DNA of 50,470 nt, filler included, from Bipalium vagum (taxonomy: Eukaryota), in the NCBI GenBank assembly GCA_037834085.1. It is 3 parts of 3 records of this genome, joined end to end, with 100 filler letters (N's around TTAATTAATTAA, not from the genome) between each part and the next. Parts side by side here need not be neighbours in the genome. Positions count along the whole stretch, not along the records: positions 17,092 to 33,705 come from JBBMKC010102839.1; 2 more parts are not named here. One strand, given 5' to 3'. Below the pieces are notes generated by a model, which had not been told where the DNA came from, made no database searches, and saw only the letters and a program-made list of their open reading frames with translations. The translations under genes and the position numbers were made by a program. Shown piece after piece: positions 1-50,470 of the stretch. Positions within the stretch are counted from its first letter, which is position 1, and the number at the start of each line of letters is the position of its first letter.

Positions 1-113
1 ATATATATTGTATAACTGATAAATTATAATTTTAAAACCAATCTTTATATTTCCAAAATATCATAATGAAAGTCTGAGTATAATTTCTTTGATAGCTTAA
101 TTGTTATACTTAC

Positions 114-287
114 AGCATTCCAAATTTCGCAGAGGTTGACTGAAACTTTTAGCAATCTGGGTATTAAAAGTTTATTTTCTACATCTAAATTTTCAATAGA
201 GAAGCCAACAATTTCGTCGCTTAAAACTATTTTAGGACACGGAATGTTGCATAACTCAATCAAATTATTAATTTTATCCACGGTTTC
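114..287 (-). CDS. Exon of giant gene (ETVDKINNL...CEIWNA)
   Basis: ttcAG|GAA and GCT|GTAAGT boundaries; ORF 45..281. Confidence 0.78.
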
Positions 288-3200
288 CTGAAAATAATAT
301 TATTATTACTTAAAATTAATACTATTAAAATTCACTGTATATATATATATATATATATTATAAAAAGCTTAATTGAAATTTTAATATAAATAAATGTTCT
401 CAGATACAATAAGTCAAATGAATAATTTAACTTTCAAAAATATCCTCAAAATGAATTTGATGTTAAATTTAAATTCAGACCTAGATCATAATATTTGGTT
501 GGTAATCTTACATTGTCAATTATAACTTGGCATCTGTGTAGTATGCTTTGTACTAGGTTGTATATCAAATCTGTTAATAATTTTTTAACTCATGATGAAA
601 CTAGAAATAATAACGTTCTTTTAAAATATCATAAACTATTTGCAATTCTTGCCAATTTAGATCTGAGTTGAAAGTTCGACCATCAGAAATTCGTTCAAAG
701 ATGATTATCCCCCCAAAATTCAACCAAACGCAAAACATCACATTTTATCAAATCTGTTAACCTTTAGTATAGGAATTGCAGGATGACCGGATGATGAAAA
801 ATTCTCCGTATAAATATGCCATCCCAAGGACTGTAAAGTAATGTTCAACCCATTTCAATCGCTTTTCTGGATTAATAATGGACATGACTGTTACAAACAA
901 ATTTAATAATAATATTTTACTGTGATAAATGAATTTATATTTGTGAAATACGTTAAAAAGTTTATATAAGATTATAAAGGTTAATTATAAAATCTTATAA
1001 TATTCTTCATTAATATTTATTCAATTAAGATAATAACTCAGAATAATTTTAATAAATTTACATTATAATTATTTTATTTAAAAAATAAAAATACCTCAAC
1101 ATACGCCAACTTCGTTTTATTTTCATTTATTCTTATAATGCATTCTTTACTACTAATAATTGTATGTTCTAGCTGATCCTTGTACCATTTTGGAAACACT
1201 CCATTTATAAATTCTTCACACTCAGTTAGAATCAAATGAAGATCATAAATCGGAGATTTGTGGTGCATCTATTTCGAAGATTATTAAAGATTCATTAATT
1301 ATGAAAAGTTAAAAACCTCGTTCATTTGATTGACTATTTCATGAAATTGTTTCAAAGTCTCATCTTGAACTTTATTAATAGACATTAATATTTTAGGGTA
1401 ACCTTTTGCTATATCTGATTTCTCGATGTGACTACCCGCTGACACCAGATCTCGGATCTTAATAGTTTCAACTTCATGACATTCGTTTTGCAGACCATCA
1501 ACAAATGTCTTGAGATCGATCATTAAAAGATCGCCATTTAAAAGAGTTCTTTTCGATTCAATCCATGTGAGAATACAATTTGCTAATTTTTTGAAACTGA
1601 GAAGATTATTATCTAAATCCGTAGACTTTTTCAGAATATCCTGAAATAAAGAAAAAAATTTTATAGTATGAATTTTTATATTATTTTTTTTCAGAAATAG
1701 TAAGAAAAAATTATTCTGATAATTCATAGAATAAACTATTATTTATGCTCATCGTCAAAAATTTTAGGTAGGTAAAATTTATTAATCAACAATTTTAGTT
1801 TGATTTTTATCTTATTTAATTTATAATAATTACCTAACAATCTGTATGGGACAAAACGATTGTTCTTTATCGTTCTGACTAACATGTGATCATCTCTATT
1901 GCCTGCTAATCGCAATCTACCTGATTTTGGAAGGTTTTCACATGCATCTGTCTCTTTCCAATTTCTTCTCAATACACTGGACGGCACATCTGGATCGCCC
2001 ATCTCGTTGTCCTACCTTAACCTGCGACAAACCAGCTTCGAATAACCCAACAATACGACATCTTTCAAATTGGCATGCTTCATGTCTAGCCTCATTGTAA
2101 ATTTTTAGATTAATTATAATGATTAAAATACGAAATATATATTTCATATAAATTAATTAATTATTCTAAAATAAATTACTTTTAATTCATGTGCTTAACA
2201 AAAATTATATGAACTCATCACGTTTCTTTAATAAGTTTCACCTGCCTAAGACTCTTGACGATGATTATATTAACTATGTAACTAAATTAATGGTTACGTA
2301 TTACATTTTCCATTAAAAAGTACCACAAGAAGCTGTGTTATCAAAATTGCAAAAAAAGAATGAAAATTAAATTTCTTTACTTTTACATTAAAAAAGGCCT
2401 ACCAAAAGATGATGCTCATAATCTGTCAATTTTGTCTTCAAAATTTCCATATCATTTCTGAACAATTCTTTATCGGGCGATACCAATATAGAGTTCTCCA
2501 AAATATTTAAAGAAACTTTCTTGATCTCCAATTCCTCAACCAGTTTCTAATTTATTTCGTTCATTTTCTTGATAATGATAAAATGTTACCTGAACAGAAG
2601 ACGAGTTTTGGTTATCGAATGAAAACAACTTTTCTAAATTGTTCAGAGAGTTGATCTCATTAGAAATCCATAAAGAAAATTCGTAGATATCCCTTTTGTA
2701 ATCTTGACAATTTAAGGTTGCATGACCTTCAAATGATTTTTGATCATCAGACTGGTTAGAATCCTGAGAAAAAAATACTCTGAATATGTTTTCAACAAAA
2801 TATCATTTTCATTAATTGATTATTGATTAAAATAAACTTAATTTTTATTTATTAAATACAATAAATAATCCTACATTAATATCCCCATTTTCATTCTGGC
2901 AAAACAACGACGAAAAAGTTAATTCTCGTTTCACATTTTCTACAATACTGGGTTCCAGTTTTTCTTCGAACATTAATTCCGTGATGGGATTACACTCTTT
3001 CAGTTGCATTTTCAGACTATTTAACATTTGAGTTTGAATAGCAAATTGATGTTCAATGATATCGCACAGATCAACGAAAGAGTCTTGACGATTATTTTCA
3101 TAGTTTTTCTTTAGTATTTCAATCTCATGCTCTATCGTTGTTAATATCAATTCATCTTCCGACTTATCGTTGTACTGGAATTTAGCAATGGATTCACTGA

Positions 3201-6200
3201 TATCCTGCAATTTATTGTTCGATAACTGCAAATCGTTTTGAATAGATTTCATCAAAAGTAACTTTGTGATGGTTTCCTCGGAAGAGTTTAATATTTCATT
3301 GATATGGTCTATTTTCCTGTTTGGTTGCAAAATATCTGTGTGATCTATACTCTCTAATTTTGACTTCAACCCATTAATTTCCGATATGAGAACAATTGAA
3401 TTTTCCTCTAAGTTTTTATTTCCTGATTTGAAATCTTTTTCCCACTTGAGAACGTCCAGATAAGCAGATTCCAAAAGTTTGAGACATTCAAGCTTATTCA
3501 TGACTCTGTTTTTATATCCATATAACTCCGCAATTTGAAGTTGAATATTTTTAAAAATATTTGTTAAATGAATTTCATTCTCGGGTTGTAACTTGTTAGA
3601 GCAGTTGGATTCCAAAAGATTAACTTCTTCTTTGGCAACGTGAAAAGATTGACCTAATTCTGTCAAATGACATTGAGCTTCGGTGATAGAATCAAAATCT
3701 GCTCCACAAGATTCTAATTCATTTATTTGATTTTCATATGCCTGTATCTTCTCAATAATACTTTGTGTGTCCACTGATATGCTTTGAATAGTTTCCCAGT
3801 CTTCTAGATGACACTTTGTTTGAGCCCTATTTTCATTAATTCTATCTTTTATATCTCTAATCTCTCCGTCCAAAAATGGTGAACCCACTTCATCTTCTAA
3901 TTTTTCTAAAGTACCTGCGGCTTCCTCCAGTCTTATTGAGATCATCTTAACAAAATATAATTACTTATTTTGATTAAGTTTAGAAAATATATAATAAATA
4001 TAAAGATATTGTAATCAATTACAGCTTTTATCAGAAAGTGACATCCAATTATATTTTTATGAATTAATCGTTCAAAAGTCAGTAAAAATTATATTATATG
4101 TAAATGAAAAAATATTCTCGGTATTGAGGGGATTATAATATGTATTAGGGATAATAAATTAATCTTTAAGGATTTCTCCATCTTAATTTCACCAAACATG
4201 TAATATTTGATATAATAATGTAAAAGATCTAAGAGGTATGATAAAATAAAATAGTAATCTAAGTTCCCTTTCCTTGAAAATCATCTTGCATGAATTCTTA
4301 GTTTGACAAATTCACTCTAGATTTTCATTTCCAGTTTATAGTATATACTCTTGGAAATGAATGCCTTTAGTTACAAGATTTTCAAGAATTCTTTTGTACC
4401 AATACCACCCAACAGATGAAAATTATTACCTATTCTTTGTTGATCTAATATTCTGTGTTCAAAAACATAGAACAATCTTTAAGAATATTTTATGACTTTC
4501 AGTTGTCCCATAACTTGCAAAATTCTCTAAAGTACACTTAATCCAATACACAACTTTATTTTTGCTGTTGTTTTACTTTATCACAATTTCTCCCTTTTCA
4601 CATCTTACTATCATTTACATGTACTAATTTAATCGAAATGCAACACATGTCTACAAAAGATGCTTAATATTTTCAGACTTTTAGGATAACAATAACAATT
4701 ATTAAAAAATAATTTTCAGTAAGCAATGATCACCATCTAAAAAATATACTTTTTTCTATATATATAATTTTGTATAATTTAATTATTTCTACATCTTTTT
4801 TTCTAATGAAATAATATGAACAAAAATTTATTAATTATAAAAAATTCATATTTTGAATACTAAAGGTTGTTTATTTAACCAATTTCATTCCATAAGCCCC
4901 ATTTTGGGATGTGCCTTTTGAGTGAAATTTACACTTTATTTGAAGATTTTACGAAATATAAATTAATTTAAATCACTACAGAGACATTATATTTTAATTG
5001 GGTATTGGTAGACTTTTACTTTCCATTTTTTTTTAATTTTTATGAAACTTTTTCATAGTTTTAATAGGTCCCATGTCCACTATTATACATTCAGTAAATT
5101 AAATTTATTTGCCCTCTTGAATTCTGAAATGAAATGGGTTAATTTACTCTGTTCCTTTTTTTTAGAAATTTTATATTGATTTGAGTTTTTATAATTTAGT
5201 TTGGTAAGAAATATAATATGATCCATGTCCCATTTAAGACGTAAATAATAAAATAACGAAAAATACATTAAGTTATAAGACACAAAGAAAATGTTAACAA
5301 TAAAAGAAGAATAAAAACAAATACATTACTTAAATTAGGGAAAATCGCAATAAAACCAAAACATTACATTTTTTGCAATGATAAACGTAATCATATATTT
5401 TATTTATCAATTCTGATGTATAAATAGATATTTAATTTTATAAATACCTTTATTGTACAAAATTGAGCCTTCAGAAAAAAATTTTTTTGAAAATACAAAT
5501 ACAAATGAGCTTTAGGATAATTTTTTAAATTAAAACACAAATAAATAAATTAAAATTAATAAAATTAGTTAAATTATATTTGTGTAAAAATATTAACAAA
5601 ATATAAGTAAGGCAATTCAGAATCTAATAATATTTATACTCTTAATATTTAATTATAATTGGTTCTTTTGTTTCAAAAATTAAATAATTTTAATTATCAA
5701 ATGTTGCCTATTGTTTTGTACTAAAAAGTGAATTGAACACTAAAGACAGAGTAAGAATAAAATTAATCAGACCTAGAATAATATATTATAATTTTTATAT
5801 TAAGTGTAAACGTGAATACACCGCTGTTTCAGTTGAAAAATTCAATAACATTGAGAAAAATCAAAGTAAATATTTATTAATATGAAAAATAAAAGTTTAG
5901 AATGCAAAAGTTGTCATCTAAAATTCAAAAAATAAAATCCTATATAATTTTTTTAAACAAATAAAAAAAATTATGATTTTATATAAACAGCAATATAAAG
6001 TACAAAAATCGCTAAGTTAAAAGTTGAATACTTAATTATCGGGATTAATATCAGAATTATTAAAGATTAAAAGTAATTAAAAATTATAATTCATAAAAGA
6101 TAATATATTTGTAAAAAAATAAATAATAAATAAATAAAATATTTTGGGATATTTTTACTATTTTATAATATTATAAAAATTACGATTCTAAAATAATAAT

Positions 6201-9200
6201 ACTTCATTTTTCTTAATATAAGTATATTTTTCGTTAAAATATAAAAATATTAGTTTAATTAACATTTGATTGTAAATAAATAACAGTTATAATAATTAGC
6301 CAAAAGTGAACTTAGATAAACTTTTATTAATTGAAAGTCTGCGTAAATATTTTTCAAGTAAGTTGTCAAAGAATTTATTATTTATCCCAATCAAATAGAT
6401 ATCAGTAGTTTCAAATAACCTAAATATCTGAAATATTATTGATTGAAAAAATTAATTCAAGAATCACATTTTATGAATACGTATACGAAAAATATCTGAT
6501 AAAATTAAAAAAATAATTTATAAAAATTTAAAAATATAATAATAAAAAATAAAATAATCATAAGAATTTAATTTCCATGAAATAATAATTATATTACTTA
6601 AAGAGAATAAAATTTTAAAAATAAATAATAAATGTACATTGGTATTTTGAATTTTCTCACACCAAAATTCGGAATTTTGATCTGAATTTGGCTCATTAAT
6701 CACAATTTTCACATCTTCTTCAATTTTGTCCAAAATCTCATTTAGACTTATAACATTCTGTTTGACATACTCCATTATTATGTTTTGATCTTCTGCTTCG
6801 CTTATGATTTCCACAATTGGTGTTATACTACTTTCAATCTCAAAAACAATTTTTTTTATTTTTTCAGCAATTTCATTTTTCAAATTTCGTTTACTGTGAT
6901 AGTCAATAATTTCTTGTTCCAAAACTTTTAAGATATCAAGCTTTTCTGTAAGTTGAATTTTCAGATCCTGAAATAAAAAATGTAATAATAAATGTAGAAA
7001 AACTATTGAATTATTATGAGAATTAATAATAATTTTCCGAACAATTATTATTAAAAAAATACAATAAATAAAAAATAGTCTGCTTTAAAAAAGAAAATAT
7101 TTTTAATGCATAGAAATTACAAATTGATACATTATTAAAAATTACAATATTTCATAAAATTACACTTAAACCTCGTTATCAGGAATACCTCCTTTTAAGA
7201 GACAAATTGGGAAGAAATTTTTGCACAAAAATTGACTAGGAAAATTAAGCTATTCTTTTTATATAGGAGACCCTCGTTATAAGACCAAGCTTTTGTCAAT
7301 TTTTTTATTTTTTTTTAATTTATTTTAAAACGCTTTTAACTGAAATTGTTTAAAAAATTATTACAATTTGTTAGTTTTTAAAAATGAACAAAAGAGTAAG
7401 GTTAAATATTCAAGAAAAAAGAAAATGTTGATCTATCTTCAAACTCAATGTAATTCCAATTTTAGAGTTAGCTATTTTTTTCCACAATTTTTAAAAAAAT
7501 ATTAATTATAAAAGCGTTTTAAAACTATCAGAAATGCAATCTTTGATAGATACAAATCCAAACGATTTATCAAAAAGATCCTGTCACTAATAACATTAAT
7601 GGAAAACTTAAAACAGGTAATTTAAAAAGATTGAGAAGATTAAAAAAAATAATATTCACGATATCTTTCTATAAAATATTTCTATAATTAATGAGTTTAC
7701 ATGATTATCTTAAAAGAAATATAATAGTCCTCCTCCTTTTAATATCATTTATTATATTGTTAATTAATACTATACTATAAAACGTATAGTAATATATTAT
7801 ACTATAATACGTATTTCTCCCTTTTTAAATGACGAAATGCGGCTAGTAGCAATTTCCTGTGTTGAAATCCATAAATTTTTTACATGATACCAATAATGTC
7901 GTCTTTAATTACTGAAAGTCGTCCAGGACGAAATTCCAACCTAACATCTCCATCACGAAATCGTCGAAAAAATTTCTTAATTATCCTTAAAGAAGGAGTA
8001 CCAACCAAATAAATGCCATGAACCTTTTTATAAGAAGTTCTAACAGATACACCTTTATGAAATTCATATAACATACATGACGTAAATGTATTTTATCTAT
8101 ATTTATATTTTAAATAATAATGCAAGATAAATATATAGTATTTAATCAAGCATGTAACTTAAAATAACATCTGATGATATCACCGGAATAGTATGATTCA
8201 TTTTAATATGAAACATGAGTTATTACGTCCTGATTCTGATTTGTGAAAAGTATTTAAAAATCGGGCCCGAACATTTGCAATGACCCAATATATTTCTTAA
8301 AATAAAGATAGATAATTTATTATGTATAAAATTAATGATTTGAACAATGTAAATTTAAATACAATGTAAATGAAAAAGAAATTTTTCTTTTTCAGGCACA
8401 GTACATCCTTAATTATATATATTAAAATTTAATACTTTTAAAATAAAAAAATCGGACAAACATCAGAGTTAAAATTTCAAAACTAACGGTTAAGCAAACC
8501 AGGTTTTCTTTAAAGAGTGTTTCTTGTTTAGATTTCAGCTTTGTAAGCTCTAAATTAACTTGGCCAATAAGATCAAGCGAAACCCTTTCCTCTTTAAAAA
8601 CCTGAGTTTGAAACTCATTCAGTTTTTCCACTGCTTCTTTGTACTCCTCTATAAAGTCGTCAATATCTTCAAAGGTTTTAATAAATAAATTTTCAATGTC
8701 AATAGTCTTCAGGCTCTTAACACAAACATTTTCTAAAATTAATATCTTTTCGAGAGCTAAAAGATTTTCCTTATCAGGCAATTTACATGCCAAACCCTTT
8801 TTCAAACACTAAAGATTATTTTTAATTATTTAATCGAAATAAATCATTTTTCCAAACCTCTAAATGGTTCAAAACTTCAAGCAAAATTATATCTTCCTTC
8901 GGTAATGAACACAAATTCGACTGTAAATCATTCAAAAATTTATCCAGTCCACTGGCGATTTCCATTGCTTCCGTACATCTTCCTGCTATGTCCAAAAATC
9001 GTTTTTGGGATTCTACTACTAATTCTTGGTATTGTATAATACTTGCCTTTCTTTCCCTATGGATACATTGTTGATCGCTAAAATTGCTATTTATCGATTT
9101 CATTTGTTCTTCCAAATAATAAATTTCTTCTGTCAACTGATTTCCATTATCAAGACCTAGTATAAGATTTTCTAAAGTTGAAACTTGAGCTTTAATAAGT

Positions 9201-12200
9201 TCAGGCTCCAAGCTGGTATTTTGAGTGCAATTTTGAAGAACTTTTATGGATTCCTTCAACCAAATATCTTGATTTCTTTTGGCATCTTCTAGCTTTAGTC
9301 TCAATTGATCTGTTAACTCTGTTATATTTTTTTCTTCAGTTTCTTTGAGATTTTGTAAGGTTTGCTCCATAGATCTCACTGACATTTGAAAATCCGATAA
9401 TTCCTTGCAAATTAATTTGTTCTCAAAATCTTTCAAATTTTCAACCAACACGCCACATGAAACCTGAATTTTGTTGATCCTTTCGATTTTAGAATAATGA
9501 TATCTGTACATTTCAACATAATCTCCCAACATTTGTTTATTTTCAGATATTATATTATTAATGTCTCTTTCCAAACTTTTAAATATATTTTCCTGATCAA
9601 GAATCATCTCCCACGTTTGTAATTTTAACTGTTTTGTGGAACTTATTTTATTAGTAGACTCAACAATTAATGCCAAAAATTCTTCCTCGCTCAACGTTTC
9701 TGGCTTAACAATTTTTTCTAAGTCTTTAATTAGCGTATCAAGTTTTTCCATTATCATTGGAAAAGGTGTATCCTTATTGTCGCTATTTGAAAATAAAAGA
9801 TCAATTTTAAACAATCTTTCGTCAATATCTTTAATATTGCTTTGAACAAATTCAGTGGCAACTTCTTTATTCAATATTAATTGTTTTTTATTCTCAAGAC
9901 CCTTCAGTGATGCATTTATGGTATTTACTGTTACCTCTATTTCTTGAATTCCTCTTTGCTGTTCTTTGCAACATAAACTCTTTTCCTGGAAATCTTTCAT
10001 TAGGTCTAATAATTTTAATTTAAATTCCACAGATATTTTGACATCCTTTATTAGTTCTTCTTTAGTAATGGTATCTTTATTTGTTAATAATTCCTTTACC
10101 TGATTTCCTATCATTTGACTTTCCGATAGATTTTCAGTTAGGTTGACTATTTTTTCTTCAACTATTGGTTCTAATTTATCAAAATCATCATTAATACTAT
10201 CGATCTGAACCTTCAATTCCGAACCAACCTTATGAGAGAATGTATTGAGCATATCTGATTTCTGTTGATTAATAACATTTATTTTCTCTTTTAATGAATA
10301 CAATAGTTCTTGTACTTCGTTCAATGACCATTCTTTATTTTCCTTCTTTAATATTACTTTCAAAACGTCAATTTTTGTTTTCAACTCATCTAAGTCTGAA
10401 CTTATTTGATTTTTAAGTATGCTTTTTTCCGTACTGATTATCAGATCTTGGGACATTTGTTTTGAGACCACAATGGCTTCCAATATTCTTTCTTGTAATT
10501 CCTTGGTTTTATCACATTGAAATCCTTTTGTCAAAGCATGTTGTAAGTGATTCAATTCATCTACATGTTCGACTATCTGTTGCTTTATATTATCAACGTA
10601 CTCTATATTATCCATATCTTTTAATAATTGCCATTCTTCAACTTTATTCTTATGATCTATTTCCATATTTTCCGCTAATTCAATATTTTGCTTCATATTT
10701 TTTATATTTTCTTCAATTTTATCAAACTTTTCCGACATCATTTTATAATCAGATTTTATGTCAACCTTATTAAACCCGATATCAGAGATGTAATCTTCTT
10801 CTTTTAATGAACTAAGGCATTCTTTAGCCCGACAAGACTTTGTAATAATATCTTCAAAGGTATTAATCACATCAACATTTTGAATGATATCTGACAATTC
10901 TTCAACTTCTTGTAACCTGATTTTTATTCTCTCATACTTCAGTTTTTCGGTTATTTCTCCAACAATTTCTTCTTTTTCTTTCAAAGCAACACATATCCTA
11001 TAATTCTGGTCTTGACCTTCTTTAGATTTGATTTCTGCGATTTCAGGAATAGGATATAACTCCAAACGTTGCTTATATTCTTCTAAAAGCTTTATTTTTT
11101 CCTCACTTTCACTGATAAGGTTTAATTCATCATTTATAAATTTCTGAATATATTTCAATTCACCATTCATTTCACCTATAATTATTTCGGTCTTATCCAA
11201 GCCGTTTAGATATTCTTTAAAATTAATTTCAAAATTATTTAATTGGAGTTTTTTGGATTGAAGTTCGACAGATTTATCGGAATCCTGAAGATTATCGCCC
11301 CAAACTTCTATACAATCTGTTAACAACTGCTCAACTTTATGTAATCTCAAAGAGATTTCTTCCTTTGATAATAATTTATCCAAATCTGTAGTAGATTCTT
11401 TTATTAATTTAACTTCTGTGTCAACCCTATCTAAAATATTTTCAAACATTTTTTCAGATACCATACGTCTCTTGAGTAACAAATTATCAATATTTTCAAC
11501 TTCTTTTCCACTTGAATGATCTAAATCAATTTTCTCACGACATGTCCATTGATCTGATGACCAAGGAAGTAGTAATTTACTCTTTGAGATTATAAGGTTT
11601 TGTTCAATATTTTTTAAGTTCTGTTCATTTTGGATCGGTGTTTCTTCAATTATATCTTGATTAAGTTTCTCATATGTTTCCTGAGATAACTGCTGACTGG
11701 CATTTACAATTGCAAGCTTTGTGCCCAAATCCACTTTCATCTGACAGATATTCAACTCTATGTTACTTAACTTACTTTCGATATCTGAAATTTTATACTT
11801 CATATTTATCTTTTCTGGTGAATTTTCTTGAATCTTTATATTATCAACATTTTTTATTAAGTTGATATTATCTTTCACTTCTTGTATTATAGTTTCGATT
11901 CCATGAATAGAAATAGGACTTTCATTAGAACATAAAGATCCCAATAATTCTGAAATTGAAAGATCAATTTTTTCAAGATCTTTGTTCCAACTTTTTATAG
12001 AAGTCTGTCTTTCTTCTTCAGCGGAAATTTTTGTATTAAGAGAATTAATTGAATCTTTAATAGCATCAACTAAATTTGATCTTTCAAGTTCAACATTCCT
12101 CAGTTCTTGGAAAATGTATTCACTGTCCAAATTAAAATTAAAAACTTTCTCCTCGATATTTAATAATTTATTTCTTTTCTCTAATAACTCCTCTACCGAA

Positions 12201-15200
12201 TTAATCCCGTACTCATTATCTTTGATTTCTAATTCAGTTAAATGATTATAATTTTGATTGATTTCAGCAAATTCCTTGTTCTTCATATTTATAAAATCAC
12301 TAAAACTATTATACTTTTCCCAAAAGTCCCCTGTCGACTTTTCAATTATTTTCAATTCAGAACTCAAGATTTCTCCACATTCTGAATTGATTTCATTAAC
12401 ATCACTGGAAATCTTTTCCAAATCCTTCAAGCTACTGTTCATTTTGTCCAGTTTACATTTCATTTCATCTAGATTTAAACAATTCTTATTTTCTTTCATA
12501 TAATTAAAGAAAATTCCCACATCTTTCAAGGATTCGCTTTTAATATTTTCAAACTCCTTCATCAAATTTTGTAATTTTTCTTCTTCTTCTTTCTTTTCTC
12601 TCTCAATATTTGTCAGTCTAATTTTATTCTGTATACACGATTCATTGACAGTGGCTATTTGATCAATATTAAGAAATCCTGTACACATTTCGGCAGCTCT
12701 TTGAATTTCAGTAAGATCTGACATAATAGCAGTTAGTTCCCCTAACTGTTCTGTCGACAAAAGTTTTGAATTTTTAATCTGAACCTGTTCGAATTGATTA
12801 ATTTGCTCACTGCATCTTCCCGATTTTTTTTCGAAATCCTCATAGAGACTGACTGCTTCAATAACAGGATTAATAACTATCTCGGCATGATCTATGAATT
12901 CATCTATTTTCTTGTTGAGTCCAATGCAAAGTTCAGGAATGTGTCCATTGAAAGCTGAATTTACATCACTAAGTTCAGATCGAATATCGGAAAGCATCTC
13001 AAGATTCGGTTTAACAAGATTCAATAAGATATTCAGATCATTAATTGTTGTAGTAGGAATTTTTGTTTTACTTTTCAGATCTTCAATGATTGGGTTCACT
13101 TGAGCTATGATAGATTGTACTTTAGAATCAGCTTGGATTAAATTATTTAATAAAATATCACTTTCCTTCTGTGCTTCTAGTTTTGAATTTAAAGAATCAA
13201 TATTTTCTTTGACTTTTTTATCTAGCAAAGAAATATTGTCTAATAAAGAGGCTATTTCTGTAATATTTGAGTATGGTCCATTATACGATATCAAGTTGAT
13301 TTGGTTTTCTAAATTTTGATAATTATCCTTCTCCTTCATTAGGATTTCAGTAGAAACCATTTCTACATTTTCAGAACATAATTTTCCATATTGAGAATTG
13401 ACTTTCTCGTAAGCCTCGTGGATCTCATTAATTGTCTCAACAATTTCCACATAAATTTTACTAAACTTATCTTTAATAGCTTGAACAGATTCCATCTTGA
13501 TGTCATTAATAGTACCTTCTTGAATATCAAGTTTTTTTATTTTGTTTAAAGTTACCATCATAACATCAGCATTTTGATTTGACCAGTCTAGGGCCTCCTT
13601 AAAGTTGTTGAGAGGTAATGTAATATTCTTGTCTTTTGTTTTTTCGATTAGATCTGTTAAATTTTTTAAAATTTCTTCTTTTGTATTATTAAAAATCTCT
13701 GATAAATTTTTAACCTCTTCTTCCTCTACACTAATTCTTGATTGTTGATTCGAAATTTCAAACAAAAGTGCTTTTATTCTATCCGTACAAGTCGTAACTT
13801 CATTGTATAAACCTCTGACTTCTTCGACATTCAGTCCGATTTTGTCCATTTCAATATTATCTGAAATTTCATTCAATTGGTTCAATATATCATTTGCTCT
13901 TTTCGATATAATACTCAACTTAATCAAATCATTATCTTCCTTAAGATCTTGTTCAAGAATATCGATTTTTTTCGATATATGTACCAAAAATTCTTTATTA
14001 ATACAACATTGATTTACGGTCTTCATCAATGGATTGATCATTGACTCTGTAGATTTTACACAATCATCAATTTTATTGCATATGGCAGTTTGAAATTCTA
14101 ACATTTGGGGTTGGACGAGTGGTTCCTCGAAATGGAGCTCGCTGACTTTTATTTGATTTAATGTATTATTGTTTTGAATGATGGTGTTCGTCAATAATTC
14201 AATATCTGTCAAAGATTTTTCTGGAGATTTTAGTAAATTTTCTAAATCTCTACTACAATTGTTACTATTTTCTAATAAAGCCTCAACTTCTTTGTTGGAA
14301 TCAACCATTTTCTCATGCTGACTGTCTGCTAACTTTAAGAAATTCAATAAATTATTCAATTCAATTTTTTTCCCATGTATTTTTTCTATCAATTGTCCAT
14401 CATCTTTTACAAATTCTTGAATTAATTGTTTTTCAAAATCATCAAGCTTATTTATCTGTAATTTCAGGGTGTGAATATTCTTTTCAATGGAAGTTGAGAT
14501 ATTTGAGTCATTTTCTTTTATGAGATCATCGTTCTTCAAATCGCAAATATCATTTATATTTTCTAGAAGGATTTTTTGATGCTCCAGAGTTTTAATATTT
14601 TTCGAAATCACTACTTTTAAATCTTTTATTTTGTGATCCATCTCTATAAAATTTTTATTATCATTGCTGGTCTTATAAAATTCTGCTCTTTCACTTATTT
14701 CTCCTAATTTTTTATCTAATTGGAGACTGAGTAAATAATTTTGATTTATGACCTCAATGTTACAGCTGTCCCATTCAGTTCCTTCCAAACGATTTTTCAA
14801 CTCATTGAGATCGTTTGATAAAATCAGTTGTTGTTTTTCTCTTTCTTGTACATTTTCCTTATTTTGAGAAACAGTACCTAATTTTTCGTCAATATACCTA
14901 TTTTTACTTCCAAGCTTAAATTTCAAATCCTCATACTTTTCTTGTATCAAAGGACTCAATAAGATTTGATTGTTTTTAAATTTCTCACAAACTTCTTGTA
15001 AATTTTCAGTTAATGTCACCATTTTTTCGTCGAATTTCTTTAATTGGCTTTTCATTAAAAATAGTTCTTCATCTCTTATTGCTTTTGATGATGTTTCATC
15101 AACTGATAATTCTAAGCTCTTTTCCGTTTCTTTAATTTCTTGAATAAAACCTCCACAATAATCAACTGCTATAATCTTTGATAAACATTGTTCACATATT

Positions 15201-16776
15201 TCTGAACTGTTCTTTAGACTCTTATCAATTTGCTTTGAAAATCTTTCATAAAATTTTGAAGTCTGAAACTCTTGGAGAAACAATTTCGACAAGCCAACTT
15301 TGTCATTAATGATTTTCATTTGATCATAGTACGAGTTTAATCGACTGATCAAGACTTCATAAATCAACTGGTTGTCAGTATTTATCATATCTTCAAAGAT
15401 CTGTAAGCAGATGTTATTAATTTCTTCTGTGATACATTGGTTTTCTTGTTCCATTTGATCTGAGAATAAATTGTCTATATCTTGGTTTATTTTGTCGATA
15501 TAATGACGAATTTCAACTGACAATGGATGAAGTTTGAAGTGAATAAGTAATTCTTTCAAATTATAAGGAATAAAATTTGAGTCCTCAGATTTATTAAACT
15601 GTTCAATGAATAAACCGAGATTTCTCTTATATTCTACGGATTCTGACATTTCATCAGAAATAAAATCGCCGAGAGTATTTGCTAATTCTTGAATTTTGGG
15701 CATTAGAGAATTTAGATCAAGTGTTTTTTCCTCATACTTTTGTTTCATCAAACCAGTATCAGAATATAAATTGTCTAGGAAATCCAACTTTAATCCAATG
15801 TTACTTTGTGAGAGTTTTCCGTTCTTGATAATAAATGTACAGTTTTCAACCCAGTCAGAAAGCAAAAATGAAGAGTTAACAAGAACGCAACAAGATTGTC
15901 TCCATTGTTCCAACTGTTCTATGTTATGAATATCTGCCAAACTTTTTGATAAATTGTTTATGTTTTCATTTAATCCCTTTAAATCATATAGTATTATATC
16001 CAATGACTCTTTGTTCCAATTAGGACAGCCTAACATCTCCAAATCACAATTAGTAAAAGCAATTTTTTCCAAGTTCCCATCCATTCTTTCTACTTTTTCT
16101 TCTATAGCCTTGACACAGGTTAATTTTTCGTTGTTGATAATATCTTGAACTGTAAAAAGTGGAACATTAAAAGTACTTTTATTGATGATTTCCAAATTAG
16201 TATCAATATTTGATATACATTTCTGAAAGATTTTTTGAAAAATTTCACTAATCACAGTTTTTTCTTTTTCTGATAGACTTTTCTCCTCTTTTTGGTAATC
16301 AGGTTCGTCTTTAGCTATTAAACTATTACTCTGGTCGGAAAATAATGACTGAACTGTGCTTGATATAATGACATCTTCTTCTGAAGTCATAAAGATGAGC
16401 GGATTATCTTTTTCTATCATTTCAGATTTATTTTCAATTGACAAATTAGTCTGATTGAACAACTGAATTGATTGAGATTCCACAAGGTCGCAAAGCATTT
16501 GAATATTCTCAATAGATGGTAGTATCATTTTAGCCACCTCTGGATCATTCAGCTCAATCTCAACAAACTTCGACTTTGAAATTTCAATAACATGGCTTTG
16601 TATAACATGGATTTGTTCAACAATTCTTTCTTGTTGTTTTAAGTCACTCAGCAACATGTTTTTAGAATTTCTTCCACTTTCTATGAATTGCTCAAGCTGC
16701 ATCTGCAGCAGTTTAATTTTTTCCGTTTCCTGTTCTACTTCTTCTTTGATTTTGATCGCTTGGGAAATTGTGGATC
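114..16776 (-). CDS. Partial multi-exon gene for a giant alpha-helical spectrin-repeat/coiled-coil protein (nesprin/ANC-1/Msp300 or spectraplakin-like). Exons 16776-8858, 8808-8500, 6967-6638, 3945-2875, 2763-2590, 2546-2403, 1640-1317, 1268-1095, 287-114; both ends lie outside the contig.
   Basis: All nine exons have AG/GT boundaries and splice in frame (all internal junctions phase 0), giving 10,619 nt with no stop. The protein is E/K/L/I-rich with heptad character and has spectrin-like Trp helices (YKRDIYEFSLWISNE, CILTWIESKR, DVLKWEKD, LLSDWVENC). The family call is an inference because no CH, KASH or GAS2 domain is in the window. Confidence 0.8.
500..900 (-). mobile_element. Degenerate mariner transposase fragment (intronic)
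   Basis: Minus-strand translation NVMFCVWLNFGGIIIFERISDGRTFNSDL (~640-743) resembles the mariner KVMLCVWW..GII..ELL...TINS block. Confidence 0.6.
1095..1268 (-). CDS. Exon of giant gene (MHHKSPIY...LAYVE)
   Basis: Follows a 48-nt intron; atAG|ATG and GAG|GTATTT boundaries. Confidence 0.78.
1317..1640 (-). CDS. Exon of giant gene (DILKKSTD...VNQMNE)
   Basis: ttcAG|GAT and GAG|GTTTTT boundaries; ORF 1299..1727. Confidence 0.8.
1746..2267 (-). mobile_element. Internally deleted Tc1-like element with both TIRs
   Basis: Inverted repeats TA|tgctcatcgtcaaaaattttaggtaggt and TA|taatcatcgtcaagagtcttaggcaggt, both TA-flanked. Frameshifted N-terminal paired-like HTH (ERCRIVGLFEAGLSQ...PKSGRLR) in ORFs 1938..2147 and 1739..2002. 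Confidence 0.8.
2403..2546 (-). CDS. Exon of giant gene, absent from the ORF track (KLVEELEIKK...YEHHLL)
   Basis: Follows a 43-nt intron; ttAG|AAA and TTG|GTAGGC boundaries; 144 nt, open frame. Confidence 0.8.
2590..2763 (-). CDS. Exon of giant gene, absent from the ORF track (DSNQSDD...YEFSLWISNE...SSVQ)
   Basis: ctcAG|GAT and CAG|GTAACA boundaries; 174 nt, open frame. Confidence 0.8.
2875..3945 (-). CDS. Exon of giant gene (MISIRLEEAAG...NGDIN)
   Basis: ORF 2845..3945; taAG|ATG acceptor and AAT|GTAGGA donor; 1071 nt. Confidence 0.85.
6638..6967 (-). CDS. Exon of giant gene (DLKIQLTEK...EKIQNTN)
   Basis: ttcAG|GAT acceptor and AAT|GTACAT donor; 330 nt; phase 0. Confidence 0.8.
7163..7700 (+). 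mobile_element. 5' relic of a pogo/Tigger-like DNA transposon
   Basis: TA|cacttaaacctcgttat TIR-like end with an internal repeat cctcgttataag; ATG at 7384 gives MNKRVRLNIQEKRK (psq-type HTH start). Confidence 0.5.
7850..8290 (-). mobile_element. 5' half of a mariner element
   Basis: ORF 7880..8074 (MLYEFHKG...FRRFRDGD..LE.RPGR) is the mariner HTH; TIR TA-TTGGGTCATTGCAAATGTTCGGGCCCGATTTT at ~8257-8290. Confidence 0.8.
8500..8808 (-). CDS. Exon of giant gene (CLKKGLACK...LFKENL); alternative in-phase donor at 8488
   Basis: ORF 8422..8805; acceptor ttAG at 8809-8810; phase 0. Confidence 0.75.
8858..16776 (-). CDS. Giant 7,919-bp internal exon of the spectrin-repeat/coiled-coil gene
   Basis: Corresponds to the 2626-aa ORF. 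Acceptor tttAG|GATCC at 16777-16778; donor GAG|GTTTGG at 8856-8857, followed by a 49-nt intron. Confidence 0.85.
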
Positions 16777-16861
16777 CTAAACATAAATAAATGTGTTTCT
16801 TGGTAAAAAAATAGTTGGAAAATAAGTATTTTTGAAATCTTTACATAAAATAATAAAAATA

Positions 16862-16991
16862 CACTACCGTGCAAAAGTATTGGGACACTTGATTTTTAAC
16901 GAGAAATATGCGTCAAAAACAAAAATTGACGTGATTAGAGATGCTAAATGTTCTTGAAATACAATACTATGTCCAGCAAATATAATATAAC
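16862..16991 (+). mobile_element. Tc1-type terminal inverted repeat truncated by the assembly gap
   Basis: TA|CACTACCGTGCAAAAGTATTGGGACAC. Confidence 0.55.
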
Positions 16992-17091
16992 NNNNNNNNN
17001 NNNNNNNNNNNNNNNNNNNNNNNNNNNNNNNNNNNTTAATTAATTAANNNNNNNNNNNNNNNNNNNNNNNNNNNNNNNNNNNNNNNNNNNN
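16992..17091. other. Assembly gap spacer N44-TTAATTAATTAA-N44
   Basis: Exactly 100 nt with an all-frame stop linker; identical spacer at 33706-33805. Confidence 0.97.
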
Positions 17092-17649
17092 TAAGATTAT
17101 ATAATCTTTTAGAAACATTAAATGAAAGAGTAATTTATTGTGATACTGATAGTACAATATTTATTGATGATTCTTGGGAAAATAAAAATTGTAGTCATGA
17201 AGAATGCGCGCCTGTTAGAAAAATTACAAGGAGAAAATTTAGGAGATTTAACAGAAGAAGTTGAAAAAGATGTTGGGATTGGATCTTATATAATAGAAAT
17301 AGTTGTACCTGCTCCAAAAGATTATCATATGAAAATTTGGAGTACTAATAAAAAAGAAATAGTTACATCAGATAAAAAAAAAGGATTTGTAAAAAATAAT
17401 ATTAATTCAAATAAACTAACTTTTGAAAAGAAAAGGAATTTAGTATTAAATAATCCATTTAACAAAAGCAAGGAAGAAAATTATGAAATCATTGAAAGTA
17501 TAAAATTTAAATTAACAGGAAATAGTTTTAATAATTTTAATAGAATACAAACAATAAATGAAATAAAAATGTATGATTTTGATTTTAATAAAAAACAGAT
17601 CACATATTTAGAAAATGGTAATGTAATAACTTATCCATACAAATATTAA
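17092..17649 (+). pseudogene. C-terminal part of protein-primed family B DNA polymerase (pPolB), frameshifted near 17220
   Basis: RLYNLLETLNERVIYCDTDS (YCDTDS at 17136-17153), then in the ORF frame GENLGDLTEE...YI.EIV.PAPKDY...KKKGF...K.YDFDFNKK...TYPYKY*. Confidence 0.9.
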
Positions 17650-18057
17650 AAATTTTATTGCTTAGAAAAAAAAATTGATTTACCAACATGCAAGTTGAGG
17701 GGGTTATTCCCCCAACTAACAACTTACCAAATAAAAAATATAATTGTTGGATGTCTATACCAAAAAATATTTGGTTTGAAGATATTGAAATTTGAGGGAG
17801 AAATTGTCCTCTAACTATAAACTTGTCAAATTAAAAAAAGTATACATATATAACAAACATTTATTTTTATTTACAATCATGAAAGGTGGGTGGCTAAAAA
17901 CCAACCACCCAACAACTCTTCAAATGAAAAAAAAAGTTTGTATATTTATACTAAAAAAATATTTGATTTATAAATATGTAAAGGTTAGTGAAATTTTATG
18001 TCACAAACTAACAAATTGACAAATTAAAAAAATAATTGTGGTATACCTGTAGTGTTC

Positions 18058-18153
18058 CATATTTTACTTTCATTATTAAAAAATGTGGCTATTACAAATA
18101 ACATCATATTTTACTTTCATTACTAAAAATGGGGTCATTACAAATGACCTCAT
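18058..18153 (+). repeat. Two imperfect ~48-bp tandem direct repeats upstream of the endonuclease gene
   Basis: catattttactttcattattaaaaaatgtggctattacaaataacat / catattttactttcattactaaaaatggggtcattacaaatgacct. Confidence 0.75.
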
Positions 18154-18179
18154 AAAAAAATCAAATTTTATTTTAAAAA

Positions 18180-18764
18180 ATGGCGAATACAAATTTAATT
18201 ACTGAAAATTGTCAAACTGTAAATTTAAATAAATGTTCACAATGTAATTTGATAAAACCTATTTCTGAATTTTATTCAAAAATGAATAAATGTAAAAATT
18301 GTCATAAATCTAATGTTACACAACATAGAAATATTCCAAAAAATAAAATAAAATAAAATATAATAATATAATATATAATAATAAATAGAAAACAAGAAAA
18401 TCCAATGTTATAACTTCAACAAAATTTATATACCAGTTTAAGTAGATGTTTAAAAGAACGTAGAGAATCTAAACATTCAGAAGAATTATTTGGTGGTACT
18501 CTTGATTTTTTATATGAGTGGATTGAGTTTCAATTTTAGGATGGAATGACATGGGAAAAGCAAGGATGTTTTTGGCACATTGATCATGTTCTTCCAGTTT
18601 CTAAATTTGATTTTGATAATAAAGATCATTTTAAAACATGTTGGAATTTGAAAAATTTAAGACCATTAGGAGCTGATAAAAATCTAAGTAAAAGTAATAA
18701 AATTTATTATAAAGAATATTTATTTCAAGAAATTAAAGCAAAGTATTTTGAAAAAGAATATTAA
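18180..18764 (+). pseudogene. Zn-ribbon plus HNH-type endonuclease of the giant-virus/phage MTWENYG-WHIDH family, disrupted
   Basis: ATG 18180 ...KCSQCNLIKPISEFY...KCKNC; after a frameshift, FLYEWIEFQF*DGMTWEKQGCFWHIDHVLPVSKFD...CWNLKNLRPL.ADKNLSKSNK. Confidence 0.8.
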
Positions 18765-19035
18765 AAAAACGGAAATATTTCATAATTATTTAAAATGGAT
18801 AAGATGAAAAAATTTATAAATTATTTTTTTCCAAATTTACCAAACTTTTGGCAATAAAAAAATGAAGTAAAAATTCGGGCGAAGTCCCAAGAGAGCAAAG
18901 TGCTCGTAAAAATTAATAAAAAAAATAATTATAATGAATTCAATAATTAAAAAAGCATTTTATCATATGATGAAAAAGTTTAAGAAATTTTGATACCATT
19001 TTCTTAACTATAGAAAATTCTTAAAAATAAAATTT

Positions 19036-20286
19036 TTATAATTCTCCCAATTTTGATTTAGTTTCAAAATTAATCATTTTTCCACCTCCAAGTTTTATTT
19101 CCATAAATTTCTCATGTAATAAAACATAATTTAAAAATCCTTTAAAATAATTTTCTTTTTCAATAAGTAAAGTTATTGTTGCTCCATTTATACATAAATT
19201 TTTTGCTTGATCTGTTAAATCAAAAAAAATATGGAATATAACTTCAAATTCTAATAAAGATAACTGTGGATCATTCTTAAAATATTAAGATGCTTCTACA
19301 TAATTCAAATAAGTTTCATCATTGTATCCTTTCTTAAAGTTTTTTGGTTTTAAAGGATAATAAGTATCAACAAGTTGAATTTGTAAAGATTTAATTTTTT
19401 CTTGAACAAATAAACTATTATTTTTTTTATTGCCAATATCTGATTCTCTGAAACCAATAAATAAATATATAGAAATATTAGGGATAATATATATATATTT
19501 TTATTGTTTGAATTGTTCCTTCAGTTAATTTTAATTCTAAATAGTTCTACATAGAAAATTAACATAAATATTTTTCTCATCACTCATTCTTGAAATAAGA
19601 TTTAATCTTGCTTAATTATTTAATTTTATTGATGGAATAATAATGAAAGTTTTTTCAATTTTATTTTTGGTTGTTGATTATCTAAAACTCCATGTGTTCC
19701 ATAAAAAATTTCTTTTTCTAAATTAGTTATTTTTCTTACTAATGTTATTTTTCCCTGGATATTATATAAAGCTTTTCTAAAATATTGCAAAAATCCAAAC
19801 ATTAATTTTAAAAGAAATCTTCCTCTGCATGTATTATTTGAATATAATCTATTTCTAGATTTAAAACCCGTATTTGTTTTTAGCTTCGTTCTCTTTAATT
19901 TTATCAGAAATCCAACCAAATAATTCTCCATTATTATTTTTATCAATCATTACAAAATTTGTTATGGAATTTGATGGACCTAATTTTTGAATAGTTTCTA
20001 TTTCTGTTGATACTAATTTTAATGATGTATTTGAAAATAATTACGGAAAAAATTTATTCTGTAATGTAATAATTTCTTCTGCCTTAACATTTTTAATTTC
20101 GATTTCATAAATAAAATATGCATTACATATTTCTAAAGAATTTGTTTTAGGTGTTATTGTAAATGTTAATTTTCCTGTATCATTTAAATTTTTTATTGTT
20201 TCTGGATCTAAGCTTACTTCATCATAATCAGTTTTCTCATATGTTGTTTTTCGATGATAGTAATTTTATCATAAAAAAACTTCCAT
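19036..20286 (-). pseudogene. Polinton major capsid protein (double jelly-roll), with stops and frameshifts
   Basis: Reconstructed blocks: NLNDTGKLTFTI..NAYF; TLQNKFFP*LFS...EIE...G; FGW...NTGFKSR...LKLMFGFLQYFRKALYN...TLVR; YLFIGF...NNSLF...YYP...LSLLEF...FFDLTDQ. Size ~415 codons. Confidence 0.8.
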
Positions 20287-20419
20287 TTTTTTATAAAAAA
20301 ATATAATTTTGCAGTAAAGCAGCTTTTTGCTTAGAGAACAAAGTTCTCGCTGTTGGTGACTTCATCACTAATCAAATGCACAGCTTTGCTGCTAGTTCAA
20401 CTTAGTTGAATGCTGATGA

Positions 20420-21155
20420 AATTATCTTTTTTGTTTCTAAATTTATAAAAAAAATAATTATATTTTTATTTTTATGAAAGTTAAATAAATAATCAAATTC
20501 TTCTTTTTCAACAAAATGAGATAACATTTTTGAATAAATTTGATTTATCATTTTTAGAAATTTCAAATAAAATTAAAACATTGGAATTTTTTTTATTCCT
20601 TCTTAATGGTAAATCAAAAAAAGATTGTGATAAATATATTACTGAACATTTATTATGTCTTCCTCTAGTGAAATACTTCCATTATATATTGAATTTTTCA
20701 TTTATTACATCATCAAATATAATTAAGTTTTTAACATTTTTGGAAACATTACATCCAAGAGCGAAGCTCGTATTTAATTTATCTGGTGGTTGAATTTCAT
20801 TTGTTTTATCAGATAATGTCACTTTTATTTCTCTTTCTTTATGTTTATAATTTTTTTCATAAAATTTATATATATTTTCATTTTTAAACAGTTGGCAAAC
20901 TTCATCTTTTGATAATCCATAATCAAAAAAATCCTTAATATATTTTAAAGCTGGTTGAAGAAAAGCAGTTTTAGAAAAAATAATCAAATTTTTATAATCA
21001 ATATAATCTTTTTTTAATAGCGTATTATATAATAACACTGTTTTTCCTGAACCAGAAAGACAAATTATCAACATTCTAAAAATTGAAGGTAGATTAGAAT
21101 GATGTTTAAATTTTACAGAATTATTATTTAAGAAATCATCACAATACAATTCCAT
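20420..21155 (-). pseudogene. A32-like (FtsK/HerA superfamily) DNA packaging ATPase, frameshifted; 3' end approximate
   Basis: LPSIFRMLIICLSGSGKT (degenerate Walker A) and NLIIFDD (Walker B); after the frameshift, KYFTRGRHNKCSVIYLSQSFFDLP. Confidence 0.9.
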
Positions 21156-21259
21156 TTTTTAAAATATAATTTGACTTACTATTATTAATATTTAAACTTT
21201 TTTGAGGTGCAGCTTACCTTACAAGCTAGCCTTAAGCTCTATCACTTTTTGAAAGCAGG

Positions 21260-22056
21260 TTATATCTGCTTTAAGTGAATTTTCAAACTAATTTCTTCTC
21301 CATTAAAATCTATTAATTCTCTGTTATCATCAATTATTCTAAAATTTATGACATAAATATTTGTTGTAATCACAGGAAAATAAATCGGAAAATTTGGTTC
21401 TTTATTAATTTTATATTCTCTTTTAATAGTATTCGTAGGAAAATCATAAATAATAGTGTTTTTTATTATTAAAATACAATCCACTTACAATATCACAATC
21501 AACCATAATTGTATTTATATCTGAAATATTAACTTTTTTAGAATAATAAACTTCTTCTTCATAAGAATTTTTAACTTCAAATCATAAAAAATTTGCCAAT
21601 GAATTTTGAACAAGAAAAGATATTTTGCAACCTTTAGATATTTCCATGATACAGTTTGCAGAAATTGGATTAGCAACAATCTTAAAATAAAATTTCTTTT
21701 TCTAAAGATACTAGATCTTTGTCATATTTAAATTGGTACTCGATTGAATTAGAAATATCTGAAATTTCATATGCTCCAGGACCTAGTTTGAAATTTAATT
21801 GTTTATTTTTACCTATTGAATCTGTAATATCTAAATTGATTCTATTATTTTTTCAGTAACATTCAAAATTGAATTATAAGTGGAAAAATAAACTAAACCT
21901 AATTTATAGTTTATATTGTCTTTAAGTTTTAAAGGATAATCTAATCTTAATTTTTCTTTCTGAACTATTTCTTTTTATAAGAAATGATGTTGAAAATTTT
22001 TCAGATAAAAGGTTTGTTATTTTTCTTAACGATTAGGAAGCTCCACTAGATTACAT
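21260..22056 (-). pseudogene. Polinton minor capsid protein (penton, single jelly-roll), disrupted
   Basis: YPLKL...YKLGLVYFSTYNSILNVTEKNN...GAYEISDI...VNISDINTIMVDCDIVSG...IIYDF...YKI.KEP..PIYFPV...RIIDDNRELIDFNGEEISLKIHLK. Confidence 0.85.
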
Positions 22057-22069
22057 TTTTAAATTTATT

Positions 22070-23048
22070 TTTTAATAAAAATCTGTAAGTAAAATTTTTT
22101 TTGTTTCTTTTATTCAAAATATTTTCATAAACCTTTGGTTTAATTCTTTTTTGTTTTTTTAAATTTATTTAAAATTTTTAAGAATAAATGATCAAGATTA
22201 TCTTGTCCAGGTTTTTTAGCAGATAAATATTTTAAAGTTACAAACTGATCAAGTGCATACTGAGGTTTCTCAATTTCATAACATTCTCCTTTTTTTATTT
22301 CATTTTTTTCATTAAATTTATTTTGAATATTTTTCATATATATTGAATTCATAGATCCTTTAACATATCTTATTAGATATTAATAATTATGCAAATCTTT
22401 TAAACTATAATCTCGTTCAATTATTCAAAAAAATATTAGCATAATCTTTACCTTCAATTAATGATTTAAAACCTTCTGATAACACTCCAGAATCTGGTTC
22501 ATTTTGTTTCTTAAAATTTATTTCAGTACCAATTTTAAATAACTCAAAAGAAATTTTATTTATTGTTAAAATATTTTTTTCAATTGATGGTTTAAGCGAA
22601 TTTGGTAACTCTGGATTGATATGAAAATAGTTTTCAAAATTAAAATCATATTTAGGAGGTTTTTCAATTTTATGAGTAAACAATTTTTATTCATTTTGCT
22701 CACTAATGTCTTCAGTTAAAATATAAGTATTTTTGTCCAATTTTTGATTTCTTTTGGCAAAAGTCACTGCGTCTTTTTTAGTTTCTTTTTCGATTTGTAA
22801 TTTTTTTTCTTTTTTATCTAATTTAGCTAGTTTTGCTTGAGTACCGAGGGTGCTAGTGCCATGGGCATGCTTAGATTTATCAATCGTATCAGTAACTGGT
22901 TTATGAAAAGTTGTTAAATTTTCTTCTAATTCTCTTTGTGCTTTCATTGATTTACTATTTTATTATTAAAATTTTCTACTATTGTTATTAACTTTTTTAA
23001 TATTTCAATTTCATTTTTATTATCAATTACATTTTGTTTTGGGTTCAT
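22070..23048 (-). pseudogene. Uncharacterised Polinton protein (coiled-coil N-terminus with FHKPVT motif), split over ORFs 22687..22947, 22417..22683 and 22140..22352
   Basis: Three abutting same-strand ORFs after a TAAAAAATG start; LEENLTTFHKPVTDTI resembles the F-K-P-[IV]-T motif of a conserved Polinton ORF (recalled, not searched). Confidence 0.55.
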
Positions 23049-23299
23049 TTTTTAAAAAATAAAATAAGTATAAAATCGTACTATAAAAAATCAAAATAAT
23101 TTGTAGAAAAAATTGTCAACAATAAATCATTTTAAACTTCTTCCCATGGGAAAGTAAAATATTCAATTTCCAAAAATCATAAATATCTTGAAGAGAATTT
23201 ATTTCTGTATTTTTTAGTTCTGGATGAATTTCTAACAAACATAAAATTTTAATTAACTCAAATATTTTTTATTATTTAACTCACTCATTTTTTAATATA

Positions 23300-23940
23300 T
23301 CTTTTATATATATTTTTAATAAATTTTTAGTCTCTTTCGTGGTTGAACCACTAGGCTGTTTCACAGATGCTCTATACTCTTTTTTAGTTCTATTTTCAAT
23401 TCTTTTTTTGCTTCGTTTTCTAAATTTTCAATAATATTTCCCGATTTGATCTTTTTAATATTTTCTATACATTCACAAATTTCTCTGTAAAGTATTTTTC
23501 GTTTAAAAGTTATTCCTATGCTAATTGTTTCTGCAATAACTCTGAAGACCTAAAATACTAGTTGTAAGAGAAATATATATTAATAAACTAGTTCCAATTG
23601 TTGGTACATCAGACATAATCGCTGATCCAATTCCTAAAACACATCCATATCTTAAAAATGAATCTATTTTAGTATATTTAAATTTTAATTTTTTATAATG
23701 TTGTAATAAATTTTTTAATACTTTTTTCTCATTCGTAAAATTTTCTATTTTCATTTTTTCCAATTGCGTGATAATAGGATTATGATAAAACTTCGCTGGA
23801 TTTAATAATGGATTAGAGAATTGAAGATCCTCCATGAACTTCGCTTGATTAGAAAATCCTTCGTCAACTTCACAGGCAAAATTGTTTTGTAAAACAGGAT
23901 AAATAGGAGCAGTTGGTTTTTCAATTTTTTCAATTTCCAT
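23300..23940 (-). pseudogene. Predicted membrane protein of the Polinton (possibly the adintovirus 'gasderminX' class) with N-terminal PTAP-IYPVL
   Basis: ORF 23521..23940: KPTAPIYPVL, basic helix HYKKLKFKY, then two hydrophobic Gly-rich segments; basic tail after a frameshift. Confidence 0.55.
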
Positions 23941-23959
23941 TTTTAAATAAGAAATTTAA

Positions 23960-24809
23960 AATTTCAGGGAGTAGACATAGACTATAAAAAATTTACAAGA
24001 AATTTCTCAGAACGCTACGTTAAAGCATATATTAAGATAGAATCTTTTCATAAAAACTTCAATTTCTTTCAGTTGATTGTTTAATAAAAAATTATGAAAA
24101 ACTATAATATCATAAATTTTAATATTTGCTGAATTAAATCTAAATTTATAATTACCATTTGATGGAAAAATTGTTGAATATTTTTCTTCTGAATTATAAA
24201 AAAATGTGAATGCGATTTAAAATTTAGTGGTTTATTACAACGTAAAAATATTATATCAGTTCCTGTATATATTTTTTTCTTGAACAAAAGTTTTTCCAAG
24301 AGGTCTTCCATTAACCATAAAATAATTCCTATAAATATTATACCAACCAAAAACATGATAATTATTTGTTGTTCCAAAATTAATAATGGTATCGGCACGG
24401 AATTTTGGAATTGAGTGAAAGATGGCGGAAGACGATAGACTACGACGGATTGTATTTTGAATATTAATTATACTTGTATTTTTTGTTTTGACTTATTTTA
24501 ATTTTTTCAAAATAGTGTCTAAAGACTTATGGGACACCCTAATATCAATTTCATAATTGATTTTTCTACAACTAAAACAATTGTAAATTCGAGACCTTTG
24601 GTTTCAAGAGCGGAGCCTGCATCTTTTATTTCTGCTATTAACTCTCCTTGAAAATATCCAATATCATTTTTATAAATTCTTAACAGACTAGAGGTTGTCT
24701 TTTCAGTAGTAATTTCAGATGTAAAAGATTTCCAATACGATCTCCATGAAATAGGATTTAATTTTTATATTATTCATTAATTTCTGAATCTTCAGATACT
24801 TTATTTCAT
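23960..24809 (-). pseudogene. Unknown Polinton ORF interrupted by a mariner fragment
   Basis: TAAAATG start at 24809; fragmented coding-like sequence on both sides of the insertion. Confidence 0.35.
24390..24542 (+). mobile_element. 3' end of a mariner element inserted in the Maverick
   Basis: HGILELSERWRKTIDYDGLYFE matches the mariner C-terminus; right TIR gacttatgggacaccctaa|TA. Confidence 0.7.
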
Positions 24810-25145
24810 TTTAGAAAAAATGTGGAATTTTCCGTTTTTTACCCTGCAGGAATGGAAAAGTCCCACTAAATCATTTTTTAGTTGTTGGATTTTATTTTTT
24901 ATTATCTAAATATTCACACTCCATTTAAGAGAAAATTTGATTTTTATTAAGAGACTCTGTCTCTCAAGAAGCGAGTTTTCAGTTCTTGCACTTTCAGTGC
25001 GCGAAGCTTTGTATTTTTTTTTACTTATTTATTTTTTATTAATTTTTTAAACATTTTTGAATTTTTTATTTTTTAATCATTAAAAAGAGTAGTATGTAAT
25101 TTTATTCTTTTTCTTCTTATTATTATTATTCTTATTATTTTTTTT

Positions 25146-25258
25146 ATATCTCCAGCATATCCCGCCAAAAATATTTTTTTGAATAATCGTGTGCACACGC
25201 ACACGTGAATGAAAAAAAATTTTTTTGAGGCGCGGGATATGCTGGAGATATTACTACT
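25146..25258. repeat. Maverick terminus with subterminal palindrome (perfect 20-bp arms) and terminal AGTAGT
   Basis: ATATCTCCAGCATATCCCGC (25146-25165) / GCGGGATATGCTGGAGATAT (25232-25251), then TACTACT ending at 25258. Confidence 0.85.
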
Positions 25259-25912
25259 ATTGTTTTCTGTTATTATTTTGATCAATTTGATCAACGATCA
25301 ATTTTATGGAGATTATTTTGATTCAATAGCGCGATTTTACAGTAAAGTCTTCGTGGTTATTTTGATCCAACTGAGGATGAATTTTCGAGGTTATATAGAT
25401 TTAATGGATATGATATCAAAAAAGTGAGGAGTTAGGAAAGTTCAAGCTTAAAGTTACATATTCCATTGAATCCATAAAAAATTTATAATTTATTTTATTT
25501 TTGAGATTAATCAATTATTTTAAAAAAATTTTTCAACTGTTAATTTACGATTATGTTCAATTCATTAGTTTACAATTTATAAAATTTAGTTTTTAATTTT
25601 AATTTAATCTTTACAATTAATATTTTTGCATATTCTGGTTTATTAATCCAATTTGTTATTTTCATTTTAGTTTGAAAAAATGATATATCTTTAGTGTTTT
25701 CTCAAATTTCACAAGAACATCCAGATTTTCCTTTTCCAAAAAATGTGATTTCGAAGCTTTATTAATATTTTTTAATATTCATACTTGAGTAAGTCATTTA
25801 AATCATAAAATAAAATATATTCAGATGAAACTTTAACCTTAGTGATCAATTATATTCTGTACCAGTATGAAATTAATAAAATATGTTTGTAGAACTGTTT
25901 TGATCAAAATAT

Positions 25913-28900
25913 CTATTCAGGTGGTTCGACACAGACTTTTATTGCCAAATGTTTTGATGGGATCGATAATAACACTCTAAAAATATATATTATTCATATA
26001 TTGTTACACAATATTTTTATTGCTAATTTAATCGAGATTTTAAATAATAAACCTCCAAAATTCATTACAAGACCTAGTTTTATTAATTTTTTGATAAGTG
26101 AAGTAGAGGAGAAATTTACTAAAAATAAAAATGATTATATATATGATCAAATGTGTTCTTTACCCTACAAATAAAACGAGTTTTGATAAAATTATAAAAT
26201 TAATAACTCTTTAATATTTAGCTTCATTAACCATGAATATTTTCAAGTACTTCAGGCAAATTTCAGGAGATAATGACGAAGGTTGTCGGTTGTATAAAAG
26301 GAGTAATGGTCTATCTGGACGACTTATTAGTGTTTACGGGAACTGAAAGTGAGCATTATAAGGTTCTGAACGAAGTACTAAGAAGAGTGCGGGAAGCTGG
26401 ACTAAGGATAAATACAGAAAAGTGTCACTTGCTGAAAGAGGAAATTAAGTTCTTGTGTCATGTGGTGAGTAGAAAGGGGTTAGAGACAGACCCTTCAAAG
26501 TTGGAGGCGATTAAAATTTCGAAAGGCCAAAATGTGCAAAAGGATTGAGAAGCTTTTAGGGATCTGTAACTATTATAGAAGATTTATAAAAGAATACTCG
26601 AAAAGATCTAGGCCCTTGCAGAGAGTGTGTGGAAAGAGTAAGAAAAATTAATATGGACACTTGAGATGGAAGAAGCGTTCAAGGAGATGAAAAAAGCATT
26701 AACATCAAGTCCCGTTATTAAGAAGGAATTTATTCTAGATACAGATGCAAGTTTTGATTCAATAGAAGCAGTTCTATCTCAACTGGACGAAAATGAAAAA
26801 GAACGAGTGATAGCATACGGCTCTCACGCCATGAGCAGCCATGAAATTGGTTACTGCATTACTTAAAAGGAATTACTGCTCATTTGTTACTTTTGAAATC
26901 ACTTTTAACATTATTTATACTGAAGGAGGTTCAGGCTGAGAACGGAACATAAAGCAATCAACTTCATGATGAGTACTAAGAAGCCGATCACGTCGCAATT
27001 CCAAACGAGGATTAATTACTTGAGCAGTCTTGACATTAAGTTCGAATACAGGAAGGGTTCGATACATACGAACGCATATTTGTTATCTAAACCAAGATGC
27101 GAAACATGTAGTCACTGCCAATTAGTGCATGAGGAGGCGAAGAAGGGAAAGATGAAATTCAGGATGTTGGATGCAATAAGCACAGAAGACATTAAAGATG
27201 CAGAAAAGAACTTGATATGACATGTTCGTACATTGTTGACTCATGTAGATACTGAGAAGGTCGTGGAATATATGAAGGGGAAACATGATATAAAGGGTTT
27301 GTGAAGTAAAGTACGGAGGGTATTGTCAGGGTACTAAGCGTTTCAGAAGCATAAAGTGGTTATATCAGCAACAAAAGAGGCCACAGTGAAATTGTAAGCA
27401 TCTGAAATGTTTGAGAACATTTATGTCGACATCTGCGGTCCGTTAACGGAAACCAGGAGGAAGAAAAAGTACATCCTAGGCATAATAGATCAATACAGGA
27501 AATAGATCTGTTTAACTGCGGTAGCAAGGCAGGACGAAGAGACAATTATAGAGAAATAAAAAAAGTTTGGTTTTCAAGTCACAAGACTATCAATGTGGAT
27601 GGCGCAAAAACATTTGAGTCAAAGAAGATGGCAGAGTTCGCGAAAAGTAAAATTCAGAACTACGGTTCTCAAGTCAATACCACCATAACACTAATGGCCA
27701 GATCGAACGGCAATTTAGAACTATTAGGGAGAGACTAAATGCAGCTAAAGCAGAACAAAGAAGGAAGGATTGGGTGGAACTATTGTCAGAAGTTGAGTTT
27801 TCATTTAATGCAACAACGCAGAAGACGACAGGATGGAAATTATATTTGGCAGGGGCATAGACCGAGAAAGAGGGTATCCGTCGAGAAAGAAAGTGGATAT
27901 AACGGAAGTGGAATAGATGACGAAAAAGATTTTTGAAGTTGGTGAAAAAGTCCTGGTCAAAGTGGAAACGAGGAACAAGGACCAGCAAAGACACGAAGGT
28001 CATTATTGAATCCAAAGAAAGATACATGGAAGACGGTATTTGATAGAACACGCAGATGGAAGAATTCTGGAGAGGAACGATGAGAAGTTAAAAAATTATT
28101 GAGAAGGGGATATAAGGAGTGATTAGAACAATTAGTTTGCTTGAATTTTTTTAAATAAGGACCTCACACCTAAATTAACAATTATTAAATGTTTTTAATT
28201 TAAAGTTTTTAAAAATTAAATTACGTTTTTAAAGATATTTAATGAAATATTTTAAATAAATATTAATAAATTTTAAAAAGGTAAATAATTTAATTTTAAA
28301 AAATGGTGAAATTCAAGTTTGAAAAGTTTGTTTGAGTAATCGGATTTATTGAAATATCTTATCATTGCTTTGATTTTGAATTATTATTTAAAATGACTAC
28401 ACAAGAATATAACTAATGTTATAAAAAAATTGATCAATTAAACAAAAACACTATATAATTCATCATTCTGACTAAAACTAAAAAAATTTTTTTATAATCA
28501 CTTTGAACCGGGTTTTTAAAATTGTGCAAAAAATTAATAATATATAAAGTTAAATAAAAAATATAAATTTAAGAAAAAAAAATTTAACAAATAAAATTAC
28601 TTGATTCCTGATCTAACTCGATAAAAGCTCGATGCTTGTAGGTTGATAATTTGAGAGTCAACAGTCAATGTCGCGTTTCCTTTCTGGAAATTTTTAATAT
28701 AATATAAATTTAATAATATAATATATAATAAAAAACTGAATATTTATTAAAGTTTGGTTTATTGTTTTACCAAAATGTATTGGTTATCAAATTAATTTTT
28801 AAAAATTTTCACATAAAAATCAATTAAGTTTGTAATAGATTGTAATTAAAATTCGACATTCGAATTATAAATATAAAGTATTGATCTTCATAATTAATGA

Positions 28901-31900
28901 ATAAATATTTTTTCACATTTTTTTATATTTTCTAACATTTCGTAAGATTGATTCACCTAAAAATGTTCTAATTCTCCATAATTTATTTTTAAATATATAG
29001 TACATTTTAACTAACGTGGCTGTTAAAGTATAGTAATATATTCAAGTAGAATTTTTAAGTTTTTAAAAACCGTAAAAAAATAAAGTTTTAAAGTTAATTA
29101 ATTTTCAATTAAATAAAATATAAATAAAAAATAATATTTTTTTGAAAATATAATTTTAAAATCGTTGTTTAAATTTATTTGTATTGTTTTAATTTTGAGA
29201 TTTTTTGGTTAATAATTTTAGATATGTGGCTTGATACATAGCAGGTTAACAGCAAAACCAGATGCTTAAAATCGAAAACATCAACAGATGCTTTTTATTG
29301 AGATTAATGTCGATAAAATCTAAGCAAATTTTATGAAGTGTGAGACTATTTGCCAGTCTTACCTGCGTTTAATTATTAAGTTTATAAGTATGACTCTGAT
29401 CTTAGGATATATTTTAGATTGACAGTGAGGACCTTTGTCCATCTTTCAAACAACAAGTTGATTTGAAGAAAGTAAAACAGGTTCCTTAAAACAATCCATC
29501 CATCAATCCAATTGTGAAGTTCTTCACCGGAACTGAACCATTTATCGGAAAGTTCTGATTGCAGCGAGTGGACCATATGGAAATCCAAAAGATTGATATC
29601 TGATGATGTAAAAAATCTCACCTTGTACCTTCTAAGTAATTCTGAACAACTGAATGAAAATTTTGTCTCGTGTTATGTTACTAAATTATTTTTTCATGTT
29701 TGTCCACATATTTTGGTCTTCTCGGTCAGGGGTTGCTTCAAAAAAATTAATCGGCATCGAAAATGTTTAGCAATTATGGTTTCTGGTGGTTTTTTTATCT
29801 TATAATAAATTAAACCTTTTTTATTCCTTCAGATGTATAGCATAATTTTAGTTTAATGGACATTTTGTTTGGCTGTTGATGCACCGGCTTCATCCAAGTA
29901 TATTTGGTTTTAGGATTGTCACAATGAATCAATTTTTGTCTTTAAGAATCTTATGTAAAATCCTTTTTGTCTCTGAGGAAAGACATCACAAATTATATTT
30001 CGTTTTTCAATGTCTTTCCCCGCCAACTTAAATGGGACCCATTTCCATAATTTAAATAAAATATTTTTAAACAAAGTCATGTGTGAATAACTGTTTAATG
30101 ATGTTTAGATTACAAATAAATATAATAATTTAATTTTTTAAAAGAAATTTTAACATATTTTGTAAAATCCTGAGTTATACTTACACACCTAATATAAGGA
30201 CGTCGATATAAATTCGGGAAATTCATAATCTTAATAAAAGATGTAAATAGACAATATAAATCTATAGGTAATAATCGAGAAGACTGCACTTAGAGATCGA
30301 AGGTGGTCATAAATCAGGTTACCAATGATAGGGATGATTTCCGTAAAGCAATGATTGTGTTTTCCTAGCTTTATTGGCAGGAGCAGTCTTCTTGGAAGTT
30401 TTACTTTCCCACGGAATTTTTCATCAATCCACGGTTTTTACAACCACGTCACAACACATAAAAATGTAAGTATTCACCTTGAGATCACGTGGCATTATTT
30501 GGCCTTCATTGCCTACCACATCTTAGAACTTAAGGAAGTTGGAACTTCAGAAACACGTTTGCAGATCAAATAGTAATTCTAGCAATTAACTTTTCTGGCC
30601 TGGATGAAAATCTTTTCGTCAGAAGAATCTGAGGAAACCAGTGCTCTCGCACTTCAAATCATTCACCAAGACGGAGACTTTTATTTTTCTTTTGAATTTA
30701 CTTCTCTGTCAACGCACGTTGGATTTGTAAAATGTCATCAGTTATGGCTACTCTCACAGTTGACTTGTTCACACTCATCTCCTTTACCAGATCGCTCATT
30801 TAACACCATCTTCATCTATTTTAACTTTGAAATTAATCAAGAATTCCTTATTTCGTTTGAGGTCAGATAGTTAATTGGGAATTTTTTTTGAATTTAAATA
30901 TATGTCCTTTGTTTTGGCATAAATTTTTACCAACTCACAAACTTGGGTCTTGTTGCATCAAAACCATCTAAGTATTTCTTTTGGTTTTTTCCAGTGCGAA
31001 GTAATTCCAACACCAGCGCTTTTCGGTCATATTCTGAATCTGTAACGAATTTTAAATAATTCAAAATTGATTAATTAGCTTACTTAAACAAAAAAATTTA
31101 ATGATTACTCAAAGAATTTTCTTTTAATTTTGAAAATGTTCCCGATTTATCTCGACGCCCATGTACATGCAGTATTTCAAAAAAAGCTTTTCACTTTAAG
31201 CCAATAAAATTTTTATTTACCAAAGTATTATTTATTTTTATTGAATAAAGAATAATGTCAAATATTAAGTATATAAATGATTTCTGTAGCCATTCTTTTC
31301 CAGATTGTGTTTTTGTTTCAGTATAATAATGATATGTGATCTATTTATATTTTTATGTCATAAAATTATTTTTTTCTGTAATAAAAAATTAATGTATCCA
31401 AATTTTATATATAAAAGATAATTATTTTTAATTTTACCACGATTTAAAAAGTGAAAGATTAAATTTAAAGAATAGGAAATTTGGTTATATACTTTATTTA
31501 AAAATATATTAACTTACATACATCCAAATTATTGTATCATAGTTGTTGATAATGTCAAATTTTCCGTTACTAAGAATCTGAACCTAAACGAAATTAATTT
31601 TTATTAAAAATAAAATAAATTAAATTAAATTAATAGAGTAGTCAAAAAGTTTCAGTAACTTTTAGAGAAATATTCATACTGAATACAAAATTATTTGAAT
31701 GAGTTTTATTCATCGAAATACAATCCTTCATGCTCAATTGTCTTCAACAATTTTTCAGTAAGCCGTATGAGACAATTTTGATATCAGATCGTATCTTTGG
31801 ATGCAAAGAGTTTGCGATATACTATTCAATATGATTGAAATTTAAAAATTTCCTTCATTTCATAAATGTGGACATTGACCACAATAGTTTGAAATCTGGT

Positions 31901-33556
31901 GGAGCTAGATCTGGATTATATGTTGGATGCTATAAGATTTCAATATCTAGATAGTTAATTATTGTTTTAGATACAATACCCATATGCGTCTAGCATCATC
32001 TTGATAAAGAGTGACTCTAGGAATTATTTAATCAAATTTATTCCTCTAAAAATATTATAAATCAAAGGTTTTTAAATTATCAGACAACGAAGCCCTTTAA
32101 ATTCTTTTACAAACACTAATTACTCAAAATATAACACACACTGAAAAAAATTATATACGCTAATTATCGGATTTTCATATTTCCAAAGATTAAATTTTTT
32201 TAATTAATATTAAAAAGAATTCTATATGATCCTAAAGTTCTTTTTATTTAAATTCTGGCTTTATCAAAGATACAAAATTTTTCGAGAAACCCAACAAATT
32301 TTCAGAGAACCATTGGGTTCAACGGAAACATCATTGTGAATTTCTGCTCTAAATCCAAATTTCAAGAAAAGAACTAATGAGAGCTTTGATTTTCAGTGAT
32401 GATTAATGGTGAAATCTATCAAATTAACATTTTAGTTTTGATTATTATTGTTAATTGAAAATTAATTGGAGATACCGGGATTCGAACTCAGGAACTTTCA
32501 CGTGCACATGGACTGCTCTGATCGCTGAGCTACACCCTTAAATTTTCAATTTATCTAACATTTCCATCCTTTAAATCTTTTATACAGACCCTTAACTCCC
32601 CGAGTCTCTAACTTCCAATTCTTTTCCTTTCCTTTGCTTTTCCACTTTCGAGACCTCGTCCGCTGGTTGGTGTTCTGATGAGGTCGTCATGTTAATTGTA
32701 GTTAAGAAGTACGTGAAAAGAATCAATTATATAAAAAAGTATAATAAAATTAGTAGAGGTTTCAACAACTGAGAAATGTTTCACAAAATTGGGAACAATG
32801 TCTACTAAGTTTTAACAGAAGAAAATTGACATTATTAAAATTTTTAGTCATTTATTGAATCTACAAGTCCACAAAATATAATGAAAAATGACAAAAATCT
32901 CTTTTTTCGAAATTGAAAAATCAGAAACTAAAATGTTTTATTTTATTTTTCAAATTTCTTTTAAATAAAAAGAAAAAAAGATCCTGGATTTCGTCAGTAT
33001 GTATTAACAAAATCGGTAAAACTTTTTAATAATTACTTATAGAAAAATCGAAACCGGAACTATTAGCAATTCCTAAAAGTGAATATAAAAAATGTTTCCT
33101 GTCATGGTAGAAGTGATGGCACAAGTGCATAGATGCGGAAGGAGACTATTTTGAAAAATACTAAAAATAAATTTATTTTTTGTGTATATTATATACTTTA
33201 TAGCTCCATTCCGGGAATGTATTGAACGCACTTTGTATATTAATAAATTTTTTTTTATTTTAAAAAATTAAAGCGATACTTTTGATCGATACTCGTTAGG
33301 ATAAACGCTGACACATCCTTCAGATTCAATTAGGGTTTCGTTTTGCTTAATAAAATCTTCTATGGGTATCGGAAAAATCAAATTTAAGTTACACCTCGGC
33401 TTTATTGGCGGTTCTTTTCTATTTTCTAACTTTGTTAAATCGTTTCTTTCTGCATTTTTCCTTGCTTCAGTGGCAAGCTCACTGAGTTGAACTTCCAAAC
33501 TTTCTATATGAGAGTAAATCTCATATTTGATATTTGTAGTAGGTTCGTCGAAGTAT
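25913..33556 (-). CDS. Last four coding exons (33556-33280, 31583-31518, 28683-28601, 25976-25913) of a host gene with a coiled coil, a Pro-rich motif and a divergent C-terminal SH3-like domain
   Basis: All exons are AG/GT-bounded and phase-consistent (0, 0, 2), ending in TAG: ...EPPIKPR...FDIINNYDTIIWMYKGNATLTVDSQIINLQASSFYRVRSGIKVLLSIPSKHLAIKVCVEPPE*. The SH3 call is inferred from the YD..KG..LTV..[FW][YW]RVR..IPS pattern. Confidence 0.7.
26250..28110 (+). mobile_element. 5'-truncated Ty3/gypsy LTR retrotransposon pol relic (RT-RNaseH-integrase), intronic and antisense to the host gene
   Basis: VYLDDLLV (RT); FILDTDAS..AVLSQ...VIAYGS (RNase H); EYRKGSIHTNA; GPL...KYILGIIDQY and YHHNTNGQIERQFRTI (integrase); polypurine tract gagaagggga at 28101-28110. 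Confidence 0.92.
28111..28403 (+). repeat. Probable 3' LTR of the gypsy element (right boundary uncertain)
   Basis: Begins immediately after the PPT (tataagg, possibly a mutated tgtaagg); candidate ...ctacaca end. Confidence 0.4.
29376..30192 (-). mobile_element. Internally deleted mariner with both TIRs
   Basis: TA|ttaagtttataagtatgactc and TA|ttaggtgtgtaagtataactc inverted pair; ORF 29382..29621 contains SSDINLLDFHMVHSLQ...LHNWIDGWI...ERWTKV. Confidence 0.8.
30195..31163 (-). mobile_element. Degenerate maT/DD37D-like Tc1/mariner element with both TIRs
   Basis: TIRs taaggacgtcgatataaattcgggaa / catgggcgtcgagataaatcgggaa; motifs RKALVLELLRTGK, SDEKIF.Q..KVN, VVGNEGQIMP, VVKPWID, APANKARKTQ. 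Confidence 0.75.
31633..32050 (-). mobile_element. 3' mariner relic
   Basis: HPTYNPDLAPPDFKLL at ~31882-31929 (YSPDLAP motif). Confidence 0.7.
32467..32539 (-). tRNA. tRNA-Ala(TGC)-like pseudogene or SINE head
   Basis: agggtgTAGCTCAGcgatcAGAGcagtccatgTGCacgtgaaagttcctgaGTTCGAATCccggtatctccA: A and B boxes present, but acceptor and anticodon stems are mismatched. Confidence 0.6.
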
Positions 33557-33634
33557 CTTAATAAAATATGTTTTTCAATTTAAACATTTTCTATTACAAT
33601 AAATTAATTTAAATTACAAGGATTTGAGAATGAA

Positions 33635-33636
<2 letters not shown>

Positions 33637-33705
<69 letters not shown>

Positions 33706-33805
33706 NNNNNNNNNNNNNNNNNNNNNNNNNNNNNNNNNNNNNNNNNNNNTTAATTAATTAANNNNNNNNNNNNNNNNNNNNNNNNNNNNNNNNNNNNNNN
33801 NNNNN

Positions 33806-33876
<71 letters not shown>
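33637..33876. repeat. (TTA)n and (TAA)n microsatellites flanking the second gap
   Basis: Read directly from the sequence. Confidence 0.95.
33706..33805. other. Assembly gap spacer N44-TTAATTAATTAA-N44
   Basis: Same artificial linker as 16992-17091. Confidence 0.97.
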
Positions 33877-33877
<1 letters not shown>

Positions 33878-34269
33878 CAGTATCATTAACTGATTAAAAA
33901 TGAATGTGAAAAAAATCTTTTAACAATTTTACCGAATATTCAAAATTCTGGACAAAAATATATTATAAAATTAAACAAGACCAAAAAAGATTTGATTTTA
34001 AAAAAGTAAAATATTTTGAAAAAACAAATTTCATCTGTCATTGTATTATGTGACCTGGAAGCTATTAGATCAATGGTTTACAGTTAAACATGAAAGCGTA
34101 TGAAATGACAAAAGGTCCTTTGGGAATTAATATGTATAACTAAAGTATAGAGAGAACAATATTTTGATCCTGTTTGGGAATGTTTCATTTTTTTAAAATT
34201 TATTATTGATTTGTGTTGAACAGAAATTTCTTTCAGATTTTTCCATTTAAATTAATTTTAATGATGTAC

Positions 34270-35100
34270 AGCCAAATCAACATCAGAGATGTTAAAAATT
34301 TGTAAAGCACATGTGGTTACTGGTGTGGAGAAAGTGGGATTTACTGTTCTGATGATAATTTAGTACTTGGGTTGATTGGATTGAAAAGGTATAATTTACT
34401 ATTAGTTTCTGCTTCCAAATAAAACATTAATGTATTTTATGTTCCTTGTCTATCAACAAAATGAGCAATGTATTGAATAAAATGCGTTCGGGAATATATG
34501 AGTGTGCTTCAATGAGCAGAATGTTGAGGTGAGATTCTGACACAACATATAAAACATGTACATTCTGCTGATATAGTTCTTCTAGATTAGTATTTATTGG
34601 TTCTTGTAAAATTTTCTGTGACAAAGAATTCAGTCTTTAGAAGATATTCAAAATAATCTTATCTAATAGCCAATAGAATCTCTTTCTGATTTATTTTTCT
34701 TTATAACCACTTTATGCTTCCAGAAACTTTATCCATCAATTTAGAGATTATTTCTGAAGAAAAGCACATCTTTTCATATAAAAAAGCTTGTACTGCATTA
34801 TTTTTCTATTCTATTTTTTGTCCTTGTAATTTTTTTTAAAGTAACTAAACAGGAATAACTCTATGAGACAAATACGATAGTTGTGAAATCAACACGAAGC
34901 TTTTCAGCGATTGTTCGGTGATATAAGTGACCTAGAATGTTGTCATGCAAAGCATTCTATTAATTCGTTAGCTTCGTTGTAACTTTCGAATATCACTAAC
35001 AGGTGCCCAGTAGTAAAGTTAGTTTAGTTCAAGTCGACCTGATTGTATATTTTTCCAGAAAACACCGTAGTTACTGTACTTAAACGGTTATTATTTAAAA
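34270..35100 (-). mobile_element. Highly decayed LTR-retrotransposon integrase relic
   Basis: ALHDNILGHLYHRTIAEKLR and IRKRFYW (integrase Zn-binding-like); SAH*STLIYS (end of core domain). Confidence 0.45.
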
Positions 35101-35779
35101 CAGATCCAATAATATTTGCTTATTTGTGGAAAATCTCACAGAACTTTTAATTTTATTTCTGTAGAGTCTAAGGACATTTTATTCACATTGAGTATTTACT
35201 TGTTATCTTTTCATAGTACATTGATTTTTTAATTCAATAAGTTTTAACATGTTACTTATATTTATTTATAATATTAATATATTATATTATTATTAATAAA
35301 ACCTGCTGGTTTCAGTCAATATTTGTTTCGTGACGAACATTTCATCATTGAATGAAATTTTCCTGGTTTCTGCGTTAACATTAATCATTGATATTGTTTC
35401 TCTTACTTATATAGACAGAGTTGTTTAGGAAGGTCTATTAAGAGATTATTTTTCAAAAGGAAATTTATTAGTGGGAAATATTTCAAGGATAAAAATTTTA
35501 ACATGATAACATCGATCTCAGTGTAGAGCGCGATCATTAACTTTATATACAAGACAGTTTGAAAATTTTCTCTAAAAATGTTAAAATGAAATTTTTTTTT
35601 AGGTTAAAGAACAATTTTTTTAAAATTTGTTTTAAAATACATTCAGACCTCTTCATAAGTGACAGGCTGGAAAATCCAAAATGTGTCTGTTATAAAGAGG
35701 GTTTCTTAAAACAGGGGAATTGGATTACACAACATACATCAATTGTGTAATCAATTAAAAAAAATCAATAAAATTACAT

Positions 35780-37950
35780 TTTATTTAAAATAATCAAATA
35801 GGATCTTTTTTATCATTTTACGATGTAAATCCAATTTTCTTTTTTCTTCAAAATCCATGAATATATTCAAGATATTTTCATCACTTGATGTTTCAGTCGA
35901 TGATATAATCTCTTAATAGCATAAAAAGAGGCTAGAACTTAGTTGGTGTTGGAATATCTTTTAGTTGGAATATCTGATGTTTCTTTCGTTGATTCTACGT
36001 CTGAAGACATAGAATCACTTGATTTGAAAAGTTCCACAATATATTCAATGTTAAGCTTTTCCCACGGTTGAATATCTTTATCAAAATTAAAATATTTACA
36101 AGCTAATATTCAATCATCAAGTATGCTTTTATCGAAACAAATTTGAAATTCTTTTAATATTAAGATATTGCATCTAATGGTTGTTCAAAACCAGTTAACC
36201 CTGCATTAATTATTGAAGAACTTATTTCATTCTATGACTTCGTAATCATATACATGTATATAGAAACTGAGTTTTGAATATCTTTAAAATTGTCATGGAA
36301 TTGCTGTAAGTCGACCAGTTTTCTCATATAAAACTTCTTATACTGACAATTAAATACCCTTATAATATTATTATTTTAAGTATTATTTTATATAATAATT
36401 TAAACAATAATAGTTAAAACATAATGACCAATGAAAACTGAAAGAGAAAAAAGTTGATAAACAATAATCCTATTTTGTAAGACATTAAGTAATAATTATA
36501 ATAATGGCTTTTAATGAAAACTATCGTAAATATTATAATTATTATATTATTAAATATTATGAAGACGTTTTTCCAAGCAACATAACTCCCGTTATAATTC
36601 ATAAAAATTAATTCATTTAAAACAAATGGATGTAAAATTAAAATAATCGGAATTTGGAAAAAACCTTTAGTTTAATAAAATTATATTATTCCTTTCTTAA
36701 ATCTATAATAATAATGAAAAGAATTATACAAAAAAAACGTTCTTAATATCAATTTTTTCATTTTTAAGAATAACTATAAAATTAAAAAATTATTAATTAA
36801 CGGTTTTAATGACAATAATTGAATTTTTCTTTTGGAAAAATTTCTTTATTCACGATTTAATTAATAAACAGAGGAAAATGATGAAAACAAATTTTTGTTA
36901 ATATATTTTCGTTTCCAAATATCAATGATAAATTAACAAAGAAAATTACTTTAAACTTAAGAAAAAGGAACTTCCAATGATCACAGAATGGCGTTTATAA
37001 CAAAAAATTTTAATATGAAAGAAAAATTTTATTTATTTTTTCTAGAAATTAAAATTATATGTAATTTACTTTTTTATAAATGAAAATAAAAAAAAACCGG
37101 CCAGAAATATATCAGAGTCAGAATGAGAAATATTATTTGATAAAAGCCAATTCCACACGAAATCCTTTTGAAAGTTGTTTTAATGTTCATGCCTAAATAA
37201 AGCATGAATATAAATAAATAATAAATCAGTTATTTTTATTTTCCCGATTTCTAAAAACGATAACTATTTTAGGAAATTCATCAATTTACTGATAATTAAA
37301 AGACACAATCAAAATTTTGTTTTAATCGTTGACATTTATATCTCTAAGAGGTCTCAGACTTTGTTTTATCATTCAATAAGCAACTAGATTGATATTGATT
37401 CCCCTACCCTCCTGTTTGTTTTTGCCTACCTTTTCTCCAATTTTTTCTTATCAAATGATAAATGAGCTGATTTTTTCCAATTATTATTAAACTTTTGTGA
37501 CCATCAAACGGATGCGATCACATCCCCGTTAAAATAATAAGCTGGCTTAAACTATGGAAATATTTGGCATTTTCCGTACTTTCTAACAAAAGCTGAAATA
37601 AATTAATTTTTATAAAATGTTCTCAAAAACTAATTTAATTATTTTTCTATTGATATTTTCCTATTCAGCTCTGCGAAAGAGTTTTCTGTAACTAGTCCCA
37701 TTTATTTCTCCAAATGAGAGCGAGGGACTTTTATAAATCATCTTACTAAATTAATGGGTAAGCTGCTTATACTAGTTACAGTCTGATAACTTTGTTGTTC
37801 ATTGTATTTTCCAATTCCAAAACTCAAATTATGAGTATTCTTTCCCAGGTTTTACAGAGAAGAAAAATTGCTTCATTTAGTTTACATTATTTTTTTGGTT
37901 AAATTTGGTGAATGAGAAATTTTTAGAGAGAACGTCTATTTCATTACTTA
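35780..37950 (-). mobile_element. Scattered pogo/Tigger-like (DDE_1) transposase relics
   Basis: VFNCQYKKFYMRKL...ISSSIINAGLTGF (~36190-36357), AYYFNGD (~37525), KSLALIWRNKWD (~37700). Confidence 0.4.
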
Positions 37951-37992
37951 TAATAATGGGTTTTATTAAATAAAATAATAATAGAAATTAAC

Positions 37993-38132
37993 CTTATAAT
38001 ATGCAACAGCTCGAAGAGAAATCGTGGCTACATAGAGAGCATTGGTGGCAAAATCAAGAAGATTCCACATATCCATTATATAACATTTGACCCCGGCGAC
38101 CCATAGTTCTTTAACTTCTTGCCATATAAAAC
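37993..38132 (-). CDS. Internal exon of a TRPC-family (trp-gamma/TRPC4/5-like) cation channel, S2-S3 region; absent from the ORF track
   Basis: taAG|GT...AAG|GTTAAT boundaries; translation (G)[46 protein letters not shown] matches the TRPC GFIWxExKxxWxxG..Y..DWWNLMDF..N.LY.ATI.L motif. Confidence 0.92.
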
Positions 38133-38289
38133 CTTAATAAAATTATAACTTTAAGTAAGCTATTAATGTGAAATATATAATTATGTTTATATTTTAACCA
38201 TTAATATAAGTTAAGAGAAGGAATAAGGTAAAGCGAAATGCAAGAATACAAGTCTTGTAAGCCACTTTAGTATAAATTGATAAAAATAA

Positions 38290-39020
38290 TATTATTGGGT
38301 TTCATATGATTTTATATAATATGTCAGTGACTAGATTCCAACGACTGACAATATGCTCTTCTCATCTTTGTCGACTAGAACCATTTTCCCATAGAATACT
38401 GACATCCAATGAAAGTTGGTAATGTATTCTAAATGTATTCTATTCATTGGATATCTCCTACTGATTCCTTGCCACAAGTTCCAAAGACTGGACTGATCCT
38501 GAAAAAGCTTTTACTGTGGGTTTGATGGACTTGTGATGGAATCATTCATCAAGAGTTCTTAAAGCCGAAAGAAACAATAACCACTAACAATGGGGTCAAT
38601 TGAAAAAAGTTCATGAAAAACTGGCAGCATAGTGAATAGAAATAGGATTATATTTCTTCAAGACAATACTTAGCCGCATGTGTCAAAAAATATTGGCAAG
38701 AAAATTTAACTTTGGTGTACAGTTCACGTACAATCCACCATATTCCTCTGATTTTCACTTATTTCTTAATCTTGATTATCATTTGAGGAAAAACAAGTTC
38801 TCAAATGAAATGAATTAAAGAATGGAAGGATCAATTTTTTTGAATAAAAAACAAATTTCATGAAAATGGAATTACCAAGTTGCAAAACCATTGGGATAAA
38901 GTCATACAATGTCATGGATCTTATTTTAATGCATAAATACACTCTTTGACAAAATTAGTTGCCCATTGTATATTAGAATGAATATTACTTTATATTTTGT
39001 CATCATTATGCGTAATAATA
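38290..39020 (+). mobile_element. Mariner (DD34D) relic
   Basis: TSNESW, KKLLLWV*WTCDGIIHQEFLKP, IFLQDNT*PHV, PPYSSDFHLF, HWDKVIQCHGSYF. Confidence 0.8.
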
Positions 39021-40329
39021 AAACAAGGATATTTAACACAAAAATACTTATTTAATCAAATATACATTATGACATTACGAACATTCCAATGCATCCCCAT
39101 TTGACTGAAATATCGACCTTAATTAACATCAAAATTTAATCAATTACAATAATATATATATATAATATACAGATATATGTAATGGGCAAATAATTTTGTC
39201 AAAAAGTTTATATCTACAATTAAAAATGTTGACTTTTCCTTTCTTATTGAAAACCGGCAAGAACTTATTTAGACAACTAATAAAAAATTCTCTTAAATTT
39301 GGATTAGAAAAAATTGACAAAACAGATATAATTGATATAACTTCATATTTAATCTAATAAATATAATCCTCAATATTATATTATTTTTTATTTCCATCGT
39401 CATTATATATTAATCATTTTTAACAGAAAATCAATTTTCTGCTAGAAATATATATTCTGGAAACAATTATCATTATCAAGCTGGAATGATAACAAAAATA
39501 TAATATTAATATTTATTATAATATTTTTGTCAATATAATTTTTTAATATTTATTATTAATATTATTTTATATTTTTTTCATTATTTCGTTTTTAAATATA
39601 AAGATGAAAATATCAATATTGATTTATAGAGAAAACCAAATAGAAAACGATGACAGTAGTAATTAAAATAAAATATTATTTTCACAAAATCTCAAATTCC
39701 CAATCACATCAATAAAACAAAAGTAATAATCAACAATATTTGGTTTCACAAAGTGGAAACAAATGTGAAAATCTGAAATCTCACTGCAAATCGCAGTGTT
39801 AATGAGTTAGATTTTTTCTAATTTGATAATTATTTAGTGAAGAGGTCCTGTTTAATCACTTTAAATGATTACCGCCACAGTTAATAGGGCGACAAATGAA
39901 AATTCCATTATTACTGGAGTTCTAGGACGAGCCACGTATACCTCAATTCTTGTAATTCACGATTAACTTTTTTCACGCCGGCAATCTTTTAATGTCCACT
40001 TCTAACTTTTATATCGTCCATGATTTTTTCAAGTTCAAGGCAATGAGAAGGAAATTTTTCTAGTTGTCATAGAAATTAGCTATGCTTATTATATCATAAG
40101 TCTACAGTATTCCTAAATACTAACATCACCATGATAATGCATTCTCGAGGCATTTTTATAAGCTTTACAACTTAAGAAACTTAATATTACTATAATTTTT
40201 GATTATTTTAAATAATTCTAATAATCACATGACAATTTGAAATGAAATTGATTAAAAATCATTGCCTGATATTTCTGATTAAATCTCTGATATTAACATT
40301 CATTGCCAAACGATAAATTTGTGAAACCT

Positions 40330-41240
40330 ATGGAACTTATTCTGTGAGCAGTAAAAAATATTGATTTTCTCTTAGAAACTTTTTAATTTTTTTGATTTGG
40401 AAAACAAATTACTAATCATAAGACCTCAAAGTTTTCTTAATAAAACTTCAAGAACTGACTGAGACGAGTCAAGTCTAATACTGAAGAAGATGACAAAAAT
40501 TTTGGAAATACTCATGTGAAGTATTTTTGCACAACCAAAGGCTACACAACAAAATGCAAACAAGTAGTAATTTCGTCCCAAATCAATTAACCGGCATAAG
40601 TAACACTCAGTTTCTTCATTACTTTAAAAAGAAAGGTAGAAATGTTTGCTGTGAGAATCGCCGTTGTCGACGAAAGAAAGAACCAAATTTGGGATCAATT
40701 ATGAATGAATTCTGATTAATTGAAATCTACTGCAAAAAATAGATTCACAATAAAAAAGTGGAAAGTAAAATGAAGTCTTTATTCTGAACTTTAAGGAAAA
40801 GGCTCTAATGATCAATTAATGAAGTTCAGCAAAACAGTGGACAAAAAAGAGAATTGAAAGGTAATGAAGCAAGGTCAATTATCATATTATACAAAACCAC
40901 CAAACCTCAAGTGCTTCTTTCACTAAACCAGTAATGCAGCAATTTTATGGAAATTAATTAGGAAACCACATACATGCCATGATTTCACCATTTCCGATTC
41001 TTATGATTTCGATCACTACACAATGTTCTTGCAAATTAGCCATTTACGAAAAGAACGAATGAAAAATTTTGATTGATCTCTTCTTCGACTGAAGCCAAAA
41101 TCGTATTTCGTTAAGGTAAATCATTCATATTTCACCCCAAAAGGACTAGAGATGAAAGTGATAATAATTTTTAATAAAAATTATTCAATTATGCGATAAT
41201 TTTTGTTAAAAAGTTAAAAATTTTGCAATATTATGTAATG
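40330..41240 (+). mobile_element. Heavily decayed mariner relic
   Basis: Degenerate DLxxSDxxxFRSLHN-like and terminal blocks at ~40970-41160. Confidence 0.5.
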
Positions 41241-41639
41241 AAATAACAGATATATCAATAATAACCTAATAGTTACATTACACAACTTCCAATTAAATGA
41301 CAAAAAACATCCTATTTTCCTAGTAGTAGAATTAAATAATAAATGAATTATTTTCACTTGCTTTCTATCATTATATATAAATTAAAAGAATTTATATTTT
41401 CTTTCTTCAGTTAATATGCATGAATGCTGATAAATGGATATGTTTCAAGCATGTTAAAGATATAGAATATTATAAACTGTTTCTTTTTTATTGATTGTAA
41501 ACATTTATTGATTCTTTAAAATTAATATTTAACACAAAATTTTATAACATTTTCCTTTTCGATTATTTTTTGGTTGTGAGTTAAGTTACCTATATTAATA
41601 TTATCTTTTATTTATTCACATTTTGATAAAATGTATCAC

Positions 41640-41640
<1 letters not shown>

Positions 41641-41709
<69 letters not shown>
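41641..41709 (+). repeat. (TAA)23 microsatellite
   Basis: Read directly from the sequence. Confidence 0.95.
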
Positions 41710-41711
<2 letters not shown>

Positions 41712-42379
41712 TATACAGTTCATATCCACTGAAATTCTAAACAAATTAAATATTAATATATTTTAAATATTGGAAGAATATAAAATTTTATATTTTTAAT
41801 AATATATTACTAAATTAAAATGATTATAAAAATTTATAAAAAATATTTTATATGTAAAATTAATAAATCAACATTTGAAAATAATTATTCATTAAAACAA
41901 ATTATTTTGCCTATTTCTTGATTACATTTAACAATAAAGGTTAGTGAGTTATACAATTAAAATCAAAAGTCAATATGACCTTGGATTTTCAATAGAGATT
42001 TCAACTAATTATTGAGTATAATGTTTGGTAGTCTAAACCAATTTTCAATTTGATTATTTTTATATATAATATTTGATCATTTTAATAAAAACCTTAATGT
42101 ACTTCCGTTCTGAACCAATATTTGCAGTGATTTCCATATTCTCTCATGCTATTCTCATTATTGTACTCACACCAATACTCTTTAAACGGTTTTCCTTGTC
42201 TAACCATTAGCTTATTTTCATGAGATAAGATTGAGTCACAAAACATAACTTCATTTATTATAAGCATTTTGACGGAGAATATTTACTAATAATATGATAA
42301 TAATAATAATTAATATTTATTACTCAAAGTAATAAATATTTCAGATTTAAGATTTTAAAAATTGTATAATCTTTAGAAC

Positions 42380-42416
<37 letters not shown>

Positions 42417-42432
42417 TTCCTTATTAAATATA

Positions 42433-43714
42433 CACAGGTGGAAAAAAATGAGGCTTACACAAAAAAAAATATTTTTATAAAAATCTTTAAATTGGTTAAC
42501 ATTTATTACCTTTTTAATATTTAAGCTATTTCACATAATATGTATGTAATTTGGTGTTTTTGTTATAAATAAAATGACTAAGACACATTTAAATGTCGAA
42601 AGAAAAATTCGGATATGTGGCCTTTGTTACACAAAACTGTCATATCTTGACGTGCAGAATATTTTGAAGAAACATGATATTCAAATTCCATTATCCACAA
42701 TACAAAGAATTGGCTACCAGTTCAAAACAACAGGTTCTATAAAAAGAAAACCAGGCTCAGGCAGACCCAGAAAAACTACAAATCAAGATAACAAAAGACT
42801 GAAATTTGAGGTCATTAAAGATAGTAAGAAAACTAATACAAAATTAGCTGAGGAATTCAAAAATGGAAATAATGAAACAGTTTCTCGAAAAACAATTGCA
42901 AGACGAGTCAAAGAATTGGGGTTTGCGTCTATGCCTTGTTCAAGGAAACCATTTTATTCAAAAAATAATATTAAAGACAGATTAAATTTTTATAATCTTT
43001 ACGATATGTATGATTCTCAGTGGTTCTAATATGTGTTCTGGAGTGATGAATGTCGATTTGAACTTCATAGTGATGCCTCTGAACGCTGTCTTCGAAGATC
43101 AAGTGAAAAATATGTAACCTCAAAAAACATGGCGCTGGGGGAGTTATGGTTTGGGGAATATTCTCAGCATCTGGAGTTGGTGAACTTATACGATGTACTG
43201 GGTCAATTAATGCCAAAGAGTACCAAAGGATATTAGATATTGAATTGCTTCCAAGCATTGAAAAGTTATGCACGGAAAATGAAAGACAATATATTATTTT
43301 CCAACAGGACAATGCACCGGCGCACACAGAAAAACAACAAAATCATGGTTGAAGAAAAAAGGTGTACCGGTTAAGTTTTGGCCTGGACAATCGCCAGATC
43401 TTAATCCCATTGAGAATAAATGGTCATACATTAAGGCAAAACTAACCGGGAAAATTTTCAATACTCCTGACCAACTGTGGAAAGCAGTCTAGAAAGAATG
43501 GAAAATCATTAATACAGAACATTGTCAGAGACTATCACATAGCCTACCCAAACGGCTCAAGTTGCTTAAATTGGCCAAATGGAAATATATCCCTTATCAA
43601 TATTTTTTATTTAGTTAATGATATATTGTTTGAAAATTTTTGTAAAATTGTTAAAATAAATGTCATAATATATGATATAAATTATGTAGGCCTCGTTTTT
43701 TTGGTCCAGGTGTG
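42433..43714 (+). mobile_element. Full-length (~1.28 kb) but inactivated Tc1 (DD34E) transposon
   Basis: TA-flanked imperfect TIRs cacaggtggaaaaaaatgaggcttaca / cacacctggaccaaaaaaacgaggcctaca. Transposase from 42574 with [46 protein letters not shown]; stop at 43027 and frameshifts. Confidence 0.93.
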
Positions 43715-43849
43715 TACGTACTTTACTACAAAAGGTTTAAGATCTAAAATATCTAAAATATTAGATTGCACATATAAAAAGTCCGATTACACATTTCTAA
43801 CAAAGACATTCAAGACTTAATTCCGGTTAAATAGAAGTCCTCCTTTCTA

Positions 43850-44640
43850 GAATTTGTAAAGTCAGATATGGGGATTTCGGTAGCTGAAGATCAGCATAAA
43901 TTTTTTTTACCTAAGAATTTATCTAAATGATTAAAAAAATGATAATCCGTTGAACCCAAATCTCGTGAATATATGTGATGCTGCAGAACTTCAATATCCA
44001 ATCGCACTTAGCTTTTTCAACGTTTTCATGGAAACATGTAGTCGAGCATTATCTTGGAGCAGGATTACTCCTTTTCTATTCATCAGTGAGGACTGTTTAT
44101 TGCATGATTTCAATTTCTGACCAATATTTTTCTGATGTAATAGTTTCACCTGCATTTAGAAAAGAAAATTGATTAGACCAGTCATAGACCACCAAACGGT
44201 TATAATTATTTTTTTCGGGTACAAATTGGATTTTGGGAAGCGTTTTAGAGCCTCAGCAACCTCTAACCATTGAGTCGAACGTTTTCGATTGGTTAAGAGA
44301 ACCTATTTTGCATCGCATATTATAATACCATTGCTGAATAGTACGATAATTAGTAGAATGTTTTCCAAATGCGGAGTTAATATTGCGGGCGGCTTCTGAT
44401 GCGTTATATCGCAATCTCACTCACACCAAAAATTATTCTCATTTCCGCTTTTGTAATGGTAAACTTTGCTTACTAAAATATTTTTTGAATATTTGATATA
44501 TTTAAACAAAATAAAATATATCATACTGTTAAACTTGACCTTCAAAATGATATAAAAATCTTGCTATCTTAAATATTGACTGATCTACAACGTTTTTAAA
44601 AAAATCGACAAAACAAAAATTTCATATGGTACAACTGAAT
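43850..44640 (-). mobile_element. Mariner relic
   Basis: YNASEAARNINSAFG HTH block at ~44360-44410; further decayed transposase blocks downstream. Confidence 0.65.
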
Positions 44641-45426
44641 GCATAAAAAGGTTAAATTCAATAATGTAATTTATTTATTTATTGACAAAAAACATTAATT
44701 TAATTTTAGGTGATTGTTCTGGAAATGGAATTGAAAGGTGTCGTATATTGTCAGAAAAATTATGTTATGAGATAAATTTATTTTTTTCTTATTTGCGAGG
44801 AATGGTAATTGAAACAGGAAATGAAAAAATGTGAAATTTTCATTGAAATTATTTTTTGAGTATCTCCAACATTATTTAAATTTGTAATTTGTACCCCAGA
44901 GTTCCCAAATATATTAAAATTTTAAAATGTGGTTTAAAAAATCTTGGAATAATGTTCTGTAGTTAATACCTGCTCTTTATTTAATGTGATTTATTCTCCA
45001 TGTATTAAAAGTCGTTCCTGATTTCATAAAAGGTATACGTCGTTGGAACCTGAATCTTGTCTCTGTGGTGTATCTTCAAGAAATTCATAATTTTAATCAT
45101 TGAATTTCTTCCCAAAAACTTTTGTTTTGTCTTGATTAAAAGCTTTTTCTTTTTGTAAAAAATAATGTTTAAAAAATGTACATAAAGTTCATTCCAAAAT
45201 TCTGCAAAACACTGAATGTGATTATTTTACTTTATTTATCTGTCAATCAATCAATTTTTTTAATCAGAAAAATCTAATGATCTTTGCTGCCACTATCCAT
45301 TTTTAAACTGTTTGGAAATTGACCATGTCTAACATTTAAAGTCCAAATGAATGGTTGAAAAATGAAATGGATTTGAAATATTTGTCATATTTATCTTGAG
45401 GATAAGAAGAGTAAAACGTCAATATA

Positions 45427-45960
45427 CAGGGAGTCCGAAAAGTCATTGTGGACGGTAGGCCTTGGTGTTTATAAGGCGAAAGACAATCTTTAAAGTTTAA
45501 TTTCATATAAAATCATTTAGAAAAATTGTTCACAATGACTACCATCAACTGAGACATAAATTCACCCATTTTGCAATATTCAAAAATACGTTATTCAAAG
45601 CTCTCTGGTAATACTTTTTACTTCTTCAGTGATTTTTCTTAAAACCTCAATATTCGTAATTTCAGATTTCGTTCTTTAAATAGACTCCATAAATAGAAGT
45701 CAGTAGGTGTTAAATATGGTGAAAGTGGAATTCATCGAATTGGACCATATCTTCCGGCCCACCTGGTCGAAAATTCATCTTTAAGATGCTGTCACTCATC
45801 TTTTGAAAATTAAAAAAAATTTTGAAATATTAGAGACCGTCTTCCATACAATTTTCTCACTTCAAAAATTTCTCATCGATAATTTTGGCCTTTATCAGTC
45901 TCCAAATGAAAGAAATAAGGACCACCAAAAACCAACGATAACATAATAAAGGCGTTTATT
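45427..45960 (-). mobile_element. 3' part of a DD41D (rosa-like) Tc1/mariner element
   Basis: TIR TA|CAGGGAGTCCGAAAAGTC; GPYFF and FSTRWAGRYGPIR*IPLSPYLTPTDFYLWS. Confidence 0.75.
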
Positions 45961-46015
45961 TCCTAAATGAATTATTCTCGAAGAATATAAATTTTAATTA
46001 ATTAAATTAAAAAAT

Positions 46016-46609
46016 TTTGGTTTTAACAAAAAATCCTGTGATTTTATTAATTTTTGTTTTGTTTAACTGCGCTATTTTTATTATCGCTATTTGTATATTT
46101 ATTTGAATACCCTATTTCTGCTCTACAAAACTATTTTGATGAAGGATAATCGTCAAACATGCACAAAGATTGCTCGTCATCTTCAATCAATGAGTTTTTT
46201 CCCAAGACTGGGAACTTGGGTACCTTATCCCCTCACCGAAGTTATCCTATTTCATAATAATGTATCGCACACAGCTAACTGTATCAAACTTACCCTTCAA
46301 AGCTCGATATTCTCCGGACCTAGCTCCAACAGATTTTCATCTTTTCCGCTCGATGTCCAACTAAACGACGGGCTTTACATTCAATAATGAGTAAGACCTT
46401 AAAAAGTATCTGAGACTAAGCCAAAAGATTTTTGGAGTAATTGCATCTACAAACTGGTGGACAGGTAAGGACAGGCCATTACCAATGAAGGAGATTATCG
46501 TCACTGATTAATCTGTTATTATTATCTTAGAAAAATGGTACTTATATATTTTGCTTCTTGCTTATAAATGAATCTTTAAAAAATCAAGGGAATTTATGTT
46601 ACAACATAA
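46016..46609 (+). mobile_element. Internally deleted mariner
   Basis: LGTWVPYPLTE fused to VILFHNN, then YSPDLAPTDFHLFRSMSN; degenerate TIR pair. Confidence 0.8.
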
Positions 46610-47754
46610 TAAAATACACGTAAATATTTTAATTAAAGTTAATTTTTTATTTTATCTTTTTTAAATTTAAAAATATAAAATTTGTTTAAATAAAATTATT
46701 TCTTTATTTATTTTTTTCTTTTTATTCCTATTTTTTTAAACTTATGTATTTTCATGTATCTAGAGCATGAATATTAATTTTTTATATATTATCATATTCC
46801 CTATTAATATTTTCCACATATTCGTTTTAATTTCCGATTCTCAACATCAAAGATAAATATGATATTAAAAGAATATTTCTGAATTTGTCCCGATCTTGGC
46901 ATATATGTATATATAATATTTTATTTATATATTGTCAACAATAATATAATAACTGCAGAGGGTAATAATATAATTAATATGTTTTTAATAAGTGGAATTC
47001 ATTAAATGATAAAGAATGATAAATGTTCGCCTCATCCACAAGAGTGTCTTCTAAGACTTTTAATTCATCAGATGTGTCTCCTTCGACATAACTTAAACCA
47101 GTTTAAACATTGTTTTTTTTGAAAAAAAGTTATTTATTTTTGAAAAGAATTTTTTCTGATATGATGAAAAAGACGAAATTGCGCTTTCAGATTTCATTTT
47201 GATTTTTTGTTAATTGCTTTTGATTGCATTGTCTAAAAATGCGAAGATTGGAGGAATTTGTAAATAAATAAAAATAGAAAATTATTCAAAAATAAATCAG
47301 TTAGCACTATCCTACATAATTTTTTTTACAGATTTCAGAGTTTCCTCGTCTTGTAGCTCTCAGTCAATTTTTTAATATAAAACCAATTTATCTCTTTTAA
47401 TGTCAAGGATAAATTCGTTTGATTTCCCCTGGGATTTATCTTTTACACTTAATATAGCAGTTATTATTAATATTTTCTCTTCCATTATTTTCTCATTTGT
47501 TCTCAAATGATAAATAATTCAAAATTGAAGAATTTTTCACATTAAATGAAATTTAAATAAATTTACAATTTTTGTTTTAATTGCATTTATAAAGTTTTGA
47601 ATGGTTTCCTCTTGATAATTAAATTAAAGAATCATAAAAAGATATTATTTTCTTTATAGTTTACATTACTTATGTCATAGTTCTTAATTTAGAAAAAATC
47701 TTCGTCTTCGTAGCTATTGAGATTATCTCGGTTATATTGATAACTGCAAAGTCG

Positions 47755-47890
47755 AAGAATTGTTTAAAAATAAAAACTGTGACTCCAAAAGTATTGTAAT
47801 CTAATGCTGTTTATAAATTTCAATGTCATAGATATGGCCATTTATAGACACATCACCTCAGATTTCGAGTTATGGAGCATTTACAGAAAG
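47755..47890 (+). mobile_element. Penelope-like retroelement GIY-YIG endonuclease relic
   Basis: TPKVL*SNAVYKFQC...THHLRFRVMEH resembles SNVVYKFxC...TxRxLxxRIxEH. Confidence 0.5.
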
Positions 47891-48489
47891 ATAAAAAATA
47901 TTTGATTGAAAAGGGATGTGCAATAGTTGGCTACTTTGATGATGACAAGGAAAAGAAAAAAGAAGCTATTTAATAATCAAAAAATTTGGACCGAAAATTA
48001 ATTCACAAAATAGAGAACGCAACAATCAATGACTGATCGATGTTTTCTTAATTAACTTGTATTTTTTAAAGAATTATTTTAAAAAAGAGAAATATTGTAA
48101 GGGTAATATTTTAGATAAATAATTTTTAAAAAATCTTTATTTAAAAAATACTTTAAAACCTTTTCTTATCGAATAATAATGAAAATATTACTTTAAAAAA
48201 TGATGAATTTGATTCACTTTATTGATAATGTATAAGAATATTAAAATTGACTGGAAAAAACTGAATGAAAAAGATCTAAACAACGTATAGTATTAAACCA
48301 CTCTGAAAATATAAAATTAAGTAAAGTAAAATTATTTAGGTAGAAAACTATGTTCTTTTATTAAGTTATTAAGAAAAGCACTCATGAGGTCTTTCATATA
48401 CTGAATTCACGTCTGATTGCTTCATTTATATGAAGGAAAATAATATTTTGAAACTCACCTTTATTAAACCATAAAATTTCTCTTAACAG

Positions 48490-48603
48490 CAAAATGCCGC
48501 CAAGAATTAGCACTCATGGAGAAAAAGAAGTTTAAAAGAGAGAATAAATATCCAATTATTATTGTATTTTCTTTGATGAAAAAGAAAGAACGTTTTCTAA
48601 CAG
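48490..48603 (+). CDS. Candidate isolated exon of an unknown gene
   Basis: tttctcttaacAG| and ACAG|GTAAGT boundaries; 114 nt, open in phase 1-1 (KCRQELALMEKKKFKRENKYPIIIVFSLMKKKERFLT). Confidence 0.3.
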
Positions 48604-48899
48604 GTAAGTGAATAATCTGGTATTATTATTTAATTCCAATTAAAAATATACCGACTTTTTTAGGTTATTTATCAAAAACTGATATTTTAGTTTTCTTTAA
48701 AATATTTATTTAATTATTTATTCGCTGTATCAAGATATGACAGTTAAACTTAAAACTGTGTCAATCAAATCTAAAATTTCAACTAAAACACTATCGCTTC
48801 ATTTTACTAAACTAATACACTGATTCATTTTCCTTTGACATAAAGGGCGTCCCACATATTAGGGATTCAATTTAATGATAAGCCTTTTATATTTCAAAA

Positions 48900-49252
48900 A
48901 ACTAAACGTTCTATATTACAGGGTTACGCAGAAATATATAGAAAAAATATTCAAAATATATAGAAAATTATTTAGATATACCAAAAATGTCACAAAAGAA
49001 ATTAAGAGACCTGTGTTATGAAGTCTTGCCACATCAACAAATCCAAAGCGCGGCTACAAGGTATCATCTGTTCCGCTAAAAGGCATTCATTCTTTGATAA
49101 ATAGATAGCAGAGAGTAATTGAAACTGATGGAGATTATTTAATCATTCATTTTTGTATGTTAAATAATAAAATAATTTTTAAAATTTTTAGTAATAAAAT
49201 TTATGTTGAAGTTTGGTTGATTTTGGCTCATAATCAAACTGAATGACTAATA
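48900..49252 (+). mobile_element. 3' mariner relic
   Basis: EVLPHQ...YHLF and R*QRVIETDGDYF. Confidence 0.6.
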
Positions 49253-49329
49253 TATTGTTACTCTATTGTGTTTTTCTAAAATGATTCAGGATTTATTGTT
49301 ATTAATCTTTAATTTTATAAAAATAATTA

Positions 49330-50300
49330 ATATCTTAGACATGATGAATAGTAAGGCAATACAAGACTTAATTTTAAAAGAAAATTATAGAGACGACGAT
49401 ACCATCTTGGTCATCTTAAAAGACTTATAAAACGATGCAACCATAGATGTGTCAAGAATAGCAAATCGGTGGAAAAAAATAAGAACACCTGAAAAGAAAT
49501 TTTGCAGAGTTAGAAAAAAACTTTTCAAAGAGTTTTGAAACTGATTGCAACAAAATCCAATGTTAACGTGTTGGCAAATAACTCGAGAGCTTCAAAAATC
49601 AAGAATGACAATTAACCGATTTTTGAGAAATTGTTTTGAATTATAGTCCTAAAAACTCAGATAAAATCGAAATATTAAATGCAGGGTAATTCCTTCTCGA
49701 ATCAAGCTGAGACGGAGAAGGTCGATTCCCTTTTTAGATGAGAAAATCTTTTCCGTTCTATATTGTTTCTATCAAGGACTCGTGGAATGAAGGAAGATTT
49801 TTGAGAAACATCAATTGAACTAACCTCGTGATTTTGATACGAGTTTGCACTGATGGGAAAACTTACTCTACTTTTATACATCAATGAACAAAACTGTACG
49901 TAAAATCCTACTTAGATTTGATTCTAAAGAAAGGAATGTGGTCATTACACTAGCGTACCTCAAAAGATGAAATTTTTTTCCAAGAGGATAATGCACCCTC
50001 TCATAGGACAAATGTCGTACAAGATTGGTATTCTAATTAATTTTTCTAATTTTCTCGCAGTCGACAATTATCCCCGATATAGGTCTGATTTGATTTCCCT
50101 ACATTTTAATGATTGAGGCATGTTACAGTCAAATTATCAAAAATTGGTGTAATATAAAATAATGTCAAATCTTGAAAAGCAATAATAATTATCTTTTTTT
50201 CTTAATTACAAGTTCGGAAGTATTACACAAACGGAATGGAACTTCTAAATTAATATCTTTTATCAAATCCCGTGATCTGTGTTCGACATTTAGACTAAAT
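49330..50300 (+). mobile_element. Decayed Tc1-like relic (boundaries approximate)
   Basis: FFQEDNAPSHR at ~49975-50007, followed by a degenerate PxxSPDL block. Confidence 0.55.
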
Positions 50301-50362
50301 GTATCAATAAAACAAAAATTATATATATCTTGACATTGTCAATTTGTCATAAAATTCATATA

Positions 50363-50470
50363 CAGTAGTGTTCGAATTAATTGGGACAAAGACATTATTA
50401 AGCAATTTGAATGTCTAACATCTTATTATACATATATTAGTAATTGTAATTAATCCGATAATATTTGTTG
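50363..50470 (+). mobile_element. Start of a Tc1-type element running off the window
   Basis: TA|CAGTAGTGTTCGAATTAATTGGGACA TIR-like end. Confidence 0.5.

Follow-up and report, generated by a model that had tools for sequence, protein, structure and literature searches.

Broken genes of a Maverick/Polinton-type DNA virus in the genome of Bipalium vagum

Gene content and layout of the locus

The window analysed here is a stretch of 50,470 nt from the genome assembly of Bipalium vagum. Positions 17092-25258 hold a block of about 8.2 kb with the broken genes of a Maverick/Polinton-type DNA virus. The genes form two converging modules, in which the tail of a pPolB gene and an HNH nuclease gene on the + strand face genes for a major capsid protein (MCP), an A32 ATPase and a penton on the − strand; the AT skew changes sign at ~18.9 kb, between the two modules. 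These genes, their strands and their order had been proposed in a sequence-only reading, and homology now bears them out for the pPolB tail, HNH nuclease, MCP, A32 ATPase and penton. The same reading described the block as intronless, which is confirmed by gene spans of 2.96 and 3.02 nt per profile position. The features of the locus are as follows.

16992-17091: scaffold gap of nominal length, made of N runs and a 12-nt linker, interrupting the element inside pPolB
17092-17649 (+): pPolB C-terminal tail, ~185 codons (two-sequence profile L040+L081)
17666-18039: degenerate ~191-bp tandem repeat, intergenic, with small GC-rich hairpins (blastn self-match of 69% over 169 nt, and folds)
18180-18764 (+): zinc-finger and HNH nuclease of endonuclease VII type, in a single frame with four internal stops
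19036-20286 (−): double jelly-roll (DJR) MCP pseudogene, disrupted by several stops and two or more frame changes
20402-21155 (−): A32/FtsK-type packaging ATPase pseudogene, with one stop and one frame change
21260-21974 (−): penton (minor capsid) pseudogene of single jelly-roll type, split into five pieces, its undefined 5′-end possibly reaching ~22056
22417-22959 (−): broken gene, likely for a conserved Maverick protein with the FKP motif and no known function (profile)
23361-23955 (−): possible membrane protein, broken (hydropathy)
24010-24764 (−): broken ORF without homologue, first gene from the right end
25146-25251: terminal fold-back, with perfect 20-bp arms (25146-25165 and 25232-25251) in a ~45-bp stem
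25253-25258 (+): ACTACT, a Maverick end motif and the likely right terminus

The polymerase tail and its neighbouring nuclease

The pPolB tail was matched in two pieces (E = 3e-8 and 1.4e-6; reversed decoy 2.4) by a profile of two sequences, L040 and L081, both of which were first noticed through matching this window. The tail also matches a PHROG DNA polymerase (E = 7.9e-4), the same one that L040 and L081 themselves match at about 1e-12. A profile of the canonical animal-type pPolB has no match in the window, and it is the L040/L081 type, which may be the Beta class of adintovirus PolB (Betadintovirus), that does. The motifs YCDTDS and RGRH lie in broken frames as had been claimed, the former in a piece of 74 codons and the latter, behind a stop, in one of 57. 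The TPR1/TPR2, terminal-protein and OTU domains of pPolB fall in the missing part. An additional pPolB at 25893-26174, suggested by a loose motif likeness, was rejected on finding no profile or Pfam match. With X placed at its stops, the HNH gene matches the PHROG endonuclease VII family phrog_1035 over residues 17-188 (E = 4e-13); the nuclease beside pPolB is probably of the homing or conflict type.

Capsid and packaging genes

The MCP pseudogene (20265-19051, −) shares 36% identity with an intact relative, P0029, over residues 10-410 (E = 2.5e-56), and profile searches resolve the region into six collinear pieces. A profile built solely from loci fetched with the ATPase also matches four of the MCP pieces (E = 9e-7 to 0.037), which frees the MCP assignment from the circularity of its initial seed. 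The predicted fold of P0029 resembles PBCV-1 Vp54 (5e-15) and the mavirus MCP (1.5e-13), and the MCP belongs to Pfam DJR-like_dom together with Maverick MCPs. The penton (21944-21266, −) was recovered as collinear pieces with E-values from 3.8e-14 to 0.024 (best reversed decoy 2.1), and the predicted fold of its intact relative from locus L011 resembles the mavirus penton (1.4e-10) and the adenovirus penton base (6e-7). Because direct Pfam scans of the MCP and penton pieces returned no capsid family, both were identified through intact relatives; a single MCP piece gave 0 of 166 candidates in a word-index search and no usable match in an Atlas search. Both regions that had been read as jelly-roll capsids (19036-20286 and 21260-22056) thus match jelly-roll capsid relatives.

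The packaging ATPase (21155-20408, −) shares 61% identity with P0001 (tblastn E = 1e-75), carries a 10-codon insertion relative to its relatives, and matches Pfam Pox_A32 at 1.1e-9 when X is put at its stop. Neither the scans of viral contigs with the ATPase piece, the MCP alignment and the L040 pPolB, nor those of genome contigs with the MCP and ATPase, yielded confirmed loci.

The three outer genes are less readily assigned. The FKP-motif gene matches its profile at E = 0.0028 (decoy 3.1) with seeds that were chosen by motif, which points to the proposed FHKPVT protein at less than the strength first claimed; the gene probably runs on a few hundred bases downstream. The proposed membrane protein is likewise weaker than first claimed; its hydropathy peaks at 1.56 and no homologue emerged: its match to the Maverick membrane family (E = 1.8) is no better than a decoy (0.17), and an Atlas search gave leads under 0.9 only, SLATT among them. 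The outermost ORF, previously labelled as unknown, indeed matches no family in Pfam or PHROG. Among adintoviruses, PLA2X is an accessory gene of Alphadintovirus, and GasderminX/Cupiennin of Betadintovirus. The element showed neither a PLA2 nor a pX-like gene, with no Pfam PLA2 match in 35 element pieces, the genes being decayed and half of the element missing.

The likely right end

ACTACT at 25253-25258 is followed by ATTGTT, the candidate 6-bp target-site duplication, in agreement with the right terminus that had been proposed. Ends of the form (AGT)2//(ACT)2 are typical of Mavericks, with ACTACT as the commonest end motif and (AG)3//(CT)3 as the alternative, and converging modules are typical too (PMC8097293). 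The adjacent fold-back, overlooked in the sequence-only reading (DNA fold −42 kcal/mol, z = −11.6) is the sole such inverted repeat in the window and is bracketed by ACTACT and a second AGTAGT on the + strand at 25088. It is probably part of a terminal repeat. The hairpin arm has 0 matches in viral contigs, and a survey of 19 loci of at least 5 kb, none known to include its terminus, found no comparable hairpin. No terminal inverted repeat (TIR) partner occurs within the window, in which the left end of the element falls in the gap. Left of the gap are three AGTAGT/AGAGAG sites, none preceded by ATTGTT; the true left end is missing.

Decay and host context

All five well-identified genes (pPolB, HNH, MCP, ATPase and penton) contain stops or frameshifts, and in-frame stops occur in the MCP, ATPase, HNH and FKP genes. 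Next to the element, across the scaffold join, lies a giant host exon (16776-8822; 8 kb, 2672 codons) that is unbroken and has no Pfam match and no significant PDB match. Since the five genes are broken while this exon is intact, the element is a fossil, as had been suspected, and the present copy cannot make these proteins. Homopolymer runs of at least 7 number 37 in the element and 5 in the host exon, and part of the frameshifts could accordingly be sequencing errors.

The insertion site is likely an intron upstream of the giant exon, the element's link to the left contig being a scaffold join only. An identical 12-nt linker is found in a second gap (33706-33805), on the far side of which is a TRPC4/5-like exon (E = 5e-15). 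Host-type repeats and introns at 25259-33705 are contiguous with the element, and gypsy and Tc1 remnants are found in the surrounding DNA; together with the TRPC4/5-like exon, these remnants mark the context as animal. No second copy of the element was seen in the window. One sequencing run had 0.53 of sampled words in common and no RNA data set was listed, an observation that was not counted as evidence.

Origin of the element

The locus is best explained, with a probability of about 0.88, as the right portion of a Maverick/Polinton (polintovirus) genome with capsid genes that lies in animal DNA, having likely integrated itself and then decayed to a fossil. As in other members of the family, an intact ancestor would have excised, and protein-primed synthesis starting at the terminal repeats would have copied its linear DNA. 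The ATPase would then have packaged the DNA into an icosahedral capsid built from MCP trimers with pentons at the vertices, and re-integration by a retroviral-like integrase would have left a 6-bp duplication.

Self-integration has to be weighed against the passive capture in host DNA of an integrase-less MELD/adenovirus-like or Polinton-like virus (PLV). A profile search of the visible 8.2 kb found no rve integrase, the best match (E = 0.48) being the neighbouring gypsy integrase, and no adenain-type cysteine protease was matched at E ≤ 5 in the window (profiles built from 16 and 10 ORFs, respectively); the left part of the element lies in the gap. MELD viruses lacking an integrase are known from Hydra and spider data, there are reports of integrated PLVs in which no integrase could be detected, and the gene order is non-canonical. 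Passive capture nevertheless appears very unlikely, given an MCP grouped with those of Mavericks in Pfam, penton and FKP genes of Maverick type, an end that bears the Maverick motif, and a missing part that starts inside pPolB and could have room for an integrase. Related loci hold this gene set together, in some cases along with an rve integrase, and some Polintons are without an adenain-type protease (PMC4028283).

Still harder to sustain is the view that assembly artefacts account for the breaks or the position of an element that is in fact intact or extrachromosomal. The draft scaffold does have linker gaps, the element is rich in homopolymers, and the contig stops inside pPolB as it would at collapsed repeats; in-frame stops in four genes, however, are not homopolymer slips, the adjoining exon is unbroken, and the element continues directly into host-type sequence. 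A further alternative concerns the end only: 25088-25258 or 25146-25251 could be a separate miniature inverted-repeat element (MITE), the true right end of the virus lying elsewhere or having been lost. On its side are a unit bounded by AGTAGTA...TACTACT with TA flanking the arms, the want of a target site duplication (TSD) match under either definition of the unit, and the single copy of the fold-back unit in the window. We consider a separate MITE rather unlikely, as ACTACT is just 1 nt outside the 20-bp perfect hairpin, a proximity (within 10 nt) of which ~0.001 cases are expected by chance on a post hoc estimate; it also lies ~490 bp past the last gene, inside the 46-1447 bp reported for Maverick TIRs (PMC8097293), and 25259-26236 has no viral matches in profile and Pfam searches.

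Lineage and significance

The gene order FKP-penton-ATPase-MCP places the penton before the ATPase, an arrangement present in 0 of 42 relatives. None of the nearest MCPs (19 matches) has a name, the nearest ATPases are either unnamed or labelled hypothetical, and both proteins group in unnamed clades separate from the canonical animal-type Mavericks, the MCP grouping coming from a quick tree. These results, from a comparison with IMG/VR and JGI loci, would be consistent with a possibly undescribed lineage. A tentative and on balance doubtful extension is a subfamily-level animal polintovirus lineage in which capsid and ATPase form separate clades, the penton-ATPase-MCP module has been reshuffled, the polymerase class has been exchanged, an endonuclease VII stands beside pPolB, and the ends fold back from the AGTAGT terminus. 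If true, it would imply a hairpin-assisted priming or end-resolution step outside the standard Polinton model.

The element is a divergent and probably new member of a well-known and very common kind. Capsid-encoding Mavericks in a decayed state are a routine finding, and of the Maverick loci in vertebrates 96% have decayed (PMC8097293). Orthopolintovirales insertions have already been reported in many invertebrates, flatworms included. The value of this copy lies in linking to an animal genome a capsid/ATPase clade that had until now consisted only of host-less metagenome fragments, an aid to host assignment and Polintoviricetes classification. The terminal fold-back gives a concrete starting point for understanding end handling in these linear genomes.

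Comparison with known elements

Mavericks/Polintons (Polintoviricetes, Amphintovirales, Eupolintoviridae; adintoviruses) resemble the element in pPolB, A32 ATPase, DJR MCP, penton, intronless converging modules, (AGT)2//(ACT)2 ends (here the right end only) and decay in host DNA, and differ in gene order and in the grouping of MCP and ATPase. The canonical animal-type loci from IMG/VR and JGI (L001, L002, L015, L023, L058 and L079) have the same core gene families. Unlike the window, however, all six carry the order ATPase-penton-core-membrane-FKP-core-MCP, and in L001, L002 and L058 pPolB follows in tandem, whereas the modules of the window converge. The four planarian (Schmidtea) Polintons in Repbase include penton and ATPase in 4/4 and MCP in 3/4 (PMC4028283 Table S1); the likeness, drawn from gene listing, lies in these three genes and in an AT-rich invertebrate host, and the AT content and TAA microsatellites of the window would suit a flatworm. 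The mavirus virophage shares pPolB, a nearby nuclease and the DJR MCP and penton folds, but with only 9-14% identity in structural alignments, a protist host, and a nuclease of GIY-YIG rather than endonuclease VII type. The best matches are those of the unnamed clade (MCPs P0029/P0032, ATPases P0001-P0003, loci L011 and L086), whose members are without host data. Identity reaches 54% for MCP pieces (P0029/P0032) and 61% for the ATPase (P0001). Both L011 and L086 have FKP and penton adjacent, as in the window, but place the ATPase ahead of FKP; L011 also encodes a similar zinc-finger ORF.

Gene content of the element

The element (17092–25258) is a decayed polintovirus, which works like, and very likely is, a Maverick; none of the defining features assessable in the visible part failed. 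Gene content, order, breaks and one end were read directly from the element, whose main features are:

17092–17649, plus strand: final ~185 codons of a family-B polymerase (pPolB)
18180–18764, plus strand: HNH nuclease
20265–19051, minus strand: double jelly-roll (DJR) major capsid protein (MCP)
21155–20408, minus strand: packaging ATPase
21947–21263, minus strand: penton (minor capsid)
24010–24764: ORF, no match in Pfam, PHROGs or NCBIfam
25253–25258: ACTACT

A 158-codon ATPase piece (20685–21158, minus strand) retrieved 28 proteins among 160 candidates, with Pox_A32 (Pfam) in 26. The best relative, P0001, aligns over 21155–20408 at 61% identity (E 1e-75); compared with it, the window copy is interrupted by a single stop, shifts frame once and has 10 extra codons inserted. 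Read with the stop as X, the window frame itself matches Pox_A32 at 1.1e-9, exceeding the curated cut-off, and the A32 ATPase proposed for the minus strand is confirmed.

The MCP pieces matched no capsid family in Pfam, and a word-index search returned nothing. An exhaustive phmmer search of 1.84 billion proteins with piece 19629–19946 (minus strand) gave three matches, all carrying the Pfam DJR-like_dom, above the cut-off only in P0029 (1e-25). This protein aligns with the MCP span at 36% identity (E 2.5e-56) and has 19 relatives among 6067 candidates, all with DJR-like_dom and none named. When a profile drawn from 16 of these relatives was run against 2122 window pieces, it picked out six in collinear order, five with E ≤4e-12 (best reversed decoy, 1.2). 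Because this profile descends from a window piece, a second was built solely from loci that the ATPase had retrieved, and this one matches four window pieces (E 9e-7 to 0.037). The AlphaFold model of P0029, an intact relative (pLDDT 86.8), matches PBCV-1 Vp54 (5e-15), the mavirus and Sputnik MCPs and a MELD-virus protein. The penton is matched by ORFs lying 3′ of the ATPase in related loci. Its profile (26 ORFs, from 27 found and one ATPase-fused row removed) gives five collinear pieces, with E from 3.8e-14 to 0.024 (decoy, 2.1). The model of an intact penton-type protein from L011, a locus of an unnamed clade (pLDDT 84.7), matches the mavirus penton at 1.4e-10, as well as adenovirus penton bases. 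Both the double jelly-roll MCP and the minor capsid protein of the sequence-only reading are therefore upheld.

Three locus ORFs carry the Y.DTDS motif, and two of these, from L040 and L081, match the polymerase piece. Their profile scores E 3e-8 and 1.4e-6 against it (decoy, 2.4), a test that is not blind since both loci were first noticed through the window match. Independently of that profile, the piece matches a PHROG DNA polymerase family at 7.9e-4, the same family that L040 and L081 match at ~1e-12, and the pPolB call holds. A profile of the polymerase type of the canonical animal-type loci L001 and L002 had no match in the window. The nuclease, likewise as proposed, is a single frame with four internal stops, and its match to endonuclease VII scores 4e-13. 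By frequency, nucleases rank fifth among the gene classes of these viruses (10.64898/2026.10.13.758929, available text) and often adjoin PolB (PMC11296320, available text).

Support for two proposed genes was weak. The FHKPVT protein is matched weakly, at E 0.0028, by 15 FKP-motif seeds themselves picked by motif. The possible membrane ORF has a hydropathy peak of 1.56; its Maverick-family profile scored no better than decoys, and all Atlas leads were <0.9. Profiles of the integrase, from 16 ORFs, and of the protease, from 10, found no match in the element.

Decay

Gene spans measure ~3 nt per residue, which excludes introns and agrees with the intronless block described earlier. All five well-identified genes are broken, with in-frame stops in the MCP, ATPase and nuclease, and also in the FKP-motif gene. 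Homopolymer errors may account for some of the frame changes, long homopolymer runs numbering 37 in the element versus five in the adjacent host exon; that exon is whole, in contrast to the element genes, and the element accordingly reads as a fossil.

Probable right end and terminal fold-back

ACTACT is the commonest Maverick end motif (PMC8097293, available text). Alone the motif is weak, occurring five times on the window plus strand. One nucleotide inside it lies a fold-back whose 20-bp arms pair perfectly (−42 kcal/mol; z −11.6 against 100 shuffles), and no other repeat of this kind occurs in the 50 kb; the chance of ACTACT within 10 nt of it is ~0.001, calculated post hoc. No viral match was found between 25259 and 26236, and the proposed AGTAGT terminus is likely. 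Another AGTAGT, at 25088, lies on the far side of the fold-back, with a TTA-rich run between that motif and the left arm. The element may therefore end in a palindrome that starts at the very first base; alternatively, the 171-bp AGTAGT-bracketed unit may be a MITE in its own right. No second copy of the fold-back was found in the window or in viral_contigs. The candidate target site duplication (TSD; ATTGTT, 25259–25264) had no partner in the window.

Two of the window's three GCGAAGC mini-hairpins lie in the element (20761 and 25001), one of them within the 10 codons inserted in the ATPase. Further small hairpins, rich in GC, are intergenic (18878–18908, 20310–20415, 21200–21260).

Host DNA around the element

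Scaffold gaps interrupt the AT-rich window at 16992–17091 and 33706–33805; the element has 22.4% GC and its left boundary coincides with a gap edge. AT content and TAA microsatellites hint at a possible flatworm host. The window is animal DNA, holding a TRPC-type exon together with gypsy and Tc1 remnants:

37969–38133, minus strand: exon matching TRPC5/TRPC4/TRP-gamma (E 5e-15)
8822–16840, minus strand: open frame of 2672 codons, splice-acceptor-like site at 16777
8422–8808, 6518–7084, 2845–3960, 1299–1742, 33268–33579: further likely exons
26237–28100, plus strand: pol of a decayed gypsy LTR retrotransposon (RT 3.7e-13, RNase H 1.8e-15; 38% GC), ~1 kb from the Maverick end
42550–43492, plus strand: decayed Tc1/mariner transposase (HTH_Tnp_Tc3_2, 3e-12)

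The giant exon (8822–16776, minus strand) is unbroken over 2650 codons, Glu/Lys/Leu-rich and by eye coiled-coil or spectrin-like; it matched nothing in Pfam and nothing significantly in the PDB. Mariner-like scraps were seen by eye near 29382–29672, 43991–44420 and 46067–46387. The interval 25259–26236 (~1 kb, 22% GC) holds a 93-codon frame at 25893–26174 (plus strand), and a family search of it gave no match. Sequence at 16860–16991 (plus strand), TA-preceded and single-copy in the window, resembles a Tc1-type terminal repeat. Because the left contig ends just past it, other sequence besides the left part of the Maverick may lie in the gap.

Comparison with known Mavericks

A quick MCP tree, limited to 27 intact sequences (16 from the P0029 group of 19, and 11 of 19 locus MCPs, those <300 aa being removed), sets the P0029 group apart from the canonical loci as a clade (SH-aLRT 93). 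The top six matches of all five window MCP pieces fall in this clade, as expected because it was found from the window. An ATPase FastTree of 57 rows (30 from 31 loci chosen of 86, 26 of the 28 proteins, and the natural window piece) groups the window with P0001 (98), then with P0002 and P0003 (100), all within a clade of 26 rows (97) to which L001 and L002 do not belong. These two (L001 1–14109, L002 1–14755) are animal-type Mavericks, intact and nearly complete, that IMG/VR lists as viral contigs; L002 encodes an rve-chromo integrase, PLA2-like and pX-like proteins and a pPolB containing Endonuclease_7. The ENA contigs that encode P0002 and P0029 are both 3977 bases long and probably identical; if so, this contig would be the closest intact relative having both ATPase and MCP.

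An ATPase and a penton occur together in 42 loci; the penton lies downstream on the same strand in 40 and on the opposite strand in two, and the window's penton–ATPase order occurs in none. FKP–penton adjacency is common to the window, L011 and L086, also of an unnamed clade. In L011, a 528-codon frame (1560–3143) matches both the ATPase and the FKP-motif protein and is possibly a fusion. The pairing of polymerase and ATPase is not unique to the window, because L040 and L081 combine the same polymerase type with a related ATPase; cases of polymerase replacement and of module swapping have been described (10.1101/2023.08.22.554363, available text).

From knowledge of the family, the intact ancestor would have replicated by protein priming, its ATPase packaging DNA into a DJR capsid; an integrase would have inserted it, leaving a 6-bp TSD, and decay would have followed. 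Planarian Polintons are piRNA targets (PMC8532177, available text). Searches of the openly accessible literature, Repbase and supplementary sequence sets aside, turned up no paper describing this gene order or Mavericks with fold-back ends. Compared with known Mavericks, the element is distinctive in its divergent capsid clade, its altered gene order and its unexplained terminal fold-back.

Follow-up and report, generated by a model that had tools for sequence, protein, structure and literature searches.

YPx(n)L and P(T/S)AP are established ligands of ALIX and TSG101, respectively, and retroviral Gag typically combines two distinct motifs for entry into ESCRT within a single tail (passages of PMC8402826). 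A well-described case is NS3 of bluetongue virus, a protein with two transmembrane (TM) segments, polybasic motifs, PSAP and PPRY, which drives the non-lytic exit of a non-enveloped virus (parts of PMC7409164). Among other viruses, ALIX is recruited to the inner nuclear membrane by herpesviruses (PMC8231873, in part), a precedent that would be relevant to Polintons if these assemble in the nucleus, and an iridovirus has been described to bud through ALIX, TSG101 and Nedd4 (PMC4880917, in part).

In Polintons and their kin, several accessory genes have been named. PLA2X, GasderminX, Cupiennin, Adintoc and SLATT are known from adintoviruses (Starrett 2021; parts of PMC8502044), while the Maverick genes PW, PZ and PM, the last of which is placed between the genes atp and pz, were listed as uncharacterised (Barreat and Katzourakis 2021; parts of PMC8097293). 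SLATT proteins are predicted pores (bioRxiv 10.64898/2026.04.29.721553, in part), and their genes, widespread in Polinton-like viruses, have been proposed to encode pores for endosomal escape (PMC12220804, in part). No link between Polintons and ESCRT was found among the top-ranked papers of the openly searchable literature. The main text of Starrett 2021 is silent on ESCRT, egress and budding, and a preprint (10.64898/2026.06.19.733378, in part) makes no mention of ESCRT.

A conserved Polinton gene, broken in the window

The window, i.e. the whole stretch of 50,470 nucleotides of Bipalium vagum DNA that was analysed, is overall AT-rich animal DNA. An ORF of 139 aa on its minus strand (23521..23940) is the 5' part of a broken gene and ends early after a frame change. 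Translation confirmed what a sequence-only reading of this DNA had noticed at the N-terminus of the ORF, a tandem of late-domain motifs encoded by 23890-23916 (minus strand): PTAPIYPVL (aa 9-17) consists of a PTAP of the TSG101-UEV type (aa 9-12; 23905..23916, minus strand) and of IYPVL, a YPxL motif of the ALIX-V type (aa 13-17; 23890..23904, minus strand), both also backed by the family counts given below. This is the single P[ST]AP in a six-frame translation of the 50-kb window, and shuffling the first 60 residues of the ORF produced both motifs jointly in 17 of 200,000 cases. The basic helix reported to follow the motifs is present as well (aa 68-97; 23650..23739, minus strand); it is conserved in the family alignment, where it precedes a hydrophobic hairpin, and is helical in the AF2 model of a relative, P0017. 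Of the hydrophobic part described in the same reading, intact relatives have a long uncharged stretch, but the hairpin region of the window copy (23545..23649, minus strand) is weak. Comparison of hydrophobicity and charge with relatives shows it to be degraded and shortened, with a Kyte-Doolittle peak of 1.56 and a longest uncharged run of 25 aa, and it is interrupted by the frame change. Matches to homologues run in frame -2 as far as ~23545 and continue in frame -3 at ~23537, and a 3' remnant in this other frame (23364..23549, minus strand; family profile E 1.4e-7, and tblastn) encodes the end of the hairpin, a polybasic stretch and a C-terminal coil, an internal part having been lost, so that the window copy is without part of the conserved C-terminal region. 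The copy is a pseudogene fragment of a conserved Polinton gene, and since it is dead any claim about the motifs concerns the gene family rather than the window locus.

In the one public run that contains it, window 22300-24800 is multi-copy, with 1,143 contigs (251 at 99% or above, 333 at 95-99% and 559 at 90-95%). In one run, 12 contigs track the motif-coding stretch and then diverge at 23881, just beyond it, which lends weak support to the reading proposed below; summed contig depth in the same run, possibly the window's own sample, peaks over the start and motif codons, depth here not being copy number.

The assignment of the gene to a Polinton is supported by broken ATPase, penton and major capsid genes that lie downstream on the same strand. 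The remnant of an A32-type packaging ATPase gene (20511..21155, minus strand) matches Pfam Pox_A32 (E 3e-4) and, by tblastn, the ATPase of the nearly complete Polinton L001 (E 3e-21), and has 14 homologues (best 1e-44). The minor capsid (penton) gene (21263..21974, minus strand) was recognized with a penton-like ORF of L001 (tblastn E 5e-7), and the double-jelly-roll major capsid gene (19039..20265, minus strand) with the L001 capsid (phmmer E 0.0025), itself Pfam DJR-like (E 7e-56). Also downstream is a broken ORF (22420..22959, minus strand) that we take, by position and by eye only, to be PZ/GasderminX-like, its BLASTP match to P0052 not being significant. Upstream, a remnant (24010..24216, minus strand) is possibly what is left of the fibre-like gene, which in the metagenome locus L037 stands ahead of the family gene, a tentative assignment given the weak phmmer match (E 0.46). 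On the plus strand, the Polinton holds a broken zinc-finger/HNH-like nuclease gene (18177-18761; weak GmrSD_C match, E 0.007) and, beside the N gap, a likely C-terminal remnant (17094..17811) of what is presumably a protein-primed B-family DNA polymerase, labelled from a YCDTDS motif seen by eye and without support in Pfam or tblastn searches. Neither a retroviral-type integrase nor terminal inverted repeats were found in 16900-27000, where the element is decayed and ends at the N gap.

Elsewhere in the window, a 2,672-codon open frame (8822-16840, minus strand; no Pfam match) encodes a giant acidic coiled-coil host protein, with 2845-3945 and 1299-1727 (minus strand) noted alongside it. This frame starts mid-frame and is thus likely one exon. 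The Polinton, perhaps located in an intron, lies on the other side of an N gap (16992-17091), which is filler that joins separate records. There are also a broken remnant of an LTR-retrotransposon pol (26237-27220, plus strand; Pfam RVT_1 E 4e-13) and a remnant of a Tc1/mariner transposase (42574-43029, plus strand; HTH_Tnp_Tc3_2 E 3e-12).

An unnamed family of membrane proteins

Searching 1.84 billion representatives with the window ORF (HMMER) returned seven relatives, and a profile search returned 17 proteins, 12 of which were new. Intact relatives are ~180-280 aa long, and none of the 19 family members looked up has a name. Pfam holds no family for the window ORF, a word-based protein search with it yielded none among eight candidates, and scans of viral contigs found no close relative. 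None of 270 candidates in prokaryote genomes and no phage record belonged to the family. Among solved structures, there was no relative by sequence and no Foldseek match at E 0.001. Of the Atlas clusters with a name, the closest consists mostly of viral entries, Preplasmiviricota being the commonest (0.92, a weak value on the tool's own recognition scale). In two metagenome loci the neighbours were labelled by eye: L037 has, in order, the end of a penton gene, a protease-like ORF, a fibre-like ORF and the family gene, and in L035 the family gene adjoins a polymerase-like ORF of 1341 aa.

A remote relative, P0048 (L001:6266-6799), resides in the virion module of L001, where its neighbours are a pX-like gene (Pfam Adeno_PX E 0.007) on one side and, by eye, a PZ-like gene on the other. 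The evidence that ties it to the family is modest (HMM E 0.002, hhalign probability 33%), and it keeps the core without either motif, showing that not every Polinton needs them. A search with P0048 recovered P0048 itself only, and among 54 loci retrieved with a degenerate DNA pattern the sole family member was on P0048's own contig. Among its listed Atlas matches, 29 of 30 are clusters without a name, of which the top three score 0.95; where an origin is recorded it is eukaryotic, most commonly Mollusca. Animal genomes thus contain a large family that has yet to be named.

As to a published name, an Adintoc, PM or 'SLATT' are candidates, compared by description and position only. Starrett's 'Cupiennin' was considered and dropped, a separate pX-like gene upstream in L001 fitting that description better (by eye).

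The family has a conserved C-terminal region (~150-190 in P0017), an acidic helix-loop-helix that is absent from the window copy and bears a faint resemblance to EF-hands (Pfam EF-hand_5 in one of 23 members, E 0.05).

Late-domain motifs persist in a tail that does not align

Motifs were counted in 18 N-termini from 20 aligned proteins, P0015 and P0032 having been dropped as their N-terminus is cut short, and were compared with 5,000 shuffles, none of which reached any of the enriched counts observed. [ILMV]YP is present in 17 of the 18 tails (shuffle mean 0.76), [ILMV]YPx[LIV] in 14 (0.15) and YPxL in 12 (0.21), while [ST]AP occurs in 12 (0.42) and exact P[ST]AP in nine (0.03). PPxY is found in 0/18. 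These 18 members are not independent, core identity ranging from 23 to 97% with a median of 43%. P[ST]AP is hence absent in half of the tails (9/18) and [ST]AP in six, among them P0025, which starts beyond the tail of its near-twin and is probably truncated. Ile precedes YP in 11 of 17 cases, IYPxL being found in most members, and three members have an overlapping YPTAP; the classic ALIX motif is LYPxL, with Leu before YP. Near-twins P0034-P0047 were excluded from the count: both motifs are present in all of P0037-P0047 (11/11), P0034 and P0036 have IYPSL only and P0035 is without the tail. Decayed metagenome copies (L035-L038) were likewise left out of it; in the L037 copy, PSAP and a remnant resembling IYxNL can still be made out in two frames.

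A second control gave the same picture. Of 304 unique ORFs of at least 100 aa from loci L001-L039, a set that includes spurious ORFs and comes mostly from non-animal elements, none has P[ST]AP or [ILMV]YPx[LIV] within its first 60 aa, and four have [ILMV]YP there. Apart from the motifs, the tails show no similarity beyond background, since the median alignment score of 91 pairs from 14 tails was 21 with the motifs removed and 21 after shuffling, as compared with 28 with the motifs kept. Spacing between the motifs varies from -3 to +56 and their order can reverse, and members with both motifs are spread over several starred clades of the core tree. This combination of floating order and spacing with persistence of the motifs is, judging from the sequences, the behaviour of short linear motifs under selection. 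The question raised with the initial reading, whether the motifs are lost among homologues, is thus answered by conservation far above chance in an otherwise unalignable tail.

Predicted topology and fold

Intact members have one uncharged stretch of 42-49 residues, rich in Gly, Ala and Ser (29-52%), in all 15 that were measured. Its flanks are basic in each of these, with 5-8 K/R versus 1-3 D/E before it and 4-5 versus 0-3 after it, and intact members have no signal peptide or N-terminal hydrophobic segment, nor is there a sequon in the hairpin. According to the positive-inside rule, basic flanks mark the cytosolic side. The tail and both ends of the protein would therefore face the cytosol, whether the hairpin spans the bilayer twice or merely dips into it. 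A luminal location of the motifs had been named as the outcome that would speak against ESCRT recruitment; the charge pattern instead places them on the cytosolic side in 15 of 15 members, as far as the positive-inside rule predicts it.

The AF2 model of P0017, built from 23 sequences, has a mean pLDDT of 72.9 and a pTM of 0.49. Residues 1-23 are non-helical and of low confidence, residues 24-96 and 100-159 form helices whose tip is the hairpin, and two more helices follow at the C-terminus. The protein is thus predicted to consist of a disordered tail, two long antiparallel helices with a hydrophobic hairpin tip and two C-terminal helices. A fold search of BFVD gave three matches at E <=0.001, all of them uncharacterised proteins of invertebrate iridoviruses (E 1.2e-5 to 6.4e-5). 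In a wide structure search with VIA-align, the model aligned with BAR domains (SNX5, Z 11.6, rmsd 3.3 A over 171 residues; Vps5, Z 11.4), at Z-scores below the ~13 that VIA-align asks of helical bundles, and this likeness may be a common helical arrangement.

The family most often shared by the members in profile searches is NCBIfam SLATT_1, to which seven of 23 members align (best E 0.0014), staying in register from the helix ahead of TM1 onwards. The scores (13-19 bits, best 18.6) do not come near the cut-off of 41, and the fluoride channel CrcB attains equal ones. SLATT-labelled giant-virus proteins account for six of the 50 BFVD rows listed (E 0.13-0.76), and with genuine SLATT_4 proteins from Polinton-like viruses hhalign gave 1%. 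The positive controls from loci L019 and L008 were recovered with SLATT_4 at E 5e-12 and 2e-10, being themselves under its cut-off of 55. SLATT_4-like two-TM genes occur near the ATPase in contigs of Polinton-like viruses (L019:4336-4950, L008:2138-2710 and nine more of L001-L039), and they have no late-domain motifs. The family is SLATT-like in build and is possibly a divergent SLATT protein.

A putative ESCRT-recruiting exit protein

Because the motifs are established ligands and two independent ESCRT entry motifs co-occur, the tail probably binds the V domain of ALIX and the UEV domain of TSG101. What argues for this binding, and for any function derived from it, is the conservation of the motifs. 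To our knowledge, animal Polinton particles have never been seen. By analogy with known adaptors, the protein might link capsids to a membrane from which ESCRT-III releases them without lysis, a role for which the case is about evenly balanced. In such a scenario, the protein would be embedded in the plasma membrane, the nuclear envelope or an endomembrane, its two ends being cytosolic or nucleoplasmic, its N-terminal tail would recruit ALIX through YPxL and TSG101 through P(S/T)AP, and the conserved C-terminal helices or the polybasic stretch would hold the capsid. Scission by ESCRT-III would then release the capsid into a multivesicular body or through either the plasma membrane or the inner nuclear membrane, yielding a quasi-enveloped particle in the manner of orbivirus NS3. 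The full proposal can only be put forward tentatively: animal Polintons might carry a dedicated ESCRT-recruiting exit protein, with a SLATT-like hairpin and ALIX/TSG101 motifs, shared with invertebrate iridoviruses and budding capsids across nuclear, endosomal or plasma membranes as quasi-enveloped particles. The original suggestion of a polintovirus protein that recruits ESCRT is strengthened by the conservation of the motifs and by the Polinton context; it is weakened by P[ST]AP being exact in only half of the tails and by the motif-less P0048.

A different function, rather unlikely as a full account, is that the protein acts in the first place as a viroporin, a SLATT-like pore that serves lysis or escape from endosomes, its motifs serving only to sort it into multivesicular bodies or vesicles or to limit toxicity via membrane repair, with no budding of capsids. 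The sub-threshold SLATT_1 matches and the SLATT-labelled BFVD rows point in this direction, as do the Gly/Ala/Ser-rich hairpin, the retention of the core without motifs in P0048 and the abundance of SLATT genes in Polinton-like viruses, where they are the proposed endosomal-escape pores. However, the SLATT scores fall far short of the cut-off and are equalled by those of CrcB, the hhalign result with SLATT_4 is poor, and the SLATT_4 proteins of Polinton-like viruses have no such motifs. Moreover, the two roles need not exclude each other, NS3 being both viroporin-like and an ESCRT adaptor (parts of PMC7409164), and going by the weak SLATT resemblance a pore may be an equally plausible core function.

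It also appears improbable that the motifs recruit ESCRT or other readers of proline motifs in order to remove host membrane proteins or reshape membranes, for immune evasion or factory building, rather than for the exit of particles. Such readers include ALG-2 and WW or SH3 proteins. The prevalence of IYPxL and the overlapping YPTAP would suit this, and the alignment with BAR domains might hint at membrane shaping, but PPxY is absent from all tails, the BAR Z-scores are too low for helical bundles and the gene is placed among genes for virion morphogenesis. Finally, chance or neutral inheritance of the motifs is very hard to sustain and has largely been refuted already, for although four-residue motifs are short, the window's gene is no longer functional and several of the homologues are closely related, the motifs are enriched over shuffles and over the control ORFs and persist at shifting positions across clades while the surrounding sequence is randomised.

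An exit role for the protein would have several implications. A purely intracellular transposon would have no use for two ESCRT motifs kept throughout a family of predicted membrane proteins, and quasi-enveloped budding, if true, would explain how Polintons spread from cell to cell and across species while the host cell survives. The finding names a host pathway and indicates where particles should be sought, namely in extracellular-vesicle fractions that would be missed by purification of naked capsids, so that Polinton exit becomes directly testable with peptides and a single expressed gene. It may also suggest what a group of as yet unnamed proteins of iridoviruses does and, if true, would extend an NS3-type exit strategy to integrating dsDNA viruses.

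Comparison with known systems

The SLATT proteins of Polinton-like viruses have a helix, a two-TM hairpin and cytoplasmic helices, an architecture that the predicted one of the family fits, and resemble the family in being of similar size and in belonging to the same class of element. They differ in that the family has a late-domain tail and a conserved C-terminal helix-loop-helix, whereas SLATT_4 of Polinton-like viruses is without such a tail. The named accessory genes of adintoviruses and Mavericks share the same gene module with the family. Retroviral Gag offers the same motif pair in a flexible tail, as in HIV-1 p6 (PTAP and YPXnL) and MLV (PSAP, LYPAL and PPPY) (passages of PMC8402826); Gag, however, is itself structural, while in Polintons the motifs are on a separate membrane protein that has no homology to Gag. 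The iridovirus proteins A0A5B8RH66, A0A068QKD3 and S6DF61 are the best fold matches, nearly full length at 18-22% identity, but rmsd is 9-19 A on an all-helical model.

The closest parallel in function is orbivirus NS3/NS3A, a small two-TM protein with N-terminal late domains that include PSAP, a polybasic stretch before TM1 and a role as a bridge between particle and ESCRT (parts of PMC7409164). There are also differences. Orbiviruses are dsRNA viruses and Polintons integrating dsDNA elements, NS3 has PSAP and PPRY where the Polinton family has YPxL and P(S/T)AP and no PPxY, and a glycosylated luminal loop of 21 aa in NS3 contrasts with a continuous uncharged hairpin in the family. Homology to NS3 was not detectable in BFVD (NS3 rows at E 0.76-0.80, TM ~0.2) or as a Pfam match. 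The Polinton family most likely works like orbivirus NS3, of which it is best regarded as an analogue rather than a relative.

Follow-up and report, generated by a model that had tools for sequence, protein, structure and literature searches.

The window analysed here, 50,470 nt of Bipalium vagum DNA joined from three parts of the assembly, contained a hairpin of 106 nt with 41 paired positions, located 7 nt inside the putative end of an element that, on the evidence of its gene remnants, is a decayed Maverick/Polinton. The reading that we favor, and to which we give about an even chance, is that this hairpin, represented by one decayed copy, is an intrinsic sub-terminal palindrome of the TIR at the true Maverick end and served protein-primed initiation.

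Structure and stability of the hairpin

The following features were assigned to the hairpin and its immediate surroundings (positions along the window).

25088-25094, + strand: another AGTAGTA, oriented toward the hairpin; either coincidental (about 1%) or left over from a complete inverted copy of the end; without TSD
25095-25145, + strand: degenerate (TTA/TTC)n tract of 51 nt, abutting the inner arm
25146-25165: inner perfect arm
25166-25180: middle helix, inner side
25181-25212: 7x7 internal loop, non-complementary at 5 of 7 positions, followed by the apical 7-bp stem (25188-25194/25199-25205), with which the palindrome CGTGTGCACACG (25188-25199) overlaps
25213-25227: middle helix, outer side; self-palindromic A/T unit, also a direct repeat of 25167-25182
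25228-25231: 4-nt bulge
25232-25251: outer perfect arm, nucleotides 8-27 counted from the end, 50% GC
25252-25258, - strand: terminal 7 nt, unpaired in the MFE and centroid structures, among them the Maverick end motif (AGT)2, which reads ACTACT on the + strand at 25253-25258 (motif type as in PMC8097293); probable right terminus
25259-26236: right flank, without element-like minus-strand coding signal and without family or homologue match

The two outer arms (25146-25165 and 25232-25251) were complementary at 20 of 20 positions and spaced 66 nt apart. From the base of the stem, the order was 20 bp, a 4-nt bulge, 6+8 bp, the 7x7 internal loop, and 7 bp closed by a 4-nt loop. In the middle helix, 25166-25180 paired with 25213-25227 with a single mismatch, and the whole 106 nt formed a single degenerate palindrome. 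Folded as single-stranded DNA, the region from 25140 to 25265 reached -39.2 kcal/mol (z -10.9), a stability equaled by none of 200 shuffled sequences. The opposite strand reached -39.5 kcal/mol (z -12.1), and the 66-nt interior folded alone gave a z of -4.4. The perfect 20-bp arms, the nested palindrome, and the seven unpaired end nucleotides described in a first-pass annotation of this DNA were all confirmed by alignment and folding; its proposal that the end could fold on itself was supported in that either strand can fold locally.

The whole window was scanned for perfect inverted repeats of at least 12 bp with loops of up to 300 nt. The hairpin was the only one with more than four G/C per arm, and the only one longer than 16 bp besides a pair of (TTA)n tracts on either side of an assembly gap; its outer arm (50% GC) was G/C-rich compared with the other repeats of the window. 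Among sliding 120-nt windows (n = 1,247), the two most stable both came from the hairpin. Rfam returned generic hairpin matches only, the best of which scored 31.6 bits against a gathering threshold of 245 for MIR2646.

That the arms have stayed perfect although the genes are decayed, as had been pointed out earlier, is true, but it says little about constraint. Three stops in 651 codons of the aligned gene pieces correspond to about 2.6-3.1% substitution (95% range 0.5-9%), an estimate possibly biased low by the choice of alignable pieces, and at about 3% decay the probability that 40 arm nucleotides remain unchanged is 0.25-0.30 (range 0.02-0.70). The intact arms are thus unremarkable. Across all 49 arm columns, seven differences were counted where three were expected from decay (P 0.03-0.06), a count to be read with the faster mutation of A/T runs in mind and unremarkable at 5% decay (P 0.27). 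None of these differences was located in the outer 20 columns (P 0.018). This excess, with no difference falling in the outer 20 bp, modestly suggests a bulged structure of some age whose outer arms were under constraint.

The decayed element and its probable right end

The following features were assigned to the element left of the hairpin.

16992-17091: assembly gap; the element's left end, second TIR, and TSD are absent from the window
17094-17649, + strand: family B DNA polymerase (PolB; YCDTDS motif), C-terminal remnant, frameshifted, the remainder lost in the gap; matches the related loci L042 and L083
18177-18764, + strand: zinc-finger and HNH/endonuclease VII-like remnant (phrog_1035, E 6e-5)
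19075-20244, - strand: double-jelly-roll major capsid gene, in pieces; matches proteins of L023, L060, and L090 (PF21738) with E down to 6e-11 against the window
20408-21155, - strand: A32-like packaging ATPase with one stop and one frameshift (PF04665, E 3e-4, below the curated cut-off)
21263-21947, - strand: frameshifted homologue of the post-ATPase gene of related Polinton loci; putative minor capsid gene by position
24013-24405, - strand: decayed accessory ORF, homologous to the orphan protein P0029 (E 9e-23 against the window)

The earlier identification of a Maverick was borne out by the ATPase, the double-jelly-roll capsid gene, and the PolB remnant. For the A32-like ATPase, 28 homologues were found among 160 candidates, with the best being 62% identical. 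The homologue search gave no scored homologue of the PolB tail; the remnant is C-terminal only, and the protein-priming subdomains fall in the missing part. The product of the post-ATPase gene had no Pfam match and no meaningful PDB match, and its designation as a minor capsid protein, taken from its position, is presumptive. Beyond the P0029-homologous ORF, coding remnants reached about 24760-24880. The gene order from the gap rightwards was therefore PolB (+), HNH-like (+), and then, on the minus strand, capsid, ATPase, the post-ATPase gene, and further ORF remnants. Neither an RVE integrase nor a cysteine protease was found in 17092-25258, the element being cut by the gap on its left, and the scanned pieces of the element gave no match to a Rep nickase.

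Additional repeats were observed within the element. Behind the PolB stop, direct repeats of ~165 bp (17675-17839 and 17866-18032; 69% identical), each opening with a G/C-rich stem-loop, are possibly duplicated terminator or promoter units. A 46-bp tandem duplication was present at 18058-18154, upstream of the HNH-like gene. Short hairpins (5-6 bp, 3-nt loops) were located in intergenic spots at 18893, 20334, 24950, and 24988. The density of such small intergenic hairpins was 1.1 per kb in the element against 0.9 outside, and they are thus no marker of its extent.

Position 25258 is probably the right end of the Maverick/Polinton. The terminus proposed there earlier gained indirect support from the loss of coding signal and from the end motif, which falls short of a direct demonstration. 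A codon model was trained only on element pieces left of 21500. Its score for 22200-24880 (22 windows) exceeded that of background (183 windows, p 2e-9) and that of 25259-26236 (8 windows, p 0.001). The minus-strand coding score of 25259-26236 was that of background (p 0.57), and the element-like signal already faded ahead of the hairpin. The motif ACTACT is separated from the outer arm by one base, on the side facing away from the genes. The chance of an end motif within 5 nt of an arm is about 7e-4, and ACTACT was not enriched in TTA-like tracts (1/4407 vs. 14/95957 windows). An end motif of the (AGT)2//(ACT)2 type, present here at one end of the element, is the commonest end of vertebrate Mavericks (PMC8097293). 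Between the last ORF-like start and the motif there are about 385 non-coding bp, which fits the TIR sizes reported for vertebrate Mavericks (46-1447 bp, mean 402; PMC8097293) and therefore counts for 25258 as the end. It is the coding signal at background beyond this position, together with a canonical (ACT)2 beside the arm, that makes it the probable terminus.

In a search for a 6-bp TSD, the right-hand 6-mer was found to precede no AGTAG anywhere in the window. In six frames, the right flank gave no Pfam or homologue match and one weak 22-residue PHROG match (E 0.024); atlas searches gave no matches. These flank negatives are weak, because 22000-25000 likewise matched none of the related loci. 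A BACK-domain-like reading of the flank, made by eye, was dropped for want of Pfam support.

Possible role of the hairpin and alternative origins

A role in protein-primed initiation is suggested by the fold itself, since nucleotides 8-27 are paired in it and exactly the terminal repeat and one further base stay free. Protein-primed polymerases start on an internal template base and then move back by sliding or jumping, for which a terminal repeat is required (PMC4974454), and Polinton polymerases carry a terminal-protein domain (PMC11161782). In the mechanism that we propose, the palindrome would have lain at the outer edge of the TIR while the element was still active, and would have served ordinary protein-primed initiation, not self-priming. 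In duplex DNA, nucleotides 8-27 would be shown twice, in inverted orientation, as putative binding sites. The displaced strand could refold so that nucleotides 8-27 become duplex again, which would rebuild the duplex origin and keep the (ACT)2 template single-stranded for jumping-back initiation. Given an intrinsic feature, we estimate that the refolding role comes close to an even chance, that duplex binding sites are a plausible but lesser possibility, and that the absence of any replication role is unlikely.

Adenovirus regenerates its duplex origin via an ITR-ITR panhandle. For the present end, a 113-bp duplex between two ends was computed at -145 kcal/mol vs. -79 kcal/mol for two local hairpins; the panhandle is therefore favored at equilibrium, and the local fold would have to win kinetically. 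It is decidedly unlikely, in our judgment, that the element belonged to a lineage in which each end refolds locally, with a duplex origin (nucleotides 8-27) beside a 7-nt (ACT)2 tail and no distant TIR pairing for second-strand protein priming. In such a lineage, occasional trimming of the tail would make the hairpin a primer and may seed palindromic snap-back derivatives. If it existed, its origin would be intermediate in type between ends primed by protein and ends primed by a hairpin.

Among the alternatives to an intrinsic palindrome, an independent fold-back MITE of 98-104 bp, inserted in the (TTA)n-like tract at the Maverick tip or nearby by chance, is unlikely. The left flank is strongly (TTA)n-like (25088-25145 ranked in the top 0.2% of window stretches), TTA/TAA is the target of PIF/Harbinger elements, and with trimmed arms a duplication can be read as TTA (non-palindromic), TA, or ATAT. 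In size and in its A+T-rich, self-folding interior, the hairpin resembles fold-back MITEs such as Sola1_NA, with a formal duplication of AWWT, the Sola1 target (general features in PMC3845634). However, TA and ATAT duplications are automatic for a stem starting with ATAT, the TTA duplication is by our estimate about a 1-in-10 match in T-rich DNA, and the right flank is weakly TTA-like (top 4-9%). High copy number defines MITEs (PMC3845634); within the 50 kb of the window, the hairpin was present once. No matching transposase is known for it, and it sits at a Maverick end motif, for which a MITE would have had to make an improbable landing at most about 10 bp from the terminus or to meet the 7e-4 motif coincidence given above.

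It is quite unlikely that the hairpin arose in this copy or its sub-lineage alone, by copy-back of the end on itself or by template switching. Taken to the extreme, this explanation would make 25088-25258 a mini-Maverick in which both ends are AGTAGTA and one arm has gained 51 nt by repeat expansion. It would account for the single degenerate palindrome formed by the 106 nt and for the inner AGTAGTA at 25088, which equals the seven unpaired terminal bases (chance about 0.7-1.1%). Against it, 25088-25258 is flanked by no 6-bp TSD, the 51-nt insertion would have to fall exactly between motif and arm, and the clustered internal loop and bulge exceed the decay expected in the present copy. As a MITE or as a private duplication, the hairpin would be ordinary.

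That the element runs past 25258 is very unlikely. The hairpin would then be an intergenic terminator or polyadenylation hairpin, and AGTAGT would derive from TAG stops, stacked, of a minus-strand ORF lying upstream; in the right flank, one minus frame does end TAG TAG TAA on the motif, the structural genes are all on the minus strand, the integrase is missing, and small hairpins lie between other genes. The background-level minus-strand coding score past 25258 speaks against this, as does, more weakly in view of the equally unmatched 22000-25000, the flank without Pfam or homologue match.

The ends of parvoviruses and AAV carry an imperfect terminal hairpin of about 100 nt, at which the paired 3' end primes and Rep nicks. 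Parvovirus- or poxvirus-like self-priming, the former of which had been suggested in the first-pass annotation, is hardly credible here: the bulged fold is very stable, and self-priming has been proposed for the terminal palindromes of virophages and PLVs of Halocafeteria (bioRxiv 10.64898/2026.07.28.741278), but those palindromes go preferentially with non-pPolB elements (same preprint) whereas here a PolB remnant occurs together with an end of (AGT)2, a repeat typical of protein priming, no Rep or resolvase was seen, and priming of this kind fits poorly because the 3' end of the hairpin is unpaired over 7 nt (MFE and centroid) and could prime only after trimming, with loss of the end motif.

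Related ends, known systems, and genomic surroundings

No second copy of the hairpin was found in the 50-kb window. Among sequencing runs, a single one, X1, contained the stretch, with 0.74 of the sampled words, and is possibly its source. An 18-mer from the arm had two matches in viral_contigs, both in unrelated sequence and neither with the second arm. The terminal 15-mer matched at least 121 stretches; of the 80 examined, none contained the second arm, and the best fold was -15 kcal/mol. No phage matches were obtained. Protein-anchored searches for loci returned mostly fragments. In 86 related loci (312,633 bp), perfect repeats of at least 20 bp occurred only in L007 and L045, none of them adjoining an end motif. 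Both TIRs were found only in L090, which had no long stem. Ten ends of related elements were folded, of which about four were plausible termini from three elements (L090 at both ends, L104 and L109 at one end each); none of the ten was hairpin-like, with the longest perfect stems being 6-10 bp and z ranging from -3.4 to +1.4. The folded relatives were all distant and carried another PolB type, so their ends indicate that the hairpin is not universal, and nothing more.

L090 is a complete Polinton with AGTAGT ends, in which an inverted repeat (1-1131 and 15474-16929; 99% identical) runs ~770 bp beyond the motif on both sides. This outer repeat is either an assembly artefact or an insertion at a palindrome center. 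Long imperfect internal palindromes were observed in L089 (14079-14294), L109 (11572-11751), and L110 (5705-5884).

The closest published counterparts were the palindromes of Halocafeteria seosinensis, which are described as lying inside TIRs, beside TSDs, in virophage subtypes 1, 2, 5, and 6 as well as PLV subtype 4, with hairpin priming proposed and accidental annealing given as an alternative (bioRxiv 10.64898/2026.07.28.741278). As is probable for the present element, the palindrome is in the TIR near the insertion boundary of an integrating Polinton-related element. According to the same preprint, the Halocafeteria palindromes are at the extremity (52 nt in subtype 5) and in all complete members, mostly together with non-pPolB replication genes. 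In contrast, the present hairpin is 106 nt long and bulged and is set back 7 nt from an (AGT)2 end; its one known copy is in a PolB-bearing Maverick. The link to non-pPolB genes does not extend to this element as far as it is preserved, a PolB remnant being present; the missing part may have carried another replication gene. Since terminal palindromes of virophages and PLVs were thus already published in a July 2026 preprint, the end architecture, previously put forward as unusual, is not new in kind.

Vertebrate Mavericks (PMC8097293) and adintoviruses (PMC8502044) share with the present element, as far as described in these sources, the (AGT)2//(ACT)2 motif, PolB, ATPase, and capsid genes directed inward from the two sides, and a TIR-sized non-coding end. 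They differ in gene order, and the integrase, protease, second TIR, and TSD were not seen in the present element. In a term look-up, "hairpin" and "palindrom" were absent from the accessible text of PMC8097293, PMC10748475, PMC8502044, and PMC12220804; in that of PMC11296320 and PMC6431247, hairpins were mentioned only for poxviruses and Helitrons. The passages searched in the literature on Maverick/Polinton ends yielded no paper on such a fold-back in an animal Maverick.

The typical telomeres of Streptomyces may offer the best functional analogue of the hairpin: palindromes just inside a protein-primed end form folds in the single-stranded state, which place the priming complex (PMC4513846). 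They differ in being bacterial, in having several short palindromes, in end patching by Tap/Tpg after internal initiation, and in lacking homology (PMC4513846). In adenovirus and phi29 origins, as in the present end, a terminal trinucleotide duplication suits jumping-back initiation, and no local fold-back is described for them in the accessible part of the same source (PMC4974454). Unlike parvovirus and AAV ends, the present hairpin leaves 7 nt unpaired and is accompanied by no detected Rep.

Maverick/Polinton replication is still a model, with a racket or panhandle intermediate (PMC4196379), and the accessible text of the surveys searched described no cis-acting end features other than the 6-bp motif. 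If conserved, a fold-back whose offset matches the initiation repeat exactly would be a concrete, testable origin structure. Terminal palindromes would thereby reach beyond protist, mostly non-pPolB elements and include a PolB-bearing Maverick, and the hairpin could account for the origin of palindromic derivatives.

The surroundings of the element, which belong to an AT-rich host, were also characterized. An intact open frame of 2,672 codons on the minus strand (8822-16840) belongs to a giant coiled-coil host gene, nesprin/spectrin-like by eye, with smaller exons at 1299-8808 and probably at 33268-33579; the smaller exons scanned gave no significant Pfam match. To the right of the element, one further feature was assigned.

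26237-28110, + strand: decayed LTR-retrotransposon pol remnant (RVT_1, E 3.7e-13), Gypsy-like by inspection; unrelated neighbor

The Maverick and the retrotransposon remnants seem to lie inside an intron of the coiled-coil gene. In the middle of the gap at 16992-17091 there is a palindromic A/T island of 12 bases, probably an artefact of assembly or of a linker. At 33637-33876, (TTA)23 and (TAA)23 face each other across a gap and produce an inverted repeat that is long but spurious. Immediately to the left of the gap at 16992, the segment 16860-16991 has a start that we take to resemble a Tc1-type terminal repeat, and a Tc1/Tc3-like transposase remnant was located at 42550-43350.
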